A stretch of 64,000 nucleotides of DNA, taken from the NCBI RefSeq assembly GCF_965152275.1, contig NC_134246.1, positions 34,532,151 to 34,596,150 of the forward strand, written 5' to 3'. A program made the position numbers and the translations under genes. Source of the DNA: Natator depressus. Its lineage: Eukaryota. This document shows positions 1 to 64,000 of this stretch, one piece after another (position 1 is the stretch's first letter; each line of letters opens with the position of its first letter). Below the pieces are notes generated by a model. That model saw only the letters and a program-made list of their open reading frames with translations, was not told where the DNA came from and did no database searches.

Positions 1-1267
1 GGTCCCCAGGAGGCAGTGCTGGCCGCCAAGGTGGCCATCAGTGAGCTGCTGATCCTGATGGGCAGGGCAGTGCCCTCAATGGGCTGGTTCTTCCGGCCAT
101 GCCCAGGGCTCAGCCTGTTCCTCGGGAGGGAGACGGCACCGGGCTCCGGGCGGGCGCTGTGGAGAGGCTTGGTGGCGAGTCCGGCCCGGACAGCGGGGCT
201 AGTGTGGTGACCTGGAGGGTGCTGAGCCGGCGAGGGGCTCCTCACACCTGCCTGGAGGTCTGCTCCCCGCCAGGGGCCATGGGACCGGCAGCCGGGGTGG
301 TGCTGCTGACCCTGGAGGCCGTGGCCCGGGCACCTCTGTGGCCATCTGCATGGACTTGGAAGGCGCGTGCCTGGTGGAGGCTGTGGCTGAGGCCATCGAC
401 ACCTTTGCCCGAGGCCATCCCGCCGCCCCCCTGAGCAGTGTCTCCATGGTGGCTGCCGACGGGGCCCTGGTGGCCACCTTCCATGGGGCATGTGCCAAGC
501 AGTGGCCGCCTGGCGAGAGCTGGCAGGAGCTGCTGGGGAATGTCCTCCGGGCCCAGGAGAAAGTCAGCACCCAGGTGGTCAGCGGGTCCCTCGCCAGCCA
601 GAAGGTCAGTACCTTGGTTAGAGCGGGGGCTGGGAGCCAGGACTCCTGGGTTCTATCCCTAGCACCTTCTCTCCCAGCTGCTCTGTAGGAAGACAGTCTC
701 TCTAGGGCTCATCTTGTTTGGAGCCCCCCGGGGCTGTTGTCCCCAGGCCCAGAGGGGGGAGCGGTGAGCCCCCAAGGAGGTGGTCCGAGCGTCTGTTCAT
801 GCTCCTTGGCTCTGTGTTGGAGACAGACAGATGCGGTGGTGCTGCCGGTGGTGCTGGAGACAGATGGGCTGGAATGGTGCCCTCAGGAGGTCCGGGCCCT
901 GGCCGAGAGGGCGCTGGGAGCTGCAGGCCACAGCAGGGAGCTCCAGCCGGGGAAGGTGCTGACAGTGCTGGGCACGGCCCTCCCGGATCTCCACTGCAAA
1001 GTGCTGTACCTTGTGCAGCTGGATGGCGAGGCACTGCAGCAGCAGGGGGCACCTGAGGTAAAAGGGGGGGCACCCTGTACCCCACGGATCCCTGCTGCAG
1101 CCCCTAGATCTCCCCTCTCCCTCTGCTACGCAGCACCACTAGATGCCTGGGACAGGACGTACCAAGGAGTTTAGGTGCCTAGACAGGCCTTAGCACATCT
1201 AAAGAGCCGATGAGGCGCCACTCTATCTTTAGGCTCCTAAACCCCTTGGTACACCGGGCCTTTACGA

Positions 1268-1384
1268 ATATCACTCACTAGAGCAAAAAGAACAGGAGTA
1301 CTTGTGGCACCTTAGAGACTAACCAATTTATTAGAGCATAAGCTTTTGTGGGCTACAGCTCACTTCATCGGATGCATAGAATGG
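1268..1384. repeat. Half copy (one arm only) of the abundant hairpin/palindromic repeat family.
   Basis: aaaaagaacaggagtacttgtggcaccttagagactaaccaatttattagagcataagcttttgtgggctacagctcacttcatcggatgcat; the same family as 1497-1722. Confidence 0.6.
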
Positions 1385-1496
1385 AACATAGAGTAACCAA
1401 ACAGCGTCCTGGAGAAATTGATGTATTTTAGTTTTCATAGAAAAGCCCATAAACTGTAAAGTTGTGGCAAACATTTTCTGTCCACCATATCTGGTT

Positions 1497-1722
1497 TCAG
1501 AGTAACAGCCATGTTAGTCTGTATTCGCAAAAAGAAAAGGAGGACTTGTGGCACCTTAGAGACTAACCAATTTATTTGAGTATGAGCTTTCGTGAGCTAC
1601 AGCTCACTTCATCGGATGCATCCGATAAAGTGAGCTGTAGCTCACGAAAGCTCATGCTCAAATAAATTGGTTAGTCTCTAAGGTGCCACAAGTACTCCTT
1701 TTCTTTTTGCATATCTGGTTTG
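1497..1722. repeat. Near-perfect palindromic (snap-back) repeat of ~225 bp, flanked by an 11-bp direct repeat atatctggttt.
   Basis: The left arm cagagtaacagccatgttagtctgtattcgcaaaaagaaaaggaggacttgtggcaccttagagactaaccaatttatttgagtatgagctttcgtgagctacagctcacttcatcggatgcat mirrors a reverse-complement right arm. The flanking ccatatctggttt at 1485-1496 matches atatctggttt at 1723-1733. Confidence 0.7.
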
Positions 1723-1844
1723 TTAGGGAAATTCAGAATCTTTTCTCTAAGTCCTAGGAAAATCGGAAAGTCTTTCTTCCCCCAAAATGGATTTTTCCCC
1801 CCAAACTGAAAATTTTGGCCAAAACCTGAACACAAGAACATAAG

Positions 1845-2045
1845 AACGGCCATACTGGGTCAGATCAAAGGTCCATCCAGCCCAGTATCCTGTCTTCCAA
1901 CAGTGGCCAATGCCAGGTGCCCCAGAGGGAATGAACAGAACAGGTCATCATCAAGTGATCTATCCCCTGTCGCCCATTCCCAGCTTCTGGCAAACAGAGG
2001 CTAGGGACCCTGTCCCTGCCCATCCTGGCTAATAGCCATTGTTTT
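1845..2045 (+). repeat. Fragment of a second abundant interspersed repeat family (aacataagaacggccatactgggtcagatcaaaggtccatc...).
   Basis: The same ~50-bp terminus recurs at 15087-15300 (as inverted termini) and at 39340-39400. Confidence 0.5.
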
Positions 2046-2521
2046 ACCATTTTGTTTTAGCATCAGCAGGTTTCGTAAACTGAACGTTTGTGCTAAGCCC
2101 CCAGAGATGTTACTGAAAAGCAGCTGGTTTGCTGGAAGCAGTTTCTGAAAACTAATTTTTCCCTGCCAAAAATGAAACTTTTTACTGAAGCCGTTGCCAT
2201 GGGCAGTTTCCGAAAAGCAAAAATATGTCTTGAAAACCAAAAGAACTTGCCAGTGGGCTCCTGGTTTCCCTGGCATCCATAGAAACTTCCAGGGGAGAAA
2301 AGCCCGGGAGTTCTTACGGGTTAACCAAGCCGGGGGAAAAACGGTGTTAGGTCATCCTCGAAACTAAGATAGCTGAGAATCCTAAATACCTTATGTTTCT
2401 CAGCCTCTGTCGCCAGCTAGGTGCCCATAATGGACAGACATCGCTCGTCTGTCTCCTCTCTCCTCGAGTTCCCACTTCCAGAACTGGAGGCCTTGCTGAA
2501 GGAATATCGGCTTACCTCTCT

Positions 2522-2522
<1 letters not shown>

Positions 2523-2582
<60 letters not shown>
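2523..2582. repeat. (GATA)15 microsatellite lying 57 bp upstream of a PARP14-like exon acceptor.
   Basis: Perfect gatagata... run. Confidence 0.95.
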
Positions 2583-2639
2583 GAGAATCTTCTTACATAT
2601 TCCCATAATATATCCCCCCGTTGTTCTCGGTCCCCGCAG

Positions 2640-2840
2640 GTCATGCACCAGATGATGCGATGCTGCCTCTGTTCCGTGTACGGCATGTTCCTGGAGTCCG
2701 TGTCCTTCCCACTGCTGGGGGCTGGTCAGACCCTGCCGGCCATGCTGGAGGAAATCAGCTGCTTCCTGGAGCACCAGCCCAACACGTGGATGAAACTGGT
2801 GCAAATTGTCCACCCGCTGGGGCTGCCGGCTCCTCGCCTG
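2640..2840 (+). pseudogene. PARP14-like exon (macro-domain C-terminal part), 201 nt. AG acceptor at 2638-2639, GT donor at 2841.
   Basis: The open frame reads VMHQMMRCCLCSVYGMFLESVSFPLLGAGQTLPAMLEEISCFLEHQPNTWMKLVQIVHPLGLPAPRL, followed by gtaaac. Confidence 0.45.
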
Positions 2841-4194
2841 GTAAACGGGGCAGGTCACCAGGCGGGCGTGGCGGCGGGAGGTGCAGGGCATGACTCCTGG
2901 GTTCCATCCCTGGCTTTGGAGGGGGAGAGTGGGATCTAAGGGTTAGAGTTCTGGGGGGGCAGGCTGGGAGTCAGGACTCCCGGGTTCTATACCCGGCTCT
3001 GGGAGGGGCATGGCTCATAAATAAACTGACCCCTTTCTTGCATTCCTTGGCAGGTGGCTGAAGATCCCAGCACCCGGGCTGGTAAGCTGAGTGTGATACC
3101 GGTGACCCCTTGCCGTTTCCTGCGTTCCAGGGCCTGTGCCAGAGCGCCCCCTGGTGGAGCTGCCACGGTGGCTAGGTCTGAGGTTTGCACCCCAGGCTGT
3201 CTCTTCGCTTGACTTCTCCGGCGCAGGCCCCGCTCCCTGGTGCTTCTCAGAAATGGGGCCCCCAGGAGCAGCGCCAACCCCCAAGTCTCTCCAGCCATGG
3301 GGCACTGAGGGTTACGGTCAGGGGCCCATGATAGTTGATGGGCCCCCAACTCCAGTACGACTTACAGCCATACCCACAGTAATATGCACAGCCCTGCCTC
3401 AGTTTCCCCACCGCCCGGAAGCATTCTCTGGGCCGGAGGTCAGAGCCCGCCCTCCTGGGCTGGTCCTGGAGCTCCAATCCAATGGCTCCTTGTGCCTCGC
3501 CCCTGTCAGGACCAGCAGCAACCCCTGCTGCTGTGGACCCCCACACTCGCAGCCCTCTTGGCCTCCCACCACCTTAAGTAGAAGGCAGGTGGGTGGGTGC
3601 CATGCACCAGCAGCATGACTCAGGCAGCTGGGAGTCGTCAAAGGCAGCAGCTGCCAGCCTCTTGCTGGGGTTGCCGAAGGGAGGCATGTCCCCAGTTCCC
3701 CAAATCACCAGGGCCAGCCATATTGAAATGCTGCATCGCCACCACAGCCCTGACTGCTGGGGGGAGAGCGCCCCCTGCTGAAGTCCTGCTCCCTGCAGCA
3801 CAGCGCCCCCTAGTGTTGCCACGGGGCCAGCCCTGTCTGCCAGGGGAAAGTGCTGAGTTCCACCCTGCTCCCGGCAACACAGCGCCCCCTAGCGAAACAA
3901 TGGGACCAGCACTGACTGCTGGGGGAGAGTGCCCCCTGCTGAGCCCCCACCCCACTCCCTGTAGCACAGCACCCCTAGCGCCGCCCTGGAGCCAGCCCTG
4001 CAAGCTGGGGGGAGAGCTGAGCCCCCCAGCGCCATTTGAGGTATCTCAGAAGGACTCAAGTGTATCTAACCCCCCCATATAGCTTGATTCCTCCTCCCAT
4101 TGTACAATCCATGGCAGTCGGATGCCTGACCTCCCAGGTCCAGGCCCCTCCCGGCTCCCTGATGGGTCCCAGCCGTTCTTCTCTCTCCCCGCAG

Positions 4195-4432
4195 AGGCCT
4201 TGGGGTTCTGCTGGCCAGAGCACCCCCTCTTCCTCCGCTATGTGGACGAGAGCGCAGCTGTGCGGCGGGAGTTCAAGGGACGCCTGAAGGAGGCCGGCTA
4301 TGGATTCCGGGCCTGTCCCCAGTGGGGAATCCTGACCTTCCCAGCAGTGGCCAGCCCTGCGGAGCTGCATGGCTGGGAAGCGGTGTTTTGCTCGGTGCGC
4401 CAGCATTACGTGGTGCATCGCGAGGGCTGGGA
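4195..4432 (+). pseudogene. 5' part of the large PARP14-like exon, interrupted at 4433 by a CR1 insertion.
   Basis: Acceptor ccccgcag|AGGCC at 4193-4194. The frame reads EALGFCWPEHPLFLRYVDESAAVRREFKGRLKEAGYGFRACPQWGILTFPAVASPAELHGWEAVFCSVRQHYVVHREGWE and then runs straight into the CR1 3' tail. Confidence 0.5.
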
Positions 4433-7235
4433 GAATCATAGAATCATAGAATATCAGGGTTGGAAGGGACCTCAGGAGGTCATCTACTCCAACCCCCTGC
4501 TCAAAGCAGGACTGATCCCCAACTAAACCATCCCAGCCAGGGCTTTGTCAAGCCTGACCTTAAAAACTTCCAAGGAAGGAGATTCTACCATCTCCCTAGG
4601 TAACGCATTCCAGTATTTCACCACCCTCCTAGTGAAAAAGCTAAACCTCCCCCACTGCAACTTGAGACCATTACTCCTTGTCCTGTCCTCTTCTACCACT
4701 GAGAATAGTCTAGAACCATCCTCTCTGGAACCACCTCTCAGGTAGTTGAAAGCAGCTATCAAATCCCCCCTCATTCTTCTCTTCCGCAGACTAAACAATC
4801 CCAGTTCCCTCAGCCTCTCCTCATAAGTCATGTGTTCCAGACCCCTAATCATTTTTGTTGCCCTTCGCTGGACTCTCTCCAATTTATCCACATCCTTCTT
4901 GTAGTGTGGGGCCCAAAACTGGACACAGTACTCCAGATGAGGCCTCACCAATGTCGAAGAGAGGGGAACGATCACATCCCTCGATCTGCTCGCTATGCCC
5001 CTACTTATACATCCCAAAATGCCATTGGCCTTCTTGGCAACAAGGGCACACTGCTGACTCATATCCAGCTTCTCGTCCACTGTAACCCCTAGGTCCTTTT
5101 CCACAGAACTGCTGCCTAGCCATTCAGTCCCTAGTCTGTAGCTGTGCATTGGGTTCTTCCGTCCTAAGTGCAGGACCCTGCACTTATCCTTATTGAACCT
5201 CATCAGGTTTCTTTTGGCCCAATCCTCCAATTTGTCTAGGTCCCTCTGTATCCTATCTCTGCCCTCCAGCGTATCTACCTCTCCTCCCAGTTTAGTATCA
5301 TCCGCAAATTTGCTGAGAGTGCAATCCACACCATCTTTCAGATCATAGATGAAGATATTGAACAAAACCGGCCCCAGGACCGACCCCTGGGGCACTCCAC
5401 TTGACACCGGCTGCCAACTAGACATGGAGCCATTGATCACTACCCGTTGAGCCCGACAATCTAGCCAACTTTCTACCCACCTTATAGTACATTCATCCAG
5501 CCCATACTTCTTTAACTTGCTGACAAGAATACTGTGGGAGACCGTGTCAAAAGCTTTGCTAAAGTCAAGAAACAATACATCCACTGCTTTCCCTTCATCC
5601 ACAGAATCAGTAATCTCATCACAGAAGGCCATTAGATTAGTCAGGCATGACCTTCCCTTGGTGAATCCATGCTGACTGTTCCTGATCACTTTCCTCTCAT
5701 GTAAGTGCTTCAGGATTGATTCCTTGAGGACCTGCTCCATGATTTTTCCGGGGACTGAGGTGAGGCTGACTGGCCTGTAGTTCCCAGGATCCTCCTTCTT
5801 CCCTTTTTTAAAGATTGGCACTACATTAGCCTTTTTCCAGTCATCTGGGACTTCCCCCGTTCGCCACGAGTTTTCAAAGAGAATAGCCAATGGCTCTGCA
5901 ATCACATCCGCCAATTCCTTTAGCACTCTCGGATGCAACTCGTCCGGCCCCATGGACTTGTGCACGTCCAGCTTTTCTAAATAGTCCCTAACCACCTCTT
6001 TCTCCACAGAGGGCTGGCCATCTATTCCCCATGTTGCGATGCCCAGCGCAGCAGTCTGGGAGCTGTCCTTGTTAGTGAAGACAGAGGCAAAAAAAGCATT
6101 GAGCACATTAGCTTTTTCCACATCCTCTGTCACTAGGTTGCCTCCCTCATTCAGTAAGGGGCCCACACTTTCCTTGGCTTTCTTCTTGTTGCCAACATAC
6201 CTGAAGAAACCCTTCTTGTTACTGCTGACATTTCTTGCTAGCTGCAGCTCCAGGTGCGATTTGGCCCTCCTGATTTCATTCCTACATGCCCGAGCAATAT
6301 TTTTATACTCTTCCCTGGTCATATGTCCAAACTTCCACTTCTTGTAAGCTTCTTTTTTATGTTTAAGATCCGCTAGGATTTCACCATTAAGCCAAGCTGG
6401 TCGCCTGCCATATTTACTATTCTTTCGACTCATTGGGATGGTTTGTCCCTGTAACCTCAACAGGGATTCCTTGAAATACAGCCAGCTCTCCTGGACTCCT
6501 TTCCCCTTCATGTTAGTCCCCCAGGGGATCCTACCCATCCGCTTCCTGAGGGAGTTGAAGTCTGCTTTCCTGAAGTCCAGGGTCCGTATCCTGCTGCTTA
6601 CCTTTCTTCCCTGTGTCAGGATCCTGAACTCGACCATCTCATGGTCACTGCCTCCCAGATTCCCATCCACTTTTGCTTCCCCCACTAATTCTTCCCTGTT
6701 TGTGAGCAGCAGGTCAAGAAAAGCTCCCCCCGTAGTTGGCTCGTCTAGCACTTGCACCAGGAAATTGTCCCCTACGCTTTCCAAAAACTTCCTGGATTGT
6801 CTATGCACCGCTGTATTGCTCTCCCAGCAAATATCAGGAAAATTAAAGTCACCCATGAGAACCAGGGCGTGCGATCTAGTAGCTTCTGCGAGTTGCCGGA
6901 AGAAAGCCTCATCCACCTCATCCCCCTGGTCCGGTGGTCTATAGCAGACTCCCACCACTACATCACTCTTGTTACTCACACTTCTAAACTTAATCCAGAG
7001 ACACTCAGGTTTTTCTGCAGTTTCGTACAGGAGCTCTGAGCAGTCATACTGCTCCCTTACATACAGTGCTACTCCCCCACCTTTTCTGCCCTGCCTGTCC
7101 TTCCTGAACAGTTTATAACCATCCATGACAGTACTCCAGTCATGTGAGTTGTCCCACCAAGTCTCTGTTATTCCAATCACGTCATAATTCCCTGACATCA
7201 CCAGGACCTCCAGTTCTCCCTGCTTGTTTCCAAGG
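4433..7235 (-). mobile_element. CR1 LINE copy 1 (sense on the minus strand). It is 5'-truncated (no ORF1 or 5'UTR), retains a near-complete ORF2, and ends in an (ATTCTATG)n 3' tail. It is inserted into a PARP14-like coding exon with a candidate 5-bp TSD, GGGAG, at 4428-4432 and 7234-7238.
   Basis: The plus strand at 4434-4450 reads gaatcatagaatcataga, the reverse complement of the CR1 ATTCTATG tail. Homology to CR1 copy 2 holds up to ~7235 and then switches to exon sequence. Confidence 0.8.
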
Positions 7236-7294
7236 GAGGACCTGCTGGAGGCCCTGGCCGCCGAGCCGTCCCTGGTAAAGGCGTTCGGGTCCAT
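4523..7294 (-). CDS. CR1 ORF2, apurinic-like endonuclease plus reverse transcriptase (923-aa open frame). The first ~19 codons ([19 protein letters not shown]) are read from the antisense of the host exon and are not CR1.
   Basis: CR1 homology begins at [31 protein letters not shown] motifs are [32 protein letters not shown] and the YADD-type [10 protein letters not shown]. The C-terminal part reads ...[47 protein letters not shown]. Confidence 0.8.
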
Positions 7295-8389
7295 CTGGGT
7301 CTATGACGGGGAGGACTTTGTCGGCTTGGTTGGGGAGATGGCACCGTTCCTCCAGCGCCTGACTGTTAGGGCCTTCCAGAGGCAGCTGGTGAGCCAGGAG
7401 TACCTGGCCGAGCCACTGCCCAGGTGGGTCATCATCAAGGACATGGTGGAGAAGGAGCTTCCTGACCCCCATGTCAGAATGGAGCTTTGACAGGGCACCC
7501 CAGCTATCATCACCTTCCAGGGACCCCGCCGGCAGGTGGCCGAGGCAGAGAGCCGGTGCCAGCAGCTGCTCAGGGCGTTCCAGGTCCTGTCGGTGCCCGT
7601 CTCGCCTCTCCAGGCGCGCTTCATCCAGGAGCACTGAGAGGATGTCTTCACCCCCAGCTTCTTCCTGGACTGGGGCATTGCCACCATCCTAGAGCTCCCA
7701 GACGGTGACTCAGGGATTGAGCTGGCCTGGGACCTCCCCGCTGGGCCGGCGCCCTCTGAGGGCATCTCAGTGGCTGGGCTGGAGCAAGAGAAGCTGCAGC
7801 ATGCAGCGGAGCTGCTGCAGGGCCTGGTGGGCTGCCGGACGGTGCTGATTGAGGAGGGCGTGCACTGGGTCACGCAGGGTCAGGAGTGGGCCGAGCTGCT
7901 GGCCGGGCTGGGCGCCTGGCAGGATGTGTCCCTGCACTGTGCCGCGAGCCAGGAGCAGCTGGTGGTGGTGGGCTTCCAGCCCTATGTGGCCCAGGCGGAG
8001 GCAGCCATCCGGGAGTATTTGCAGAGTAAATCACTGGCCGAGGAGCAACTGGACGTCCCCCGGCCAGAGCTGGCAGAAACCGGGGTGCAGCTGCTGCGCC
8101 TTATGGACTGGGAGCACCTCCAGGTCGCCGTCCAGCTGCACCCCAACCCTCGGGTGCTGTCCCTGGGGCTGCGGGGCCTCCTGCACCACCTGCAGTTGGC
8201 CAGCAGGGCCATCAAGGCTGACCTGGAGTCCCTGGTGCTGGGCACACTGCCCATCAGGGCCAGGCCTTGGGCGAGCACCTCTGTGGGGAGGGGGCGACCC
8301 TCCTGCAGGACCTGGCCCAGCAGCTCTGCTGTGTGGTGAGCCTGCGAGGAGACCCCCCTACAAATGGCCCATCCAGCACCTGTGGGCAG
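7239..8389 (+). pseudogene. 3' part of the large PARP14-like exon. It is in the same frame as 4195-4432 once CR1 and the TSD are removed. It carries two in-frame TGA codons (7488, 7635) and a frameshift near 8255-8270.
   Basis: Frame 0 continues as [17 protein letters not shown]...HVRMEL*QGTPAIITFQGPRRQVAEAESRCQQLL...QEH*EDVFTPSFFLDWGIATI...LVLGTLPIRA. It then shifts to LGEHLCGEGATLLQDLAQQLCCVVSLRGDPPTNGPSSTCGQ, followed by gtgaga. Both stops are consistent with CGA>TGA changes. Confidence 0.5.
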
Positions 8390-8903
8390 GTGAGAGCTGT
8401 AGGGGGCAGCCTGAGGGCGGGCAGGCCGCCCAGGGTCGCTGGGTTTGTCAGCGTCAGAGACATGGGAGCTGGTGCTACAAGAACTGGGAAGGGGGCTGTC
8501 TGGGCTGAGAGGACTGGACGCCTGGGACCCATTTCAGGTCTGAGAGGGCAGTGGGGTCTAGTGCGTGGAGCAGGGGGGCTGGGAGCTAGGACTCCTGGGT
8601 TCTCTGCTGGCTCTGGGAGGGGAGTGGGGTCTAGTGTTTAGAGTGGGAGCTGGGGCGGTGTGTGGGTTCTATTCTCTGCTTTGCCCCTGACTTCCTGCCT
8701 CTCTCCCCTTCTTTGTGCCTCAGTTTCTGGGTCTGCGAACCTGGCGAGTCGCCATCCCGCCCAGCCAGGTGTCTGTGTTCCCATGGCAAGGCAGGGCACC
8801 TGAGGCTTGGGGCAGGGGTTTGGGGGAGCAGCACGGCCATGGGCTGCATGGAGGAGCCAGTGCCCACTGTGCCTGCTTCACCTGGCTCTGTCCTTCTCCG
8901 CAG

Positions 8904-8958
8904 GGCAGAGCTCTGCAGGCTCCCAATGCCGCAAGGAAGCCCCAGAAGGTGCAGGCAG
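8904..8958 (+). pseudogene. Small PARP14-like exon (55 nt).
   Basis: tccgcag|GGCAGAGCTCTGCAGGCTCCC...GCAGGCAG|gtaaga; the open frame is continuous with its neighbours. Confidence 0.35.
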
Positions 8959-9138
8959 GTAAGAGCAACACAGGGACCTGGAGGGCTGGGCCGCACTCCC
9001 AGTCCATAGCCCCCTGCTAACCTAGCCCTGGGCCCCCTCCAGCTCTGCCAGTACCCCTCACTCCTGACCCGCTGCCCCTGCTAACCGAGCCCCACTGGTG
9101 CTGACCCACTTATTCAGGACCCCTCTCTGCGTTCCCAG

Positions 9139-9671
9139 GGGCCCCCGAGGGGCTGGAGCTCCGCATGGTGGGCCAAGAGCCTGATGTGGGCCAGGTGAAG
9201 GCAGCCGTGGCCGGCTTCATGGCCCAGTTCCACGACGAAAGCATCTGCAACGTGGAGCTGGTGGCCGTTGGCACCCAGGCCCTGCGGGAGCTCAGCCAGG
9301 CCTCACGGTACCACTTACCCGTCAGCCTCCAGCGCCTGCCGGGCAATGTGCTGCGGGTGCGGGGCGCCTGGGAGGATGTGGCCAAGGCCGTGGCCGCTGT
9401 CCACGCCAGGATCCAGGCTGCCCAGTGCCAGCGGGTGGAGGCCGAGGTGCTGTACGGGCTGGTAAAGTGGCAGCACCTGGCCCCGGCCGGCTGGCGTCCC
9501 TTTAGTGTGGCCACCAACCAACAGCTGGAGACGGCATATGCAGAGATCGAGTGGGACGGGCAGAGATCGAGTGGGACGGGCAGCGGGTGGAGATCGACCT
9601 GCTCAAGGCAATGGGCGTTGCGCCAGGCACTGGGGCCCTCATCCACCTCCGCCGGGAGATCTGCCTGTTGG
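9139..9671 (+). pseudogene. PARP14-like exon with a WWE-like domain, carrying a frameshifting 20-bp tandem duplication at 9541-9580.
   Basis: Acceptor ttcccag|GGGCC, donor TTGG|gtgagg. Length is 533 nt including the duplication and 513 nt without it. The read is ...WQHLAPAGWRPFSVATNQQLETAYAEIEWDGQ, then the duplicated cagagatcgagtgggacggg, then RVEIDLLKAMGVAPGTGALIHLRREICLLG. Confidence 0.5.
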
Positions 9672-9949
9672 GTGAGGAACCATCCCCCTTCCAAAGACAC
9701 CTTCCCCACTGCCCCACTGCTGGAGGGGCACCGGTGTGGGACTGGCTGCCTTGGGGGCAGGGAATAGGCCATGGCTCCGTTCCCCTCCAGGGGGTGCCAG
9801 CTCCCATCCAACCTCAGGGGACTGGGAATGGGGCAGGGAATGGGGCACGGGGCCTTTCCCCTCCTGGGGGTGCCAGCTCCCATCCAGCCCCAGGGCAGGG
9901 ACTGGGCCTGGGGCGGCTCCCCACTGACAGACCCCATCTCTCATTGCAG

Positions 9950-10086
9950 ACAGATGCCTTGCCCTGCACTGGGAGCCCATGGGCGAGAGCCTGGTGAGGC
10001 TGGTGGAGCTAGCGGAGCGCTCGGAGGAGTACCGGGAGATGGCTGAGGGGTTTAAGCGGATGGCCCTGGGCTACTGCATCCTCCAC
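9950..10086 (+). pseudogene. PARP14-like exon (start of the catalytic region).
   Basis: tcattgcag|ACAGATGCC...CTCCAC|gtgagt. It encodes ...ESLVRLVELAERSEEYREMAEGFKRMALGYCILH. Confidence 0.45.
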
Positions 10087-10475
10087 GTGAGTGTGAGGGG
10101 CTGGGAGGCTCTGGGGCTGGGGCTGAGAGACACCCCCTGTGGGTCCCAGAGCCCAGTCAGGGGGAGAGAGGAATCTCTCCTAGCCCCAGCTAGGGCGGAG
10201 GAGTTCAGTGAGCGGGGGCTGCCCTGGCACTGCCTGGTTGGGGGGGATGGGACAGAGGTCTTTGGAGGGCTGTCTGTGGGGGCAGAAAGGCCAGACGGCC
10301 ACGGTCATTGGGGGGTGTCCTCTAACGGAGCTGCAGGAGATTGGGGACCTGGGACTGAAGCTCAGGCCAGGGCAGGATGGGAAGACCTCCAAAGGCTGGG
10401 TGCCCCCCCATCCCACATGGCGGTGCCCTTGGCAGCTCCTGGCCATGCCCACGGTCCCTACCCTGCCTCCCGCAG

Positions 10476-10648
10476 ATCCAGAGGGTGCAGAACCGGGTCC
10501 TGTGGGTCTCCTATTGCTGGCAGTGCCGTTGGATGGAGGAGAAGAACCCGCCGGGCGAGCTCAACGAGCATCTCCTCTACCACGGCACGCAGCCCGAGAA
10601 CAGGCACTCCATCCAGGAGATCGGCCTCAGGATCACCTGTCGCAAAGG
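10476..10648 (+). pseudogene. PARP catalytic-domain exon carrying the conserved His (LYHGT).
   Basis: cccgcag|ATCCAGAGG...CGCAAAG|gtgggt. It encodes IQRVQNRVLWVSYCWQCRWMEEKNPPGELNEHLLYHGTQPENRHSIQEIGLRITCRK. Confidence 0.5.
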
Positions 10649-10734
10649 TGGGTCTGGGCCCCCGGGGGACTTCTGGGCTGGGGGCACCAGGACTGTATGC
10701 TGTCCCCGCCCCCCGGGCCACCCAGATGGGAACT

Positions 10735-10965
10735 GGGGCCCCCTAGAGGGGACAAGCCCCGTGTCCCATTTCCTGCCCCCCTTAGCCAGCCAATCCCCAC
10801 CCTGGGGCTGGATGGGAGCCGGTGCCCCCTAGAGGGGAAAGGCCCCATGTTTCCGCCCCACTTGAGGGGAAAGGTTCTGTGTCCCATTCCTCACCCCCCA
10901 GCACCAGCCAGTCCCCTGCCCTGGGGCCGGTTTGGGGCCGGTGCCCGCCCTAGGAAAAGGGCCCT
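10735..10965. repeat. GC-rich intronic tandem repeat with a ~75-bp unit, about 3 copies. A related array lies in inverse orientation at 9770-9900.
   Basis: Units of the form ccctagaggggacaagccccgtgtcccatttcctgcccccttagccagccaatccccaccctggggctggatgggagccggtgc. They generate spurious overlapping ORFs. Confidence 0.55.
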
Positions 10966-11769
10966 GTCATAAATATAAAGGGAAGGGTAACCACCTTTCT
11001 GTATACAGTGCTATAAAATCCCTCCTGGCCAGAGGCAAAATCCTTTCATCTGTAAAGGGTTAAGAAGCTCAGGTAACCTCGCTGGCACCTGACCCAAAAT
11101 GACCAATGAGGGGACAAGATACTTTCAAATCTGGAGGGGGCGGGGGAAAGGCTTTTGTCTGTCTGTGTGATACTTTTGCCGGGAACAGATCAAGGATACA
11201 AGCCCTTCAACTCCTGTAAAGTTAGTAAGTAATCTAGCTAGAAATGCATTAGGTTTTCTTTGTTTTGGCTTGTAAATTCGCTGTGCTGGAGGGAATGTGT
11301 ATTCCTGTTTTTGTATCTTTTTGTAACTTAAGGTTAGAGGGATTCTCTATGTTTTGAATCTGACTGCCTGTGAGATTATCTTCCATTCTAATCATACAGA
11401 GTGTTTCTTTTATCTTTGTTTTGTTCTTCTAGTAAAGTTCTGTTTTTTTAAGAATCTGATTGGGTTTTGAGGGTCCTAAGAAACCCAAGCTGGTCTGTGC
11501 TCAACTTGTTTATTCTCAAGCCTCCCCAGGAAAGGGGGTGTAAGGGCTTGGGGGGATTGCTGGGGGAAGAGGAACTCCAAGTGGTCCTTTTCCCTGGTTC
11601 TTTGTTAAAGCGCTTGGTGGTGGCAGCATACGGTTCAAGGACAAGGCAAAGTTTGTGCCTTGGGAAAGTTTTTAACCTAAGCAGGTAGAAATAAGCTTAG
11701 GGTCTGTCAAGGTTCCTTCCCCACTCTGAATTCTGGGGTACAGATGTGGGGACCTGCATGAAAGACCCT
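10965..11769 (-). mobile_element. Solo LTR of the Gmr1-like family in reverse orientation. The terminal ~65 bp (11705-11769) sit in forward orientation, a terminal inversion. It is inserted into the 75-bp intronic tandem array.
   Basis: It starts tgtcataaatataaagggaagggtaacc, the reverse complement of the LTR 3' end at 43900-43930. After ...ataagcttaggg, the sequence at 11705 reads tgtcaaggttccttccccactctgaattctggggtacagatgtggggacctgcatgaaagaccc, which is the LTR 5' end in forward orientation. Confidence 0.65.
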
Positions 11770-11898
11770 CTATGTCCCATTCCCTGCCCCCTTAAGCCAG
11801 CCAGTCTCAGCCTGCGGCGGGTCAACGCTGGCACTCCCTCAAAGGACAACGGCACCGTGTCCCATCTCTCAGTGTCTGGGGGTGTCTGTTCTGTTCTC

Positions 11899-12207
11899 TC
11901 ATTTCTCACAGTGGGCATCTATGGCCAGGGCCTGTACTTCGCGGCGGAGGCTGCACGGTCGGCGGACTAAGCTAAGCCCGACGCCCATGGGCACCGCTTT
12001 ATGTTCCAGGTGCGGGTGCTGACAGGGCAGTTCACCCAGGGCAAGAAGGACATGGTACTGCCCCCGGAGAAGCCGGACGGGGGTGGCCGTTACGACAGCG
12101 TGGTAAACATGGTCTCCCGCCCCAGCATTTTTGTCACCTTGTTCGACGACCTCACCTACCCTGAATACCTTATCACCTTCCGGGGCACCAGGCTGCCCCT
12201 GAACTGA
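11899..12207 (+). pseudogene. Terminal PARP catalytic exon with an in-frame TAA at 11968-11970. The natural stop is TGA at 12205-12207.
   Basis: tctcacag|TGGGCATCTATGGCCAGGGC. Both ORF pieces (11746.. and 12001..) are in the same frame, split only by TAA. The read is GIYGQGLYFAAEAARSAD*AKPDAHGHRFMFQVRVLTGQFTQGKKDMVLPPEKPDGGGRYDSVVNMVSRPSIFVTLFDDLTYPEYLITFRGTRLPLN. Confidence 0.55.
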
Positions 12208-13804
12208 GAACTGTGCTGCCCTGGGACAGGCCACAGGACCTGGGCACTGCTTGCCTGGCAGCCAAAGAACAGCTGTGGGGCCGGGCAGCATCGGGCATGG
12301 AACATGTGCACATGTGTGCTCGCGCATTGGTTAGATTCGGAACCGCTCGGCTGCATGTCCCCGGCCCTATACTGCTGACAGCTAATGGAGATTCTCAAGA
12401 GCATTCCTGGCATTCACAGCTCCAGCAGAGAGGACTGACTGGGCCAGGGGATGGGAAAGAAAGATGAGCTGAGACACATCCTGCTGCCCCCCACCACTCA
12501 GTTGTGTGTCATCAGCCCAGTACAGCTGCCCACTAGTGGGGATTCTCCATTTGCCAACAGCTGAGGGAATGTCCAGCTTGTTTCTGGGAGGCTGTATAAT
12601 TTCCTGTTACAATCTCCTGGCTGTTTCAGTCCTGTGGGCCTGACTCAGGGAAGGGCACAGCATCTTGTTGATCCAGCTGCACCCATGAGGAAGGAGGCAT
12701 GCTGGTAGGAGAAGATGGTTATAATTTCATGTAAATCAAAATATTTCACAAAAAGCAGGGGGCTCTGAAGGAGTTTTCTGGATAGGAAAAAGCACACTGC
12801 AATGAACATTTTCATTGTTTTCCAATCTCAATTCATGTCTTGATTCTGCTGTCAAATATCTAAAAAAAAATATTTTTTTGGATTATTTTGGTCCCCATCC
12901 CCCCTTCGTCTTCTTCTTTTTAAACATTTTCCCTACTGGACATGCAGGTGAGGGGACTTATATTGTCCCTCTAGTCCAGTGATCTCCAAACTGTGGGGTG
13001 TGCCCCTCTATGGGGGTGTGGAGGAACATTTGGGGCGGGGCACAGCAAGCTTGGGCCAGCCTGCTGTGGGGTGGGGAGCGAGCGCTACAGAGCCCTGCTC
13101 TGCGCCCAGCTCCACTCCATCCCCAGCCCCAGCTGCTGCTCCCCTCCCAGCCCCTGGCCCTGGCTAAGGGTTGCCAGGTGTCCGGTTTTTGACTGGAAAG
13201 TCCAGTCGGAAAGGGGACCTGCCCGTGTCCAGTCAGCATTGCTGACCGGACACTAAAAGTGTGGTTACCTGCAGTAAACAGCCTTTGCCACTCAGGGGCA
13301 GGAAGCCTGGAGGAGCATTCTGGGATGGCTCCGGCAAAAGAGGTACTGGCAGCTCCCCTGTCCTGCCCCAAGCACGACTCTCCCTCTCCGACCTTTTCCC
13401 AGCCACCCCCTGCCCTCTCACCCTGGCTCCTGGGGGATTGAGGACTAGATAAGGGGGGACATGATTGAAAATTTTTGGGGACCACTGCTCTAGCCCCAGA
13501 TCCTTTCTACATAAGACAGCAGATCAATGATCCACCCAGCCCGGTGACCCTTTTATGTGCCTGCCCTGATGCATGGGTCCCTTCAGTCTCTCCTGCCCAA
13601 GTTGCTCTGGTGTGGTTAAATAATGAAAGGGTCTTGGGCCTGGAGTGAGCGTGACTCTGTATCCTGGTGAGCCTGGCCCTCACACGGGCTAGGGGAGACC
13701 CCAGGTCTAATTCTCCTGCTCCAGTGAGTCATTATTCATCCCCACTGGAACAGCTTCAGCAGAAGAGACTTAGAGAGCCCTGACCACTGAGTTAAGTGAC
13801 ACCA

Positions 13805-14596
13805 TGTCAGGGTTCCTTCCCCACTGAATTCCGGGGTACAGATATGGGGACCCGCATGAAAGACCCCCTAAGCTTATTCTTACCAGCTTAGGTTAAAACT
13901 TTCCCAAGGCACAGATTCCTTTCTTGCCTTGGGATCGCTGCCACCACCAAGTGATTTAACAGACAATCAGGGAAAGGACCACTTGGAGTCCTAGTCCCCC
14001 AAAATATTCCCCCAAGCCTACACCCCCTTTCCTGGGGAAGGCTTCAGCATATATCCTCACCAATAGGTTACGAAGGGACTACAGACCCAAACCCCTGGGT
14101 CTTAGAACAATGGAAAAATCAGTCAGGTTCTTAAAAAGAAGGATTTTATTTAAAGAGAAAAAGGTAAAAGAATCACCTCTGTAAACTTAGGCTAGTAGTT
14201 AACCTTACAGAGTAGCAGTAAATTCAAAGAGCACAGAGGAACCCCCTCTAGCCTTCATTTCAAAGTTACAACAAAACAGGGATAAACCTCCCTCTAGCAA
14301 AGGGAAAATTCACAAGTTGAGAAAACAAAGATAAACTAATATGCCTTGCCTGGCTGTTACTTACAAGTTTGAAATAAGAGACACTTGTTTAGAAAGATTT
14401 GGAGAACGTGGATTGATGTCCGAAGAGCGAACGGCCACAGAAACAAAGAACCCAAAACAAAGCCTCTCCCAACCCCAGATTTGAAAGTATCTTTTGTCCC
14501 TATTGGTTCGTTTGGTCAGGCACCAACCAGGTTACTTGAGCTTCTTAACCCCTTACAGGTAAGGAGGCATTTTAGGCTACCCTTATGGTTATGACA
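13805..14596 (+). mobile_element. Solo LTR of a diverged relative of the same family (TGTCAGGG...TTATGACA).
   Basis: tgtcagggttccttccccactgaattccggggtacagatatggggacccgcatgaaagaccccctaagcttat ... gagcttcttaacc...ttatggttatgaca, colinear with the LTRs at 43106-43930 and 49034-49838. Confidence 0.6.
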
Positions 14597-15086
14597 CACC
14601 ACCTGCTCCTCCAGCCAGAGTTTAGATGGGACCCGCTCCTGTAGCCCAAGTCTGGGGTGCAGGAGCCTAAGCACAGGTGCGGATTGGGGCCTATAAGTGC
14701 TGCCAGGTTGGGTGGGACAGATTCTGGGAGGTTTCAGCCCATGATATGAGTGTTCATTAAAGATGAATCTTTCATGCCTGGCATCTCCAGAGTGAACCTG
14801 GAGGGCTGGCGACTCTAGGGCCTATGCGCGGTGCCTGTGATGAAGGGTTGGCACAGAGGGCAGCCTATTCCGGACTGCACCATCTTTTGTACTACTTTCC
14901 GGCCAGCTGCCCTGCCAGGACACCGTGCTGACCGACCGTCGCTGAGAGCCATCCAGACTCCAGCCGGGGCCATCAGCATTCAGTGTCTCCTCCTGCAGCC
15001 CCCTCCAGATAATCATGGACCGGGGCCTGTAAAGGGAGGGGAAGACCAGCATGATAAATTGGGATGAACTTCATCCTTTGTACTGA

Positions 15087-15300
15087 GTGTCATACCAATG
15101 GCCATACTGGATCAGACCAATGGTCCATCTAGTGCAGGGTCTCTTCTTTGCCAGAAGCTGGGAATGGGCAACAGGGGATGGCTCACTTGATGATTACCTG
15201 TTCTGTTCATTTCCTCTGAGGCACCTGGCATTGGCCACTGTCGGAAGACAGGATACTGGGCTAGATGGACCTTTGGTCTGACCCAGTATGGCTGTTCTTA
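15087..15300. mobile_element. MITE-like element with ~45-bp terminal inverted repeats (ccatactggatcagaccaatggtccatctag ... ctagatggacctttggtctgacccagtatgg).
   Basis: The inverted termini were read directly. The terminus is shared with the fragments at 1845-2045 and 39340-39400. Confidence 0.5.
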
Positions 15301-16520
15301 TGTTCTTCTAGACCAGGTGCTGTAATGGGAATGAAGCGAACAGGGCAATTTATTGAGTGATCAGCCAGTCCCAGCTTCTGCCAGTCAGAAGTTTAGGGAT
15401 ACCCTGAGCATGAGCCCTTTGCACCGAGATAGGGCCCTAGTTAAGAGCTGGGTCCTAGTGTGTGGGGGGAATGGGCAGGGGGCATCTCCACACAAGGTTG
15501 CACAGGAGACTGGCTGGGAGGAATGCTGCTCAGCATCACTAAGTTCCTTGCTGACTCCACAGGAATTAAAGTAGAGATCCAGAGAAAAGGCAAAGCTCTG
15601 AGGAAGGGCGGATGAGTGACTATAGGGCTCAGAAAGCAGTACCCAGGTCTAGGGAAGCTAGACGGCAGGATCTGATGGCCCTAGAGTGGGCATCAGACAA
15701 GAGATCTCAGCACCGGAGTGTCTCTGTGACAGTTCCATCCAGATCCAGTTGGCTTGGAAGAGAGAGTCAGAAACTGCATTTTCGCTCTTTGCTGTTCTTT
15801 CTTCTCCCCTTTTTGTGCTTGTGTCTTGATTTGTCTTCTAGGAATAAGATCCGACTTTAACAAGAGCAACCACAACTCCAGCCCATCTCCACAAACATCT
15901 TCTCTTTCCCCGCAAAGGACGGTTATCACCATCTTTGATAGCATCCAAGAGACATAGGGAGCTTTTCTTTCTAAAAACTCTCTCCACCTACAGGGCCAGG
16001 GAGCAAGGGGTGTTGTTCAACTGAAAGCTTGATTTAATACTTCACACTTCAAACACTCTTCAGCCTTCTTTTCTGTATCTTTAATGGAAGATTAATGAAG
16101 TAGTTATAATGGCATGTTTGCCTTGCGACTGGGCAGGCAGCGGTCTCTGCATACCAAACTCTGAGCCTTGTTTGACACCGTTTTATATCAGCTGGTGACT
16201 GGGTTATGTTGACTCTTTGGGCCCATGCAAAGTAGAACCCCGTTTATCGGCTCCTCCGTTATCTGGCCCTCTGCATTAACTGAACAACCAGGACTCCAGG
16301 GCCAGAAGTGGGCAATCTCTCCTGTGGCCGCTAGATGGTGCTAAAGCCCCACACATCCAGCTGCAGCCACTAGATGGCACTGCAGCCTCGCACTTCCCCG
16401 TTTTCGGTTTATCTGACTTTTTGATTATCCGAGCTGGCCCTGGTCCCAATTAGATTGGATAAGCAGGGCTCCGCGGTATGCCATCTAAATGAATACGGCA
16501 TGATTCACACAAAGTACCTT

Positions 16521-16691
16521 CAGAGTGGTAGCCGTGTTAGTCTGTATCACTAAAAAGAACGAGAAGTACTTGTGGCACCTTAGAGACTAACAAATTTATT
16601 TGAGCATCTGATGAACTGGCCCACGAAAGCGTATACTCAAATAAATATTTTAGTCTCTTAGGTGCCACAAGTACTCCTCGTTCTTTTTACA
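16521..16691. repeat. Second copy of the palindromic hairpin repeat, flanked by the direct repeat acaaagtac.
   Basis: cagagtggtagccgtgttagtctgtatcactaaaaagaacgagaagtacttgtggcaccttagagactaacaaatttatttgagcat...atgctcaaataaat...ttaggtgccacaagtactcctcgttctttttac. The flanks are cacaaagtacctt and acaaagtacttt. Confidence 0.65.
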
Positions 16692-17676
16692 AAGTACTTT
16701 GAAATCTTTGGGGTCACGATGCTGCTGAAGAAAACTGCTCAGTTCTTGTACTGCCCTTGTCTGCGTCAAGGGAACATCAGATACGCCACACTCAATCCAA
16801 CCTGAGTGCCATATCAAGTCCAGCATCCAGTCTCTGACAGTGATCAGACCTGGATGTTCAGAGGAAGGTTCACAGCAGAGAGATGTGGGATAAGCTGCCC
16901 CACAGTAGTCTCCAATAATTAGAGATTGGCTTAAGCCCTGAATGGTGTTTAATATCCCTTCCAAAAATGTTATCATAATTAACTATAACCCTGGATATGC
17001 TTCTTATCCAATCCTTATCTGTCTCTTGCTACATTTTTGGTCTCAGTGTCTCCCTGTGGCAATGAGTTCCGCAATCTAATTATGTGTCTTCTCCATGACA
17101 TCTGCACAAGCGTAGAACACCCTTCCAACAGCAATGCACAAAACCACCACCCTCATCTTATGCAGATCCTAGGACAATGAGAAGAGGTCTCGGCTTAAAG
17201 CACTTTTTCATTGCTCTATTATGTTTTTGTGCTTCTCTTCTTCTCTACAGCCATGCTACTGCATGCACTGGAATGGTTAGACTAAATGGACATATAGCTG
17301 GTCTATATGCAGAAATCCAACGGCAGCTAACAGGCCACTTCCACTTTTAGACTACCTGCAGACTTGAGCCCAGTGAACACTGTGTATGGTCCCGATCCTG
17401 CAGACAGATTCACTGTCATGCGGGTGCCTGGACTCACATTTAATTGCACTGGGATTATTCATGTGTTCGACCTATTCACTGGACCCAACCATTTGCAGGG
17501 ATGGACACTATCAGCATATTTATATGAGCATTGGAGTTCAGTAAGCTTATCACATTAAAAAGGGAGCTCTATCAGGTGCAATTGGGCCTACATTTTCACA
17601 AGGCTCCAAAAGCTAGGCCCTGAGGAAGAGATAGGAGAAAATCTTGAATGCCGTGGAAATGATCATGTGAAGATGG

Positions 17677-17880
17677 ATGCTTGGAGTTACAAGGAGGGAC
17701 CATGTTCGGAACGAAGGAAGTAAGGGAAGGGTGAAGGTGGCACCAGCTATAGAAAAACTGAGGGGATCCAGGCCAAGATGTTTTGGGAATGAGGAAAGAA
17801 GGTCGGAAGAATATATAGGAAACAGGGTGTTAAAGTTAGAAGTGGAAGGGAAGAGAAGGGCTGGAAAGTCCCTGTACTAG
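17677..17880 (+). mobile_element. Short LINE ORF2 C-terminal fragment, RTE/BovB-like by a remembered motif.
   Basis: The ORF reads GVTRRDHVRNEGSKGRVKVAPAIEKLRGSRPRCFGNEERR. It resembles the GVTRRDRIRNEDIR...VAPIEEKLRENRLRWFGHV block that I recall from RTE-clade LINEs. I cannot verify this without a search. Confidence 0.35.
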
Positions 17881-18342
17881 TTTCTGAGGAACTGCTTCAA
17901 GACAGCTTGGAATGGCAAAAAGGGAATCACAGAGCCAAACCCACATAGATGGCAGAAGGTGAATAACATTTCCATTCAGACAGTGTAGTAAAGGGTTCAG
18001 ACACTGTATTGCAAGATTGTGATGTTATAATCTTCCCCATGTAAGGAGAAAATCCCATTCAACAGGCCTTGAGAATCCCCACCTGGCTCCTGATGCCTAT
18101 CCCCATGCTCCCTTTCCTCGGGAAAACAATGTCCTCCTGAGGCAGGTTGTCCTCCATTCTGTCCGCAAGATACAGAGGCTCGGCCCCACGGCGACCAACC
18201 ACAGAGGGAGCCCACCCACGGGAATAAGGTGAACCCTTCATCACAACAGAGCCCACAGCAAAGATAGGGTATAAAACGCAAGATAGGTTGGTAGGTGAAT
18301 GGGTCGGTAGACTGAGAAATCAATGGCGTTCAAGATGGTGAG

Positions 18343-18365
18343 GTAGATAGATAGATAGATTGATG
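18343..18365. repeat. (GATA)5 microsatellite.
   Basis: tagatagatagatagatagattga. Confidence 0.8.
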
Positions 18366-19504
18366 ATAGTGCTGATGAAAGGCTAAATAACACAAATGCT
18401 GCTGCTAGTGTACTGTAATATAACGTTGTACAATCAATAAAAAAATTATACTATTCACATAGAACACGGTTCAGAAATGTAGGGAGTAGTTCCTGATCTC
18501 TTGAAAAGGACATGACACATGTCACTAGTGCTCATTAGAGTCAGTCAACATGTGCTGTAAATGTTGGCCTTGCTTTGTGCCCTTGAGTTATTTCTGAACT
18601 CATCCCTGATTTTTCTGGATCCTTTGACAAACAATCTGAATGGGCAACTTCTTTTGCCCAAGAGTCTTCCATGAGTTGGTCACTTTTAATTGTTTTTCAC
18701 GTGATCGAAAATATCCCTTCCTAATTTTGCTGTAAGGACATCACCTTTCTTTCTGAAACCAGCTCTTCGAAACTGAACCTCTTTCCTAGAGACTTTATTT
18801 GTGTTCTTTTTTGGTTTGCTCTTTTCAAAAAAAACCAACCCCAACCCTAAAATAAAAGGTTATTTGGTACTGATTGTGGGGGGAGAGTGCCCTCCACTGA
18901 ATCTCCGGGCTGTTCCTCCGGGCTGCTCCCCCTTGTTGAGTACCACTGTCCAGGACTGTAATTCTTTGGAGAGTCTCTTTGTTTTGTACAGTGCCTCACA
19001 CAATGGGGTGCTGGTCCATGAATGGAGGGACTAGGTGCTACAATGACATGAAGAAGGGTGGAACAGCCCCTCTATCTGGAAGAATGAATCAGACCTGTAA
19101 GGTGCTTAGAATTTATTTGTCAAAATATTTCAAAAGTTTGTATTTCTGCTTTCTGCTTCATAGAAATCTACAACATTTATTTCATGGAGAAACAGAGAAA
19201 GCAAAAAGAGGCTTCAATTTGCAAAGGAGCCTAAGGGAGTTAGGTGCCCAAATTCTATTCAACTCTATTCAAATCAAATGCTAATGAGTTCCAAGCCCCA
19301 TTGTTTTTATTTTGCCAAGCTATAAATGCTGATTATCGACAATGGAAATATTTTCCTGGTGTGTGCTTGATGAAATCGACATTTACCAATATAATCAAAT
19401 CCTTCCATGCTTACATGTATGGAAATAGGTAACATCCCGTGTGAGTACTACTTGATATGTCACAGCTATTTAAAGGGTTAGCACTCGATACCTATACACT
19501 ATCC

Positions 19505-19720
19505 CAGCGGTTCTCAAACTGGGGATTGGGACCCCTCAGGGGGTTGTGAGGTCATTACATGGGGGGTGTGAAATGTCAGCCTCCAGCCCAAACCCCGCTT
19601 CACCTCCAGCATTTATAAGGTGTTAAATATATAAAAATGTGTTTTTAATTTATAAGAGGGTCACACTCAGAGGCTTGCTATGTGAAAGGGGTCATCAATA
19701 CAAAAGTTTGAGAACCACTG
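19505..19720. mobile_element. MITE-like element with 15-bp terminal inverted repeats (cagcggttctcaaac ... gtttgagaaccactg).
   Basis: Termini were read directly. It is ~216 bp, AT-rich inside, with no ORF. Confidence 0.5.
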
Positions 19721-20961
19721 CACTATCCCCTTTCTCTGGGCACATCCCAGGTCACTCATGACTTCTCTCTCACATGCAGCTGTCCTCTCTCTCTCCCCTA
19801 ATGCTGCACCTGTACAAACATAAAAACTCACTCACCTACTCTGTCCCAAATGTGCACCTCTATGAGGGGTGCCGGGAGTTCACCTCCACCAGGTAACACA
19901 TGTTAAAGGCAGTGTGCTCTATCTAGAATAGATTTGCTACTGACATCCTCCCTTCAATCCAAGCTGGACAAAGCCACTTTCTCTGTCACTCAGACACACC
20001 CATGTTCTCTCTCTCTCCAAGTACCTCTGCATTGGGAACAAAAGGTGACTCTTGAAAATGTGACAGCTGCAACATTTTAAAATCCTAGTGATCAAGGGCA
20101 AGATGAAGCTTTATGATGCATTAGCTGGTGTCACAAATCAGAGCAACTGCATTTATTCTACATCCACAATCCCTTGAGGGCACCCACTCCAGGCTCTGGA
20201 GCCATCCCTTCTCTGGGGCAATGAGTCACATCTCACTCCTGCCCGAGTGGGATTTTTCCAGGCTGCACAATTCCCTGCCTACACTGTGATCTCTCCAGCC
20301 AGTCAGACTGCCTCAGCTGGCCAGCGTCTGTGCTTTGCATTCTGTTTGAAGGAGCACATTTATTCCTAAGAGGAAAGCTTTGCAGAGAAAATATATTAAA
20401 AATTGTTCACATTCCTTTCTACACACTAAAAAGTTACAGTCTTAGAGAGCTGATAAAGTCCTTCCCATCCACCCCCCCCCACCCCGAGGAGGGCTTGGGG
20501 GTCCCCCGTTGGACAGAAGATGATGTCAGGTTGCTGGATCAGGAGGAAGGTCCCTAGTCAGTTTAAACTCAGGCTTTTTATCCAAAAGTCTTTTCTTTGT
20601 CTGTTGGCGTCTGGAGAAAATTTGCCTAATCACCCCGCACCGTTCTTTGTTCCTGGAGAGCTGTGGTCCTCCTACTGCATCGAATTACAGACAGTCCCCA
20701 GCCCACAATGATACATGAACTGAACGTAGTACGATCTTCCAAAGATAGTGCAGGAAATTGCCCCGTCTCTCACAGCTGGCAATCGATTGTCATTATGACA
20801 ATGAGCAATCATTGGACAAGCATGAGAATGACTCCGCTGTCTTGCCAATAAATAACTGACCTAGTGGTTGCAAGACGCAAGCTGAAGCCTGTGACAGGCA
20901 CTTCAATTAGCGATACACCAGGAAACAGCTTCAACAGGAAAGATTAAAAGAGCTTTCCTTT

Positions 20962-21130
20962 GGGTTACCCCATAGCTCAGTGGTTAAGGGCAGTTTGCTA
21001 TAATATGGGAGAACCCCCGTTCAAATCCTGTTTCCTATCAAGCACAAAGGGCAATTGAATCTGGTGTTTCTTATCCCAGCTGAGCACTGAACCAGTGGGC
21101 TAAAAGTTATCAAAAGACCTTTCCCACCCC
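20962..21130 (+). repeat. tRNA-derived SINE-like element with a recognisable A box (TAGCTCAGTGG) and B box (GTTCAAATCC). It is not a foldable tRNA.
   Basis: gggttaccccatagctcagtggttaagggcagtttgctataatatgggagaacccccgttcaaatcctgtttcc. The acceptor-stem complement is missing. Confidence 0.35.
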
Positions 21131-22969
21131 TTTGATTTTGTGCATCTATCTCTGTACAAATGACCCAAATTCCACTTTGGATTGAGGAAAGCAGGGTTTA
21201 TTCAACCCCCAAATGTTTGTGTTTTTTGATTCTCCAATTTTTTGTTGTTGCAATTTTTGGATTCTGTTGGACCCGAACTGAAATTTTGGGGGAAAATTTT
21301 TGAACTGCCGGTGAACTTAAAAATCAGTCATCCCCCCAGCTCAATTGCCTTCTTACCCTGCCCGAGCTCCCTTCCTCATTATTAGTGAGATCTTGAGGTC
21401 ACAGGTGAAAATTAGGCACCCGACACATTGGCCTTTCAATGGTGTTTGAGCACCTACCTGTCCTTTTTGCCCGCCCCCCCCAAGTTACAGTAAAACAAAG
21501 CAGAGCCTTACATCTATAGCACATCCCCTTTCTGTGCAGACACCAGAGGATCTGTGTGTGGATGGGGCAGGGACATGATATCTTCCTTCAGTGTTACATG
21601 ACTCCTGATCCCTATGGTATTAGCTCCCATGGCTCACAGAGGGATGCAGGAGTCAGCTGCTGTGTATCGCTAAGAGATCTTCCCTCTGGGGCTGAAGAAA
21701 CCTTTTGAAAATAAACATAAGGTAATGGGTTTATTCTGGGTCCTTAGAAAGGAAATCAGTGGAATGTTTGTACCGATTTCCATTATTACTTACAAACCAC
21801 CCAGGGAATTCCCAAAAAGTTTTTTAAAATGAAGCTGAGGCAGTCAGGCTCTCAGTAGGATGGATTACGTTCGAATTTCCCCTGCAGCATTACATGTTAA
21901 CTACAGCAGTAACTGCAGGACTTAGCTGGAATGGCATAGAGGTCTTCTCTAGAGGTGCTCAGAAAATGGGGCTTTTCTTTGTGACAGATGTGGATGAAAG
22001 CAGGGGAAATAATCATTTTTGTAGAAATTTTCATTGGAGAATGTGGCATTTCATCAAAAAACTGACAACTAAAGTTAAGATTTTGTCACAATTATTTTTA
22101 GTAGAAGTCACGGACAGGTCACGGGCAATAAAAAATTCACAGGGTGGGGGAGAGAAATGACAGCTAGAGTCTGTGGGGAACTGACAGGCCAAGCCCCACT
22201 GCCATGGTGGGGGCACAGCCCTGGCTCCAGCAGCTGCAGCTCCGGGGGGGGCGGGAGGGGAGGTGTGCAGAGCACCTTTGGAGCTGGCCGCAGCTGCAGG
22301 GCAGAGGCACACAAGTCCCAACTCCAACCCCAGCCATGGGCACACAGCCCTAGCCACAGCCATCGGGTGTGTGTGTGGTGGGGTGTGCATAGCTCCAGCC
22401 CCGGCAGAAGTTAGAGAGACAAGTTGAGGGAGGTAATATCTTTTCTTGAACCAGCTTGTGTTGGTGAGAGAGACAAGCTTTAGAGCTTCACAGTGCTCTT
22501 CTTCAGGTCTGGTAAATTTACCAGGACAGGTCTACACTACAGAACTATATCGGTATAATTATGTTGCTCAGCGGTAATCAACACACCTGAATGATGTAGT
22601 TATACTGACATAATTCCCCATGTAAACAGCGCTGTAGTGACAGGAGGAAGCGTTGCTACTAGCTGATAACACAGAGCAAGCAGTTTCTAAGTTTCTAAGA
22701 AGCTTAGAAGCTTCTTTGGCATGGTGGGTCACCCCTCTTAGAAAGCTTAATCACTCAGGCCCTCTTTCTATGTCCAAACTTGGTTTCCTCACTCACCGAA
22801 ATGTTGGGGTACACTTACTCCATAAGGTGGTATGTTTGTATATATTGATGACATATACATACATATTAATGTCATTAGATGGTTCTCATGTTTGTTATTT
22901 TAGTCCTCCCAGTTATTTCGGTTCTTTCCTTGTGGTATACCTGTTAAGCTTACAGAAAGTATGAACTTA

Positions 22970-23230
22970 GGGTATATCTACACTACGAAATTAGGTCGAA
23001 TTTATAGAAGTCGGTTTTGTAGAAAGAGGTCTTATACAGTTGATTGTGTGTGTCCCCACACAAGTCCTCTAAGTGCATGTAGTCGGCGGAGTGTGTCCAC
23101 AGTACCGAGGCAACCGTCGACTTCTGGAGCGTTGCGCTGTGGGTGGCTATCCCACAGTTCCTGCAGTCTCCGCCGCCCATTTGAATTCTGGGTAGAAATC
23201 CCAGTGCCTGATGGGGCTAAAACATTGTCG
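22970..23230 (+). repeat. Harbinger left TIR / subterminal region.
   Basis: Inverted match to 27300-27742. Confidence 0.6.
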
Positions 23231-24155
23231 CGGGTGGTGCTGGGTACATATCGTCAGGCCCCCGTTCCCTGCCTCCCTCCGTGAAAGCAGGGGCAGACAA
23301 TCATTTTGCGCCTTTTTTCTTGAGTTACCTGTGCAGACGCCATACCACGGCAAGCATGGAGCCCGCTCAGCTCACCGTATGTCTTCTGGGTGCTGGCAGA
23401 CATGGTACTGCATTGCTACACAGCATCAGTTAATTGCCTTTTGGCAGCAGACAGTGCAGTATGACTGGTAGCCGTCGTCGACATAGTCCTGGGTGCTCTT
23501 CTAACGAGGCAAATGGGCAAACATAGGAGTGACTCAGCCAGGTCATTTCCCTTTTAAGTTTCGTCTCGTGGCGATTGAGTCCTACCGGCAGTGTGCTGTC
23601 TTTTAACCTCCAGCCAGCAGAAGATGATGGCTAGTTGTCATACTGCACTGTCTTCTGCCGAGCACCCAGGAGATGATGACGGCTAGCGGTCATACTGCAG
23701 AGTCTGCTGCCAGCAAGATGTATAAAGATAGATGAAGTGGCTCAAAACAAGAAATAGACCAGATTTGTTTTGTATTCATTTTCTCCTCCTTCCCTCTGTG
23801 AAATCAACGGCCTGCCAAACCCAGTTTTGAATTCTATCCTTGAGGTTTTGAGTTCTATCCTTGAAGGGGCCATTCAGTTTCTCGCAAAGCCACCCCCTTT
23901 GTTGATTTTAATTCCCTGTAAGCCAAACCTGTAAGCCATGTCGTCAGTTGCCCCTCCCTCCATCAGGGCAACGGCAGACAATCGTTCCATGCCTTTTTTC
24001 TGTGCAGACGCCATACCACGGCAAGCATGGAGCCCGCTCAGATCACTTTGACAATTAGGAGCACATTAAACACCACATGCATTATCCAGCAGTATATGCA
24101 GCACCGGAACCTGGCAAAGTGATGCCGGGCGAGTAGGCGACGTCAGCGCGGTGAC

Positions 24156-25316
24156 GTGAGTGATGAGGACATGGACACAGACTTCTATCAAAGCAGGGGC
24201 CCTGGCAATGTGGGCATCATGGTGCTAAAGGGGCAGGTTCATGCGGTGGAACGCCGATTCTGGGCTTGGGAAACAAGCACAGACTGGTGGGATGGCATAA
24301 TGTTGCAGGTCTGGGACGATTCCCAGTGGTTGCGAAACTTTCGAATGCGTAAGGGCACTTTCATGAAACTTTGTGACTTGCTTTCCCCTGCCCTGAGGCA
24401 CAAGAATACCAAGATGAGAGCAGCCTTCACAGTTGAGAAGCGAGTGGCGATAGCCCTGTGGAAGCTTGCAATGCCAGACAGCTACTGGTCAGTCGGGAAT
24501 CAATTTGGAGTGGGCAAATCTACTGTGGGGGCTGCTGTGATGCAAGTAGCCAACGCAGTCAAAGATCTGCTGATATCGAGGGTAGTGACCCTGGGAAATG
24601 TACAGGTCATAGTGGAGGGCTTTGCTGCAATGGGATTCCCTAACTGCGGTGGGGCCATAGATGGAACCCATATCCCTATCTTGGCACCAGAGCACCAAGC
24701 CGGCGAGTACATAAACCGCAAGGGGTACTTTTCAATAGTGCTGCAAGCTCTGGTGGATCACAAGGGATGTTTCACCAACATCAATGTGGGATGGCCAGGA
24801 AAGGTACATGACGCTCACATCTTCAGGAACTCTGGTCTTTTTCAAAAGCTGCAAGAAGGGACTTTATTCCCAGACCAGAAAATAACCATTGGGGATGTTG
24901 AAATGCCTATATGTATCCTTGGGGACCCAGCCTACCCCTTAATGCCATGGCTTATGAAGCCATACACAGGCACCCTGGACAGTAGACAGGAGCTGTTCAA
25001 CTACAGGCTGAGCAAGTGCAGAATGGTGGTAGAATGTGCATTTGGACGTTTAAAAGCGCGCTGGTGCAGTTTACTGACTCGGTTAGACCTCAGCGAAACC
25101 AATATTCCCACTGCTATTACTGCTTGCTGTGTGCTCCACTATATCTGTGAGAGTAAGGGGGAGATATTTATGGTGGGGTGGGAGGTTGAGGCAAATCCTC
25201 TGGCTGCTGGTTTCGCACAGCCAGACACCAGGGTGGTTAGAAGAGCACAGGAGGGCGCGGTGCTCATCAGAGAAGCTTTGAAAACCAGTTTCATGACTGG
25301 ACAGGCTACGGTGTGA
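24156..25316 (+). CDS. Harbinger DDE transposase (DDE_Tnp_4 / HARBI1-like), intact 386-aa ORF.
   Basis: Candidate catalytic residues are AIDGTHIPILAPEH (D), ILGDPAYPLMPWLMKPY (D) and VVECAFGRLKARW (E), with the usual spacing. There are no internal stops. Confidence 0.75.
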   Translation: MSDEDMDTDFYQSRGPGNVGIMVLKGQVHAVERRFWAWETSTDWWDGIMLQVWDDSQWLRNFRMRKGTFMKLCDLLSPALRHKNTKMRAAFTVEKRVAIALWKLAMPDSYWSVGNQFGVGKSTVGAAVMQVANAVKDLLISRVVTLGNVQVIVEGFAAMGFPNCGGAIDGTHIPILAPEHQAGEYINRKGYFSIVLQALVDHKGCFTNINVGWPGKVHDAHIFRNSGLFQKLQEGTLFPDQKITIGDVEMPICILGDPAYPLMPWLMKPYTGTLDSRQELFNYRLSKCRMVVECAFGRLKARWCSLLTRLDLSETNIPTAITACCVLHYICESKGEIFMVGWEVEANPLAAGFAQPDTRVVRRAQEGAVLIREALKTSFMTGQATV

Positions 25317-25592
25317 AAGTTCTGTTTGTTTCTCCATGATGAAACCCACCGCCCCTTGGTTCACTCTACTTTCCTGTAAGCTAACCACCCTCCCCTCCTC
25401 CCTTCGATCACCGCTTGCAGAGGCAATAAAGTCATTGTTGCTTCACATTCATGCATTCTGTATTCATTCATCACACAAATAGGGGGATAACTACCAAGGT
25501 AGCCCAGGAGGGGTGGTGGAGGAGAGAAGCACCAGGAGAGGTGGTGGAGGAGGGAAGGACAAGGCCACACAGCACTTTAAAAGTTTAAAACT

Positions 25593-26225
25593 TTAAAACT
25601 TATTGAATGCCAGCCTTCTTTTGCTTGGGCAATCCTCTGCGGTGGAGTGGCTGGGTGGCTGGAGGCCCCCCCCCCACCGCGTTCTTGGGCGTCTGGGTGA
25701 CGAGGCTATGGAACTTGAGGAGGAGGGCGGTTGGTTACACAGGGGCTGTAGCGGCAGTCTGTGCTCCTGCCTTTCCTGCAGCTCAACCATACACCAGAGC
25801 ATATTGGTTTGATCCTCCAGCAGCCTCAGCATTGAATGCTGCCTCCTCTCATCACGCTGCCGCCACATTTGAGCTTCAGCCCTCTCTTCAGCCCACCACC
25901 TCTCCTCCTGGTTATATTGTGCTTTCCTGCACTCTGACATTGTCTGCCTCCATGCATTCGTCTGTGCTATGTCAGTGTGGGAGGACAGCATGAGCTTAGA
26001 GAACATTTCATCACAAGTGCGTTTTTTTCGACTTCTAATCTTCACTAGCCTCTGGGAAGGAGAAGATCCTGTGATCCTTGAAACACATGCAGCTGGTGGA
26101 GAAAAAAAAAAGGCAGTGGTATTTAAAAAGACACATTTTCTAGAACAATGGCTACACTCTTTCACGGTAAACCTTGCTGTTAACATTACATACACAGCAC
26201 ATGTGCTTTCGTTCCAAGGTCGCAT
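25593..26225 (-). CDS. Candidate second exon / C-terminal coiled-coil part of the Harbinger Myb-like protein (210-aa open frame). Splice phase not resolved.
   Basis: ECRKAQYNQEERWWAEERAEAQMWRQRDERRQHSMLRLLEDQTNMLWCMVELQERQEHR. It is on the same strand and downstream of the GTGAGT donor, but no acceptor in a compatible phase was found. Confidence 0.3.
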   Translation of the reverse strand: MRPWNESTCAVYVMLTARFTVKECSHCSRKCVFLNTTAFFFSPPAACVSRITGSSPSQRLVKIRSRKKRTCDEMFSKLMLSSHTDIAQTNAWRQTMSECRKAQYNQEERWWAEERAEAQMWRQRDERRQHSMLRLLEDQTNMLWCMVELQERQEHRLPLQPLCNQPPSSSSSIASSPRRPRTRWGGGLQPPSHSTAEDCPSKRRLAFNKF

Positions 26226-26625
26226 TTTGCCGCCCCCCCATGGCTAACAGCAGGGAAGATTTCTGTTCAGCCACAGGCAAACAGCCCAGCAGGAACGGGC
26301 ACCTCTGAATGTCCCCTTAGGAAAAGCACCCTATTTCAACCAGGTGACCATGAATGATATCACTCTCCTGAGGATAACACAGAGAGATAAAGAACGGATG
26401 TTGTTTGAATGCCAGCAAACATACACTGCAATGCTTTGTTCTACAATGATTCCCGAGTACGTGCTACTGGCCTGATGTGGTAAAGTGTCCTACCATGGTG
26501 GGTGGAATAAGGCTGCCCTCCCCAGAAACCTTTTGCAAAGGCTTTGGGAGTACATCCAGGAGAGCCGCAAATACCAGGGCAAATTAATCATTAAACATGC
26601 TTGCTTTTAAACCATGTATAGTATT

Positions 26626-27297
26626 TTAAAAGGTACACTCACCAGAGGTCCCTTCTCTTCCTGGCAGGTCTGGGAGGCAGCCTTGGGTGGGTCCAGGGGT
26701 GACTGCCTCCAGGTCCAGGGTGAGAAACAGTTCCTGGCTGTCGGGAAAACCGGTTTCTCCGCTTGCTTGCTGTGAGCTATCTACAACTTCATCATCATCA
26801 TCTTCCTCGTCCCCAAAACCTGCTTCTGTGTTGCCTCCATCTCCATTAAAGGAGTCAAACAACAAGGCTGGGGTAGTGGTGGCTGAACCCCCTAAAATGG
26901 CATGCAGCTCATCATAGAAGCAGCATGTTTGGGGCTCTGAATCGGAGCAGCCGTTTGCCTCTCTGGTTTTCTGGTAGGCCTTAAGTTTCACGCGGCATTG
27001 CTTCAGGTCCCTGTTATGGCCTCTGTCCTTCATGCCCTGGGAGATTTTGACAAATGTTTTGGCATTTCGAAACCTGGAACGGAGTTCTGATAGCACGGAT
27101 TCCTCTCCCCATACAGAGATAAGATCCCATACCTCCCATTTGGTCCATGCTGGAGCTCTTTTGCGATTCTGGGACTCCGTCGTGGTCACCTCTGCTGATG
27201 AGCTCTGGCCAGCGTGACAAGCTGCAGGTGAACATGCAAACAGGAATTTGAAATTCAAAAGTTCACGGGCCTTTTCCTGTCTACCTGGCCAGTGCAT
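26626..27297 (-). CDS. Harbinger Myb/SANT-like DNA-binding protein, first exon (223-aa open frame). A GTGAGT splice donor on the minus strand at 26637-26642 suggests a downstream exon.
   Basis: RKRAPAWTKWEVWDLISVWGEESVLSELRSRFRNAKTFVKISQGMKDRGHNRDLKQCRVKLKAYQKTREANGCS is Myb/SANT-like, followed by an acidic tail (DEEDDDDEVVD). The minus-strand sequence reads gacctctg|gtgagtgtacc. Confidence 0.6.
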   Translation of the reverse strand: MHWPGRQEKARELLNFKFLFACSPAACHAGQSSSAEVTTTESQNRKRAPAWTKWEVWDLISVWGEESVLSELRSRFRNAKTFVKISQGMKDRGHNRDLKQCRVKLKAYQKTREANGCSDSEPQTCCFYDELHAILGGSATTTPALLFDSFNGDGGNTEAGFGDEEDDDDEVVDSSQQASGETGFPDSQELFLTLDLEAVTPGPTQGCLPDLPGREGTSGECTF

Positions 27298-27299
27298 CT

Positions 27300-27742
27300 C
27301 AGTTGAGAGTGCTGTCCAGAGCGGTCACAATAGAGCACTCTGGGATAGCTCCCGGAGGCCAATACCGTCTAATGGCATCCACAGTACCCCAAATTCGACC
27401 CGGAAAGGCCGATTTAAGCGCTAATCCACTTGTCAGAGGTGGATTAAGGAAATCAATTTTAAGAGCCCATTAAGTCGAAAAGAAGGGCTTCATCGTGTGG
27501 ACGGGTGCAGCGTTACATCAATTTAACGCTGCTAAATTCGACCTAAACTCCTAGTGTAGACCGGGGCTCAGTGGGATACATTCTCCCATCGACTCCCCTT
27601 ACTCTTCTCATTCTGGTAGAGTACAGGAGTCAATGGGAGAGCGATCTGCAGTCGATTTAGCAGGTCTTCACTAGACCCACTAAATCGACCACTTATGCAT
27701 CGATTGTCACGCGTCGATCCCCCGGTAAGCGTAGACAAACCC
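27300..27742 (-). repeat. Harbinger right TIR / subterminal region.
   Basis: Inverted match to 22970-23230. It also matches the MITE at 61006-61299. Confidence 0.6.
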
Positions 27743-28638
27743 TAAGTTAAAGGTCACAACCATATATGGACCTCATGCCTTAACTCATCTTGAAAACCTG
27801 TCCCTTAGTCTCTCTGTGCCTCAGTGTCCTTTGTGACATGAGAACAATAGCTGTTCCCTGCACCGCATCAGTGTTGTGAGGATAAATGCATTGAAGCCTG
27901 TGAGATGCTCCGATACTGTGGTGGTCATATAACTGAGTGGACTCAGGGAGCACAGCACAGGAGACCCCGGTTCATATTGCTTGCGCATCATTTGGATCCA
28001 GTCCTTTCCTCTATTCACATGAGTCATTCCATTGAAGTCACATGACTAAAGTGATCCCCTTTCCTACATGTTTAATGGATCAGGCCTTTGGCCCCTGATA
28101 TTTGGATTTTTGGATTATTATTATGATTATTAGTATTACAATTGGTGATAATTTAATTATAAGACAATATTAATAACTATGATATACTCAAAGTTTAAAT
28201 TGTCCCTGGAGCTTTAAAAGACATAAAAGGAAGAGAGGGCCATCTCCTCAGTCAGTGTTAATTGGAATCAATAAGCCAAGTCCCCATCTGGTGCAAAATC
28301 AGCCATAGCACCACTGGAGTCAGTTGGGCTAGATTTGCAACTGGTGTAAGTTGGATATACGAATGATATATGAATCCTGGTCCTAGGTCATCGGGGGGGC
28401 TCCTCTGGTAGCAGCCTTCTCTGGAACAGCAGGGCAGCGATCAGCATCCTGGTCTTGGGTAGTGGGAAAGGTTCTCTGGGGGTCCTCCTCCTGAAGAGCT
28501 GGTGAGATGTTGCTCCAGGCTGTGAGGTCCCAAAGAGCCATCCTTGTTGCACCAGGTCTCCCTGCAGAGGTATCCCAGGGCTTTTCTTCAGCCAGGTGCT
28601 GATTCTTTCATCCTTGCTGGTGGTCCATGTCACAGAAC

Positions 28639-31600
28639 CATAGAATCATAGAATATCAGGGTTGGAAGGGACCTCAGGAGGTCATCTTGTCCAACCCCCT
28701 GCTCAAAGCAGGACCGATCCCCGACTAAATCATCCCAGGCAGGGCTTTGTCAAGCCTGACCTTAAAAACTTCTGGGGAAGGAGATTCCACCACCTCCCTA
28801 GTGAAAGCATTCCAGTGTTTCACCACCCTCCTAGTGAAAAAGTTTTTCCTAATATCCAACCTAAATCTTCCCCACTGCAACTTGAGACCATTACTCCTTG
28901 TTCTGTCATCTGCTACCACTGAGAACAGTCTAGAGCCATCCTCTTTGGAACCCCCTTTCAGGTAGTTGAAAGCAGCTATCAAATCCCCTCTCATTCTTCT
29001 CTTCTGAAGACTAAACATCCCCAGTTCCCTCAGCCTCGCCTCATAAGTCATGTGTTCCAGTCCCCTAATCATTTTTGTTGCCCTCCGCTGAACTCTTTCC
29101 AATTTTTCCACATCCTTCTTGTAATGTGGGGCCCAAAACTGGACACAGTACTCCAGATGAGGCCTCACCAATGTCGAATAGAGGGGAACTATCACGTCCC
29201 TCGATCTCCTGGCAATGCCCCGACTTATACATCCCAAAATGCCATTGGCCTTCTTGGCAACAAGGGCACACTGTTGACTCATATCCAACTTCTCGTCCAC
29301 TGTAACCTCTAGGTCCTTTTCTGCAGAACTGCTGCCGAGACATTCGGTCCCTAGTCTGTAGCGGTGCATGGGATTCTTCCGTCCTAAGTGCAAGACTCTG
29401 CACTTGTCCATCAGATTTCTTTTGGCCCAATCCTCCAATTTGTCTAGGTCCCTCTGTATCCTATCCCTACCCTCCTGCGTATCTACCACTCCTCCCAGTT
29501 TAGTGTCATCTGCAAACTTGCTGAGGGTGCAATGCACACCATCCTCCAGATCATTAATGAAGATATTGAACAAAACCGGCCCCAGGACTGACCCCTGGGG
29601 CACTCCACTTGATATCGGCTGCCAACTAGACATGCAGCCATTGATCACTACCCGTTGAGCCCGACAATCTAGCCAGCTTTCTATCCACCTTATAGTCCAT
29701 CCAGCCCATACTTCTTTAACTTGCTGGCAAGAATACTGTGGCAGACCGTGTGAAAAGCTTTGCTAAAGTCAAGGAACAACACGTCCACTGCTTTCCCTTC
29801 ATCCACAGCGCCAGTTATCTCGTCATAGAAGGCAATTAGATTAATCAAGCATGACTTGCCCTTGGTAAATCCATGCTGACTGTTCCTGATCACTTTCCTC
29901 TCCTCTAAGTGCTTCAGAATTGATTCCTTGAGGACCTGCTCCATGATTTTTTCAGGGACTGAGGTGAGGCTGACTGGCCTGTAGTTCCCAGGATCCTCCT
30001 CCTTCCCTTTTTTAAAGATGGGCACTACATTAGCCTTTTTCCAGTCATCTGGGACCTCCCCCGATCGCCATGAGTTTTCAAAGATAATGGCTAATGGTTC
30101 TGCAATCACATCCGCCAACTCCTTTAGCACTCTCAGATGCAACGCATCCGGCCCCATGGACTTTTGCTTTTTGCTTTTCTAAATAGTCCTGAACCACTTC
30201 TTTCTTCACAGAGGGCTGGTCACCTCCTCCCCATGCTGTGCTGCCCAGTGCAGCAGTCTGGGAGCTGACCTTGTTCGTGAAGACAGAGGCAAAAAAAGCA
30301 TTGAGTACATTAGCTTTTTCCACATCCTCTGTCACTAGGTTGCCTCCCTCATTCAGTAAGGGGCCCACACTTTCCTTGACTTTCTTCTTGTTGCTAACAT
30401 ACCTGAAGAAACCCTTCTTGTTACTCTTAACATCTCTCGCTAGCTGCAACTCCAGGTGTGATTTGGCCTTCCTGACTTCACTCCTGCAAGCCTGAGCAAT
30501 ATTTTTATACTCATCCCTGGTCATTTGTCCAATCTTCCACTTCTTGTAAGCTTCTTTTTTGTATATAAGAGCAGCAAGGATTTCACTGTTAAGCCAAGCT
30601 GGTCGCCTGCCATATTTACTATTCTTTCTAGACATCGGGATGGTTTGTCCCTGTAACCTCAATAAGGATTCTTTAAAATACAGTCAGCTCTCTTGGACTC
30701 CTTTCCCCCTCATGTTATTCTCCCAGGGGATCTTGCCCATCAGTTCCGTGAGGGAATCAAAGTCTGCTTTTCTGAAGTCCAGGGTCTGTATTCTACTGCT
30801 CTCCTTTCTTCCTTTTGTTAGGATCCTGAACTTGACCATTTCATGGTCACTGCCTCCCAGGTTCCCATCCACTTTTGCTTCCCCTACTAATTCTTCCCGG
30901 TTTGTGAGCAGCAGGTCAAGAAGAGCTCCGCTCCTAGTTGGTTCTTCCAGCACTTGTACCAGGAAATTGTCCCCTACATTTTTCAAAAAGTTCCTGGATT
31001 GTCTGTGCACCGCTGTATTGCTCTCCCAGCAGATATTAGGGTGATTGAAGTCTCCCATGAGAACCAGGGCCTGCGATCTAATAACTTCTGCGAGTTGGCG
31101 GAAGAAAGCCTCGTCCACCTCCTCCCCCTGGTCTGGTGGTCTATAGTAGACTCCCACCACGACATCAGCCTTGTTGCTCAGACTTCTAAACTTAATCCAG
31201 AGACTCTCAGGTTTTTCTGCAGTTTCATACTTGAGCTCTGAGCAGTCATACTGCTCCCTTACATACAGTGCAACTCCCCAACCTTTTCTGCCCTTCCTGT
31301 CCTTCCTGAACAGCTTATATCCATCCATGACAGTACTCCAGTCATGTGAGTTATCCCACAAAGTCTCTGTTATTCCAATCACATCATAATTCCTTGACTG
31401 TGCCAGGACCTCCAGTTCTCCCTGCTTGTTTCCCAGGCTTCGTGCATTTGTATATAGGCACTTGAGGTAACCTGATGATCGCCCCTCTTTCTCAGTATGA
31501 GGCAGGAGCCCTCCCCTCTCACGCGCTCCTGCTCGTGCCTCCTCCCGGTATCCCACTTCCCCACTTACCTCAGGGCTTTGGTCTCCTTCCCCCGGTGAAC

Positions 31601-32460
31601 CTAGTTTAAAGCCCTCCTCACTAGGTTAGCCAGCCTGCTTGCGAAGATGCCCTTCCCTCTCTTCGTTAGGTGGAGCCCGTCTCTGCCTAGCACTCCTCCT
31701 TCTTGGAACACCATCCCATGGTCAAAGAATCCAAAGCCTTCTCTCTAACACCACCTGCGTAGCCATTCGTTGACTTCCACGATTCGATGGTCTCTACCCA
31801 GGCCTTTTCCTTCTACGGGGAGGATGGACGAGAACACCACTTGCGTTTCAAACTCCTTTATCCTTCTTCCCAGAGCCACGTAGTTCGCAGTGATCCACTC
31901 AAGGTCATTCTTGGCAGTATCATTGGTGCCTACGTGAAGAAGCAGGAAGGAGTAGCGATCTGAGGGCTTGATGAGTCTTGGCAGTCTCTCCGTCACATCG
32001 TGAATCCTAGCTCCTGGCAACAGCAGACTTCACGGTTTTCCCGGTCGGGGCGGCAGATAGATGACTCAGTCCCCCTGAGGAGAGAGTCTCCGACCACCAC
32101 CACCCGCCTCCTTCTCTTGGGAGCGGTGGTCGTGGAACCCCCAACCCTAGGACAGTGCATCCCATGCCTTCCAATCGGCGAAGTCTCCTTCTGCTCCCTT
32201 CCCTCAGACGTATCATCTGGTCCACTCTCCGCATTAGTACCTGTGGAGAGAACATGAAAACGGTTACCTCTTCCTAGAGGCGCTGAGGGTGGTCTTCGAG
32301 ATGGGTTTCCACTGAGTTTTCAGAGAGGTGGAAGATGCAGGAGTAGCAGTAGCGGCAGAGGATTTCTGCGAAGCCAGCAGGGGAGTGATCATCTTCTCTG
32401 TCTGTCCTGGAGCACAGTGGTCTTCCTTCTGGGTTCTGGGGTCCATGGTGCAGAACCTAA
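28639..32460 (-). mobile_element. CR1 LINE copy 2, nearly full length (~3.8 kb). ORF2 is broken into four or more frames. An ORF1 remnant with an esterase (SGNH-like) domain is retained. (ATTCTATG) tail at 28639-28654.
   Basis: ORF pieces 28725-29648, 29690-30157, 30078-30662 and 30684-31556 are colinear with copy 1 ORF2 ([12 protein letters not shown]...[36 protein letters not shown]). 31745-32020 reads LLLHVGTNDTAKNDLEWITANYVALGRRIKEFETQVVFSSILPVEGKG. Confidence 0.75.
31745..32020 (-). CDS. CR1 ORF1 fragment with an SGNH/GDSL-esterase-like motif (HVGTND).
   Basis: I recall the esterase domain from ORF1 of CR1-clade LINEs. The reading frame is degraded. Confidence 0.4.
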   Translation of the reverse strand: MPGARIHDVTERLPRLIKPSDRYSFLLLHVGTNDTAKNDLEWITANYVALGRRIKEFETQVVFSSILPVEGKGLGRDHRIVEVNEWLRRWC

Positions 32461-34229
32461 TTTTTAGGGAAAAAGCGTGTAGGTCTGTGATTCAGTCATG
32501 AAACTGATAAAAACAGATACTACGCTTGGTCTGAGCTCCAACGAGCTGGTGACTGGTGGAACCAGGCTGATTCCACCAGCCACCAGCTCCTTGGAGCCCA
32601 CCTGTTCCACCACCAGGCTGGTGGAACGGGCGGGCTCAGTGGTACCCACAGTACATCAGGTGGCACCCTGAAGCGTGGGGGGCAACACATTGCAATTCCC
32701 TCCCTGAATTACTCAGAAGACCCAATCTATCTTATAGATACAAGAACTCTTGTAGTGGGTCTTCCCACCGGCTTTAGCTCTTTGGTGGAGTTGGAAGCTG
32801 AACATTTTGGTTACAAAGTATTGTTTGAAAAAGAACCAGTCTTCAGTGTTGTTCTTCTGATGCTCCATTCCAGGACGAGCTTTCACTTACCATGTTAAAA
32901 TGAAGTTAAAGGTTTTAACTCTCCTCTCGCCCACCTTTGTGTAAATCAGGCATCTCAATGAATACTCATCTCCATGTAAATTAGGAGTAAGCGTTATTTA
33001 GGTCAACGGGGCTCATTCTACATACATACGATCACTGCTGTGTTGATCAGGAGAAGCTGCACTGAGGACAATGGATTCTCCTTTCACATAAACTATGTTA
33101 ATAATTTTTTCTAGTACCTTCCTCTGACTCTTTGTCTGATACCCATCTCCTGGACTCACACCATAGGGCCCTCACACAGAGAGTAGGATTCGGTGAGTGT
33201 AACTTTAAAGAGAGGGAGTTTCCTTCAAGACACCCTAAAAAAGTAACTGACGAGATGGAAAATAATCCAACAGACTCCTGCTCACTGAACCGCTGGGGAT
33301 GGGTCCTTTCCACTCACCTCACTGCAAATCAGTAGTAACTCCACTCAAGTCAGAGCACCTGATTCTCCTCTCCTTTAAGTCCACATAAACAGGAGTAAGT
33401 CAATATGGCTAATAATCTTTTTACTCACTTCAGTGAAACGAGGAATAACTCCACTGAACTCAAAATAGGCATCCTTAGTCTTTAGAAAATTCTCTGGCCT
33501 ATGCAATGCAGAATGTCAGACTACATGGTCATAATGGCTCCTTCTGTCCTTAAAAATCTGTGAATTCTTGTATAGCAGTTGTGCTGCTAGTTGTACAACT
33601 TGAGGCCTCAACCATGTCCTACTCACTGTCTTTCCGCACAGACACGACCCATGCATAGAGATTAGATCTAATTCCCCTTCAGTAGGAGCCACCAGCCTCT
33701 TTCTCTTTCTGCCTCTATAGCCTTAGGCAGTTTTCCACTGGAAAAAGTTAATTCATTGGAATCAAAATGTTTTGTGGGAATGTGTCAAACTTGTCAAAAC
33801 CTTTCATGGAAACGAGCCAACCATCTGGTTGGTTGATGGATGGGCAAGTAGGCTGCTCAGCTCATCCAGCTCCCAGCTGCCTGCCTGGTGGGCTGCTGAG
33901 CTGTTTGTGTCCCTGGGATCTCCTGTTAGCCAGCCCCTGTGCTGTGCAAGATCCCCATCTCACCAGCTCCCCAGCTCCCTGAATCTCTGGCTCTATGAGC
34001 TCCCCATTTCCTCAAGTTCCCTGAAATCCCCAAGTTGCCAGCTGTTGGGTGGCTAGCACCTTGGGCTGCCCATCCCCAGTCTGTCCAGATCTCCCAGCTG
34101 CCCCACTCCCCAGTTTGGTAAGCTTCCTAGGCTATTCCCTCCCTAACTGCCCACCTGATGGGCTGCCAGCCAAAGCCCTCCTGGTGACATCATCCTCGCA
34201 GCCAGGCATTGACCTTTAGGATGCATCTG

Positions 34230-34440
34230 TCTCTGCCTGGTCGCTTGACTGGAAGGATTGACGAGAACACAACCTGTGAGCCCAACTCCTTCACCCTTAC
34301 TCTCAGAGCCCTGTAGTCTCTTCAGACCTGCTCAGGGTCAGACCTTGTAGTGTCATTAGTGCCCACATGGATGAGAAGCATGGGGTAGTTGTCAGAGGGC
34401 CAGATGATTCCTGACAACATCTTGGATACAGGCCCCTGGC
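34230..34440 (-). mobile_element. Older CR1 ORF1-region fragment.
   Basis: ggaaggattgacgagaacacaacctgtgagcccaactccttcacccttactctcagagcc parallels 31800-31900 in copy 2. Confidence 0.3.
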
Positions 34441-35486
34441 AGGGAGTATACCTTCTGGGATGTCATGTCAGGGTGACAGATGGGTGCCTCCATCCCCCTC
34501 AGAAGAGAGTCACAAGCCACTACTACCCTACGTTTCTCCTGGGAGTGGTGGCTGCAATCCTCCCAGCCTTGGGAATAAATGGCTTCTCCTCCACCTTTGG
34601 GTGTGATTCCTCATCGCTCATTGCCAGGGCAGCATAACGGTTCCTCATCACTAAGGTGCGTGGGTTGGGAGAAGGGGTGGACTACTGCCTGCTGCCAGAA
34701 GTAACCAGCAGCCAGTGTCCTCCCTGTGACAGAGCCATATCCTCCTCCCCCGGTGGAGTTACAGAAGTTCTCTCTAGTGGCATAGCTTCCTCAGCCTTGG
34801 ACATATCCATATGAATCATCTCAATGAATTCCTCATGGGCACGGATGCTCCTCAGCCTAGCCATCTCCACCTCTAGCTCTCCCACCTGCTTCCTGAGAGA
34901 TTACACCAACAGGCACCTTTCACCAGCATGGACCCCCCAGCCTGGCTTTCTGAGAGTGGGAAATGCAGGCCACAATCTCTGCAAATCCACACCAGGCTCT
35001 GCATAGAGGCATCCATGGTCAGGTTGTCTGTCTGATGAAGGTGCTGGTGGAGGAGACAGGAGCAGTGGTGGCACTGGCGATGTGGCCTTTCCAAACCATA
35101 GCAATTATATTACAACTCCCTCTTACAAACCCTCTATCAAAGTCCCCTGTTTGCGGTTACGAGGACACTAATGGTCAGCAGATTATGAGTTTTCAAATGA
35201 TATCTCACCAGGCATACTTTGTACAAAATTTACCATGGTCTTGTAAAGGGGATGGATATAGGGGCTCCACAGTCTGTCACACTGTGTTCAGTTCCTGACT
35301 GCTGTTAGGGTTAGATTTAGGTTATTTATGAGACATCAGATATCCCAGGCTCAGTTCATTTTTATTAGTCAAAGACAAAACAGCACAACATAGAAAGGTA
35401 AAGGTTAATACACCACGAATCCAGGGGGAAGTTCTGCTGCTTCACTTCTGTTCCATCTATCTTGCAGAAATTCACCCTCTTATATA

Positions 35487-35575
35487 GAATCATAGAAGAT
35501 TAGGGTTGGAAGAGACCTCAGGAGGTCATCTAGTCCAACACCCTGCTCAAAGCAGGACCAAGCCTATACCACGTG
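35487..35575 (-). mobile_element. Isolated CR1 3'-end fragment.
   Basis: gaatcatagaagattagggttggaagagacctcaggaggtcatctagtccaacaccctgctcaaagcaggacc. Confidence 0.5.
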
Positions 35576-36232
35576 TTTACAAAAAAGAGACAAAATAAAT
35601 TCCATTCTCATAATCTTTCTACTTGTGAAGTTCATTTCATGGCATCTCTGTTTACACAACTGTTAAGCTAAAGACAAGCCATTATTTCATCAATCAAAGA
35701 AGAGATATTCAATAACAAGCATTCCCATTCTTGGTCTCCTCCACATCAGGACACATATTCTAAGGTTCAGCAGACCAAAGCAAGCGGACACACACAATCC
35801 ATCATTCAACAATATACTAAGATTCCACCTGAGTACAAAGGATTATGGATACAGAGCATTATAAGCACTTTGATTCATCCACAAAGGATTATGGGAGTCT
35901 GGTTCATCTCCCAACAGATGCCAAGAACTTTGCTTCAACTGTTAACACTGTTACAAACTTCAGTCTAAGTCACTTGAAGTCTATTTACAAAGGTATTTAG
36001 GCACTAAAAGATGAAGGTTAGTATCTAGTGCAATTTTTTTTAAATGTCATATAATTTAGGCACCTAAATCCCAAAGGGTTTGGGGCACCTAAGCACTTTT
36101 GGAAAATCCCACTAGGTGTATAAATACCTTTAACAATCCAGCCCTTAGTACCTTAGTTCCCATTTGTAGAATGGGGATAATGTGTCTTCCTTTCTCCCAC
36201 ATATTATTGTCTGTCTGGTCTATTCAGACCAT

Positions 36233-36400
36233 GTGTATATGTGTGTGTGTGTGTGCTGTGCTATGCTAGAGATGTATGTGTGTGTGTGTGTTTCCCCCTG
36301 TTGGAGGGTATGAGGACAGCTCAGTGTTTGTGTGTGTGTGTTGCCCCTGCTGGAGGGAATGAGGACTGCTCAATTTGTGTGTGTGCACACGCGTGTGCCA
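36233..36400. repeat. GT-rich microsatellite / low-complexity region.
   Basis: gtgtgtgtgtgtgtgctgtgctatg...gtgtgtgtgtgtgtttcc. The ORFs across it are spurious. Confidence 0.8.
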
Positions 36401-37630
36401 CTCTACGGGAGGAAAAGGTGCAGTCTCACGTCTGATTGCTGTATCCGTGTGTGTGACAGAACAAGAAGGAGAGCACAGCGGGGAAAGCAGAGAGTTACCA
36501 ATAAGCAAACACCCAGCCAAGATACAGATGGGTCGTCAAGTGGCAATTCCAAAAGGGACAATGGGGACAAACACATGAGTTTATAGTTGAATCTGGCCTG
36601 ATCTGCAGCAGTGCTGGCTGACCGACATGCCCACTCAGGCTACTCGGAGATGTGGGCTCTTTCTTCAGCTGCTCCGGCTCAGGACGGCATAGCTATTAGG
36701 TTTAATTTTAAAACCAGGGGTATGTTAGAATTTACCTTTAAAGGCTTCCTAATTAAACCCAGAGAACCTAAGGGATTGTGTCCTGGGAGGCTCAGAATTC
36801 AGGTGAAATACACCGACTCTACCACATCCACGGCATACACAGGCACCCTGACTTGCTGCAAAGTTGTTTGAATTTCTTTTATATGCAAGGGATCTGTTCC
36901 ACTTGGGTAGGATTTTTCTCTTCCCCCATGGAACTGAAAGGAGAATACCATTCAAAACAAACAGAATTCAGACATGAAGGCTCAGATTCAGGTCTTAGTT
37001 ATTCAAAGACAATTATTGAGTAACCACGTTGAAGTCAAATGTCTTCTTCCAGATTTACACAGGTGAAGTCTGAGTCACAGTGCTCTGTTAGTATTTTATT
37101 TTTAAAATAGACAGCTTGACAGATACAGGAGTGTGTATGGGGATAGGTAGATAGATAGCTAGATGAATGAGTGTGTATTGGGATGGATGGATGGATGTTG
37201 ATGTAAATTGGCCAAGCTTAATTAAAGTCAATGTGGCTTCACCAACTCATACCAGCTGATGAAACCAAAAACACTATCAGAGCTTGTCGTTTTTAGCCTA
37301 GAAAAATGCAGGCTGAGAAGGATCTGGTTGCGCTCTATAAATACATCAAAGAGGTAAACTCCAGGGAGAGAGATGAGCTATTGAAGCTAAAGAACAAAGT
37401 CGCCACATGAACACATAGACAGGAGCAGCTTCCCCATCGGATGAGTTGGGGGGCAGACAACCTATCCAGTTAGAAACTGGAGCTGGGTCAGTTTATGAAT
37501 GGGATGATATGACAGGGCTACCTGTAGTAGCCAGAACTGGACTGGACTGGACTGAATGACCCAGGAGGTCCCTTCCATTCCTGTGTCCCTATGAGCTGGC
37601 CCATAATATTTTTTCCTCTTCCTTCTGCAG

Positions 37631-38575
37631 ATGAGCTATACCAGTGAAACTGCACAGAGGAATCACAGCACAGTGACCCAACTCATTTATCTTGGCTTCT
37701 CCCAGAATCCAGTGACACGAGCAATACTTTGCGTAGGTTTCTCCATTATCTACACCATCTCCCTGATGGGCAACAGCATCATCAACCTCATCACAATGCT
37801 GGACTTGGCCCTCCACACCCCTATGTATTTCTTCCTCTGGAACCTGTCCTTTTTGGAGAGCTGCTACATCTCTGTCACCATCCCCAAGATGCTGGTCAAC
37901 TTTGTCTCTGAGGAGAGGACCATCTCCTTCACTGGGTGTACCATCCAGATGCATTTCGTCCTTTCTCTTGGGACAGCAGAGTGCTACCTGCTGGCCGCCA
38001 TGGCATACAGGGCCATCTGCTCCCCTCTGCATTACCCCACCATTATGAATCCCAGAGCCCGTGCCAAGATGGCTGCTGTCTGCTGGCTCTGTGGAATCCT
38101 GATGCCCATGAGCAAAGTGATTTGTATCTTCTCCTTGCCCTACTGTGGGCCCAACAAGATCAACCACTTCTTCTGCGACATCCCCCCTGTGCTGAAGCTG
38201 GCCTGTGGGGACACCTCCAGGAGCGAGGTCTTCATTGTACCGATCAGCCTAATGATCTCTGTCATCCCCTTCCTAATGGTGCTGGTGTCCTATGCCTGCA
38301 TCCTCTACACCATCCTGAAGACAACTTTATCCGAGGGAAGGCACAAAGCTTTCTCCACCTGCTCCTCCCACCTCACCGCAGTCATCTTGTTCTATGGTTC
38401 AACCTGTGCTATGTACCTGCAGCCTAAGTCCAGCCACGTAGCGGACATGGACAGAGTGGTGGCCCTATTTCATACCGTCGTCATCCCCACGTTAAACCCT
38501 ATGATCTACAGCCTAAGGAACCAGGAGGTGAAGGCTGCTCTGAAGAGACTGAGGGGGAGGAAAAGATTTTCATGA
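37631..38575 (+). CDS. Olfactory receptor (class II-like), single exon, 314-aa open frame. The DRY motif is deleted (MAY-RAIC where MAYDRYVAIC is expected), so it may be non-functional.
   Basis: LGFS, PMYFFLWNLSFLESCY, KAFSTCSSHL, PTLNPMIYSLRNQEVKAALKRL and an N-terminal NHS glycosylation site are present. At 38003-38017 the sequence reads gcatacagggccatc, encoding AYRAI. Confidence 0.8.
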   Translation: MSYTSETAQRNHSTVTQLIYLGFSQNPVTRAILCVGFSIIYTISLMGNSIINLITMLDLALHTPMYFFLWNLSFLESCYISVTIPKMLVNFVSEERTISFTGCTIQMHFVLSLGTAECYLLAAMAYRAICSPLHYPTIMNPRARAKMAAVCWLCGILMPMSKVICIFSLPYCGPNKINHFFCDIPPVLKLACGDTSRSEVFIVPISLMISVIPFLMVLVSYACILYTILKTTLSEGRHKAFSTCSSHLTAVILFYGSTCAMYLQPKSSHVADMDRVVALFHTVVIPTLNPMIYSLRNQEVKAALKRLRGRKRFS

Positions 38576-38626
38576 AAGATTTAAAAGCTTTGGAGCTGTC
38601 CAGTTCAAATTAGGACTTTTTATCAA

Positions 38627-38632
38627 AATAAA
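38627..38632 (+). terminator. AATAAA poly(A) signal candidate 52 bp downstream of the OR stop.
   Basis: tatcaaaataaattaaaaat. Confidence 0.3.
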
Positions 38633-38754
38633 TTAAAAATTACCAAACAATTTCTTCTGGCTGGGTTTTCACATTACAGCATCTTTTCTCTCCTCTCATG
38701 TCTATGGTTCTGATGTATGAGCACCTGTCTGAAAACTAAAGCCAGGCAGCTGAA

Positions 38755-38756
<2 letters not shown>

Positions 38757-38832
<76 letters not shown>
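38757..38832. repeat. (TTTC)19 microsatellite.
   Basis: Perfect run. Confidence 0.95.
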
Positions 38833-38833
<1 letters not shown>

Positions 38834-39339
38834 ACAGTTACTTAGGAATAAATGTACTGATGCCAATGTTGACACCCTGGGGGCTTGTTCACATGGGGAT
38901 ACTCAAGAAAATTAATCCAAATTAACTAAAGGTGTGGATTAGCTAAACTACATTAAACCCGTCTGTGGACACTTTCATTTGGAATTACAGTGGCCTTACT
39001 TTGGAAGTGGAATTAAACTAACCTGAATTAAGGCTATATTAATTTTGAATGAGAGTGTCCACACATGGGTTTAATGCAGTTTATCTAAACCTCTTTTAGT
39101 ACACATTTGGGCCTGTTCTACACTAAAAAGTTAGCTTGACCCAGCTTTATTGCTCAGGGGAGTGAAAAATCCACACCCCTAAGCAGCATAGTGAAGCTGT
39201 TCTAATCCCCAGTGTAGTCAGTGCTAGTTGGCCAGAAGAATTCTTTCATCCACCTAGCTACTACCTCTTGGGGAGGTGGATTACCTGTACTGACAGGAGA
39301 ACCCCTCCTGTTCTCATAGGTAGTGTCTACACTGAACAT

Positions 39340-39400
39340 AAAAACAGCCATACTGGGTCAGATCAATGGTCCATCTAGCCCAGTATCCAGAGCTTAATTT
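39340..39400 (+). repeat. Short 5' fragment of the same ccatactgggtcagatcaatggtccatctagcccagtatcc family.
   Basis: acataaaaacagccatactgggtcagatcaatggtccatctagcccagtatccag. Confidence 0.4.
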
Positions 39401-39506
39401 GTGTTTGAGGCTTGCCAGGGCTGAGCCCTAGCATCTCTAGGCTTGAAAGTTCACAGCCCCAGCATGTCTGGTCTTGCTGTGTCAGACAGAGGCACCAACT
39501 TTCTAT

Positions 39507-39672
39507 TAAGAAAAGGAGTATTTGTGGCACCTTAGAGACCAACAAATTTATTTGAGCATAAGCTTTCGTGAAGTGAGCTGCAGCTCATGAAAGCTCATGC
39601 TCAAATAAATTGGTTAGTCTAAGGTGCCACAAGTACTCCTTTTCTTTTTGCGAATACAGACTAACACAGCTG
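39507..39672. repeat. Third copy of the palindromic hairpin repeat, flanked by the 12-bp direct repeat caactttctatt.
   Basis: aaaaggagtatttgtggcaccttagagaccaacaaatttatttgagcataagctttcgtgaagtgagctgcagctcatgaaagctcatgctcaaataaattggttagtctaaggtgccacaagtactccttttctttttgcgaatacagactaacacagctg. The flanks are ccaactttctatt|...|caactttctatt. Confidence 0.7.
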
Positions 39673-39957
39673 CAACTTTCTATTGTGTCAGGGGTGCTCT
39701 CCCCCGCTCTGCCCCAGGCCCTGCCCCCACTCCTCCCCTTCCCCAAAGGCCCCATGCCTTCCCCGCCTCTTTCTGCCCTGCTCTGCCATGCCCTGCCTCA
39801 TCCCACCCTGTTCTGCCCCCTCCCCTGAGTACACCCTGCCCTCGCTCCTCCCCGCTCTGTCCCAGTGCCTCCTGCATGCTGCTAAACAGATGATCACTGG
39901 GGAGAAAGGGGAAAGTTGATTGGGGATGGGTGATGAGCACCCACCATATTTTTTCAA

Positions 39958-41835
39958 CCCCTCTGCTCAAAACAGGACTAACCCCAACTAAATCATCCCA
40001 GCCAGGGCTTTGTCAAGATGGGCCTTAAAAAACCTCTAAGGATGGAGCTTCAACCACCTCCCTAGGTAACCCATTCACGTGCTTCACCACCCTCCTAGTG
40101 AAATAGTGTTTTCTAATATCCAACCTAGACCTCCCCCACTGCAACTTGAGACCATTGCTCCTTGTTCTGTCATCTGCCACCACTGAGAACAGCCAAGTTT
40201 CACCCTCGTCGGAGCCCCCCTTCAGGAAGTTGAAGGCTGCTATCAAATCCCCCCTCACTCTTCTCTTCTATAGACTAAATAAGCCCAGTTCCATCAGTCT
40301 CTCCTCGTAAATCATGTGCTCCAGCCCCCTGATTGCCCTCCACTGGACTATCTCTAATTTGTCCACATCCTTTTTGTAGTGGGGGCCCAAAACTGGATGC
40401 ATACTTCAGATGTGGCCTCACTAGTGCTGAATAGAGGGGAATAATCCCTTCCCTCCATCTGCTGGCAATGCTCCTACTAATGCAGCCCAATATGCCGTTA
40501 GCCTTCTGGGCAACAACAGCACACTGCTGACTCATATCCAACTTCTCATCCACTGTAATCCCCAGGTCCTTTTCTGCAGAACTGCCGCTTAGCCAGTCGG
40601 TCCCCGGACTGTAGCAGTGCATGGGAATCTTCTGTTCTAAGTGCAGGACTCTGCACTTGTGCTTGTTGAACCTCATCGGATTTCTTTTGGCCCAATCCTC
40701 CAATTTGTCTAGGTCACTGTGGACCCTATCCCTACCCTCCAGCGTATCTACCTCTCCCCCCACCCTTCCCCGATCAATTGCTGAGGGTGCAATCCATCCC
40801 ATCATCCAGATCATTAATGAAGATGTTGAATAAAACCGGCCCCAGGAATGACCCTTGGGGCATTCCACTTGATACTGGCTGCCAACTAGACATCAAGCCG
40901 TTGATCACTACCCATTGAGCCCGACAATCTAGCCAGCTTTCTATTCACCTTATAGTCCATTCATCCAATCCATACTTTTTTAACTTGCTGGCAATAATAC
41001 TGTGGGAGACTGTAACAAAAGCTTTGCTAAAGTCAAGGTATATCATGTCCACCACTTTCCCCATATCCACAGAGTCAGTTATCTCATCATAGAAGGCAAT
41101 CAGGTTGGTCAGGCGTGACTTGCCCTTGGTGAATCCATGTTGACTGTACCTGATCACCTTCCTCTCCTCCAAGTGCTTCAAAATGGATTCCTTGAGGACC
41201 TGCTCCATGATTTTTCTGGGGACAGAGGTGAGGCTGATCGGTCTGTAGTTCCCCAGATTCTCCTTCTTCCCTTTTTAAAAGATGGGCACTACATTAGCCT
41301 TTTTCCATCATACAGGACGTGCCCAGATCACCACCAGTTTTCAAAGATAATGGCCAATAGTTCTGCAATCACATCAGCCAACTCCATCAACACCCTCGGA
41401 TACATTGCATCCAGCACCCTGGACTTGTGCATGTCCAGCTTTGTTAAATAGTCCTTAACCTGTGCTTTCACGACTGAGGGCTGCTCACCTCCTCCCCATA
41501 CTGAGCTGCCCAGTGCAGCAGTCTAGGAACTTACCTTATCTGTGAAGACTGAGGCAAAAAAAGCATTGAATACTTCAGCTTTTTCACATCATCTGTCACT
41601 AGGTTGCAGTAAGGGGCCCACACTTTCCCTAACCTTCTTCTTGTTGCTATCATACCTGTAGAAACCCTTCTTGTTACCCTTTCCATCCCTTGTTAGCTGC
41701 AACTCCAACTGTGCTTTGGACTTCCTGATTACACCCCTGCATGCTTGAGCAATATTTTTATACTTGTCCCTAATCATCTGTCCAAGTTTCCACTTCTTGT
41801 AAGATTCCTTTTTGTGTTTAAGATCACTGAAGATT
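39958..41835 (-). mobile_element. CR1 LINE copy 3, degraded. ORF2 RT pieces only, truncated at both ends.
   Basis: 40025-40258 reads [14 protein letters not shown]...[11 protein letters not shown]. 40275-40868 reads KCRVLHLEQKIPMHCY...[16 protein letters not shown]. 40945-41208 reads [30 protein letters not shown]...[13 protein letters not shown]. Confidence 0.7.
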
Positions 41836-43105
41836 TCTCTGTTAAGTGTTACCTAGCAGCTCTGTGTTCTTGGGAAACCAGGGGTGCAGTACCCAGCCTT
41901 TCTGACTCAGGAAACACCCTCCCCCACCCCGCAGCCTCTGCTTGAACCAAATCTGTATCAGAAGAAAGACTTAAAACAAGCAATGAAAAGGCAGTGGGAG
42001 GCACACCTAAACCCCTGGGATAAGGATGACAGGATTAAGGAAACGCTCCCAGCCTCATTTGCATCGAAGATGGGACAAGGTGGCATCTCCATTAGCTTGC
42101 AGAATGGAGAACAGAGATTCCAAGGCAAGAACCACATGGAACTCTGGGACCAGAAAAGCAGGGAAGCACTGCATGATGTGGGATCTCTGCTCCAGATGTT
42201 AATGAACCCACTCCTGCACACACCCAGTTCAGTAGTTATCAGACCAATTCTAAAAATAAATCCTTTATTGGTGTCCAAAATAGTGAAGCTTCCTAATTGC
42301 ATTGTGAGCTCCCTCCAAGGAACACTGCCCAAAGCCCCGAATGATCAACTGCCATGGTCTAGCCTGAACAAAACAACTTTGGTATATTCCCTTGTTTACA
42401 GATAAACAAATCGAGTGTTCTCCCTTGTGGAATGTCCTTACTCCGAGTTTGAAGTAACAAGCCAGAGGCAGCTTTATTATGAGCAACTGCAATTGTATGG
42501 GAGAGTACATACGGGCAGGGATTCCCCTCCCTAGGCAGGTCTCCGTTAGATAAACAATTAGGGCAACCATTTATACCTTTTGTTACAGACAATAATGATC
42601 AACAACCGCATCTTGTTTATACATATTCCTTCTGATATCTTACTTTTCTCAGCAGTTCCTGCTACAGTCTGTCTTCCATTATTATCTAACACAAGGTAGA
42701 AAAACAGTATCTCTTACAGGTTTTTTTTTGTTCCACTCACTTTCCACTTGCCCAGGCCCTGTCTGAAATCTTGCATTATTAGAGCTAGTGTTAGCCTGAC
42801 TCTTACTTTATTCCTAGAAGTCAAGATATCTGCATTCAAATTCCCTTTATCCTTTTCTCTACTTCCACACTCTTGAACCATTGTTGTTTCTCTACAAAAA
42901 CACCTACCCATGATCAAGTAGGTGTTCAGATGCCTGGATCCAAAATCTGCATCAGTTTCATTGGGACTTCATCTTCTCCTGACTGATCATGCTGGGGGCT
43001 CTGCCTGTCTCCAGCACTCCGGACCCTCAGCCACCAACACCATCTGGGACCTGCAATCGATTCAAGCTTCATGGAGTGGTGAGAACCCAGCTTTCTCTCT
43101 TTCTC

Positions 43106-43930
43106 GGTGTAGCCTTCTGACCCTGTTTCAGGGTTCCCTCGCCACTCTGAACTCTAGGGTACAGATGTGGGGACCTGCATGAAAGACCCCCTAAGCTTAT
43201 TTTTATCAGCTTATGTTAAAAAGTTTCCGAAGGCACAAATTCCACCTTGTCCTTGAACAGTATGCTGCCACCACCAAGTGATTTAGACAAAGAACAGGGA
43301 AAGGACCACTTGGAGTTCCTATTTCCCCAAAATATCCCCCCAAGCCCTTACACCCCCTTTCCTGGGGAGGCTTGAGAATAAACAAGATGAACACAAACCA
43401 GCCTTGGATTTTTGAGACCCAAAAACCCCAATCAGATTCTTAAAAAAACAGAACTTTATTAGAAGAACAAAAAAAGATAAGAGAACAACTCTGTAAGATC
43501 AGAATGGAAGATAATCTTACAGGCAGTCAGATTCAAAACATAGAGAATCCCTCTAGGCAAAACCTTAAGTTACAAAAAGACACAAAAACAAGAATACACA
43601 TTTCCTCCGGCACAGCGAATTTCACAAGCCAAAACAAAGAAAACCTAGCACATTTTCCAGCTAGATTACTTACTAACTTTACAGGAGTTGGAGGGCTTGC
43701 ATCCTTGATCTGTTCCTGGCAAAGGTATTACTCAGACAGACAAAAGCCTTTTCCCCCCCTCCAGATTTGAAAGTATTTTGTTCCCTCATTGGTCATTTTG
43801 GGTCAGGTGCCAGCTAGGTTACCTGAGCTTCTTAACCCTTTACAGGTAAAAGGACTTTGCCTCTGGCCAGGAGGGATTTTATAACACTGTATACAGAAAG
43901 GCAGTTACCCTTCCCTTTATATTTATGACA
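43106..43930 (-). repeat. 3' LTR (in element sense) of the Gmr1-like element.
   Basis: tgtttcagggttccctcgccactctgaactctagggtacagatgtggggacctgcatgaaagaccc ... ccctttatatttatgaca. Confidence 0.7.
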
Positions 43931-44092
43931 TGGCTCGCAAATCACAGATAGTGTCAGACAGCCGGTTCCACACTGGCTGTGATTTCTTCCTGGAGCTCTA
44001 GGAGAAAACAGAGTTAATAAGACACATGCACCTCTAGAGATACTACTGATTATATAAAAACTAACAATAATTTCCAAATTTCAAGGAAGATT

Positions 44093-44521
44093 TTAACCAG
44101 TTGATTCTGGGAAACTTTCACTGGAGAGTGCATCAGCCGCCTTGTTAGAAGTTCCTGAAATGTGTTGTATTTCAGAATCAAAATCTTGGAGAGCTAAACT
44201 CCACCGAAGAAGTTTTTTGTTATTGTCCTTGACGGTATGAAGCCACTTCAGCGCAGAATGGTCAGTTTGCAGGTGGAAACGCCATCGCCAAACGTATGGG
44301 CGTAGCTTTTCCAGAGCGTACGTGATGGCGTAACATCCCCTTTTGCTGATTGACCAGTGGCTTTCCCTCTCAGACAGTTTTTTGCTGAGAAACACGACAG
44401 CATGGAATTCTTGATCCGGTCCTTCCTGCATTAAAACTGCTCCTACACCACGCTCAGATGCATTTGTGGTTACTAGGAACGGATTGTCAAAGTCTGGGGC
44501 CTTTAGCACAGGGTCAGACAT
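44093..44521 (-). CDS. RNase H domain.
   Basis: FLVTTNASERGVGAVLMQEG...HAVVFLSKKLSERESHWSISKRGCYAITYALEKLRPYV...LQTDHSALKWL. Confidence 0.65.
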   Translation of the reverse strand: MSDPVLKAPDFDNPFLVTTNASERGVGAVLMQEGPDQEFHAVVFLSKKLSERESHWSISKRGCYAITYALEKLRPYVWRWRFHLQTDHSALKWLHTVKDNNKKLLRWSLALQDFDSEIQHISGTSNKAADALSSESFPESTG

Positions 44522-44691
44522 GAGTGTCTCTTTAAGCTGGTTAAAGGCCTTCTGACACTCTTCAGTCCACTGAACTGCATTTGGCTGGGGTTTTTTGGTT
44601 AGGTCTGTTAGTTGGGCAGCAATTTGGCTGTATTGTGGTACAAATCACTGTAATATCTGACCAAGCCTAAGAAGGATTGGACCTGTTTTTT

Positions 44692-45342
44692 TTACTTTGG
44701 GACAGGCCACTTTTGGATAGCATCCACTTTGGCCTGTAGGGGGTTGATGGTTCCTTGACCCACCTGGTATTCAAGGTAAGTCACTCTGTTTAGACCTACT
44801 TGACACTTAGCCTTAACAGTTAGTTCTGCCTCCCTTTTGCTCTTGAAGGCTTTTTGTAGATGTTCCAGGTGTTCTGCCCAGGAATCCGAAAATATGGCCA
44901 CATCGTCAAGGTAGGCGACTGCATATTCTCCCAATCCCTCCAGGAGACCATTTACAACTTTTTGGAAGGTGGCGGGTGCATTTCGCAGCCCGAAAAGGAG
45001 CACATTAAATTCATACAGCCCAACATGTGTGATGAAGGCTGACCTTTCCTGGGCTGATTCATCTAGAGGTACCTGCCAGTACCCCTTGGTTAAGTCCAAG
45101 GTAGAGATGAACTGGGCCCGTCCCAGTTTCTCTAATACGTCATCTGTGCGTGGCATTGGATAGTTGTCTGGGCAAGTTACAGCATTTAGCTTACGGTAGT
45201 CCACGCAAAAACGTATCTCCCCATCTGGTTTGGGCACTACAACTACTGGAGATGCCCATGCACTGCCAGAGGGGTGGATTATACCCATCTGCAGCATATC
45301 CTGGATCTCCCGTTCTATAGCAGTTTTAGCTTGAGGAGACAC
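44692..45342 (-). CDS. Reverse transcriptase (Ty3/Gypsy type).
   Basis: WASPVVVVPKPDGEIRFCVDYRKLNAVT, LDLTKGYWQVPL, LLFGLRNAPATFQ, AYLDDVAIFS. Confidence 0.75.
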   Translation of the reverse strand: MSPQAKTAIEREIQDMLQMGIIHPSGSAWASPVVVVPKPDGEIRFCVDYRKLNAVTCPDNYPMPRTDDVLEKLGRAQFISTLDLTKGYWQVPLDESAQERSAFITHVGLYEFNVLLFGLRNAPATFQKVVNGLLEGLGEYAVAYLDDVAIFSDSWAEHLEHLQKAFKSKREAELTVKAKCQVGLNRVTYLEYQVGQGTINPLQAKVDAIQKWPVPK

Positions 45343-45620
45343 CCAGTAAGGTTGGTCTCTAAATGGGTGAGCATTACCTGTGTCAATGGAGTGTTATGCC
45401 CGTTCAGTCAGTCCTGGGGTGGCTGAGAACATTGACGCGTAGCTAGTGCACAGCTCCTTGATCTGCTGTCACTGCATACGCCCAAGGGTCATGGAGAGGT
45501 TCACCTCTTCCACATCACCAGCACTTTTCCCTTCGTAGTAGACACCTTCAGGCCACTCAGCGTCACCTCCTCCCTGGGCTGTAAACTGACAAACCTTTAA
45601 TTCTCTGGAATAAAAGGGAT

Positions 45621-46857
45621 TTAGAGAATTAATGTGGTACTCCTTAGGCTTTCAGTCTGAGGTGGGGAATGCTTTGAGATAACAGCTCCCAGGCACTCTT
45701 GGACCATGAATGGCCCTTCCCACGATGCTTCCATTTTATGGGCCTGGAGCGCTTTCAAGACCATGACCTGGTCTCCTACTTGGAAGAAACGCTCTCTGGC
45801 ATGTTTATCATACCAGGCTTTTTGCTCTTTTTGAGAGTCTTGTAGATTTTCTTTAGCAAGGGCTAAAGAGGTTAGGAGGGTGTTTTGTAGTTTGGGTACA
45901 AAGTCCAGAATGTTAGTTCCTGGAGAAGGTGTAAACCCCTCCCATTGCTGCTTCACCAACTGTAATGGCCCCTTAACCTCATGGCCATATACAAGTTCAA
46001 ATGGTGAAAACCCTAAACTGGGATGTGGTACAGCTCTGTAGGCAAAGAGCAACTGCTGCAACACTAGGTCCCAATCATTGGAGTGCTCATTTACGAATTT
46101 ACATATCATGGCCCCCAAAGTTCCATTAAACTTCTCCAGCAGGCCATTTGTTTGATGGTGGTAAGGAGTGGCAACCAAGTGATTCACCCCATGAGCCTCC
46201 CAAAGGCTTTCCATTAGTTCCTGCATCTGTAAGGATGTAGGAGGGCCAACCTACCTTGGCAAAAATGTCTGTTAGTGCCTGGCACACACTTTTAGCCCTG
46301 ATGTTGCTTAGAGCTACTGCTTCCGGCCATCGAGTGGCAAAATCCATGAAAGTCAGTATGTACTGCTTTCCTCTGGGTGTCTTTTTCGGAAAAGGACCCA
46401 GAATATCCACAGTTACTTGCTGAAATGGAACCTCAATGATGGGGAGTGGCTGGAGAGGGGCTTTGACCTGGTCTTGGGGTTTTCCCACTCTTTAGCACAC
46501 CTCACAAGAGTGGACATAGGTAGAAACATCCTTGCCCATTCCCTCCCAGTGGAACAACTTTCCCAAATGGTCTTTGGTTCTGTTCACCCCGGCATGGCCA
46601 CTAGGATGATCGTGGGCTAAGCTCAAGAGCTTGGCCTGGTACTTAGTTGGAACTACCAACTGTCTCTGAGGATGCCAGTCGTCCTGGTGTCCACCAGAAA
46701 GAGTTTCCTTGTATAAAAGTTCTCTTTCTACAACAAACCTGGATTGATTAGAAGAGCTGAGAGGCGGTGGGTTACTCCGTGCCATGCTCCAAGCTCTCTG
46801 GAGGCTTTCATCTGCTTCCTGTTCGGTCTGGAACTGTTCCCTTGATGTTGGAGACAT
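45621..46857 (-). CDS. Integrase (HHCC zinc finger plus rve catalytic core plus C-terminal part), three overlapping ORF pieces. It lies UPSTREAM of the RT in element sense.
   Basis: LAHDHPSGHAGVNRTKDHLGKLFHWEGMGKDVSTYVHSCEVC is the HHCC finger. VDILGPFPKKTPRGKQYILTFMDFATRWPEAVALSNIRAKSVCQAL...ILTDAGTNGKP is the D,D core. ATPYHHQTNGLLEKFNGTL carries the E. Confidence 0.7.
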
Positions 46858-47525
46858 CAGTTCTTAATTGGATTGTGGACCTGGGCTTGGTCCCTCTGGA
46901 AGCAATGCAGGTGATGGGCTGTTTCCGTTGACTGTGAACCACTCTCTGCTGGTGCACTATGTTGGGGTTCAGGCTCTGGCTGAGCCTCTTGTGTAGGGTT
47001 ATCTGCTGCTGCCAATGCAGGTTCGGTGGGGCCCTCTGGTGTTGGGGTTGCAAGCACTGGATTCAGTGCTGGCAATGGTTCTGGTTCTGGGACTGGCTCT
47101 GTCTGGGTCTCTGGGACTGGATCCACTACTGCTGTTGCAGACGTTGGCATGGGGTCTGGTTCCATCACCTCTGACTGGGTCCTGGTAGAAGTCTCCAGAA
47201 CAGAGCTAGGTGTGACAGCTTGCTTCACCTGGCTGCAGTTGACCATTCCCACCCTCTTAGCTAGCTTCCCATGATTGGCCAGGTCTTCCCCCAACAGCAT
47301 GGGGATGGGATAATCATCATAGAGTGCAAAAGTCCATGTTCCTGACCAGCCCTTGTACTGGACAGGCAACTTGGCTGTAGGCAAGTCAAAAGAGTTTGAC
47401 TTGAAGGGTTGAATCGTTACTTGGACCTCTGGGTCAATTAAATTGGGGTCCACTAAGGAAGCCGTGGATAGCTGACACTTGTGCTCTGGTGTCCCTCCAT
47501 GCTGTAACCTTCTTCCCACCCACAT
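46857..47525 (-). CDS. pol segment with protease-like region and a Pro-rich linker (222-aa open frame). The catalytic D-S/T-G is not clearly recognisable.
   Basis: LVDPNLIDPEVQVTIQPFKSN...YDDYPIPMLLGEDLANHGKLAKRV, followed by a PEPEP-rich linker. Confidence 0.4.
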   Translation of the reverse strand: MWVGRRLQHGGTPEHKCQLSTASLVDPNLIDPEVQVTIQPFKSNSFDLPTAKLPVQYKGWSGTWTFALYDDYPIPMLLGEDLANHGKLAKRVGMVNCSQVKQAVTPSSVLETSTRTQSEVMEPDPMPTSATAVVDPVPETQTEPVPEPEPLPALNPVLATPTPEGPTEPALAAADNPTQEAQPEPEPQHSAPAESGSQSTETAHHLHCFQRDQAQVHNPIKN

Positions 47526-47899
47526 TCACAGTTTCCCTCTGCTCTGACGGTATCTGGGAGGCATCTGGGCCTGAGGACCTTTGGTGTGACTCCAGTGCAA
47601 TGAACTGTAATCTGTTGGGGTTCTGGGGAAGTTGGCCTTTACATGCCCCAGCTTGTTACATTTAAAACATCGCCCAGCTGACTGGTCACTGGGGTGAGGT
47701 GGGTTGCTGGAGAACAGTGTGGTGGGACAATAAAGTGTCTGGGATTTTCCTTGGGGTTCAGTTGGGGTCTTGGGTTGCCCCCGGTAGTAAGGTGTGGTCT
47801 GAGGGTGTCCTTTTGGTATCTGCTCAAATTGTGACCAGGGTTGTTCCTCTCTCCTCCCTCCACCCGTTTTGTTCCGGTTTGCCCCGCCTCTCTGGCGGT

Positions 47900-48907
47900 C
47901 TAGAACTGCTCATATTGATGAGCATAAGAAGCAAGACTTTCTGCTGAGTCTATTTTCTTATCCCATAAACACTGTTTTATATCATCCTCGGACATATTCA
48001 GGAATTGCTTCTGTATCATCAAATCCCACATTCCTCCAAAGCTAGTTACATCCCATCCTTTGAGCCATTTATCAAACAGATCTGTCATCTGGTTTACATA
48101 AGCCACATTACTTAGTCCAGGCCCTCTCGTAAGGGTTCAAAATTTTATTCTGTAAGTTTCAGGTGTAACTTGAAATTCTTTTAAAACAAAATCCTTGAAT
48201 TTACCATAGTCAGAAGCCTCACCAATAGGCATATTATTGAATATGTCCAGAGCTCTTTCAGTCAATTTTGCTACCAATGTGGTCATCTTGTGATTGTCAG
48301 GAATTTGATGGAGTGTGCACAGTCTCTCAAAGGTGAGAAAATATTCAGCAATATCACTGGATGCATCATACTGTGGGCATAGTCGCTCCCATTTGTGGAT
48401 TGTTGGGGAAGGATTGTTAGGGATATTCGGTATATTCTGGTGAGCCCTTGCCTTCTCTATCTCCAGTGCATGCTTCCTCTCTTTTTCCCTCTCCTCCATT
48501 TCTTTTTCTTTTGCCTCCATAGCTCTCCTGTGGGCAGCCTCCTGGGCTTTCTCTGCCTCTTTTGCTGGCGCCATATCTCTCCTGTGGGCAGCCTCTTGGG
48601 CAGCCTCCTCTGTCTTTGCCTTGGCTTTTTCTGCCTCTTTCGCTGCCTCTATAGCGAGTCATTTTATTTCGACCAGTTTCTGGTGTTCCTTTTCTTTCTC
48701 TTCTGCTTCCAGTCTAGCTAATTCCAGTTTCTGTTGGACATTGCTTTCTGTCATCCTAGCCTCTCTGTGTTTAACTAGCTTGACCCAAAAGTTAGAAAAA
48801 AACCCTTGTTTGTGAATTTCCAATTCGCTGTGCTGTAACCTAATACCTTTGCCTCTGATAGCTGTTCCCAGCCTACAGAGAAATCCTTTTGTAAAAAAAC
48901 CTAACAC
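47900..48907 (-). CDS. gag fragments. There are three same-frame ORFs separated by stops, a Lys/Glu-rich coiled-coil part, and a C-terminal SCAN-like capsid domain at 47900-48106.
   Basis: The SCAN-like part reads MTDLFDKWLKGWDVTSFGGMWDLMIQKQFLNMSEDDIKQCLWDKKIDSAESLASYAHQYEQ and resembles the SCAN LLVLEQFL...EL block. The coiled-coil part reads RAMEAKEKEMEEREKERKHALEIEKARA. A degenerate zinc knuckle (CFKCNKLGHVKANF) lies at ~47590-47640. Confidence 0.55.
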
Positions 48908-49012
48908 CTATGACTCCAGACAAAGAGATAGAAAAAGCTCTAGCTGCTTTCAGTTAAAAAAAAACCTCTTCAGGTCAGTGCTTTTGGTTCAAAATGATCT
49001 CTGGTTCAAAAT

Positions 49013-49033
49013 GATCCCACCACTCTGCCACCA
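49013..49033 (-). promoter_or_regulatory. Putative tRNA primer-binding site (sense TGGTGGCAGAGTGGTGGGATC) directly internal to the 5' LTR.
   Basis: It starts with TGG immediately after the LTR terminal ...TGACA in element sense. Confidence 0.35.
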
Positions 49034-49838
49034 TGTCAAGGTTCCTTCCCCACTCTGAACTCTGGAGTACAGATGTGGGGACCCGCATGAAAGATCCCCA
49101 TATCTTATTTCTACCAGCTTAGGTTAAAAACTTCCTCAAGGCACAAATCTCTATTTGTCCTTGGTCTAGGAATGCTGCCACCACCAAGTGATTTGACAAA
49201 GAACCAGGGAAAAGGACCACTTGGAGTTCCTCTTCCCCCAGCAATCTCCCAAGCCCTTACACCCCCTTTCCTGGGGAGGATTGAAAACAAGTTGAGCACA
49301 GACCAGCTTTGGGTTCCTTAGGACCCTAAAACCCAATCAGGTTCTTAACAAACAGAACTTTATTAGAAGAACAAAACAAAGACAAAAGAAACACTCTGTA
49401 AGATTAGAATGGAAGATAATCTCACAGGCAGTCAGATTCAAAATATAGAGAATCCCTCTAGGCAAAACTTTAAGTTACAAAAAGACACAAAACTAGGAAT
49501 ACATATTCCCTCCAGCACAGTGAATTTCACAAGCCAAAACCAAGAAAATCTAATGCATTTTCTAGCTAGATTACTTACTAACTTTACAGGAGTTGGAGGG
49601 CTTGCATCCTTGATCTGTTCCCGGCAAAGTTATCACACAGACAGACAGAACCCTTTGTTCCCCCCACTCCAGATTTGAAAGTATCTTGTCCCCTCATTGG
49701 TCATTTTGGGTCAGGTGCCAGCTAGGTTACCTGAGCTTCTTAACCTTTTACAGGTGAAAGGATTTTGCCTGTGGCCAGGAGGGATTTTATAGCACTGTAT
49801 ACAGAAAGGTGGTTACCCTTCCCTTTATATTTATGACA
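49034..49838 (-). repeat. 5' LTR (in element sense) of the Gmr1-like element.
   Basis: tgtcaaggttccttccccactctgaactctggagtacagatgtggggacccgcatgaaagatcccc ... ccctttatatttatgaca. Confidence 0.7.
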
Positions 49839-50114
49839 GGAGAGCCAGAGCCTGTCAACTCCTTTTGACAGGAGCCTTTTGTGTCTATTCAGAGAGGTCA
49901 GATTGGATCAGTGCTCTGGCCACCTTGGGCTCTCCACCTATCATGAGCTGTACATCAGAGCTTCCCAGCAGGGAGAGAGCTCACAGCCCCTTTTTCCAAC
50001 AACCCTGGCCCAGCCCCTGGCACTAAAAGGGGGTTTCCATCAGTTTGTGGAGCCTGTGGCACAAGGATGCACAGTTCTGATCCCACGAGCAGGACACACA
50101 CACACTTAGGTCAC

Positions 50115-50263
50115 AGTTTGCCCTGATGGTGTCTCTTTGAAAGCCGAATGTCTGATATTGTAACAGATGACTTAAGAATCATATTCTATGATTCTATGAT
50201 TCTTAGGTCGTCTGTTACAATATCAGACACTCGGCTTTCAAAGAGACACCATCAGGGCAAACT
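50115..50263. repeat. Near-perfect ~150-bp palindrome whose centre is a head-to-head pair of CR1-type ATTCTATG tail repeats.
   Basis: agtttgccctgatggtgtctctttgaaagccgaatgtctgatattgtaacagatgacttaagaatcat|attctatgattctatgattcttaggtcgtctgttacaatatcagacactcggctttcaaagagacaccatcagggcaaact. Confidence 0.7.
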
Positions 50264-51286
50264 GGGTCCCAAATTTAGTTTTGTTTTGGTTTTTTGTTTG
50301 TTTGTTTTTTCCCTGAAGCAACCACAATAGAAATAGCTCCAGAATTTTTATTTCTCAGTGTTGTGTCCACAAGGCCACATTTTCAAGATATTTAGGTACA
50401 GAGCAAATATGCACTTAGTGAGTTTTTCCGAAGTGCCCAAGTGAAATCAATGGGAGTTAGGCTCTAGCCTGCTTTGGTGGTTTTGAAAATCCCAATAAGC
50501 ATCTAAACACTTTTAAAAATCTGGCCTATCTCTGTCTTTGGGTGCCTAAATACCGCTGGAAATCTGGCCTGCAGTTTATTTCTTAAGGAATCGGCTTCCC
50601 TTGTGGTTCTGGCAACCTGAACATCGATGCATCCTGCTGATGGGTCTGAACTAGAAAGTAAAGCAGACCAGGAACAGAGATGAAGCTGGTACATCTGTTT
50701 CCAGCAGGGCTGGTTTTATGGGTGGGCGACGTGGGCGTGTGCCCAGGATGCCATGGCCGGGGCGTGCTGTGGTCAACCATCCTTCCACATACGCACAGTC
50801 AGCCCAAGGCCCCTTTAAACCCCAAGCACTGGGACTGGAGCTGGGGAGGTGCAGGGCTGGGGGCTCTCCGGCATGCGGCTCCTACTATGCACTGGGCTCC
50901 AGCTGCTAGTGCCAGCTGGGCTCAGGAGGGACAGGACTTTCTCTTCCCTTGCATGGCCACTCCCAGAGCAGGGTCAGACCCACCTCCAGGAACCTCCTGC
51001 AGCCGCAGGAAGCACTGCATCCCCCCCATGCTTCCTGTCCCCATCGCTCCCCAGTCGTGGAAGGGCGGGCGTGCCAATGGGAGTTGGGCACCTCTTTCTT
51101 GTCGGATCCTTTGAAATCCCAGCCTTATTTTTTCTTTTTAACCATTTAGGGCCTCATCCACCACTCTGAAGCAAATGACCCTCCGTAAGTGATCACAGTT
51201 CTGTGCCACGTACTTCCAGGCCTCTATAAAAATCCCACTCCAGCTGCTGGCTGTGGGTCTTACTCCTGTGTAGCAGCTCTGCCCCG

Positions 51287-52060
51287 AATATACAGTGGTT
51301 TCACAGATTCATAGGTTCCAAGGCCAGAAGGGACCACTGTGATCATCTAGGCTGACCTCCTGGCTGGTGCAGGCCAGAGGAACTTCCACAAAGAAATTCC
51401 TGGAGAATATCTTTTATTAAAAACATCTAAACTTGATTTTAAAATGGTCGGCCATGGAGAATCCACCATGAACCTGGATAAATTGTTCCAAAAGTTAATT
51501 ATGCTGGCTGTGAAAAAAAAAATGATGCCTTATTTCCAGTCTGAAGTTGTCTAGCTTCAACTCCCAAACATTGGATTGTGTTAGATCTTTCCCTGATAGA
51601 CGGAAGAACCCATTATCTAATATTTATTGCCCACATAGGTACTTACAGACTGTAATCAAGTTACCCCTTAACCGTCTCTATCTTAAGATAAACAGATTTT
51701 GCTCCTTGAGTCTATCACTAGAAGGCAAGTTTTCTAAACCTTTAACCATGCTCACGGCTCTTCTCTAAGCCCTCTCCAATTTATCAACCTCCTTTTTGAA
51801 TTGTGGTCACCGGAACAGGACACAGGTTTCCAGCAGTGGTTGCATCCAAGACAAATACAGATGTAAAATAACCTCCCTGCTCCTACTTGAGATTCCCCTG
51901 TTTGTGCATCCCAGGACCCCATTAGCCTTTTGATCCACACTATCACACCAGGAGATTATATTCAGCTGATTATCCAGCCTTCCGCACAAAATCTTCTTCA
52001 GTCACCGCTTCCCAGGATAGACTTCTCCAGCATGTAAGAATGGCCTGCATTCTTTGTTCT
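51287..52060 (-). mobile_element. Old, diverged CR1 3' fragment (ORF2 C-terminus plus 3'UTR).
   Basis: KANGVLGCTNRGISSRSREVILHLYLSWMQPLLETCVLF in ORFs 51752-51989. The 3' end at 51295-51340 reads ttcataggttccaaggccagaagggaccactgtgatcatctag. Confidence 0.55.
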
Positions 52061-53265
52061 AGATGTAGCTATTTATATGTAGCTGTATATAAATGTGTAT
52101 TTTTTCTTGTGACTGAAGCAACCTCTGTGCCATCTGCAAACTTTATCAATGATGATTTTATGTTTTCTTTCACGTCACCGTAGTGAGTGTCTACACCGAA
52201 GCACTGCAACAGTGCAGCTTCAGCTGTGCCACCACAGTGGTTTAAGTGCAGACACAGTGTAAGAGAGTTGTGCTCTTTCTTCAGTCATATTAATGTGTTT
52301 ACTCTGAAACCTAATGATCATTAATTGAATTCCACTGCTCTTATTTCTGCATATGCATCCAACTCTAGGGATACAGCTCAGCTCATTGTATGTTAACTCT
52401 GAAACCTAATGATCACAAGTTAAATGCCATTGCTGATTATTTTTTCATATGTGTTTACATGTGGCTGCTGGATGTAATCGCATTGGGCTGGGGGAAAGTA
52501 GCTGCTGAAAAGTTGGAAACTTTGGCCCTTCTATGAACTGCTTCATTTTGGTGCACACCTGCATTTTGGGGAAATCCAACTGAGCTCACTGGGCCTTGGG
52601 CTACATGCGGGCACAAGAATGAGGAGTGGATGACAGCAAGCGGGACAAAGAGTGTGCTTCCCCAGAATAAACCAAGTCCATTCACTACCACCTCTGACTT
52701 CAAAGGGCAGGAGGTACTGTAGCTGCATCTCCCCTCCAGGGCCAAACACATCATCTGCCTCCTGAGGGCCAATCCAAGTGTAACCCAGGTGAAGAAAATG
52801 ATGCTGTCTCTCCCCTCTAGTGGCTAGACCATGCACAATGGATTGTAAGTCTGCTACAGCCTTTGACCTACGGCCTCTAGTTGTTTAATTCAAGCTGCAC
52901 AAGCTCAGGGGTTCTTACTACCTGTTTGAGGATGTCCTGCTAACAGTGTTTGGTTGCCATGTAATATTTTACCTGCTTGTCTTCATGTAGCCTAAGGCAG
53001 CAGCAAAACCCAAGAAAATGATTTCAGTCAAAGACACGTTGCAGAAAAGGGAATAGACTGTCCTGGTGCTATGCTCGTCTTAGAAGAACAGCGTCTCTGC
53101 TGACAATAAGCTTTCCCCCACAATATCTGGCCCACTCCACTAAGTATCTGAGACCCACACAATCTCTAACACATGTATCCTCACCACACCTCTGGGAGGT
53201 AGTCAGCGTGATGAACCCCCTGATATAGAGGAAGAACTGAGGCACAGATTTGCAAAGGTATTGAG

Positions 53266-53800
53266 GTGCCTAGAGATGCCCTTCTTTCCCCTTTAACCTT
53301 CTCCGTTCCCCATGCCTTCCCTCCCAACTTCCTTTCCCCGCCACCTTCACCCACCTTCCCCATCTCCACTTTTCACCCTTCCACCTCCCCTTCCTCCTTC
53401 TATCTCCCCCTTCCCCCTGTTTCCATGCTGCCTTCTTCCTGGAATTTCGGGCAGGAAGGGAAGGTGGGAAGTTACATGGGGGCCTGGGGAAAGGAAAATG
53501 GAAGGGAGAGGAGTGGGTAAGGGGAGGGGGAAGGAGGGATGGGGAAAAGAAGGGAAAGGGGAGGGAGAAGGGGAACGTGGAAGGGTGGAGGAAGGAGGAA
53601 GGAAAAGGGAGGAGGTGAAGCAATGAGGAAGGGAGTTGGGGGAAGGGGAGAGAAAGGAAATGGAACAAACAGAAGGAAAGGGAAGGAAGAGGGGGACAAT
53701 CAGCAGTGTAAGGGGGAGGGGAGCAGGGGTAAGAGAGGGAAGGAGGAAGGGAGTTGGGGAAGGGAAGAACAGAGGACGGATGGAAATAGGGACAAGGGAA
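53266..53800. repeat. Strand-asymmetric low-complexity block. It is pyrimidine (CT)-rich at 53266-53465 and switches to purine (GA)-rich at 53466-53800, forming a quasi-palindrome.
   Basis: ccttccctcccaacttcctttcccc... followed by ...ggaagggaaggtgggaag...gggaaggagggatgggg. All overlapping ORFs (P/S/L-rich or G/E/K/R-rich) are compositional artefacts. Confidence 0.85.
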
Positions 53801-54166
53801 GGTGCCTGTGGAAGTGCACTTTAAGAGCTTCCTTTGTGTTCTTGCCTCAGTTTCCCCAGCAGTGCTGTCTCAGTACTGCATGGGGCCTGGAGATCTGTAA
53901 GGACCAGTGGCATCTGGCAACAAGTAACCAGCCAAGGAGAACTCCTGACCCAGGAGTCCACTCTGTCTCATGCCACTGACTCATGGCAACTCTGGCCCAG
54001 GGCCAGTTCAAGGTAGCACAGTAAAATAAGAGTTGGGGATGCTAATCAAGACCAAAATGAGCAACCAAACATGCTGAAGCCAATTTATTTATAACTTTGG
54101 TGGCACATATGTATTATTACAGGAGTTGGCACATTTACTTTTAAATATACTAAGGGTTCCTGCTGT

Positions 54167-54202
54167 CTATCTATCTATCTATCTATCTATCTAATCACTA
54201 GA
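54167..54202. repeat. (TATC)9 microsatellite.
   Basis: ctatctatctatctatctatctatctatc. Confidence 0.9.
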
Positions 54203-54842
54203 TCACAGTTGCCCATCTTTGTACTATTAAAACTCTGATCCAAAATCCATTGAAAACAATGCTGACTCCTTTACTGGATTAGGCCCAGAGTGACTCTCAA
54301 GTGTGATTAAAAGAATTTCCCCTGTATGTAGGGTAGGAAATAACCAGGGCTGGTTAAAATCTTTCCTCCAAAATATTTTGTTAAAGGAAAATTGGTTTTT
54401 TGGTGAAACAAACAGTTTTGCAAAAAGTGTCTGCTTTCCTAAAAAATAAAATAAAATGAATTGTATTTATTTATTGATTTGTCAGCAAATTAAAAACCTC
54501 AAATTTATTTATTTATTTGTTTGTTTGTTTGTTTGTTTTGTTTTTGTCCAAAATTTTAGTCTTTCAGAGGAACCTTTTTGGGTTTTCCAAAAAAAAATTC
54601 AAAATTTTCCTTGGGGGAAAAATAACCCCAGTTTCCAGCTGGCTCTAGACATAACTATGGGCTAAAATCTGAGGTCTATGCTGAGTTATGGCTAGGTCTT
54701 TGATCACACAAAATTTCACAGAAGTCAAAGGGGTTTTCATTTGCATAAGGAATGAGAGCAAATCAACTGCCTTTAGATTCAGGCTTGTAGTAACTGCATG
54801 GTACTTGTTGACATTTTAATGGTGATCACTGAATTGGGTTTA

Positions 54843-55838
54843 TTATGGGTCTTCTTGATGAATCCTCGCTTGGCCTCCAGTTACTAATGGAGACAGCCAA
54901 TTAGGCCTTTTACTTATAATTTTCCTCAGAGCTTCTTTGACCTCCTTGTTTCTCAGACTGTATATAATGGGGTTAACCATAGGGGTAATCACCGTGTACA
55001 GCAGGGAAAACATTTTATTTAGGCCTGGAGACTGGCTGGCCGTGGGAACCGCATAAATAATGCCCAAGGTCCCATAGAACAAGGTCACCACGATGAGATG
55101 GGAGGAGCAGGTGGAGAAGGCTTTCTGTTTTCCCATGGTAGAAGGGACCCTGAGAATGGTGGACAGGATGTTGGCATAGGATACTACAGTCAGCAGAAAT
55201 GGGACCATGGTCACAACAGAGGCCATGATGAATGTGGTTGTCTTGGCCACATGGGCGTCAGCACAGGAGAGCTTTATGACCGGTGCTAGGTCGCAGAAGA
55301 AATGGTCGATTTCATTGGAGGCACAGAATGGCAACCTGAAGGTCAAGACAATGGTTAGTATGGGAGTCAGGAACCCACTTATCCAAGAACCTGCTGCCAT
55401 CTGCAGGCAAACCTTGGAGTTCATGATGGCCATGTAACGGAGTGGGCTGCAGATGGCTACGTACCGGTCATAAGACATCACCGCCAGGAGAAAACACTCA
55501 GTGATAGCCATGGAACTGAAGAAATAAAACTGGGTAATGCAGCCAAAGAAGGAGATTGCTTCATGTGCAGTAAGTAAAGTTCTTAGCATCTTGGGGGTGG
55601 TAGAAGCGGTGTACCAGATCTCGAGGAAGGAGAAATTTCCCAGGAAGAAGTACATCGGGGTGTGCAGGCTCCGGCTGTATGAGATGATGGCCAATATGAG
55701 GATGTTGCCAGCTAATGTCATGATGTAGACAGCTAGAAATAGCACAAAGAGAAGGATCTGCATCTCATGAAGATCCCCAAATCCCATCAAGATGAACTCT
55801 GCAAGGGCTGTCTGATTTCCTTCTGCTGCTCTGTCCAT
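54843..55838 (-). CDS. Olfactory receptor, single exon, intact 331-aa ORF with all canonical motifs.
   Basis: LMGFGDLHEMQ, PMYFFLGNFSFLEIWY, MSYDRYVAICSPLRY, KAFSTCSSHL, PMVNPIIYSLRNKEVKEALRKII, and an N-terminal NQT site. Confidence 0.85.
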   Translation of the reverse strand: MDRAAEGNQTALAEFILMGFGDLHEMQILLFVLFLAVYIMTLAGNILILAIISYSRSLHTPMYFFLGNFSFLEIWYTASTTPKMLRTLLTAHEAISFFGCITQFYFFSSMAITECFLLAVMSYDRYVAICSPLRYMAIMNSKVCLQMAAGSWISGFLTPILTIVLTFRLPFCASNEIDHFFCDLAPVIKLSCADAHVAKTTTFIMASVVTMVPFLLTVVSYANILSTILRVPSTMGKQKAFSTCSSHLIVVTLFYGTLGIIYAVPTASQSPGLNKMFSLLYTVITPMVNPIIYSLRNKEVKEALRKIISKRPNWLSPLVTGGQARIHQEDP

Positions 55839-57257
55839 CTAGATTAAAATTGGTCCCAAATCACAAAACAAAATCATGAAAATTCTGGGAAGTGTGGAGG
55901 AGTTTTAATCTGTAGCCCAATCTATGAATTGTATAATAATTACATTGATTCCTTAAGAATTCCCAGCTATCACTCTGAGGTTTGAAAGGTTCTTGCCCCA
56001 AGATCAGGCCCAGTATTATTAAAATTACTGTTCATTTGGGAACCCTGATGTGCACGGTTGCAACACGCACACTATAGGAAGCCTTCTATATTTACAACAG
56101 TTCATTAATACATTTAGCAAAGTCACAAACACTGTAACCCAGGTAGGTAGATAGAGATAATACAGAATGTCCATCTGAACATCCATATACTCACACTATC
56201 ACTTGCAGAACAACATGAAATGTTAGCCATTGTCTTCCTCATCACCATTACCTTCTTCATCATCACCAGTGGCCATCATCCCAGCACCACCCAAGGGCCA
56301 CATCTCTCTTTCCTCCTGCCCAGAGACTGGGATACAACGCTACTATATTTAATGCATATTCAGTAGGGGTTTCTCCCCTCTTCCTCATTTGTATTTCCTC
56401 ACCCTACTAATGCTGAAGTGCCCTTCCCCTATAGGTTAGCATATTAATGATCTCAACTTATTATCATATACGTCAATTCATTGCCATGGAACTCTTGCGG
56501 TCAGACATCTGTGGATGCTTTATCCTAAAATATCCAAAAGCTGGTGTTAGCTCATGTTCCTGTGATTGGCTGGTGTTGTTATGGACAAACTTCCTCCTTA
56601 CACACTCTATGTTCAATTCCCCAAAATTTAGGGGTGACTGTTGGGCCATTTTTCTGTGTCAAAGTTCATAGGCCCTCAAGCCTTATGCTCAGTGCTGAAG
56701 CCACTGTCTTACAGGATACAGGCCTTGTGTTACTGCTAAACAGGGCTGGCCTTACCATGAGGCGAACTGAGGCGGCAGCCTCAGGTGCCAGACTGGGGGG
56801 GAGGGAGCACCACTAGGACCCAGAGTGTAGAAAATTGTGTCTGTTGCTGGTGCATATGTATTCTCTCTGCTCTAGATGCACAGAGATGGTGGAGAGCTGT
56901 GCTGGAGGAAGGAGGGCACAAGAGATATAACAGGCAGGCAGGAGAAAAGGTGAGAAGGAATAACAGAAATCAGCAAGAGCTGCAGGGAGAGAGAGGAGGA
57001 GGAGGAGCCTCTTATGTACCTCTCTAGCACCCCCAGGAGCCTGGACTGATTAACACCAGCTTCTCAGGGAGCTTCCTGTTTCCTGCTGCTTCCATGAACC
57101 CACTTGAGGAGAACAGGCCGTCAACTGAAGAAGTAGGAGCCAGTTAGGCCCTTAAGATGCTGATATCTTCCCTCCCTCAGGCCCTGCTACCAGCCTGCTT
57201 ATTTGTCCCCTTCAACTGAGTGTTGAGAGCCACTATAGCTGGCACAGAACAGCAGTC

Positions 57258-59663
57258 ATGAGTGAAAGAAGACAACGCCCCTCTGGGGCAGCATTCAGAA
57301 AAAGAAAGAAAGCAAAGGAAGCTTTTCTATCTAAGCAGGACGGAGCTCTTCTGAGATACAGACACAAAAATGTTCACGGTGAGCCTTCCGGCCCCAGTGA
57401 GGATGTGAGTGGTGAGGAGATGCCTGATCTTCCAGTTAGAGTGCAGGTGACTTGGCAGCTACTGCAGCATCCATATCTCCTTCTCAAATGGATGTAACCA
57501 TGCACATTCCTGAAGAAAAGCGTAGATCAGAGAAGAGTGTGGTAGAGGCCCAAGAAACAGCTGCTGCTGAGTTTAGTTCCTTAAGTCTAGATGATCCAGG
57601 ACTGTGGACCCACTTGAGCAGTAGCCTGAGGGACTTCCGTGTACTGCATGGGCCACAGCAAGTGAAAAACGTCATGTTCCCCAAAGACAGTGAAAACAGA
57701 AGTTTCCATCCAACACATTACTGGTGTGAAATCCCCAATGGTGACAAAGTGGAGAGGCCGTGGCTTATGTACTCAAAAACCCAGAATGCTGCATACTGTT
57801 TTTGTTGCCAACTCTTCCAATCTAATGTTCCAGCCACATTGGGTTCTACAGGAACAAAGGACTGGAAAAATCTGGCTAGAAATCTGGCATGCCATGGGAA
57901 GGCAGCAAACCTTGGAGTTCATGATGGCCATGAGAGCATTCCATAGGTGGAAAGAGCTTGAGATGAGACTAAGGTTAAAGGCCACCATAGGTGATCAGCA
58001 TCAAGAGAAGACTGATTGCATCAGAGTCTCTTTACTGGCAAAATGTTCTGAAAAGGCTCATTGCCATTGTGAGAATGCTTGCTACCCAAAACCTAGCACT
58101 GCGTGGCACTTCAGATCAGCTGTATGTGCCAAACAATGGAAACTTCCTTAAAATTGTGGAGCTGATGGCTGAATTTGATGCTGTACTCCCGGAGCATCTA
58201 AGAAGAGTCACCACCCAAGAAATGTACACACATCACTACCTTGGAAAAACAATTCAAAATGAGATCGTACAGTTACTGGCAACAAAAGTCAAACAGAAGA
58301 TTGTGGCAGATCTGAAGTCATTAAGATATTACTCTGTTATTCTGGACTGCACACCTGACATCAGCCATACGAACAAATGACTTTAATGGTGTGTTTTGTA
58401 ACAACAACAGAACCTAGTGAAAATCCCCTGCCATGGTGACTGTCAGAGAGCATTTTCTAGAATTTATTGATATTGATGATACTACAGGAGCTGGTATGAC
58501 AAATGTGCTTCTTAAAAAGCTGGAAGATCCGGGAATTGCGATGGCTGACACGAGAGGTCAGGGCTACGATAATGGTGCTCACATGAGAGGAAAGAACAGA
58601 GCAGTGCAGACACGGATCCAAGAGTTAAACCCTTGAGTTTTTTTTGTCCCATGCAGTTCTCATTCATTGAACTTGGTGGTCAGTGATGCAGCATCAGCTT
58701 CTAGTGAGGCTGCTGAATTTTTTAATGTAATTCAAAGCATCTATGTGCTTTTCTCTGCATCAACTCATCGATGGCAAATTTTGAAGCAACAACTGGGAAC
58801 ATCCTCTCTGACACTGAAACCACTGAGTGCCACATGATGGGAAAGTCGAGTGGGGGGGGGGAGGGGGTTAAGCCTATCAAACACCAAATTGGGAAGATAG
58901 ATGATGCCATAGTTGCCATTATGGAGGATAATGCTATGACAGGAACTGTCCATGGGAGAACAGTGGCAGAGGAAAATGGAATCACTGGAAACATACATAA
59001 CTTCAAATTTCTGTGTGGCTTAGTGTTGTGGCATGACATACTGTTTGAAATAAAGGTAAGCAAGAGACTCCAAGGTGTTGACCTTGATATATCTGGAGCA
59101 ATGGACAAAGCAAAGTCATACCTACAGTCTTACCGATCAGATGAGGGATTTCAAAACGTTCTGAAGAGTGCACAGAAGTTGGCAGAGGAGCTTCACATAG
59201 AAGCTATTTTCCCACCCATTCGAGAATACAAGAGTCACCGAAGAAGAATACATTTTGATTACGAGGCACGGGATAATCCCATAAGAGACCCCAAACAACA
59301 ATTCAATTCTTTAACCAGGTGCTAGATTATGCAATACAGTCAGCTGAAGAACGTTTCATGCAGCTCAAGGAGCACAGCAGTATATTTGGGATGTTGTATG
59401 ATATTCCAAAATTCCTCACTATACCTGAAGAAGACCTACACCAGCAATGTAGGGCACTAGAGACAATGTTGACACATGATGACATGCGCAATATTGATGA
59501 GAGTGGGGGGTGGGCGGGGTCACTTGAAGAGTCATGTGGGTGGTCAGGTGGGGAGGTCACATCCCCACCCCTTAGCTGGTGCAGCGTACTGGTAAGAAAT
59601 GAATTCTACTTGCACCACTGCCACTGGTCTAGATCAAAGGGTCTCCTGATTGTGTTGCAATGA
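57258..59663 (+). pseudogene. hAT-superfamily transposase pseudogene (zf-TTF-type finger, DUF4371-like core, hAT C-terminal dimerisation region), spread over four or more frames.
   Basis: FHPTHYWCEIPNGDKVERPWLMYSKTQNAAYCFCCQLF is the zf-TTF finger. WQNVLKRLIAIVRMLATQNLALRGTSDQLYVPNNGNFLKIVELMAEFDAVLPEHLRR is DUF4371-like. ADTRGQGYDNGAHMRGKNRAVQTRIQELNP is followed by a stop, then FFVPCSSHSLNLVV in another frame. 59319-59560 reads LDYAIQSAEERFMQLKEH...LHQQCRALETML. Confidence 0.65.
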
Positions 59664-60289
59664 AGCGGTTTGATGTTTTGAAAGGCTGGGCTAGATTTTT
59701 AAAGGAGGCACTTAGTGCGATTTTTAAAAAATATTTGGGTGCCTGAGACCCATTGAATTCAATGGCTTTTAGGAGCATAGGTTCTTTAGAAAATCCCACT
59801 AAGCATCTAAATATCTTTAAACATCTGGGCCTTTATCTTATTTTCTTGTTGAAAATGTCAAAGTGTCAGACTGTTTCAATCTGTAGTAAATAGAAGGTAC
59901 CCTTTATGTGTTTGTTTTAATAAAATAAAATAAAATAAAATGCAATTCCAGAGTTCTCACTCTGAAGTCTATGATGTCTGTGGAGTCAGTAAAAAGTGAT
60001 GAAAGAGCCAGAAGGATGGCTGAGAGCTTTTTGTTCAGAACACCACCAGGTTGAATCATCACTGGGTTTTGTTGTCTGGTATCATCCAATTTTTAAGTTT
60101 TCAGCCATTTTGACTATACAAATCACACCGGTGTAGTGTACACTACAGTAAGGCATGTATCTACGCCATACCAAGAGCCTAGACCATTGTGATATTAGAA
60201 GTCATTCAGCCAATTACCACCCTTACTTTACAGCTAATCTGCATGCAACAATTTCATGGGTTGCACGAGGGAGACTGCACAGATCCTCA

Positions 60290-60540
60290 CTGCCACTTGT
60301 GCAAATCCACAGAACTCTCCCAACAGATCACCCCAGACACAAATCAACACAACGACTCAAACAACAACACAACCAGCACTCACAATACCCTCTAACATTT
60401 GTAACCCTTTACCACAGCACACACTCCTCATTCGCGAACACAAATCAATACAACCCTTCCAGCATAACCCAACAACCACACCAAGGAACAGAACCATCCA
60501 CCCAACAACATAATTGGCACAAACAATAACCCCAAACTTC
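60290..60540 (+). repeat. Extreme A+C-only strand-biased low-complexity tract (~250 bp) bracketed by ~35-bp direct repeats at 60036-60075 and 60625-60665.
   Basis: caacacaacgactcaaacaacaacacaaccagcactcacaataccc... has almost no G or T on the + strand. The bracketing repeats are caccaggttgaatcatcactgggttt and caccaggttgaatcatcaatgggattc. Confidence 0.6.
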
Positions 60541-61005
60541 ACTCTGAAGCCTAGAATATTGATAGAGTCATTGCGAAGCAATGGAAATAGTTACAAGGCT
60601 GTTTCAGAACAGAACTTTTTTTTTAGAATATCACCAGGTTGAATCATCAATGGGATTCAGGGTCTGCTAATGAGGGGATGGGCTATAATTAAAGAAACAG
60701 ACTTTGGGGGGAAAATAAAGAAAACAGAGACTACTGGAGCGAACTTCACCGCCATGGCTGCCACCATCACCATCATCTGGGACCTCAAGTCTTTTTTGTC
60801 CTAATCCTAAGGTATATTCTAATCAGACCAGGCCAGAGAGAGGGACCCAGATGACAATGGCACCCGTACCAGCTCCAGCTAAAGCCCAAACACCACCAGA
60901 GCTGAAATGGTACTGGACTTCAACAACAGCACTACCAACAACACCTTCAGCTCCTCTCAACTAGCGTCTTCTCTTTTACCCAAAAGGAGAGTTATTACTG
61001 CCTTT

Positions 61006-61299
61006 GGCCTTGTCTACACTTACCGGGGGATCGAAGCGCAGCGATCAATGAATCGGCGGTTGATTTAGCAGGTCTAGTGAAGACCCACTAAATAGACTAC
61101 ATATTGCTCCCCGTCGACATCTGTACTTCAGCAGAATGAGAAGAGTAAGGGGAGTCGACGGGAGAGCATCTCCCATCAACATAGCGTAGTGTGTACCCCA
61201 CGGTAACTAGATCTAAGCTATGTGGACTTGAGTTACGCAATTCATATAACTCAAATTGCATATCTTAGATCGACTTTCCCCTGTAGTGTAGACAAGGCC
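61006..61299. mobile_element. Non-autonomous MITE derived from the Harbinger at 22970-27742. It has perfect 14-bp TIRs (GGCCTTGTCTACAC) and is 294 bp long.
   Basis: Left ggccttgtctacacttaccgggggatcgaagcgcagcg...gatttagcaggtctagtgaagacccactaaat matches the reverse complement of the Harbinger right end gtctacgcttaccgggggatcgacgcg...gatttagtgggtctagtgaagacctgctaaat. The internal cagaatgagaagagtaaggggagtcgac matches Harbinger 27570-27620. Confidence 0.7.
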
Positions 61300-64000
61300 T
61301 TTGATACCATCTAAGAAATGGTCAGACAAGGGATTTTTCCTTCTACAAACTCTCTCCAGCTAAAGGGAAAGGGAAAGAGGGATGTTGTTAAAATGAAAGC
61401 CTGACTTAATACACTACATTTCAAATGCATTATCTGTTTTCTCTTCTTCTCTGCATCTTTAAGAAAAAGGTTTTTTTTAATGGTGTGTTTGCCATGGTCC
61501 TAAGCAGGCTGAGGTCTCTGTGTACCAAACCCCGAACCTTGTTGAACACTTTAATGTTGGGCTGTGTCTGGGTGATGATAACACCTTTGGCCAATATATT
61601 CCATCTAAATTAATACATTTTTCAGTCATTGTGAGTTTGTGAATTACACCTGTCCAAGAACCTGGGCTTTCAGCTACTTGTAATAGAATATTTTAACTAT
61701 TGTATCATATCATATCATGACATGACCTGAACATGACATTGTCTGACATTTTGTGCATGACTCCGCATCTGCATCTCACGAGATAATAAATATAATATGA
61801 GCATGACAAAGAAAATAAATGTCAAAAGAAAACATTCATTTTGAAACAAAGCCTGAACAACATTTTTTAAATTTAATTGTTTTGGAATTTATGTTGTAAC
61901 TGGACATTTAGAAAATATTTGGATTTGTTCCAATCTGGAAACAGATGTCAACCTTTGAAAATTTTACACAAAAAGGAAATTCTGAGTTGCAATCAGCTCT
62001 ATAGTCTCCTTCAACTCTCGCCAATTGCTGTAGATAACTAAATAATGTTAATCTTGTAATCTGTGAAATTCCCTATCATACATATAAACCACTAGAGGGA
62101 ATATTAAAATACTTAGGTAACCTTAGCAATTAATGCAAGATGAAGCTGTCATGTTTTCAAGGGGAACCGAAGTAACTCATTCTAATCAGGCTTTGTGGCT
62201 AAATTCTGATCTCAGCTCACCTGGGGTAAATTCAGAGTCATGCTTTTGAACTCAATGGATTTAGAGCCAGATTCAGCTCTCTGCTGCAAAGATCATTCGA
62301 TTTCACTTGCTATAACTTGAGTAAATCGGGTGTAGCTCCACTGGTTTTAATTTAGCATAATTTACAAAAAAATAGCTATTGACAGACTGTGTCTCTATCC
62401 TGAAAATACCAAATAATAATAAATAATAAAATAAAATACTAATACTAAGACTAATAATAATAATCTTTTTATTTTCTCTTAAATATCCAAAAGCCTTTTT
62501 ATTAACTTTAATTAAATATGTTCCACCTGACAGTGAAGACAAGAAAATACATTGTTTTAAAAATTATAGATTGCTATAGATATATAGAACTATGCATAGC
62601 TATAGTTAAATATAGTCATCTATAATAATATGTAGCTATAGCTATAGATAAATGTGGGGTTATCTTTTTATATGTGGAATATAAAAAACACTACAATATA
62701 ACTGCATTGAATCAAAAGAGCGAGGGAAAAAAAGCAATTAAGTGATATTATTACCTCTCTGTAAAATGTTCCTTGATCATATGATACTTAGTAATCTTTC
62801 TTTTCAAATGCTTAGTATTTCTCAGCTCCATCCTTTCTTGAGGTTTTTGTTTGAAGTATAGAAATTTCAACAGACTATTTTTCAGGTCAAAAAATTACAT
62901 TCTCATCCTGCAGAATTTATCAGCCTTACAGATTTTCTCCTTGATTCTGAGGAGAGATGAAGGCTCATCAAACCACTAATATTTAATGCATTTCATAAGG
63001 GCCAGTAGTAACTTACTACTCCTTAAAGGCCTGATTTGTAGAGGATGCTGCAATCAGCTCCAATCATTCCACTGTCATTAAATGATGACTAAGCAGCATA
63101 ATTAATTAAATCAAAAATACGATCCCCTGTGGAGACATGATTGCTCTAATTGGGATTGGGAAGGGCAGAGGAACTTTCTGAAAAGTTACAGAAAAGAACC
63201 AAAAGGTTTGACTGTTCCATAGATATACTCTTTATGTGAGAAGAGAGGGAATTACCATAGTTGTTCCTTATTAAATGATTTTTATTGATGGAAAATTGTT
63301 TCATAATTACATGGGCTTTCCCGCCCACTCTATTTCTTTTTTCTGGAAAATTTAAGACCTGATCCACCAAATCCAGGGTCTGAAATCACTGGCTTTACAT
63401 CAGCATAAGGCCTGGTTTCCATGTAAAGTTTCACGTCTTTGATTAAAGGTGATTCAATCTGATTTATTTAAGCCAATGCAAATTTGTATGTGCACACTTA
63501 ATATTGGGGACCATGGGAAGTTATCAAGTCCAACCGCTTTTCCGGAGGTAGGACCAACTAAACCTACATCATCCCTGGCTGGTATTTGTCCAACCTGGTC
63601 TTCAAAACCTCCAGTGAGATGGATTCCGCAACCTCCACTGGAAGCCTATTCCAGAGCTTAACTACCCTGAGAGTTAGAAAGTCTATCCTAATATCTACCC
63701 TAAATCTCCCTTGCTGCAGATAAGTCCATTACTATTTGTTCTCCCTTCAGTGGACATGGAGAACAATTGTTCCCCATCCTCTTTATAACAGCCCTTAACA
63801 TATTAAAAGACTGTTATCAATTCCTGCCCCCTTAGTCTTCTTCTCTCAAGACTAAACATGCCCATTTGTTAACCTTTCTTCACAGGTCAGGTTTTCCTAA
63901 ATCTTTATCATTTGTGTCGCTCTCCTGTAGACTCCCATGATGCACATGCTATGTCTCCTTGTGGCTTCATGCTCTCCTGGAAGGTGCCTGGATATTGGAG

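Follow-up and report, generated by a model that had tools for sequence, protein, structure and literature searches.

Gene structure at the locus

Positions 1-12207 of the analysed stretch of Natator depressus DNA (the window; 64,000 nucleotides) hold ten exons of a PARP14/15-like gene, all on the forward strand. The reference sequence is N. depressus chromosome OZ223866.1, which is 100% identical across window positions 1-14000. Exon borders were set with turtle proteins (tblastn with Chrysemys P0078 and P0072) and exact splice motifs, and all nine introns are GT...AG.

Exon A (1-604; tblastn, seven-species alignment) starts upstream of the window and ends at the donor AAG/GTCAGT (604/605). 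It covers the first macro-like region and the beginning of the second; two frameshifts in it are private to Natator. Exons B (827-1057; tblastn and splice motifs) and C (2640-2840) are intact; the latter half of macro-like domain 2 is encoded by exon C, with SFPLLGAGQT at 2703-2732. Micro-exon D (3054-3081; VAEDPSTRA) is also intact, and is found in the Chelonia and Chrysemys proteins. The large exon E (4195-8389) has about 1.39 kb of coding sequence and is broken by a CR1 element, two TGA codons and a 1-bp deletion. Exon F (8904-8958; tblastn, alignment and splice motifs) is intact. Exon G (9139-9671) encodes a KH-like region and the WWE domain (WQHLAPAGWRPF at 9468-9503). The ADP-ribosyltransferase (ART) domain begins in exon H (9950-10086, intact); exon I (10476-10647, intact) has the LLYHGT motif at 10572-10589, which includes the catalytic His. 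Exon J (11912-12207) is the last and contains, in order, GIYGQGLYFA (11914-11943), a TAA codon, PSIFVT and YPEYLITF (12157-12180), with KPDAHG at 11974-11991 and the natural stop TGA at 12205. The catalytic motifs were located by sequence match.

The orthologous locus of Chrysemys picta has the same ten exons in collinear order, and there they give an unbroken 1,236-codon frame. Collinearity of ten GT-AG exons with an intact frame points to an unprocessed pseudogene rather than a mis-spliced gene. The original prediction had likewise argued for a non-processed pseudogene, and this is borne out by the retained introns and splice sites together with multiple independent disabling lesions.

Lesions and their distribution among turtles

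Against the Chrysemys frame, an alignment-based lesion table gives four frameshifts and three stops for Natator. The six lesions originally predicted are all real and lie where they were placed. "At least six" was a low count: the window has at least two more, and an LTR-like insertion of 1303 bp, with a target-site duplication, interrupts exon A in the Natator lineage some 20 bp before the window begins. The additional pair are Natator-only frameshifts in exon A: a 1-bp deletion in a G run at 123/124 (five other species have the extra G) and a 7-bp deletion at 330/331 (CGCAGGT/TGCAGGT absent). Of all the lesions, only the 123/124 deletion is so small that a homopolymer assembly error could account for it.

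The three in-frame stops are found only in Natator. The TGA at 7488-7490 is CGA in Chelonia, Eretmochelys, Chrysemys and Trachemys (4/4 other alignable species); the TGA at 7635-7637 is CGA in emydids and CGG in Chelonia and Eretmochelys. Both are consistent with the CGA>TGA changes that had been proposed. The TAA at 11968-11970 replaces a Tyr codon (TAC in six other species), as predicted, and cuts the ART domain short ahead of the third triad residue.

Natator, Chelonia, Eretmochelys and Caretta, the four cheloniids compared, have two frameshifts in common. The frameshift earlier placed near 8255-8270 is a 1-bp deletion at 8256/8257 in exon E, which leads to a premature stop at 8337. The proteins of Chrysemys, Trachemys and the gecko read through this position in frame; the Eretmochelys annotation (P0067) bypasses the deletion with an artificial mini-intron. 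The second is associated with a perfect 20-bp tandem repeat at 9540-9583 (2.2 copies by TRF; GCAGAGATCGAGTGGGACGG). The repeat itself is as first described, but it stands in place of an 18-bp ancestral stretch, and the net effect in the alignment is +2 bp, not +20.

The insertion in exon E is a 5'-truncated CR1 LINE (4434-7233, 2800 bp, reverse strand), found only in Natator. It is flanked by a GGGAG target-site duplication (4429-4433 and 7234-7238, by sequence match) where Chelonia has a single GGGAG, and Chelonia, Eretmochelys and Chrysemys all lack an insertion at this site; the predicted CR1 insertion is thus confirmed. Its ORF2 retains 903 CR1-derived codons without interruption and matches RVT_1 (1e-35) and Exo_endo_phos (3e-15) in Pfam. 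The listed 923-aa open reading frame (4523-7294) takes its ATG and initial 20 codons from the antisense host exon and the rest from CR1. TRF finds the octamer repeat of the CR1 3' end at 4432-4452. The insertion resembles the CR1 LINEs of turtles and birds in its ORF2 with APE endonuclease and reverse transcriptase, its 3' octamer repeat and its 5' truncation; bird CR1-type ORF2 is about 60% identical to the Natator insertion, and sea-turtle assemblies hold many 939-aa ORF2 copies that are 92-96% identical to it. The element is ordinary, and noteworthy solely for its unbroken remaining ORF2 and its specificity to the Natator lineage.

The lesion comparison covered Natator and six other turtles, a set that dates the loss against the split of Chelonia and Natator but not against the branching-off of Dermochelyidae. 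Natator alone has the CR1, the three stop codons and the two small deletions. Chelonia has its own 1-bp deletion at 7688. Caretta has its own deletion spanning window positions 3810-8069, a TGA at 231 and a TAA at 11920, and shares a 22-bp deletion with Eretmochelys. A 19-bp insertion in Chelonia locally restores the frame of the WWE exon, which could be a sign that a short isoform survives there. Several transcripts (five isoforms) are predicted by NCBI at the Chelonia locus, where transcription may persist.

Protein family and domains

In the repaired protein, Pfam detects PARP (62 bits) and WWE (24 bits; cut-off 21.1). The best solved relatives of the ART domain in a PDB sequence search are the catalytic domains of PARP15 (E=3e-37) and PARP14 (3e-29). 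Annotated PARP14/15 proteins share 35-41% identity with the catalytic domain, and a gecko PARP14-like protein, the closest relative outside the turtle family, shares 50%. The gene, first labelled PARP14-like, is not canonical PARP14; it is a member of a divergent turtle family of "uncharacterized LOC" genes. These include Chelonia mydas LOC114022415, Chrysemys picta LOC135975160 and LOC135975264 (with a paralog, LOC135975451), Dermochelys LOC122456424 and Pelodiscus LOC142825933. They are orthologs or paralogs of the Natator gene (71-93% protein identity), with the same exon structure and syntenic flanks. Their state differs: the Chrysemys ortholog is open, two frameshifts are common to the cheloniid copies, and in Natator the CR1, three stops and two deletions come on top. 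The original prediction also proposed an expanded PARP14 cluster; the window lends this no support, as it has no other PARP-like sequence between 12.5 and 64 kb.

Of the macro-WWE-PARP architecture originally proposed, the WWE and PARP parts are clear, but macro domains are not detected by Pfam or PDB sequence search. A tandem region upstream aligns collinearly to two macro domains (hhalign P=0.008), which hints that degenerate macro domains may be present. The Chrysemys ortholog also has a KH_PARP14_8 match of 13.8 bits, under the Pfam cut-off.

The C-terminal ART domain has its nearest matches in human PARP14 (ARTD8) and PARP15 (ARTD7). As in PARP14, the WWE domain lies directly upstream of it, and in the alignment the triad is of the H-Y-hydrophobic, mono-ART type, as in both human proteins. 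The turtle protein differs in length (about 1,350 aa, against about 1,800 aa for PARP14/15); neither an RRM nor an N-terminal KH array was detected in it, unlike PARP14/15; and the Gly-rich ADP-ribose-binding motifs are replaced in its macro-like domains (e.g. PLLGAGQT). Unlike the human genes, the Natator gene is dead.

Age and probable course of the loss

The best explanation, with a probability of about 0.9, is that a gene for a turtle-lineage PARP14/15-like mono-ADP-ribosyltransferase has become an unprocessed pseudogene, of which window positions 1-12207 hold the 3' part (about 90%). The Natator locus is unable to encode a functional enzyme. Chelonia and Natator split 33.6 Mya (PMC12448945). 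Two frameshifts common to four cheloniids show that the gene was dead before these lineages separated, no later than about 34 My ago, and that the last ancestor shared by the hard-shelled sea turtles had a broken copy. This overturns the relatively recent loss originally proposed.

The pattern of divergence is counted in favour of this explanation. Among cheloniids dN/dS is 0.63-0.67; against Chrysemys it is 0.38-0.40, and the catalytic exons give 0.14-0.22. Exons have diverged by 2.7-3.4%, at least as much as introns and flanks (2.1-2.4%); together these values suggest relaxed constraint. By a rough count, the cheloniid dN/dS is below 1 with P of about 0.05, which may reflect either residual constraint or CpG/transition bias at synonymous sites, two causes that the value does not separate.

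A functional gene, with stops and frameshifts that are intronic under the true splice pattern, has almost no chance of being correct. Annotated models span the locus (P0002 in Natator, P0067 in Eretmochelys, P0001 and P0007 in Chelonia), but they omit exons, add mini-introns or run out of frame; the P0001 N-terminus and P0002 C-terminus are frame-1 and frame-3 translations. The Natator and Chelonia models are in part out-of-frame artefacts. Every lesion falls in sequence that is collinear with the Chrysemys frame and the gecko protein, the frame stays broken when the introns are placed correctly, and the stops take the place of CGA, CGA and TAC codons of other species. Function through an alternative splice pattern is refuted by the Chrysemys-frame comparison and the lesion table. 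It is highly improbable that the private lesions are assembly errors. They are known from one HiFi haplotype assembly, the single Natator assembly, and G runs such as that at 123/124 are typical sites of long-read consensus error. However, coverage is 35-60x PacBio HiFi (PMC12448945), and substitutions, a 7-bp deletion, and 2.8-kb and 1.3-kb insertions with target-site duplications are untypical of HiFi errors; the shared lesions are seen again in four independent assemblies.

Loss confined to Natator, with the gene still working in other sea turtles, is very unlikely. Six or seven of nine lesions are private, and no in-frame stop was found in the aligned Eretmochelys coding sequence. Against this, the -1 and +2 frameshifts are uncompensated in all four cheloniids, further private lesions occur in Chelonia, Caretta and the Eretmochelys/Caretta pair, and exons diverge as fast as introns. 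It is unlikely, too, that the locus persists as a regulatory lncRNA or a truncated N-terminal fragment: intact splice sites, the Chelonia isoforms and dN/dS below 1 would fit, but all parts of the Natator coding sequence are damaged, and crisp splice sites are expected because the genomes are only 2-3% different.

Under the pseudogene reading, the ancestral protein would have had about 1,350 aa, with two degenerate macro-like domains, a KH-like middle (one large exon), WWE and an H-Y-I ART domain. The frame would have been lost in the Cheloniidae stem through the 8256/8257 deletion and through slippage or conversion that gave the 20-bp repeat. Neutral drift of the dead gene would have followed. 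The Natator lineage would then have gained two CpG-type CGA>TGA changes, one TAC>TAA change, the 1-bp and 7-bp deletions, the truncated CR1 and the upstream LTR-like insertion. We infer both the order of these events and their neutrality, while the lesions, the species that carry them, the open Chrysemys ortholog and the domain content are shown directly. By analogy with PARP14/15, the ancestral function may have been antiviral or immune.

In vertebrates, PARP14/15 genes have been born and lost time and again (Daugherty et al. 2014, PMC4038475). The pattern described there, in which a lineage-specific PARP14/15-group paralog is pseudogenised in some lineages and retained in others, is similar to that found here; it concerns chiefly mammals, whereas the present gene is a turtle/reptile paralog. 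The sea-turtle genome paper (PMC12448945) does not mention this paralog or its loss in sea turtles (no matches for "PARP" or "pseudogene"). The Natator locus is a new example of the known birth and loss of PARP14/15 genes, and of ordinary immune-gene turnover.

Exon structure and disabling lesions

The locus at window 1-12207 on the plus strand is classified here, on sequence features, as an unprocessed (non-retroposed) pseudogene, because introns are kept at their ancestral positions and disabling lesions are present relative to an intact ortholog. The Natator assembly is based on 35-60x PacBio HiFi reads and Hi-C (PMC12448945). Window 1-14000 matches the Natator locus record (L001; GCA_965152195.1, OZ223866.1) at 100% identity, and window position 1 corresponds to record position 34,373,863. 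Exon limits come from tblastn alignments of turtle proteins to the window and from exact splice motifs. There are ten exons, all on the plus strand: A (1-604, extending upstream of the window), B (827-1057), C (2640-2840), D (3054-3081), the large exon E (4195-8389), F (8904-8958), the WWE exon G (9139-9671), H (9950-10086), I (10476-10647) and the last exon, J (11912-12207). All nine introns are GT-AG, and the junctions match the Chrysemys and Chelonia gene models. In Chrysemys picta (L005), the same ten exons give an unbroken frame of 1,236 codons with the identical end stop; this frame is the reference for all lesion calls. In Chrysemys and Chelonia, exon A continues for about 115 codons upstream of window position 1, as far as the ATG, which gives a protein of about 1,350 aa. 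The AG at window position 1 was considered as a splice acceptor and rejected, as exon A runs unbroken upstream to the ATG. The introns carry a (GATA)15 microsatellite and two tandem duplications of about 77 bp (2522-2582, 3785-3932 and 9754-9895), and also recurring SINE-like 'GAGSQDSWVL' sequences.

Within the window, the Natator gene has four frameshifts, three nonsense codons and one 2.8-kb CR1 element; an insertion of 1.3 kb lies just upstream. The original prediction named six lesions and an unprocessed pseudogene. All six were found where it had placed them, and the class holds, with nine GT-AG introns kept and lesions evident against the intact Chrysemys frame. The nonsense codons are TGA at 7488 (CGA in the four other alignable species), TGA at 7635-7637 (CGA in emydids, CGG in Chelonia and Eretmochelys) and TAA at 11968 (TAC in six other species). 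The codon for the third residue of the catalytic triad is downstream of this TAA. The frameshift predicted near 8255-8270 is a 1-bp deletion in a run of G (8256/8257). The duplication in the WWE exon is a perfect 20-bp tandem repeat of 2.2 copies at 9540-9583, as identified by TRF. It supplants an imperfectly similar ancestral stretch of 18 bp in the multi-species alignment, which makes the net gain +2 bp and not +20; this frameshift breaks the WWE domain in Natator. Three lesions of exon A had been missed. Two are visible in the species alignment as a 1-bp deletion (123/124) and a 7-bp deletion (330/331). The third is a 1,303-bp insertion found only in Natator and absent in five other turtles (L001 315-1617), the end of which is about 20 bp short of window position 1. 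Its termini are TGTAAC...GCTTACA (TG...CA); with a 4-bp target duplication, CCGG, it looks like a solo LTR.

Several deposited turtle models at this locus are frame-shifted pseudogene artefacts, including the Natator product and isoforms of Chelonia LOC114022415. The Natator 'unnamed protein product' (P0002) is an exact match to the frame-shifted translation of the window, and the Natator annotation splits the pseudogene into gene calls at 350-4526, 7443-8339 and 8364-12164. Some models are partly out of frame, namely the C-terminus of P0002 and the first 135 or so residues of Chelonia isoform X4 (P0001). In the Eretmochelys protein P0067, a mini-intron conceals the 1-bp deletion at 8256/8257. 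NCBI divides the open Chrysemys ortholog into two genes.

The CR1 insertion and neighbouring sequence

The CR1 element lies in exon E at 4434-7233 on the minus strand and is flanked by a GGGAG duplication. The site is empty, with a single GGGAG, in Chelonia, Eretmochelys and Chrysemys. The element encodes most of a 923-aa ORF (4523-7294, minus strand), the ATG and first 20 codons of which are supplied by the antisense host exon. The 903 codons derived from CR1 are unbroken and contain endonuclease (APE) and reverse-transcriptase domains by Pfam. At the 3' end there is a period-8 repeat (4432-4452); such an octamer repeat is a hallmark of CR1. ORF2 domains, an octamer 3' end, 5' truncation and an empty site in three species are thus all present, identifying a CR1 insertion. 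Compared with the 939-aa ORF2 of the family and with another copy at 28636-31625, the element lacks ORF1 and some 36 codons of the ORF2 N-terminus, and was therefore already dead when it inserted. Sea-turtle assemblies contain many full-length ORF2 copies at 92-96% identity. Two older, degenerate copies are found on the minus strand, at 28636-31625 (90% identity to the exon-borne copy) and 39955-41846 (81%). Both have ORF2 in pieces, and the 28636-31625 copy reaches further 5' than the exon-borne one. A common 5' truncation point for two CR1 copies was rejected as an artefact of query length, since the older copy extends further 5'.

Olfactory-receptor frames are found at 54846-55838 (minus strand; a complete 331-aa ORF with ATG) and 37607-38572 (plus strand), with 7tm_4 scores of 200 and 162 bits respectively. 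With two such frames nearby, the pseudogene adjoins an olfactory-receptor cluster; regions of this kind are a divergence hotspot (PMC12448945). A 397-aa open frame at 24123-25313 (plus strand) has a DDE_Tnp_4 nuclease domain of the Harbinger/HARBI1 type, and a Myb/SANT-like DNA-binding frame is located near it at 26629-27324 (minus strand). The two frames may belong to a PIF/Harbinger transposon, or may be a domesticated pair. Long LTR-retrotransposon pol frames occupy 44096-47525 (minus strand; RVT_1 99 bits, with integrase-like sequence by eye), and gag-like frames beside them extend as far as about 48.7 kb.

Identity of the ancestral gene

Pfam gave almost no matches with single-exon translations; clear WWE and PARP matches came from the frame-repaired concatenated protein only. 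In the repaired Natator translation, the PARP catalytic (ART) domain (PF00644) scores 62.4 bits against a cut-off of 26.7. The top solved relatives of this domain are the catalytic domains of human PARP15 (131.5 bits) and then PARP14 (105.3 bits). The catalytic His is in LLYHGT (10572-10589) and the catalytic Tyr is in GLYFA (within 11914-11943); the Ile of PSIFVT (12121-12138) is aligned with the Leu of PARP15 KLFVV. These correspond to the three triad positions of PARP15. The triad is H-Y-hydrophobic, not H-Y-E, which is the pattern of a PARP14/15-type mono-ADP-ribosyltransferase. The WWE domain (PF02825) scores 24.0 bits in the repaired Natator protein and 29.4 bits in the Chrysemys protein P0068 (cut-off 21.1). 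It is directly upstream of the ART domain, which is the PARP14 architecture.

The N-terminal half is less clear-cut. The Macro family (PF01661) has no Pfam match at E<=1 in the repaired Natator protein or in the Chrysemys proteins P0078 and P0068, and a sequence search of PDB gave no macro-domain match at E<=0.1. No RRM or other N-terminal domain was detected by Pfam. An hhalign comparison of whole alignments recovered the ART domain only, and trimmed regions were used for the macro comparison. The turtle N-terminal region then aligns with the two tandem macro domains of PARP15-like proteins in a match which is collinear and weak (P=0.008). An AlphaFold2 model of this region from an 11-sequence turtle alignment has a mean pLDDT of 36.6, too poor for a fold search, and the macro question thus rests on the hhalign result.

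On the evidence of its closest relatives, the locus is a divergent PARP14/15-like paralog and not canonical PARP14. The best matches to the conceptual WWE-PARP translation are turtle proteins, among them the Natator P0002. With the macro-like region and large exon as query, only turtle proteins are matched, and nearly all are named 'uncharacterized'. The nearest relative outside the turtles is a gecko PARP14-like protein with 50% identity. Annotated PARP14/15 proteins match in the ART domain alone, at 35-41% identity, and so the proposed identity as PARP14 proper is not borne out. Canonical PARP14 also has a long RRM/KH N-terminus and about 1,800 aa, whereas the turtle protein has about 1,350. 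At least two copies of the family are present in Chrysemys (P0068 and P0072). The idea of an expanded cluster has no local support, as there is no other PARP-like sequence in the window from 12.5 to 64 kb. The Natator sequence covered was 64 kb plus 1.6 kb, and no intact paralog that would bear on a unitary status is present in it.

Age of the inactivation and its meaning

Orthologous loci were compared in Chelonia mydas, Eretmochelys imbricata, Caretta caretta, Chrysemys picta, Trachemys scripta and Platysternon megacephalum. The alignments of Caretta, Trachemys and Platysternon are non-homologous in parts of exons E and G owing to deletions or gaps, and lesions listed there were disregarded. 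All four cheloniids (Natator, Chelonia, Eretmochelys and Caretta) have the 8256/7 deletion of 1 bp as well as the +2 bp change at 9540-9583, and the emydids have neither. At both sites the gecko protein has the frame seen in emydids, and Platysternon, which is alignable at the repeat site only, does not have the +2 change there. The two shared frameshifts do not compensate for each other; the 8256/7 deletion leads to a stop at 8337. As Chelonia and Natator split 33.6 Mya (PMC12448945), the inactivation is older than 33.6 Mya, and the loss is not recent as had been proposed. The splice sites look crisp because the genomes differ by only 2-3%.

All other Natator lesions are confined to its own lineage, and the other cheloniids have lesions of their own. 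Chelonia has a 1-bp deletion at window 7688. Caretta has lost nearly all of exon E (window 3810-8069; L007 9298-9476) and has private stops at window 231 (TGA) and 11920 (TAA). Exon A of Eretmochelys and of Caretta has lost the same 22 bp in its upstream part. The Trachemys ortholog (L004) is also pseudogenised, by 23-bp and 4-bp deletions, a 1-bp insertion and a TGA; the Chrysemys frame is open. A 19-bp insertion found only in Chelonia (L002, about window 9570) adds up with the shared +2 bp to +21 bp, which locally restores the frame of the WWE exon with seven additional residues (AEIEWDGQRSSGTGSGGWDGQRVEI). This may be chance, or a sign of a surviving short isoform. At 7635-7637, Chelonia and Eretmochelys have CGG, the emydids CGA and Natator TGA; with Natator as sister to Chelonia, the shared CGG must be due to gene flow, incomplete lineage sorting or homoplasy. 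Counts of shared-derived substitutions are likewise mixed (Natator and Chelonia 12, Chelonia and Eretmochelys 10, Natator and Eretmochelys 6).

NG86 dN/dS is 0.63-0.67 among cheloniids, 0.38-0.40 for cheloniids against Chrysemys, and 0.14-0.22 for the catalytic exons in non-marine comparisons. Divergence between cheloniids is 2.7-3.4% in exons and 2.1-2.4% in introns and flanks, and is thus not lower in exons. Divergence and the rise of omega from about 0.39 to about 0.65, not reaching 1, would both fit relaxation to near-neutrality.

Repeated birth and loss of PARP14/15 genes is known across vertebrates (PMC4038475), and the sea-turtle genome paper mentions neither PARP genes nor pseudogenes (PMC12448945). 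The locus is a well-resolved but ordinary case of this known phenomenon; the first observation is confirmed and extended, and current understanding of PARP biology is unchanged by it. It adds a dated reptile example, in which Chrysemys has an open gene and Cheloniidae and Trachemys a dead one. The CR1 and LTR-like insertions found only in Natator are clean lineage markers, and the former belongs to a family with many intact ORF2 copies that was active after the Chelonia-Natator split.

A broader reading is tentative, at a probability of about 0.3. The gene could belong to an undescribed reptile or turtle PARP14-like clade in which two degenerate macro-like domains are followed by a KH-like region, then a WWE domain and last an H-Y-I ART domain. 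It would be intact and constrained in freshwater Chrysemys. One inactivation would have taken place in the stem of the hard-shelled sea turtles, and separate ones in Trachemys and probably in Dermochelys. If this is true, all cheloniids would have been without a putative effector of innate immunity for 34 My or more, which could touch on their susceptibility to pathogens, or on relaxed selection following the move to the sea.

Follow-up and report, generated by a model that had tools for sequence, protein, structure and literature searches.

Three palindromic insertions, at 1497-1710, 16521-16689 and 39508-39672 of a 64-kb window from the flatback sea turtle, Natator depressus (the window being the whole stretch of DNA that was analysed), most probably go back to old insertions in which a Penelope-like retroelement (PLE) contributed a non-coding unit about 125 nt long. 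In each palindrome the same region is present twice with its 3′ ends pointing outward and its 5′ ends truncated, and the arms are not symmetric terminal inverted repeats. Palindromes of this type belong to a well-described class whose insertion mechanism is largely understood. Architecture, the layout of a putative ribozyme and geometry are the grounds for this proposed assignment to PLEs, which does not draw on homology to a reverse transcriptase.

The arms of the first palindrome (copy 1; 1527-1618 and 1619-1710) are 92 nt long, 97% complementary and adjoin with a gap of 0 nt. Those of copy 2 (16551-16607 and 16633-16689) are 57 nt long, 91% complementary and 25 nt apart. Copy 3 has an inner arm pair of 36 nt (39536-39571 and 39585-39620; 89% complementary, gap 13 nt) and an outer pair of 29 nt (39508-39536 and 39618-39646; 97% complementary, gap 81 nt). 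Folded as single-stranded DNA, copy 1 reaches -111.8 kcal/mol where shuffled sequences reach -21.4 +/- 3.3 (z = -27), and the core 20-mer GTGGCACCTTAGAGACTAAC has 6 matches in the window at up to 3 mismatches, against 0.00 in shuffled sequence. A first-pass annotation had recognized three long palindromes of one mobile family at these places, and the complementarity of the arms, 89-97%, and the folding of copy 1 bear this out. Outside its own copies, the unit of the family has no match anywhere in the window.

The unit became apparent when all arms were aligned as they read away from the palindrome centres. The resulting consensus of 125 nt is ATGCAT-C-CGATGA-A-GTGAGC-TGTA-GCTCAC-GAAA-GC-TC followed by ATGCTCAAATAAATTGGTTAGTCTCTAAGGTGCCACAAGTACTCCTTTTCTTTTTGC + GAATACAGACTAACACGGCTGTTACTCTGA, and it is non-coding, with stop codons in all frames. 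On its outward strand a hammerhead-like motif is followed by a short 3′ end, 57 nt past the predicted cut, and a long 3′ end, 87 nt past it. The outer ends of the copies cluster accordingly at two places, consensus 90-95 and 116-125. The short class comprises the right end of copy 1 and a solo copy at 1283 (both at consensus 95), the right end of copy 2 (94) and the left end of copy 3 (90); the long class comprises the left ends of copies 1 and 2 and a solo copy at a distant locus, L019 (all at 125), and the right end of copy 3 (116). All three palindromes have one short and one long arm, the extra outer bases (21-30 nt, on one arm only) being those at 1497-1526 (30), 16521-16550 (30) and 39652-39672 (21), and solo copies both with and without this tail exist. 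All counts of end clusters, tails and architectures given here are for five insertions, three palindromic and two solo. That the arms are unequal had been noted at first pass, and the inequality stands; the ends had been thought ragged, but the outer ones fall into two discrete clusters.

It is the inner ends that vary, lying at consensus 1 and 1 in copy 1, 39 and 3 in copy 2, and 27 and 11 in copy 3, and at the junctions the arms share 3-6 nt of microhomology. The long arm of copy 1 (1497-1621, minus strand) is a full 125-nt unit, identical to consensus 1-125 at 122/125 positions, and its short arm (1616-1710, plus strand; consensus 1-95, 94/95 identity) has no tail and has its core box mutated to CCGATAA; the palindromic ATGCAT at 1616-1621 is common to both. 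In copy 2 the long arm (16521-16607, minus strand; consensus 39-125, 79/86 identity) ends internally where the hammerhead is predicted to cut, to within the 4 nt by which the two arms overlap, a single case from which nothing is inferred. The short arm of copy 2 (16604-16689, plus strand; consensus 3-94) has the canonical CTGATGA box at 16608-16614 but a 7-nt deletion in helix II. Both arms carry the private variant CTCGTTCTTTTTA, and their microhomology, GCAT, corresponds to the two paired strands of helix I in the hammerhead-like motif. The short arm of copy 3 (39508-39571, minus strand; consensus 27-90, 60/64 identity) is without tail, while the tail of its long arm (39569-39672, plus strand; consensus ~11-116) is 9 nt shorter than that of copy 1; here TGA at 39569-39571 is common to both arms.

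One of the two solo copies, absent from the first-pass annotation, is a non-palindromic half copy 120 bp upstream of copy 1 (1283-1377, minus strand). It corresponds to consensus 1-95 with 90/95 identity and has neither tail nor inverted partner. The fifth insertion, of the long type, is at 16817-16941 of L019, on the same chromosome and 1.5 Mb distant. Just upstream of ATGCAT the two solo copies are alike at 11/16 bases, with no further significant similarity there. The density of the family is 5 insertions in ~85 kb, with the inverted, head-to-head arrangement of 5′-truncated units in 3/5. Only inverted pairs and solo copies were seen among the five, with no tandem or ORF-flanking (pseudo-LTR) arrangement, the lack of which is to be expected because the copies are heavily truncated. 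The copies are dispersed and 1-13% diverged from the family consensus. As RNA the unit folds no better than shuffled sequence (z = -0.5), and no conserved structure was found in its 3′ region or tail; a 9-bp hairpin in the tail was considered as a conserved structure and set aside, as it is not kept in copy 2.

Each palindrome is flanked by its own direct repeat, as first described, though the lengths then given, 11, 9 and 12, become 12 bp each. The 12-mer CATATCTGGTTT is repeated exactly (12/12) at 1486-1497 and 1710-1721 around copy 1, where base 1497 may double as the first base of the element. Copy 2 is flanked by ACAAAGTACCTT at 16509-16520 and ACAAAGTACTTT at 16689-16700, which agree at 11/12 positions, the pair being ACAAAGTAC(C/T)TT, and copy 3 by CAACTTTCTATT at both 39496-39507 and 39673-39684 (12/12). 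The length of the target-site duplication (TSD) is 12 bp in 3/3 palindromes, with a 1-nt ambiguity at some ends, and the chance of an exact 12-mer repeat at both boundaries as defined by the alignment is ~6e-8 per copy. The original argument that such duplications are too long for cut-and-paste MITEs holds at this measured length. The duplicated sequences are AT-rich, with 25-33% GC against 48% for the window, the target context is CAC/N12/G (slashes, limits of the duplicated 12-mer) in 3/3 palindromes, and the sequence at 5/6 inferred nick sites is N^GT. No flanking repeat of at least 6 nt was found around the solo copies at 1283-1377 and in L019.

The hammerhead-like motif is of the minimal type. 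In the long arm of copy 1 it is at 1584-1615 on the minus strand, with the sequence CCGATGA-A-GTGAGC-TGTA-GCTCAC-GAAA-GC-TC and a predicted cut between 1584 and 1583. The consensus RNA, AUGCAU-C-CGAUGA-A-GUGAGC-UGUA-GCUCAC-GAAA-GC-UC/AUGC (slash, predicted cut), has a 4-bp helix I (AUGC/GCAU), the core box, an unpaired A, a 6-bp helix II and GAAA. It is without helix III; in its place is the 4-nt palindrome AGCU, which is predicted to be able to pair between two molecules, followed by C and the cleavage site. A relaxed descriptor of minimal hammerheads has one match in the window, the long arm of copy 1, compared with 0.01 per dinucleotide-shuffled window, and the other arms fail it through point mutations or a deletion. 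Apart from U4, for which the hammerhead core has C, the consensus has all core bases and structural features. Four arms have the core box as CCGATGA, CCAATGA or CCGATAA; CCAATGA, and the CTGATGA found in copy 2 only, may have come from CpG decay. A hammerhead with C at this position we take to be probably a weak or dead ribozyme. The motif is probably a relic, or else a weak ribozyme, and dispensable for mobilisation.

Rfam hammerhead models (types I, II, III, HH9 and HH10) gave no match at the gathering threshold in the whole window and none at E<=10 over 1200-1800. This silence is uninformative, since the models also miss the canonical minimal hammerhead of a second family in the same genome and so do not cover forms that lack helix III. 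In minimal hammerheads of PLEs, helix I is short, helix II is long and preceded on its 5′ side by an unpaired base, and helix III is lacking, although a palindromic linker permits a dimeric one (PMC4209133). Most of these motifs are single and dispersed or form close pairs on opposite strands, and they have been reported in turtles (PMC4209133). The present motif is like those of Cervera and de la Pena 2014 in helices I and II, the unpaired base and the palindromic linker, and differs from them in having C for U at core position 4 of its consensus.

A head-to-head inverted copy, a 30-40-bp tail at one end only, short TSDs and a hammerhead are published hallmarks of PLEs (PMC8557442, PMC3846280, PMC4209133). 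Rotifer PLE copies have been described in which inverted pLTRs overlap, the junction being palindromic, and one of the pLTRs has a 31-bp tail (Arkhipova et al. 2013, PMC3846280); the TSDs of these copies are 8-10 bp, and the pLTRs suffice in cis for mobilisation in trans (PMC3846280). The turtle copies resemble published insertions in their head-to-head 5′-truncated pairs with a palindromic junction, in the tail at one end, the short TSDs, the AT-rich target and the hammerhead-like motif on the sense strand, and also in being part of the high copy number of short PLE fragments known from non-avian reptiles. PLEs number 139,606 in Testudo graeca, where they make up 30.0 Mb with a mean of 215 bp, and in Mauremys mutica they rank third among classes in abundance. 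Points of difference are the TSD length, 12 bp in all three turtle palindromes as against 8-10 bp in rotifers, and the coding capacity of published PLEs, no ORF-bearing relative of the turtle unit having been found here. The first-pass annotation had considered the mobilisation mechanism not obvious from the sequence, and had counted an element of known kind and known mechanism as what would overturn its reading; with these hallmarks the palindromes are essentially such an element, and the mechanism is no longer so obscure.

No remnants of a PLE reverse transcriptase or endonuclease were found by tblastn with the protein of Poseidon_Ac (PAc), a PLE of Anolis carolinensis, in the window and five turtle loci (~105 kb), and in short 5′-truncated copies the ORF would be expected to be missing. 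Among the best 120 database hits to the Anolis PLE protein, mostly from insects, none was a turtle protein. The window and unit have no nucleotide similarity to PAc, whose Repbase consensus is given by Frangieh et al. 2024 (PMC11167929). The comparison with that element is one of layout. Its ribozyme, CUGAGGA-U-GCCUGC-...-GUGGGC-GAA-ACGU-C/A, cuts after nt 29, the tail comprises nt 85-119 and reverse transcription starts at both ends of the tail; the enzyme, which prefers AT-rich DNA, cleaves and extends both target strands, unlike that of R2 or L1 (PMC11167929). From cut to start sites the distances in PAc are 55 and ~90 nt, and from cut to 3′ ends in the turtle unit 57 and 87 nt; the tails are ~34 and 30 nt respectively. 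Both motifs bulge one base, pair 6 bp in helix II and replace helix III by a 4-nt palindrome. In contrast, the PAc core is canonical, CUGAGGA in place of the CCGAUGA of the turtle consensus; PAc usually occurs in tandem, its copies nearly identical, while the turtle copies are dispersed and diverged; and the PAc region corresponding to the turtle unit is the start of an ORF. Priming on two strands from internal starts, as with PAc, predicts the inverted arrangement, the fixed outer ends and the variable inner joins of the turtle copies.

The placing of the outer ends next to the TSDs, with truncation at the inner ends, agrees with the earlier suggestion that integration resembles target-primed reverse transcription, and it fits target-primed synthesis only if the outward strand is of RNA sense. 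Read in that sense, the sequence runs from ATGCAT through the minimal hammerhead-like motif to the 3′ region. A PLE reverse transcriptase with its GIY-YIG endonuclease, supplied in trans, would nick an AT-rich target on both strands with a 12-bp stagger, and each 3′-OH would then prime reverse transcription on the element RNA, starting either proximally (consensus 90-95) or distally (116-125), the 30 nt between the two starts being the PLE “tail”. The two converging cDNAs, both of the same sense, would stop at or before the 5′ end of the RNA and their 3′ ends would join at the self-complementary ATGCAT, GCAT or TGA. Same-sense cDNAs can hold together only at self-complementary stretches, and the three junctions are such stretches. 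The expected product is a head-to-head palindrome whose 3′ ends point outward, whose centre varies and of which one arm is tailed, set between 12-bp TSDs; use of one strand alone would give a solo copy.

A bolder reading of the PLE origin, in which the turtle family is an in-vivo record of the PLE enzyme acting as a symmetric dimer, is unlikely at present. It draws on the fixed 12-bp stagger, the N^GT sequence at five of the six nicks and the use of one distal and one proximal start in 3/3 palindromes, and also on the amplification of the family despite C at hammerhead U4. Were it to hold throughout the genome, it would mean that the two primings are coupled and asymmetric and that PLEs can mobilise in vivo without a catalytic ribozyme.

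Formation of the palindrome from a single cDNA of the same PLE-derived element, snapping back and priming itself at ATGCAT or at helix II and then being resolved by the endonuclease at the tail boundary, is unlikely. Self-priming has been proposed for PLE palindromes (PMC3846280), as has endonuclease-mediated resolution of the tail (PMC8557442), and the junctions are at self-complementary sequences. The short arm is within the range of the long arm in copy 1 (1-95 in 1-125) and copy 3 (27-90 in 11-116) and so could in both be a partial copy-back. Against this, each arm of copy 2 holds private sequence, consensus 3-38 in one and 95-125 in the other, although a later central deletion could account for it. 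Furthermore, the short-type end at consensus 95 recurs on the solo copy at 1283-1377, which has no partner, and the long-type end is also found on a solo copy; and the purified Anolis enzyme extends both strands from two discrete starts that bound the tail (PMC11167929). The snap-back intermediate envisaged in the first-pass annotation is thus disfavoured by the arms of copy 2 and the ends of the solo copies, while for copies 1 and 3 it retains some plausibility.

Mobilisation of a pol III-transcribed SINE by a LINE (CR1 or L2), with inversions arising by twin priming, is very improbable. The TSDs have the length of LINE-type target-primed insertions, and CR1 LINEs are abundant in the window, one with an intact ORF of 923 aa at 4523-7294. 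A partner LINE would share the 3′ end ...ACACGGCTGTTACTCTGA, and the unit has no similarity to the CR1 copies of the window, no poly(A) and no microsatellite tail of the CR1 type. The search for pol III promoter boxes that had been suggested gave A and B boxes with 3 mismatches each, the same as in random 125-mers, and no tRNA-like region was found by ARAGORN. When L1 undergoes twin priming, the segment that is inverted derives from RNA nearer the 5′ end, so that one 3′ region is not used twice. With a LINE-type tail wanting and the unit matching only its own copies in the window, the LINE-mediated integration first proposed is not supported. The weakest candidate, a cut-and-paste DNA transposon derivative (MITE or foldback) with the arms as long terminal inverted repeats, would explain the near-perfect long inverted repeats, the small size and the flanking direct repeats, but it is exceedingly improbable and already largely refuted by termini that are unequal in every copy (21-30 extra bases on one arm), half copies with the inner and outer ends of the arms, a variable centre between outer ends that keep to two sites, the presence of a hammerhead-like motif on the outward-pointing strand and a 12-bp TSD, which to our knowledge fits no eukaryotic DNA-transposon superfamily.

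The second turtle family with a minimal hammerhead came to light in L019 by descriptor search. Its motif, CUGAAGA-A-GAGCUC-...-GAGCUU-GAAA-GC-UU, is canonical, and further copies are at 22412-22509 of the window and in Chelonia and Trachemys. In the Trachemys copy the inverted arm measures 24 nt, only one of the arms is extended by a tail (~40 nt), and the flanking repeat is CAATGAA(G/A)G. An inverted tail fragment beside the copy in the window was considered and is unsupported (p = 0.3). Homology between the two families is marginal (p ~0.07 for the ribozyme region and ~0.03 for the tails), so that what they appear to show is parallel architecture and not a demonstrable shared ancestry.

[quoted passage not shown] The turtle unit is like them in being short and non-coding, in its hammerhead-like motif and in its probable relation to PLEs, and the family differs in its inverted pairs and solo copies, with no tandem repeats seen. 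Scanning metagenome collections and those of viral and prokaryotic genomes for exact 18-mers yielded 12 loci, all of them chance matches of 19-24 nt and none with the element. The turtle family may or may not already be in Dfam or Repbase.

For annotation, the palindromes are better labelled Penelope-like insertions than an unknown hairpin transposon, and beyond annotation this has little weight. Nevertheless the copies provide clean examples from nature of what the 2024 in-vitro result, two strands primed from two internal starts, leads one to expect (PMC11167929), and the hammerhead core substitution in the consensus fits the view that insertion needs no ribozyme cleavage. Long perfect palindromes like copy 1 are also potential sites of assembly error and of genome instability.

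Copy 3 with the same TSD is present in Natator, Chelonia mydas and Caretta caretta and so predates the sampled cheloniids. There was no clean empty site for it in Macrochelys, where synteny breaks off exactly at 39495 and is regained at 39954, a 3.9-kb block of unrelated sequence lying between. No copies of the family were seen in 63 kb of Macrochelys, Trachemys and Chelonoidis, a sample too small for absence to be concluded. A protein search with the presumed exon at 7770-8339, directed at the loci orthologous to those of copies 1 and 2, gave no match, and exact look-up of the CR1 ORF of the window and of a Lepidochelys ortholog gave no record. The arms of copy 1 differ by ~3%, similar to the 3.0-3.4% divergence of Natator and Caretta flanks. 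The window has the composition of vertebrate DNA (48% GC, CpG observed/expected 0.28), and an intact olfactory-receptor ORF at 37631-38575 has an exact counterpart on chromosome record OZ223866.1 of assembly GCA_965152195.1, its protein being assigned to Natator depressus. In Caretta, copy 3 has been split by the later insertion of a tRNA-SINE.

The context CAC|N12|G surrounds the target-site duplications of all three palindromic copies of the first repeat family, probably derived from a Penelope-like element (PLE), with CAC at 1483-1485 and G at 1722 for copy 1, at 16506-16508 and 16701 for copy 2, and at 39493-39495 and 39685 for copy 3. Five of the six inferred nick sites therefore read N^GT, a pattern that may reflect an endonuclease preference on both strands, three target sites being too few for certainty. 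The two solo copies of this family, at 1283-1377 and, 1.5 Mb away on the same chromosome, at 16817-16941 of locus L019, agree at 11 of the 16 bases directly 5′ of ATGCAT, the palindromic start of the unit (1378-1393 versus L019 16801-16816), and beyond those 16 bases upstream no significant similarity between the two was found. The match suggests that the source RNA may begin some 16 nt further upstream than the centre of the copy 1 palindrome.

A second hammerhead-bearing family, with only marginal sequence likeness to the first, is represented at 22412-22509 (minus strand) and in the turtle loci L019 (11040-11165), L017 (13359-13507) and L014 (2068-2165). Its L019 copy carries a canonical minimal hammerhead, CTGAAGA-A-GAGCTC-TGTGT-GAGCTT-GAAA-GC-TT, and in a Trachemys copy, which is flanked by a repeat, a short arm is inverted and just one of the arms bears a tail, some 40 nt long. 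This copy thus shows the PLE-type architecture of the first family.

Among the best 120 matches to the protein of Poseidon_Ac, the PLE of Anolis carolinensis, other anoles come first and are followed by insects (beetles, a cockroach, a termite) and unnamed metagenome ORFs, these insect and metagenome relatives having 56-60% identity; no reptiles other than anoles are among the 120, and this distribution hints at horizontal transfer of the Poseidon_Ac lineage.

The Caretta caretta ortholog of copy 3 (L020 11517-11692) is split by a tRNA-derived SINE that ends in a CR1-type tail (...gatattctatgacttctatgattctatga) and that entered the left arm once the lineages had split. Synteny with the alligator snapping turtle, Macrochelys, breaks off precisely where the left-hand duplication of copy 3 begins, the breakpoint coinciding with the insertion boundary, and restarts 458 bp on, 39496-39953 being replaced there by an unrelated 3.9-kb block (L016 11872-15811).

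The window also has an intact CR1-type LINE ORF of 923 aa with endonuclease and reverse transcriptase domains (4523-7294, minus) and a further, broken CR1 copy (28725-31556, minus). An intact 386-aa ORF (24156-25316, plus), by eye like a PIF/Harbinger (HARBI1-type) nuclease, probably represents a Harbinger transposon, or else a copy that has been domesticated; ORFs on the opposite strand (25593-27297, minus) adjoin it. Of two intact olfactory-receptor genes (37631-38575, plus; 54843-55838, minus), the former has 98% identity with Chelonia mydas OR10A2/10A7, and between them sits a decayed retrovirus-like element (Gypsy or ERV type; 44093-48574, minus) that contains ORFs for reverse transcriptase, RNase H and integrase.

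Follow-up and report, generated by a model that had tools for sequence, protein, structure and literature searches.

Transposition of PIF/Harbinger elements requires two proteins—a transposase and a Myb-like protein that imports it via its N-terminal end—as summarized in PMC9392472, which cites Sinzelle et al. 2008. According to the same paper, Harbinger3_DR has a Myb/SANT-like (trihelix) gene next to its DDE_Tnp_4 transposase gene, along with terminal inverted repeats (TIRs) of ~14–35 bp, repeated subterminal motifs, and a 3-bp TWA duplication, all of which recur in the element described here. TWA is also given as the target-site duplication (TSD) of PIF/Harbinger elements in general, and autonomous candidates average ~4.1 kb, similar to the ~4.6 kb of the present element (PMC4482050). 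The domesticated vertebrate Harbinger genes HARBI1 and NAIF1 are homologous to the transposase and the Myb-like protein, respectively, and several turtle homologues are automatically named "putative nuclease HARBI1." HARBI1, however, lacks TIRs and exists as a single-copy host gene, whereas the sequence treated here is multicopy, bounded by TIRs, accompanied by TSDs, and decaying neutrally. Hence, a domesticated gene was rejected as an explanation. Paralogues of the same family occur in sea turtles under the annotation labels "uncharacterized protein LOC..." and "unnamed protein product," e.g., XP_048679537.1 (Caretta caretta, 429 aa) and the Natator copy at OZ223854.1:117638015-117649304. These share 88–92% protein identity with the present copy, as well as its ends, gene order, and splice site.

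The window—the whole stretch of 64,000 nucleotides of Natator depressus DNA (chromosome OZ223866.1) that was analyzed—contains a real, structurally complete, full-length two-gene PIF/Harbinger DNA transposon (Table 1). Species and locus rest on a 20,945-bp stretch with 100% identity to OZ223866.1. The element differs from Harbinger3_DR in belonging to a turtle-specific family with the TIR GGGTATGTCTACACTAC, in the convergent orientation of the two genes with a single intron in the Myb-like one, and in being mutated in both genes. The stretch 22970–27566 is very likely one old, non-autonomous copy of a cut-and-paste family that is abundant in Cheloniidae. Judged by its sequence, this is a known kind of element, an inactive copy, and an ordinary find.

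Table 1 Features of the Harbinger copy and the MITEs (positions within the window)
Feature	Position	Strand	Remarks
Harbinger copy, full extent	22970..27566	+	4597 bp; homology to L001, L002, L010
Left target-site copy TTA	22967..22969	.	direct reading
Left TIR GGGTATATCTACACTACGAAATTAGGTCGAATTTA	22970..23004	+	holds one GGTCGAATTT at 22994-23003
Transposase gene, 429-codon family frame	24027..25316	+	stop codon 25314-25316; DDE_Tnp_4 match
Premature TGA, codon 32/429	24120..24122	+	CGA (Arg) in L001 and L002; CpG-to-TpG change
Longest ATG-started remnant ORF	24171..25316	+	381 aa from Met49; lacks N-terminal 48 residues
Myb-like exon 2	25593..26092	-	stop codon 25593-25595
Myb-like intron	26093..26642	-	GTGAGT donor, polypyrimidine tract, CAG acceptor
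Myb/SANT-like exon 1	26643..27297	-	open from ATG 27297, not the family start; Myb_DNA-bind_4 match
Second subterminal GGTCGAATTT, right end	27391..27400	-	motif search
Right TIR, reverse complement GCCCCGGTCTACACTAGGAGTTTAGGTCGAATTTA	27532..27566	-	inverted repeat and terminal pattern
Right target-site copy TCA	27567..27569	.	one base off TTA; boundary ambiguous within ~7 bp
Truncated MITE copy, separate ~294-bp family	27567..27742	-	MITE positions 1 to ~180; TAA at 27743-27745
Full-length MITE	61006..61299	+	294 bp, perfect 14-bp TIRs, TTT/TTT flanking duplication

The extent of the element follows from its homology with three independent copies—L001 and L010 from Natator and L002 from Caretta—which starts at 22966–22973 and stops at 27566–27571. 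An earlier note on this DNA had drawn the element from 22970 to 27742, and, hence, placed its right end 176 bases too far. The long matching TIRs reported there do exist as a strong pair (22977–23004 with 27533–27560, 28 nt, 89%), but the right partner lies inside the claimed end; the same TIR ends are present in all three comparison copies. In a pattern search, TGTCTACACTAC-N6-ARGTCGA appears only at both Harbinger ends and at one MITE end. The 10-mer GGTCGAATTT occurs three times in the 64 kb versus 0.01 expected, every time at a Harbinger end—once on the left and twice on the right. Its positions are the same in L001 and L010, and in none of the four copies does it occur away from the element ends. 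We infer that it is a candidate, and probable, binding site of the Myb-like protein. The TWA target type holds for the family, whose 3-bp duplications elsewhere read TAA/TAA (L002), TTA/TTA (L010), and TAA/TTA (L001); the window copy shows TTA/TCA, diverged by one base. The TTA and TAA previously taken as its flanks are both present, at 22967–22969 and 27743–27745, but the true element is flanked by TTA and TCA. This TCA could alternatively be part of the adjoining MITE fragment.

Translation of the transposase gene from ATG 24027 aligns without gaps to 429-aa family proteins (P0001 and P0003). An ORF of 386 aa on the plus strand (24156–25316) matches DDE_Tnp_4 (PF13359, E = 7.5e-36; PF04827, E = 1.6e-12) and had been read as a transposase without stops. 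The ORF and its catalytic residues—D212 (24660–24662), D300 (24924–24926), and E336 (25032–25034) in the 429-aa numbering—are indeed in place, but owing to the TGA at codon 32 it is the remainder of the 429-aa family frame, and an uninterrupted full-length ORF is absent from the window copy. L001, by comparison, keeps one. The motifs AIDGT, LGDPAY, and VVECAF equal the family consensus exactly, and the conserved LHN reads LHY (25134–25142; N372Y). The latter is one of 11 deviations at columns with at least 95% conservation in a 26-protein consensus, to which the window transposase is 90.4% identical; the paralogues are nearer, with 93–97%. Going by the sequence, a 381-aa product restarted at Met49 would keep the complete catalytic domain.

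The Myb/SANT-like partner on the opposite strand with its clean GTGAGT donor had been recognized correctly. The minus-strand ORF 26626–27297 matches Myb_DNA-bind_4 (PF13837, E = 1.6e-11), the last base of exon 1 is 26643, exon 2 begins at 26092, and the reading frame stays open across the splice. The junction agrees with annotated family proteins across ...GEGTS/AACVS... (slash, exon boundary), and the protein is 84–87% identical to annotated two-exon turtle proteins of 353–374 aa. In a three-copy DNA alignment, the family ATG at ~27209 is lost by ATG to ACG plus a 5-bp insertion, while L002 keeps a 367-aa Myb-like protein. A 12-bp deletion at ~26979 removes four residues, ELRQ, from the DNA-binding domain. 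Both changes are private among 11 Myb-like proteins, with ELRQ being present in 10 of 10 relatives, and exon 1 also bears two R-to-W changes from CpG decay. An intact Myb-like ORF with family start and complete DNA-binding domain was thus not found in the window copy, and—given that the transposase frame also stops early, at codon 32—the proposal that both genes are intact does not hold. The coding exons carry five indels, one of which is a repeat-number variant shared with family members: the short (SKWRAEE) variant is common to P0176, P0177, P0178, and P0187. All five are multiples of three, which is mildly unexpected under pure decay.

The window copy bears 328 private substitutions (7.3%) versus 61–115 (1.4–2.6%) in the three other copies, a three- to fivefold excess. 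They are spread evenly across exons, intron, and spacer, with a private divergence of 4.6% for both the transposase CDS and the intron and of 5.0–5.6% for the Myb exons; CpG decay accounts for 35 of the private changes. The earlier note, which considered the element active or recently active, had named a divergence of other copies above 10% and a Ka/Ks near 1 as signs to the contrary. The former is about what was found, with 9.8–11.3% to L001, L002, and L010, while the pairwise Ka/Ks versus other copies is ~0.5. The best protein match anywhere is 92.4% identical, in a search for near-identity across six sea-turtle genomes that covered annotated family members in the thousands, with those of the Natator annotation among them. 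Neither near-identical sisters nor a low divergence from the consensus were found among the annotated proteins and the three compared copies. With 7.3% private substitutions, two disabled genes, and no closer relative than this, recent activity of the copy is not borne out. A related species was also considered as a source of an empty target site: the absence of the element in Chelonia mydas was rejected as such, as the region was lost through an unrelated 7.3-kb deletion.

As Ka/Ks is ~0.5 instead of 1, part of the divergence arose under selection in active lineages, and the copy may hence stem from a subfamily that is somewhat different, and its age may be lower than 7% divergence suggests. 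In its strong form, this would make it young and place it in a distinct subfamily that is rarely annotated, with most of the private divergence being subfamily-diagnostic rather than postinsertion decay—a reading that the in-frame coding indels and the shared short (SKWRAEE) variant would fit as well. However, exons and intron are equally diverged, and the nonsense codon, the start loss, and both R-to-W changes are all CpG or simple transitions. Moreover, the ELRQ deletion occurs in 0 of 10 relatives, and no protein above 92.4% identity was found among the thousands of annotated family members of six sea-turtle genomes. We consider a young subfamily member improbable.

The old, non-autonomous copy adjoins a piece of a MITE. 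Both the 61006–61299 MITE and its relatives resemble Tourist-like/PIF-type MITEs in having 14-bp TIRs starting with GG..., 3-bp flanking duplications (TTA/TTA in L001), no coding capacity, and one end with the Harbinger TIR-N6-ARGTCGA layout; 61006–61299 differs from them in its TTT/TTT instead of TWA flanks and in its variant other end. The 294-bp element with perfect 14-bp TIRs (GGCCTTGTCTACAC / GTGTAGACAAGGCC) had been described accurately. A full MITE copy also lies unlinked in L001 (~1112–1400), and 16 of 17 TIR bases are common to both. As a family, these MITEs have a terminal motif similar to that of Harbinger and the same 3-bp target type.

Termini and subterminal sequence shared with the window Harbinger had been taken to mark 61006–61299 as its derivative. 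The long match, however, is between 61002–61165 and 27582–27746 (80.6% identity), i.e., a MITE fragment with the outer TIR GGGTTTGTCTACGC that happens to adjoin the Harbinger and lies outside it. What Harbinger and MITE do have in common is a terminal motif of ~25–30 bp at one end only: TGTCTACACTAC-N6-ARGTCGA matches the right MITE end with 0 mismatches, and the other end is a variant. Beyond this motif, the right part of the MITE (61166–61299) gave no BLAST match to the Harbinger. As its internal sequence is unrelated, the MITE is not an internal-deletion derivative, and its origin from the window Harbinger was rejected. From the terminal sequences, mobilization of this MITE by the same Harbinger transposase family is plausible, and the MITE family as a whole was probably mobilized by this Harbinger transposase or a relative of it.

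PIF elements are known to have extended palindromic target sites. It is conceivable that Harbinger and MITE half (22970–27742) moved together as a composite transposon, using the left Harbinger TIR and the outer MITE TIR at a palindromic AAC-TWA-GTT site. The outer ends would be GGGTATATCTACAC and GGGTTTGTCTACGC, the TTA/TAA flanks are followed by the complementary triplets AAC/GTT, and zero host DNA separates the MITE fragment from the Harbinger end. However, TTA/TAA does not constitute a direct duplication, the TGTCTACACTAC-N6-ARGTCGA pattern and the GGTCGAATTT of true Harbinger ends are both missing from the outer end, and 0 of 3 other copies (L001, L002, and L010) bear the MITE piece at their ends. 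Symmetry of the two additional triplets would arise by chance with a probability of ~1/64. Joint movement is, in our view, a bit more improbable still than a young subfamily member. Finally, that 22970–27742 is a complete autonomous Harbinger, active now or recently and the source of the MITE, is highly improbable: the long open frames of both proteins, the retained DDE residues, the intact splice donor and acceptor, the TTA/TAA flanks with symmetric AAC/GTT beyond, and the perfect 14-bp MITE TIRs are in its favor, but three other copies end at 27566, the transposase is stopped at codon 32 of 429 and the Myb-like gene lost its start and part of its domain, the copy is 9.8–11.3% from every compared copy on a 7.3% private branch with no relative above 92.4% protein identity, and the MITE alignment is confined to non-Harbinger sequence.

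For an intact member of the family, a mechanism modeled on Harbinger3_DR would involve both of its genes, which are convergent. The Myb/SANT-like protein, encoded by two exons, would bind the subterminal motifs—probably GGTCGAATTT—and would also bind the 429-aa DDE transposase at the latter's N-terminus, thereby bringing it into the nucleus. The transposase would then cut at the TIRs (GG...GTCTACACTA...) and reinsert at TWA, giving rise to the 3-bp duplication. In the old window copy, the CGA to TGA change would cut off the transposase frame at codon 32, and a product restarted at Met49 would be devoid of the N-terminal part through which the Myb-like partner is contacted. With the Myb-like start codon and four DNA-binding residues also gone, the copy would supply no machinery. 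Since its ends keep TIRs and binding motifs, it could at most move in trans. The remaining long ORFs are best read as leftovers, not as evidence of function. The mutation rate of turtles is very slow, which explains why such ORFs persist.

As it stands, the locus is of little significance in itself, being a single decayed representative of a transposon superfamily that is already known, but its annotation now has a defined element end (27566), a 429-aa family transposase, family ends, a TSD, and a candidate binding motif. It also bears a warning: in turtles, the presence of DDE residues in a long ORF does not attest to activity. The family comprises 3456 proteins of the transposase type and 1128 of the Myb-like type, most of them from turtles, and Harbinger copies with ORFs number in the hundreds in sea turtles. 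Clusters at 90% identity hold 167 and 114 transposases and 782 Myb-like proteins, and a few paralogue pairs are at least 99% identical. Tetrapod Harbingers are generally regarded as long extinct. The window copy is dead, yet there is a slim chance that a Harbinger is still live in Cheloniidae, together with a partner MITE family—which would follow if some copies represent recent transpositions instead of haplotypes or segmental duplicates.

The copy in the window and its family show every hallmark of PIF/Harbinger (PMC4482050) that was checked: the transposase is of the DDE_Tnp_4 type and comes with a Myb-like partner gene, and the element has TIRs and a TWA target duplication. Tested as a coding-competent and as a recently active copy, the window element fails on both counts; it is a genuine Harbinger copy, but an ordinary one, old and inactivated.

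Harbinger copy and neighboring features in the window
Feature	Position	Strand	Description
CR1-type LINE	4523-7294	-	uninterrupted 923-aa ORF2 with Exo_endo_phos endonuclease and RVT_1 reverse transcriptase
Harbinger copy	22970-27566		4597 bp, flanked by TTA and TCA; delimited by the ends of three other copies
Second CR1, broken	~28692-31556	-	~90% identical to the CR1 at 4523-7294
Olfactory receptor gene	37631-38575	+	intact, single-exon; 98% identical to C. mydas OR10A2
LTR retrotransposon pol/gag ORF series	44093-48574	-	one RVT_1 match; others look like integrase and RNase H
Olfactory receptor gene	54843-55838	-	intact, single-exon
Consecutive ORFs	57452-59663	+	hAT/ZBED-type transposase likeness by eye; no Pfam match at E = 1e-3

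The transposase gene contains an ORF at 24156-25316 on the plus strand that matches DDE_Tnp_4, the PIF/Harbinger transposase domain (E = 7.5e-36), and also Plant_tran. A search for related proteins yielded 3456 relatives, of which almost all come from turtles and the best, at 88-90%, from sea turtles; two clusters at 90% identity contain 167 and 114 proteins. The family transposase comprises 429 aa and starts with MEAAQLTL; the window copy follows its frame from the ATG at 24027 without a single indel in 1290 bases. Codon 32, which is CGA in L001 (another Natator locus) and L002 (a Caretta locus), is TGA here, a CpG-to-TpG change. Hence, the transposase is not the stop-free, intact one of the earlier note, whose "386-aa ORF" is the part downstream of this TGA, listed from a GTG. 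The first ATG after the premature stop is Met49 (24171), and the 381-aa product of the window copy, when looked up, was annotated nowhere. In the account that PMC9392472 gives with reference to Sinzelle et al. 2008, import of the transposase by the Myb-like protein goes through the N-terminal end of the transposase, so the missing segment is probably required. The window copy keeps the catalytic D212, D300, and E336, as had been claimed. Compared with 26 family proteins, it is altered at 11 positions with a conservation of at least 95%, one of these changes being N372Y in the LHN motif, and its identity to their consensus is 90.4%, against 89-97% for the others. A Pfam rescan for a difference in the N-terminal HTH or DUF8040 between the window copy and intact relatives gave nothing useful.

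The partner gene was described correctly as to its strand and its GTGAGT donor, which is real. The minus-strand ORF 26626-27297 matches Myb_DNA-bind_4 (E = 1.6e-11); exon 1 ends at 26643, a polypyrimidine tract and CAG lead up to the start of exon 2 at 26092, and the spliced frame is open to a stop at 25593-25595 on the same strand, with an exon junction equal to the sequence of annotated turtle proteins. The intactness of this gene is what does not hold, as start codon and ELRQ are both lost. Relatives begin with MQSSSAEVTMMESQ; in the window, ACG stands in place of the family ATG and also of the two Met codons that come next, and 5 bp are inserted behind the first ACG. What keeps the ORF open is solely an upstream in-frame ATG at 27297, whose equivalent in L001 heads a short upstream ORF. 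Within the Myb domain, a 12-bp deletion removes ELRQ—kept in all ten relatives compared—and two Arg-to-Trp changes are CpG decays. The shorter (SKWRAEE) repeat is a variant common to family members and no lesion.

Divergence between copies tells how old this decay is in relative terms. In an alignment of four copies (window, L001, L002, and the Natator locus L010; 4515 ungapped columns), the window copy differs by 9.8-11.3% from the other three, which differ by 4.2-5.5% among themselves. It carries 328 private substitutions (7.3%), against 61, 115, and 66 in L001, L002, and L010, which speaks against the recent activity that the earlier note had proposed. These private changes amount to 4.6% in the transposase CDS, 5.0-5.6% in the Myb exons, and 4.6% in the intron; with exons as diverged as the intron, they point to neutral decay and not to selection. 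Ka/Ks, for which the earlier note had named a value near 1 as speaking against an active element, is ~0.5 in all pairs, meaning that the copies diverged in part while their lineages were active; as this ratio is not decisive, the comparison of exons and intron was used instead. None of the best search hits and cluster members, including those from the Natator annotation, is more than 92.4% identical to the window transposase, so the changes belong to this copy alone and do not mark a young subfamily. The nearest annotated relative is P0147, whose locus L010 is no closer in DNA (89%). Among cluster members, no orthologous Harbinger with suitable identity was found on the homologous ~38-44-Mb chromosome. 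Orthologous DNA at the locus differs by ~1.3% between Natator and Chelonia, which split 33.6 Mya (PMC12448945), and by ~3.7% between Natator and Caretta. Absolute dating by the local calibration (1.3% over 33.6 My) gave implausibly old ages; hence, the age of the copy is given in relative terms only.

The extent of the element follows from the same three further genomic copies, obtained via annotated transposases. Their homology to the window starts at 22966-22973 and ends at 27566-27571, and their ends read TWA-GGGTATGTCTACAC...GTGTAGACCAGGGC-TWA, with perfect target duplications in two of them (TAA/TAA in L002, TTA/TTA in L010). The corresponding right end in the window is GTGTAGACCGGGGC at 27566, and the best inverted repeat pairs 22977-23004 with 27533-27560 (28 nt, 89%). 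In the 64 kb, where 0.01 would be expected, the terminal layout TGTCTACACTAC-N6-ARGTCGA is seen three times: at 22975, at 27562, and at one end of the distant MITE. A search of the whole window did not place it at 27742, the right end proposed earlier; of the proposed TTA and TAA flanks, the left one stands and the right one gives way to TCA. The 10-mer GGTCGAATTT is confined to the element ends—once at the left, twice at the right, at the same positions in other Harbinger copies—and, by analogy with Harbinger3_DR, we infer that it is a candidate binding site of the Myb-like protein. Divergence of the window copy peaks, at 15% private changes, in the region 5' of the transposase ATG, which bears an internal ~100-bp direct duplication including the ATG context (23272-23375/23953-24046) and ~38-bp inverted repeats (23442-23479/23623-23712); the Caretta copy L002 (L002:2588-4900) has another ~1-kb duplication there.

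The 176 bp at 27567-27742 are 80.6% identical, inverted, to the left 165 bp of the 294-bp MITE at 61006-61299, and L001 has a full copy of this MITE family (~1112-1400), unlinked to Harbinger, whose TIRs are GGCTACGTCTGCAC/GTGTAGACATAGCC and whose target duplication is TTA/TTA. Together, these matches identify the stretch as a truncated member of a separate MITE family abutting the Harbinger. No remainder of the fragment lies left of 22970 in the window. The outer flanks of Harbinger plus fragment are oddly symmetric (AAC-TTA...TAA-GTT), and the junction is ambiguous within ~7 bp, as both elements are G-rich beside a near-palindromic GTSTASAC motif. The distant MITE is real and has the perfect 14-bp TIRs attributed to it; it is flanked by TTT/TTT (61003-61005, 61300-61302), as opposed to TTA/TTA in L001 and the TWA expected of PIF/Harbinger types. 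Its termini are not shared with the Harbinger as had been claimed: the Harbinger-type pattern is found on the right end only, and the interior is without match. A deletion derivative of the Harbinger was rejected for these reasons, and cross-mobilization by the transposase family of the window copy is plausible.

Orthologous loci were reached via the neighboring olfactory receptor gene. Both Chelonia mydas assemblies (loci L004 and L005) lack window positions 22853-30128, so that besides the Harbinger and the adjoining MITE fragment, ~950 bp of unique DNA and the 3' portion of a CR1 are missing. An empty site or excision was rejected, as neither breakpoint is at an element end—one lies 117 bp to the left of the element, the other within the CR1—and the CR1 is cut too. 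Caretta and Eretmochelys keep 29409-30128, and microhomology at the junction amounts to 1-2 bp. Hence, the check for empty target sites yields what appears to be an unrelated, lineage-specific 7.3-kb deletion in C. mydas. The compared Caretta and Eretmochelys loci end ~1.8 kb short of the element, and those of Macrochelys and Trachemys do not extend as far as the site.

The product of the plus-strand receptor gene led to a Natator depressus record (GCA_965152195.1, OZ223866.1) whose 20,945 bases match window positions 27631-48575 with 100% identity, so the window is DNA of the flatback sea turtle, on a chromosome of ~41 Mb. For this gene, the Caretta and Eretmochelys annotations contain only partial products of 191 and 208 aa, and the orthologue may be disrupted there; olfactory receptor regions are divergence hotspots in sea turtles (PMC12448945). 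Extra ~1-kb CR1 pieces, ~94% identical to the CR1 with the uninterrupted ORF2, lie near the receptor gene in both species.

Turtle DNA transposons are little covered by reviews (PMC5381603), and tetrapod Harbingers are regarded there as having been inactivated long ago (PMC9004415), the coelacanth being the noted exception (PMC5381603). No specific description of a turtle Harbinger or MITE family came up in a literature search. Repbase has Harbinger entries for Chrysemys picta. The sea turtle family is large, and single intact genes are found in it: the transposase of L001 and the Myb-like gene of L002. Paralogous transposases at least 99% identical exist as P0007/P0141 in Natator, P0162/P0167 in Eretmochelys, and P0165/P0166 in Caretta. 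Such pairs are few and mostly on the same microchromosome contigs, and may stem from haplotypes, segmental duplication, or recent transposition. Possible recent movement within the sea turtle family is the only aspect that could be of wider interest.

Follow-up and report, generated by a model that had tools for sequence, protein, structure and literature searches.

A 64-kb stretch of Natator depressus DNA (the window) contains an olfactory receptor gene of class II (family 10) whose sequence marks it as most probably a non-functional relic, a "cryptic" pseudogene with its frame still open. The product lacks the DRY motif at the junction of the third transmembrane segment (TM3) and the second intracellular loop (ICL2), and purifying selection is not detected in the sea turtles, where omega for the living Cheloniidae lies inside the range of neutral simulations. 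Since the gene fails on both counts, it is filed here as a probable cryptic, intact-frame receptor pseudogene. Its position and those of the other features of the window are collected in Table 1.

Table 1. Features of the 64-kb window, with positions counted from its first nucleotide.
Feature	Position	Strand	Remarks
CR1-type LINE	4523..7294	-	uninterrupted 923-aa ORF with endonuclease and reverse transcriptase domains
Harbinger-type transposase, DDE_Tnp_4	24156..25316	+	386 aa, open
Harbinger-type partner, Myb/SANT-like DNA-binding ORF	26626..27297	-	223 aa, open
More degraded CR1 copies	28725..31556 and 40275..40868	-	
Polypyrimidine tract plus CAG, putative splice acceptor	37609..37630	+	abuts the ATG; kept in all turtles aligned
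Olfactory receptor coding exon, class II, family-10-like	37631..38575	+	945 nt, ATG to TGA; ORF and Pfam
Deletion junction GCA TAC AGG (A125 Y126 R127)	38003..38011	+	alignment of 10 turtle sequences
His281 codon CAT	38471..38473	+	Natator-specific Y281H in TM7; Tyr in 83/83 relatives
Retrovirus-like pol remnants	44692..47525	-	one ORF with a reverse transcriptase domain
Neighboring receptor	54843..55838	-	331 aa, MSYDRYVAIC intact; ORF; Pfam 7tm_4 E=7.4e-59

The ORF is a single coding exon of 314 codons plus TGA, and by profile a vertebrate olfactory receptor over all seven TM segments: Pfam 7tm_4 (PF13853) matches residues 37-307 (profile positions 1-276/280, E=2.7e-47), and 7tm_1 also matches (E=9.3e-30). 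Its nearest solved relatives are consOR2 (E=3e-95) and consOR5, and its relatives carry the database names OR10A/10C/10AG-like. The product is identical to N. depressus XP_074825982.1 (P0121), "olfactory receptor 10A7-like," which is present on two contigs. An NHS glycosylation site, G47-N48, and LHTPMYFFL are kept; further on there are SY in TM5, KAFSTCSSHL, and PTLNPMIYSLRN. Cysteines C103 (the conserved TM3 Cys), C182, and C192 are all retained, and the PMYFFL (TM2), KAFSTCxSHL (ICL3/TM6), and PxLNPxIYSLRN (TM7) motifs and the TM3 and ECL2 cysteines are thus all accounted for. The exception is MAYDRYVAIC (D3.49-R3.50-Y3.51 at the TM3/ICL2 junction): codons 124-130 (38000..38020) read M-A-Y-R-A-I-C, three residues short. 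An earlier reading made from the sequence only had described a 314-aa receptor with every hallmark but DRY, its TM3 ending in MAY-RAICSPLHY. ORF analysis, Pfam, and motif inspection bear out the description, and the translation reads as reported.

The layout upstream of the ATG appears to be the usual receptor-gene arrangement, with one or more non-coding upstream exons, the splicing role of the acceptor being predicted from its sequence. A 15-nt element of other turtles, AATGCCCACATGCAA, is absent at 37604/37605 (+) in Natator and Chelonia only; the loss sits ~27 nt upstream of the acceptor, where a branch point would be expected. A tblastn search of the window found no receptor fragments besides the two genes. 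The CR1 copy at 4523..7294 is possibly young or active, and the ORFs adjoining the pol remnants look integrase-like and protease/gag-like, with no Pfam match at E<=0.001. The stretch 8000..11000 is GC-rich (66% GC), with long overlapping ORFs in several frames. It could be host-gene exons or a CpG island; the only ORF tested there (9165..9767) has no Pfam match.

Orthologues of the DRY-less gene were identified in nine other turtle genera, all of which entered the protein alignment. Macrochelys, Chrysemys, Trachemys, Chelonoidis, Mauremys, Gopherus, and Emydura each have one best match per species, 317 aa long and 84-90% identical; those of the soft-shelled Carettochelys and Pelodiscus are 320 aa long and 72-77% identical. 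The Chelonia mydas orthologue has 314 aa and is 98% identical to the Natator ORF. Identity to the next paralogues does not exceed 72%, and the flanks align with those of Macrochelys at ~7% divergence, which supports orthology.

In these nine genera the orthologues read MAYDRYRAICSPLHY where the Natator ORF is exactly 9 nt shorter; over a longer stretch, LLAAMAYDRYRAICSPLHY in the non-marine orthologues stands against LLAAMA---YRAICSPLHY in the window and C. mydas. These three residues (MAYDRYRAIC versus MA---YRAIC) are the sole internal gap in the protein alignment. In the DNA alignment of 10 turtle sequences (the window and nine loci), ATGGCCTATGACCGCTACAGG in non-marine turtles becomes ATGGCA---------TACAGG in sea turtles. 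The nine nucleotides that are missing, present in the other turtles, can be given equivalently as CTATGACCG or TGACCGCTA, and the residues lost as YDR or DRY. In the ancestral sequence the site contains a CTA...CTA microhomology. A synonymous change, GCC>GCA, has also altered the Ala codon at the junction. Both alignments thus uphold an in-frame 9-nt loss of the DRY triplet, as first proposed, rather than local divergence. Among 83 full-length relatives, D-R is kept in 82 and no gap occurs in this stretch; against the solved consensus receptors (8uy0, 9wpm), the DRY gap is the only one in the entire alignment. The loss of D-R-Y itself therefore stands, but the replacement of Val that the sequence-only reading implied by comparison with MAYDRYVAIC does not: R127 is simply the residue that follows DRY in the orthologues (DRY-R-AIC). 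For the same reason there is no compensating DRY-like pattern in what remains.

The deletion is found in Natator (two contigs), two C. mydas assemblies, Caretta caretta, Eretmochelys imbricata, and Lepidochelys kempii, that is, in all five cheloniid species with data (four at the DNA level; for L. kempii the evidence is a protein model). It is absent in the nine non-marine genera. The two C. mydas assemblies (GCA_000344595.1 and GCA_015237465.2), both with the gap, differ from each other by SNPs and so do not derive from one common sequence. No Dermochelys orthologue of this gene or its neighbor appears among the best 120 matches listed or in the 90% clusters. Being common to all five species, the deletion is older than the last common ancestor of living Cheloniidae, and hence than the Chelonia/Natator split at 33.6 Mya; the sea-turtle stem reaches back to ~104 Mya (PMC12448945). 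The suggestion that this might be a very recent pseudogene accordingly has the age wrong. The word pseudogene itself is supported by a stop codon common to Caretta and Eretmochelys, divergence at the flank rate, raised omega values, and changes at conserved sites.

The frame is open in the window copy and in Chelonia, and disrupted in Caretta and Eretmochelys, which have in common a TGT>TGA change at codon 103, that of the conserved TM3 cysteine. The products annotated for these two, 191 and 208 aa long, are fragments truncated at the N terminus. Given the shared TGA and the truncated products, the gene is an unambiguous pseudogene in the Caretta/Eretmochelys sub-lineage. In L. kempii, whose protein model is flagged LOW QUALITY, the product (P0123) has at residues 103-106 an extra PSR after Cys103 (TGCPSRTIQ), exactly at the site of the TGA in Caretta and Eretmochelys. 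Either CCATCCAGA seems to have been duplicated in tandem, or the model introduced a repair.

The open-frame copies also carry changes at conserved positions. By parsimony six are specific to Natator (D26N, H185P, T210S, S233L, V250A, and Y281H), and those in the sea turtles or Natator at near-invariant positions are F18L (F in 82/83 relatives), A104T, V250A, I52N, C144R, and L204P. The last, gained by Natator and Chelonia together, brings a proline into TM5. An open frame combined with deviations at conserved positions, the DRY Arg included, is the pattern of a cryptic pseudogene in the CORP sense, a class assigned here from the conserved positions in 83 relatives.

Parsimony places 48 synonymous and 23 nonsynonymous substitutions on the DRY-intact cryptodire branches, 16 and 18 on the sea-turtle stem, and 14 and 22 in crown Cheloniidae. 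In a maximum-likelihood branch codon model of our own (F3x4, kappa 5.5), omega goes from 0.12 on the background through 0.28 on the stem to 0.44 in the crown, the last being 3.6-fold above the background (p=0.0009). The open-frame Chelonini (0.40) and the stop-bearing Carettini (0.48) do not differ (p=0.81). Nonsynonymous changes make up 22/36 of the crown substitutions, a small count, against 70.5% expected if neutral (p=0.15), and 23/71 of those on the background (p=4e-11 against the neutral expectation). Relative to flank divergence, taken from pairwise blastn HSPs, coding divergence is 0.39-0.60 among DRY-intact turtles (all p<0.02) and 0.75-1.6 among sea turtles, with no ratio significant. 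Constraint is seen in the non-marine orthologues, and also in the neighboring receptor.

This second receptor, 17 kb from the DRY-less gene, serves as an internal control. Its protein is 100% identical between Natator and C. mydas, and Caretta, L. kempii, and Eretmochelys each have a full-length version. Across the sea-turtle tree it has accumulated 13 substitutions (5 nonsynonymous) versus 36 (22 nonsynonymous) in the DRY-less gene (p=0.0004). It has an unusual C-terminal extension of 20 residues (…NWLSPLVTGGQARIHQEDP). Outside the window there is a further Natator paralogue, 71% identical (P0046/P0132), annotated as a 246-aa partial sequence with MAYHFYRATC in place of the motif (DRY to HFY); its Caretta counterpart is labeled "LOW QUALITY PROTEIN." It is probably another decaying family-10 receptor of sea turtles.

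The sequence-only reading had also allowed for an atypical, possibly non-signalling receptor. On such a view Chelonia and Natator would still produce the DRY-less protein, and weak purifying selection would maintain it for a role without canonical G-protein activation: occupying receptor choice, some non-signalling or beta-arrestin-type activity, or an ectopic function. We consider this unlikely. It has in its favor a frame open in two lineages that split 33.6 Mya, a coding sequence with zero indels, the integrity of all the other receptor motifs and of the predicted splice acceptor, and an omega of 0.40-0.44, nominally <1 (likelihood ratio test for the crown, p=0.023). The p-value is not to be trusted as a sign of constraint, since the estimator runs low (median 0.61-0.64) when strictly neutral evolution is simulated with as many substitutions as were observed, and 12-15% of the runs give an omega of 0.44 or less. 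Once the omega<1 test is calibrated in this way, no positive support is left. Several observations speak against retention: the coding sequence evolves at the rate of its flanks, omega is the same as in the stop-bearing lineage, the invariant TM7 Tyr281 is changed in Natator, L204P lies in TM5 of both Natator and Chelonia, and the same gene has been lost outright in Caretta and Eretmochelys. It seems, from these sequences, decidedly improbable that Chelonia and Natator have gone on expressing a G-protein-dead receptor from an open frame for >33 My. If true, such a receptor would be nature's equivalent of the engineered DRY mutants; it might be chosen by olfactory neurons, which would then be "silent," or might act independently of G proteins.

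The open frame is unremarkable under neutrality. Flank divergence is ~0.7% (0.73%) for Natator versus Chelonia and 2.4-2.9% across the crown; there are ~15 substitutions from the crown ancestor to Natator, and about 8-15 per Natator or Chelonia copy. With 15-17 neutral substitutions, simulation gives a probability of 0.65-0.68 that no stop arises and the start is kept, and flank-derived indel-to-substitution ratios of 0.05-0.14 give a probability of 0.09-0.47 that no indel does, for a joint probability of roughly 0.06-0.3. Natator and Chelonia have no stop as yet because sea-turtle DNA changes so slowly. Zero coding-sequence indels on the whole crown tree is mildly unexpected under neutrality (P 0.006-0.17 at the same flank indel ratios of 0.05-0.14), but the stop-bearing Carettini are also without indels, and the flank ratio therefore probably overstates the indel rate of this non-repetitive exon. 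In the non-coding flanks (window positions 34631..41575 versus loci L001, L003, and L004), Natator and Chelonia are closer to each other (0.73% divergence) than Caretta and Eretmochelys are (1.86%), an order opposite to that of the published split dates (33.6 and 25.4 Mya, respectively). The mismatch may stem from rates that vary locally, or from an artefact of calibration in the published dates.

A canonically functional receptor, in which Y126-R127 together with stem substitutions such as C144R in ICL2 would compensate for the deletion, is very improbable. An Arg does remain one position from where Arg3.50 would sit, and some of the 18 nonsynonymous stem changes are in ICL2. Against compensation, a gap at this point is found in 0/83 relatives and in no solved receptor, constraint dropped after the deletion and was not restored, the gene was lost in Carettini, and a point change at the DRY Arg is already enough to inactivate a receptor (PMC1599758). 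An assembly or sequencing artefact or a misassigned paralogue, for which no support was found, has a negligible probability: the identical 9-nt gap in six independent assemblies of four species, with a fifth species at the protein level, excludes the sequencing error that had been raised as a concern, and the alignable flanks and the low identity of the next paralogues rule out paralogue confusion.

The history of the presumed pseudogene probably ran as follows. On the stem lineage of the sea turtles, before the living Cheloniidae split, a slippage-type deletion of 9 nt took the D-R of DRY out of the cytoplasmic end of TM3. In active class A receptors Arg3.50 of this motif touches the C-terminus of G-alpha, and with three residues fewer at the end of TM3 the helix is rotated and shortened where it joins ICL2. 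With Arg3.50 gone and the TM3/ICL2 junction displaced by three residues, G-protein activation would presumably have been abolished; purifying selection would have lapsed afterwards and the gene drifted at about the neutral rate. A stop codon has since arisen in the Caretta/Eretmochelys lineage, with none yet in Natator and Chelonia. Among the 60 conserved positions used by CORP, the DRY Arg has the highest weight, and in two inactive primate receptors with a point-mutated DRY, restoring the Arg rescued function; inactive receptors with an intact frame are a recognized class (PMC1599758). From this weight and this rescue, we infer that the deletion itself killed signalling and came first, with loss of constraint after it. 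The intermediate stem omega (0.28) fits a deletion part-way along the stem, but is only suggestive. The order could also be the reverse, constraint having relaxed first with the marine transition and the deletion being one neutral event among others. [quoted passage not shown]

A literature search found no paper describing this locus. The event is of an ordinary kind; the type of lesion, its age, its family-wide fixation, and the contrast between sub-lineages are particular to this locus. The closest parallels in kind are the cryptic olfactory receptor pseudogenes of the CORP analysis (Menashe et al., 2006; PMC1599758), which likewise have an open frame and deviations at the most conserved critical positions. 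Genes of this class are presumed inactive, and OR912-93 of human and orangutan regained function with the DRY Arg (PMC1599758). Their lesions are missense changes, recent in primates or still segregating, whereas that of the turtles is a three-residue in-frame deletion fixed across a family for >33 My. Sea turtles, like other secondarily marine tetrapods, have also lost class II receptors (Bentley et al., 2023; PMC9962930). There too class II receptors decay, and in the same lineage, but that loss is known from gene-copy counts, whereas here one gene is caught part-way. Such counts would score the locus as "intact" for Chelonia and Natator and as disrupted for Caretta and Eretmochelys.

Two further systems resemble the turtle protein. 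If expressed, it would be present without G-protein coupling, as is reportedly the case for the RDY mutant of the mouse odorant receptor I7 engineered by Imai et al. in 2006. That mutant is a laboratory construct with its residues scrambled and its length unchanged, while the turtle protein is predicted from its gene. Atypical class A receptors, such as the atypical chemokine receptors, have DRY altered or missing in an otherwise intact 7TM protein. Purifying selection on these receptors is clear, and scavenger or arrestin functions have been demonstrated for them; the turtle gene, by contrast, evolves at the neutral rate.

RefSeq lists the locus as an ordinary receptor in both open-frame species (Natator XP_074825982.1, Chelonia XP_007072054.1), and calling it functional, as the public annotation does, probably goes too far. 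Because the frames of dead turtle genes can survive for tens of millions of years, open-frame counts of "intact" receptors will overestimate the functional repertoire in slowly evolving animals such as turtles. In the unlikely event that the protein is expressed, receptor choice without signalling could be studied on an odorant receptor that lacks DRY by nature. For the sea turtles themselves, the locus represents a dated, stepwise loss of a class II receptor after the return to the sea: deletion of a motif, and then a nonsense mutation in one sub-lineage.

Follow-up and report, generated by a model that had tools for sequence, protein, structure and literature searches.

A degenerate Gmr1-like Ty3/Gypsy retrotransposon with integrase ahead of reverse transcriptase in Natator depressus

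A single LTR retrotransposon fills positions 43124 to 49838, on the minus strand, of the 64,000-nucleotide stretch of Natator depressus DNA analysed here (the window), where it lies in intergenic space inside an olfactory-receptor gene cluster. It is almost certainly a Gmr1-like Ty3/Gypsy element, full-length but degenerate. Membership of the Gmr1 clade is supported and rests on the architecture of the element, on an anonymous clade of reverse transcriptases (RT) with integrase (IN) upstream, and on published descriptions. Elements of this kind have already been described and are common in turtles; the finding is correct but ordinary.

The sequence-only reading had drawn the element from 43106 to 49838; its end was exact, and its start lay about 18 nt too far left. 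Comparison of the two LTRs with each other (blastn, MAFFT) placed the 5′ LTR at 49034..49838 (minus strand, 805 nt, TGTCA...TGACA ends) and the 3′ LTR at 43124..43930 (minus strand). They are 88% identical (p = 0.117, K2P = 0.128), in line with the divergence of roughly 12-15% estimated earlier, although this figure is a poor clock for the copy's age. A PBS-like motif, TGGTGGCAGAGTGGTGGGATC, begins with TGG immediately 3′ of the 5′ LTR (49013..49033, minus strand). The form TGGTGGCA[G/T/C]AG[T/C]GGTGGGAT keeps this position in related Lepidochelys and Macrochelys elements and is also in place in the orthologous Chelonia and Caretta copies. The motif may resemble the complement of a tRNA-Leu 3′ end. 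Paired direct LTRs, TG...CA ends and a PBS-like motif beside the 5′ LTR thus give the structure of an LTR retrotransposon. The expected polypurine tract site just upstream of the 3′ LTR (43931-43945, minus strand) is decayed and reads GATTTGCGAGCCA, with no recognisable tract at these positions; its counterpart in a young relative is GATTTGGGGGGCG. No target-site duplication was found at the edges of the full element, where the flanks read TCTCC and GGGTC in the sense orientation and the duplication length of the family was taken as 5 bp from the solo LTR at 13805-14596. The missing duplication says something about what happened to this copy, either decay or recombination, and leaves its assignment to the family untouched.

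Pfam matches and translations gave the minus-strand coding order gag, protease (PR), integrase, RT and RNase H (RH), as the sequence-only reading had described it. The HMM searches it had proposed found SCAN (sub-threshold), Integrase_H2C2, rve, RVT_1 and RT_RNaseH in the window ORFs. The aspartic protease (about 47265..47535, minus strand), recognised in translation, contains one internal frame change, and its DTGA has become DTRA. A single tblastn segment covering the gag C-terminus, protease and linker is about 64% identical to P0001, an intact 1521-aa single ORF of Lepidochelys olivacea, in which the protease motif reads RDTGAQVSAIH. In the amphioxus relative P0114, gag-asp_proteas matched at the protease position and Asp_protease_2 also matched. 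The integrase (45621..46713, minus strand) has an HHCC zinc finger, a D,D(35)E core and a GPY/F-type C-terminal domain, interrupted by two stops and one frame change. Integrase_H2C2 (8.4e-16, 46857-46492) and rve (5.7e-8, 46488-46126) matched window ORFs, and P0001 additionally matched SH3_Tf2-1 and Integrase_p58_C. The RT core with YLDD (44692..45342, minus strand) lies in an open 216-aa ORF (RVT_1, 3.3e-28). RNase H with its connection domain (44093..44521, minus strand; RT_RNaseH 1.3e-33, RT_RNaseH_2 1.5e-23, tblastn with the P0001 C-terminus) is the final coding domain, ending ...NKAADALS..STG before a stop, and its catalytic TDxS is replaced by TNAS.

An integrase ahead of RT might be an artefact of two nested or fused elements, one contributing the integrase and the other the RT. 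Transposable elements abound in the surroundings, among them CR1 LINEs, a Harbinger-type transposase and solo LTRs, and the absence of a target-site duplication would also fit such a history. However, there is one LTR pair, with no LTR inside the element, and the whole of the window IN-RT-RH (100%) aligns collinearly, at 82% identity, with the intact single ORF of P0001. Protein identity to P0001 (tblastn) is 89-92% in the integrase and 78-84% in the RT and RNase H segments, and this fairly even 78-92% from integrase through RNase H argues for one element, not two. Intact single-ORF relatives of 1490-1622 aa with the same SCAN-CCHC-IN-RT-RH order (Pfam) were found in turtles, Xenopus and amphioxus; sea turtles and the painted turtle, the alligator, lizards, frogs and amphioxus all have intact single ORFs of about 1500 aa arranged in this way. 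The P0001 and P0025 ORFs were checked in DNA and are contiguous, so PR-IN-RT-RH stands inside one element in the relatives as in the window. Since intact relatives share it, the order is a trait of the lineage. Nested insertion, which the sequence-only reading had named as an outcome that would overturn it, is refuted by these collinear relatives, and we give it practically no credence. Integrase upstream of RT, which that reading gave as the Gmr1 arrangement, is indeed stated to be the hallmark of Gmr1 (PMC8220671).

The same PR-IN-RT-RH order is normal for Copia, and a Ty1/Copia or a BEL/Pao element was considered as an alternative. The domains themselves make this extremely improbable. The RT matched RVT_1 and not the Copia model RVT_2, the RNase H matched RT_RNaseH and RT_RNaseH_2, and the integrase carries Integrase_H2C2 and a Tf2/p58-type C-terminal domain. 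Neither RVT_2 nor a Copia gag family matched the window ORFs (E ≤ 0.01) or the intact relatives (E ≤ 0.001), and neither Peptidase_A17 nor any other BEL family in Pfam matched either set. Among solved structures, the RT matched that of Ty3 by far the best (4OL8, 5e-77); caulimovirus, foamy and gamma-retroviral RTs came next. The Gypsy-type RT with YLDD that had been proposed is thus borne out. Among the best 150 RT matches from 1.84 billion representatives, all single-copy matches at ≥50% identity carry an integrase about 85 aa upstream of RT, and those with 30-47% identity follow the canonical RT-RH-IN arrangement. A neighbour-joining tree of 393 RT+RH columns, built from 18 IN-upstream sequences (anonymous) and 40 canonical-order sequences, placed the window element in the IN-upstream clade with a bootstrap of 85/100; the value for this clade was 52/100 with the RT core alone. 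The nearest RTs outside the clade belong to canonical-order Gypsy elements.

The gag (47628..48754, minus strand) was delimited by translations, by tblastn with P0001 and P0121 and by blastp to Gmr1-like gags. It comprises an N-terminal coiled-coil region, a capsid (about 47903-48410), a linker and a CCHC knuckle (47628-47669, minus strand) whose final Cys is gone, and it is broken by three in-frame stops and one frame change. The gag peptide quoted in the earlier reading is present in the translation. The capsid alone matched Gmr1-like gags of frogs, amphioxus and reptiles at E 1e-10 to 1e-27 (blastp). Its C-terminal domain (TPETYRIKF...QKQFLNMSEDDIKQCLWDKK...YEQF, 47903..48170, minus strand) resembles SCAN, as that reading had suggested. 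Pfam SCAN matched the window ORF 48106-47900 with E 3.9e-5; its 23.8 bits fall short of the gathering score (27) because the copy is decayed. The relatives P0121 and P0122, 72% and 62% identical over the gag query, reach 33.6 and 43 bits and so pass that score. For P0121, the AlphaFold model (pLDDT >90 for residues 21-190) found SCAN domains as its best solved matches in Foldseek: 2FI2, 4E6S (TM 0.81), 4BHX and 3LHR. A direct profile-to-PDB sequence search gave a weak match to 2FI2 (E 0.37). Together, the scores of the relatives and the modelled fold support homology of the capsid C-terminal domain to SCAN. A descent of SCAN from Gmr1-like capsids, as the earlier reading had noted, has been published (PMC3424704; bioRxiv 10.1101/2025.03.03.638093).

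The copy is old and inactivated. Against P0001, tblastn revealed at least 5 frame changes and 11 in-frame stops, and the broken ORF, DTRA, TNAS and the CCHC knuckle without its last Cys leave no autonomous element. A host gene of Gmr1-like origin (a SCAN-ZNF, SCAND3/ZBED9, GIN1 or KRBA2-like gene) could in principle account for the locus in place of a transposon. Relatives carry the automatic name 'Gypsy retrotransposon integrase-like protein 1', Gmr1 has been reported as progenitor of GIN1, GIN2, KRBA2 and SCAND3, and the locus is conserved in three sea-turtle genera, with the same insertion present in Chelonia mydas (98.7% identity) and Caretta caretta (96.9%). However, this conservation equals that of the surrounding non-coding DNA, the LTRs and PBS are present, stops and frame changes run through all domains with loss of catalytic motifs, and the family is multi-copy, with 1265 sequences in the nearest 90% cluster. 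The intact, single-copy, LTR-less ORF of a domesticated gene was not found here, and we rejected this candidate as most implausible.

The insertion, shared among these genera, predates the divergence of the living cheloniid sea turtles. In the orthologous flank of Terrapene, homology ends at the outer edge of the 5′ LTR (window 49834-49838), and the 2.7 kb covered beyond this edge contains neither the element nor the 3′ flank of the window. The divergence between the two LTRs equals or exceeds that of the Natator and Terrapene flanks (about 10%), yet the Terrapene match breaks off right at the LTR edge. This copy has no target-site duplication, which makes its LTRs an unreliable clock.

Tentatively, the copy may be a chimera formed by homologous recombination between two neighbouring family copies, one giving the 5′ LTR and the other the 3′ LTR; we hold this to be possible rather than probable. 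The LTR figures and the Terrapene boundary would fit, as would a full element without a target-site duplication beside a solo LTR with a perfect one. In addition, the LTR-LTR K2P is close to that of each LTR against the solo LTR at 10965 (0.120 and 0.140). On the other hand, quicker LTR decay or a mutated short duplication could also give these figures, the internal region matches P0001 evenly throughout and shows no internal breakpoint, and the 2.7 kb of Terrapene sequence past the site may consist of lineage-specific insertions, which leaves no clean empty site. If the copy were such a chimera, its LTR divergence would not date the insertion.

Both nearby solo LTRs had been assigned to this family. 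The one at 10965..11770 (plus strand) is 89-90% identical to the LTRs of the element (K2P 0.12-0.14; blastn, alignment) and therefore belongs to the same family, with its final ~64 nt inverted in place. The one at 13805..14596 (minus strand) is only ~69% identical (K2P 0.42) and therefore represents a related, more divergent subfamily; it is flanked by a perfect 5-bp duplication, CACCA, at 13800-13804 and 14597-14601. As separate observations, we noted that subfamilies have exchanged a capsid module and that a derivative lacking the integrase has recently been active.

In its active state the family makes one gag-pol polyprotein, which comprises an N-terminal coiled coil, a capsid with a SCAN-fold C-terminal domain, a CCHC knuckle, an aspartic protease, integrase, RT and RNase H. 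By analogy with established LTR-retroelement biology, transcription would start in the 5′ LTR, and a tRNA would prime minus-strand synthesis at the TGG... site adjoining it. The polyprotein would assemble into capsids and be cleaved by the protease, and RT and RNase H would convert the RNA to DNA. The integrase, though encoded ahead of RT, would then integrate this DNA and duplicate 5 bp of the target, as around the neighbouring solo LTR. The present copy is no longer capable of any of these steps.

Goodwin and Poulter (2002) reportedly described a Gmr1-like lineage of Ty3/Gypsy that includes Gmr1 of Atlantic cod. The lineage, within Metaviridae, is known from Atlantic cod Gmr1 and from tunicates, amphioxus, fishes, frogs and reptiles (PMC8220671; PMC3670739; bioRxiv 10.1101/2025.03.03.638093). 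In the literature, Gmr1-like elements are SCAN-PR-IN-RT/RH elements abundant in turtles, which hold full-length Gmr1 elements. The window element shares with this lineage the Gypsy-type RT, the PR-IN-RT-RH order, a SCAN-homologous capsid followed by CCHC and, in intact relatives, a single gag-pol ORF. Likened by architecture and published descriptions, it shows no difference in kind, except that the window copy is dead.

The young L. olivacea family of P0001 (L001; 1521-aa ORF, LTRs 98.4% identical, 1265 sequences in its 90% cluster) shares the same PBS and LTR termini, and from PR through IN and RT to RH it matches the window element at 80-95% protein and 88% DNA identity. It differs in a capsid that is unalignable in DNA (only 27% protein identity), in LTRs that are only 72-75% identical to those of the window element, and in its intact ORFs, which the window copy lacks. 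Ty3 of Saccharomyces cerevisiae (4OL8, 7Q5B) offers the nearest solved RT/RNase H and the same protease, integrase and gag logic; however, its domains run PR-RT-RH-IN, with a frameshift between gag and pol, whereas the window element has IN before RT and its intact relatives a single ORF.

Emerson and Thomas (2011, J Virol; via PMC3424704) reportedly used Gmr30, a Gmr1-like family of Anolis carolinensis, to establish where the SCAN domain came from. In Gmr30, too, the capsid C-terminal domain of gag is homologous to the SCAN dimerisation domain of vertebrates, but it belongs to another host and family, and the window SCAN match is sub-threshold while those of close relatives are above. The SCAN domains of MZF1 (2FI2), Zfp206 (4E6S), ZNF24 (3LHR) and PEG3 (4BHX) match the fold of the modelled capsid domain with TM-scores, taken on the SCAN chain, of 0.74-0.81 at 18-25% identity. 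The signature PE.YR.(K/R)FR ... (E/K)QFL of zinc-finger-protein SCAN domains is also found in the capsid domain of the window family. There, the SCAN-like domain follows the capsid N-terminal domain and precedes the nucleocapsid knuckle, whereas vertebrate SCAN stands at the N-terminus of transcription factors.

The element lies on the minus strand between a direct-repeat pair, the 3' LTR at 43124-43930 and the 5' LTR at 49034-49838. A sequence-only reading had placed it at 43106-49838; the right end held, and the left boundary moved to 43124. The LTRs (805 nt, 88% identity, p 0.117, K2P 0.128) start with TGTCA and end with TGACA on the minus strand. Immediately after the minus-strand 5' LTR stands TGGTGGCAGAGTGGTGGGATC, a TGG-initiated motif that occupies the same place in related Lepidochelys and Macrochelys elements and in the orthologous Chelonia and Caretta copies. 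By its position, this motif is a putative primer-binding site. It bears a possible resemblance to tRNA-Leu, with an imperfect match (2-nt insertion). No tRNA genes were found in the window.

The coding order was read from a three-frame translation and Pfam. All coding features are on the minus strand. Translation places the gag start at 48754, followed by a Glu/Lys/Ala-rich coiled coil, and the capsid at about 48410-47903. The C-terminal part of the capsid matches Pfam SCAN with an E-value of 3.9e-5 and a score of 23.8 bits, short of the gathering score (27). A CCHC knuckle lacking its last Cys (47669-47628), a protease in which DTGA has become DTRA (about 47535-47265), and a Pro/Glu-rich linker precede the integrase. 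The latter comprises Integrase_H2C2 (46857-46492), rve (46488-46126), and a GPY/F-type C-terminal part extending down to about 45621. Reverse transcriptase (RT) with a YLDD motif (45342-44692, RVT_1 3.3e-28) and RNase H (44521-44093, RT_RNaseH 1.3e-33) complete the order; the terminal stop lies some 160 nt short of the 3' LTR. The order of gag, protease, integrase, RT, and RNase H read by eye from the DNA was thus reproduced. Relative to P0001, an intact gag-pol protein from Lepidochelys olivacea, the window copy carries at least five frame changes and 11 in-frame stops and is therefore dead.

An integrase upstream of a Gypsy-type RT could arise from a nested insertion of two different elements. 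A search with the stitched integrase-RT-RNase H query recovered proteins in which one ORF spans 100% of its length. P0001 (1521 aa) is 82% identical to this query and belongs to a 90% cluster of 1265 sequences; its ORF is unbroken in genomic DNA, where the flanking LTRs are 98.4% identical. Farther full-length relatives with 43-46% identity occur in Chrysemys, Alligator, Pogona, several frogs, and Branchiostoma. All six relatives tested showed the Pfam order SCAN, CCHC, (protease), Integrase_H2C2/rve, RVT_1, and RT_RNaseH. The window copy is similarly close to P0001 on both sides of the integrase/RT junction, with 89-92% identity on the integrase side and 78-84% on the RT side, and no internal LTR was found within the element. 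The single-ORF relatives, the similar identities, and the lack of an internal LTR refute nesting, which the earlier reading had named as an outcome that would count against it.

The best solved matches of the RT-RNase H region were the Ty3 RT 4OL8 (5e-77) and the Ty3 Gag-Pol polyprotein, followed by caulimoviral, foamy-viral, and gamma-retroviral RTs. Neither the window nor its intact relatives gave a Pfam match to Copia (RVT_2) or BEL (Peptidase_A17). Copia, BEL, and domesticated-gene readings of the element were all rejected. The intact RT core was also searched against 1.84 billion representative proteins, and integrase, RT, and RNase H were mapped in the best 150 matches. Among these 150, all single-copy matches with at least 50% RT identity have an integrase ending about 85 residues upstream of the RT, and matches at 30-47% RT identity have the canonical RT-RNase H-integrase order, mostly in concatenated gene models. 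In a neighbor-joining (NJ) tree of the RT core, one bipartition held the window with 22 integrase-upstream RTs and none of the 81 canonical RTs. Bootstrap values for this clade were 52/100 for the RT core alone and 85/100 with RNase H added (393 columns). The solved matches, Pfam, the integrase position in the matches, and the NJ trees of anonymous RTs indicate that the window RT is a Ty3/Gypsy RT of the clade defined by the upstream integrase, bearing out its earlier assignment to the Gypsy type.

The same reading had likened the gag C-terminus to the SCAN dimerization domain. Close relatives of the window gag occur in other turtles (Macrochelys, Malaclemys, Gopherus, Chelydra) and in Natator. 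Less decayed relatives pass the Pfam SCAN threshold (33.6 and 43 bits) and also match Retrotrans_gag and zf-CCHC. One of these, P0121, was modeled with AlphaFold from a 20-sequence alignment, and pLDDT was above 90 over residues 21-190. Foldseek against the PDB returned as top matches the SCAN domains of MZF1 (2FI2), Zfp206 (4E6S), PEG3 (4BHX), and ZNF24 (3LHR), with a TM score of 0.81 and an rmsd of 2.0 Å to 4E6S; the PNMA2, MLV, Arc, and HIV capsids ranked below them. The SCAN matches had a probability of 1.00 with E-values of only 0.009-0.07, none at or below 0.001. When PDB sequences were searched with the gag, either as a single sequence or as a 7-sequence profile, no SCAN match reached significance (best 2FI2, E 0.37). 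The proposed likeness is established through the Pfam matches of less decayed relatives and the predicted structure.

Chelonia mydas and Caretta caretta carry orthologous copies of the insertion; their loci are 98.7% and 96.9% identical to the window, respectively, and remain collinear with it across the 5' LTR and a further 5 kb inside the element. The insertion is therefore older than the split of living cheloniids. The orthologous flank in Terrapene (about 90% identity) can be followed to the outer 5' LTR edge and no further. Alignment of positions 18210-18240 of the Terrapene carolina locus L008 with window 49834-49860 shows homology ending at ...CTGGCTCTCCTGTCA, 5 nt inside the LTR (TGTCA). 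Beyond this point lie unrelated sequence and then a CR1 in opposite orientation. The next 2.7 kb in Terrapene matched neither the element nor the window 3' flank, leaving no clean empty site. A Macrochelys locus (L002), where two related copies are arranged differently, was rejected as an ortholog.

The age of the copy had earlier been read from an LTR divergence of 12-15%. "Old" is right, and LTR divergence as its measure did not stand. LTR divergence (0.117-0.128) is roughly fourfold that between Natator and Caretta (3.1%) and no smaller than that of the Natator-Terrapene flank, yet the element was not seen in Terrapene; LTR dating was accordingly rejected. Furthermore, the two LTRs differ from each other as much as each differs from the solo LTR at 10965, and no target-site duplication was found at the two flanks of the full element. 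Because of these three observations, the LTR clock is unreliable for the window copy, and an age in years is not justified. All three would also fit a copy formed by recombination between two neighboring copies, an explanation that we consider possible but clearly short of probable.

Two solo LTRs had been assigned to one repeatedly active family. The first, at 10965 to about 11770 (K2P 0.12-0.14), belongs to the same family as the element. Its terminal segment of about 64 nt (window 11705-11770), bordered by the short inverted repeat GGGTC/GACCC, is inverted in place. The second, at 13805-14596, has a perfect 5-bp duplication (CACCA) and is a far more divergent relative (K2P 0.42), so repeated activity at this locus is true of related families, not of one family.

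The element lies between two intact olfactory-receptor genes (7tm_4), whose ORFs are at 37631-38575 on the plus strand and 54843-55838 on the minus strand. The first receptor protein has an exact match in Natator depressus alone and the second in Natator/Chelonia records, which points to a cheloniid sea turtle, most likely Natator depressus, as the source. The window also contains three CR1-type LINE copies, at 4523-7294 (minus), 28634-31556, and 39898-41846, which explain its 2-kb direct repeats D1-D10. ORF2 is intact in the first, where it spans 923 aa and has endonuclease and RT domains; the second and third copies are fragmented. A DDE_Tnp_4 (Harbinger/PIF-type) transposase ORF, open over 386 aa (24156-25316, plus), adjoins a 223-aa Myb/SANT-like ORF (26626-27297, minus). 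Together they have the two-gene arrangement of a Harbinger DNA transposon or a Harbinger-derived gene.

The literature gives an integrase upstream of RT as the feature that characterizes the Gmr1 clade (PMC8220671) and describes the SCAN domain as a derivative of a Gmr1-like gag (PMC3424704). Full-length Gmr1 elements were reported in turtles in 2013 (PMC3670739), and a 2025 survey found Gmr1-like elements abundant in turtles (bioRxiv 10.1101/2025.03.03.638093). The match with these descriptions supports interpretation of the element as a dead, ordinary Gmr1-like retrotransposon whose kind is known and has been described in turtles. To transposable-element specialists, Gmr1-like elements with a Copia-like domain order and a SCAN-like capsid are textbook matter, and the discovery value is small. 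The use is in annotation, where the 6.7-kb block and both solo LTRs can now receive a Gmr1-like mask.

Comparison with the wider family revealed incongruence between capsid and pol. DNA identity of the window copy to the P0001 element (locus L001) is 88% over the stretch that begins just past the capsid and ends at the 3' LTR boundary, and 66-78% in the gag N-terminus. Across the capsid domain (window about 47865-48404, L001 3252-3743), DNA similarity was undetectable. Capsid protein identity is 27% to P0001 versus 33.5% to frog Gmr1-like capsids, and pol identity is 82-85% to P0001 versus 44-45% to frogs. Two Macrochelys copies (L002 7930-13409 and 22427-27867) are collinear with the window copy, including capsid type, at 82%. 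This incongruence suggests an old turtle-wide subfamily whose capsid, with its N-terminal and SCAN-like C-terminal domains, was exchanged as a module between Gmr1-like lineages, a tentative proposal that we place not far short of an even chance. Host factors targeting capsids could conceivably have driven such an exchange.

Dozens of sea-turtle proteins of about 1125 aa (e.g., P0025; P0022-P0066 and others) equal P0001 minus exactly the integrase, through an in-frame 396-aa deletion that joins ...SSSNRSR to ELKVCQF... One such element in Lepidochelys olivacea (L003 1066-6838, OZ222860.1) has a contiguous 1125-aa gag-protease-RT-RNase H ORF between LTRs with 1 mismatch in 816 positions. Since these LTRs are 99.9% identical, this integrase-less derivative of an apparently active sea-turtle subfamily was mobilized very recently, presumably with integrase supplied in trans. 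The autonomous relative at L001 1536-8645, also from Lepidochelys olivacea, keeps its one gag-pol ORF of 1521 aa intact. In sea turtles, the Gmr1-like family appears to have been active recently. The L001 3' LTR is followed by a 435-nt inverted partial LTR that is 100% identical.

The capsid/pol incongruence and the young integrase-less derivative could interest researchers of retroelement-host conflict or of SCAN zinc-finger origins. A Chrysemys picta bellii gene model, P0073 (LOC101931677 isoform X1), combines SCAN (198-278), an integrase (706-1059) that is 79% identical to the window integrase, and a C2H2 zinc-finger array from 1217. Either annotation has produced a chimera, or this model records a present-day fusion between a Gmr1-like element and a zinc-finger gene. 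As a fusion, it would be reminiscent of the proposed origin of SCAN-ZNF genes.
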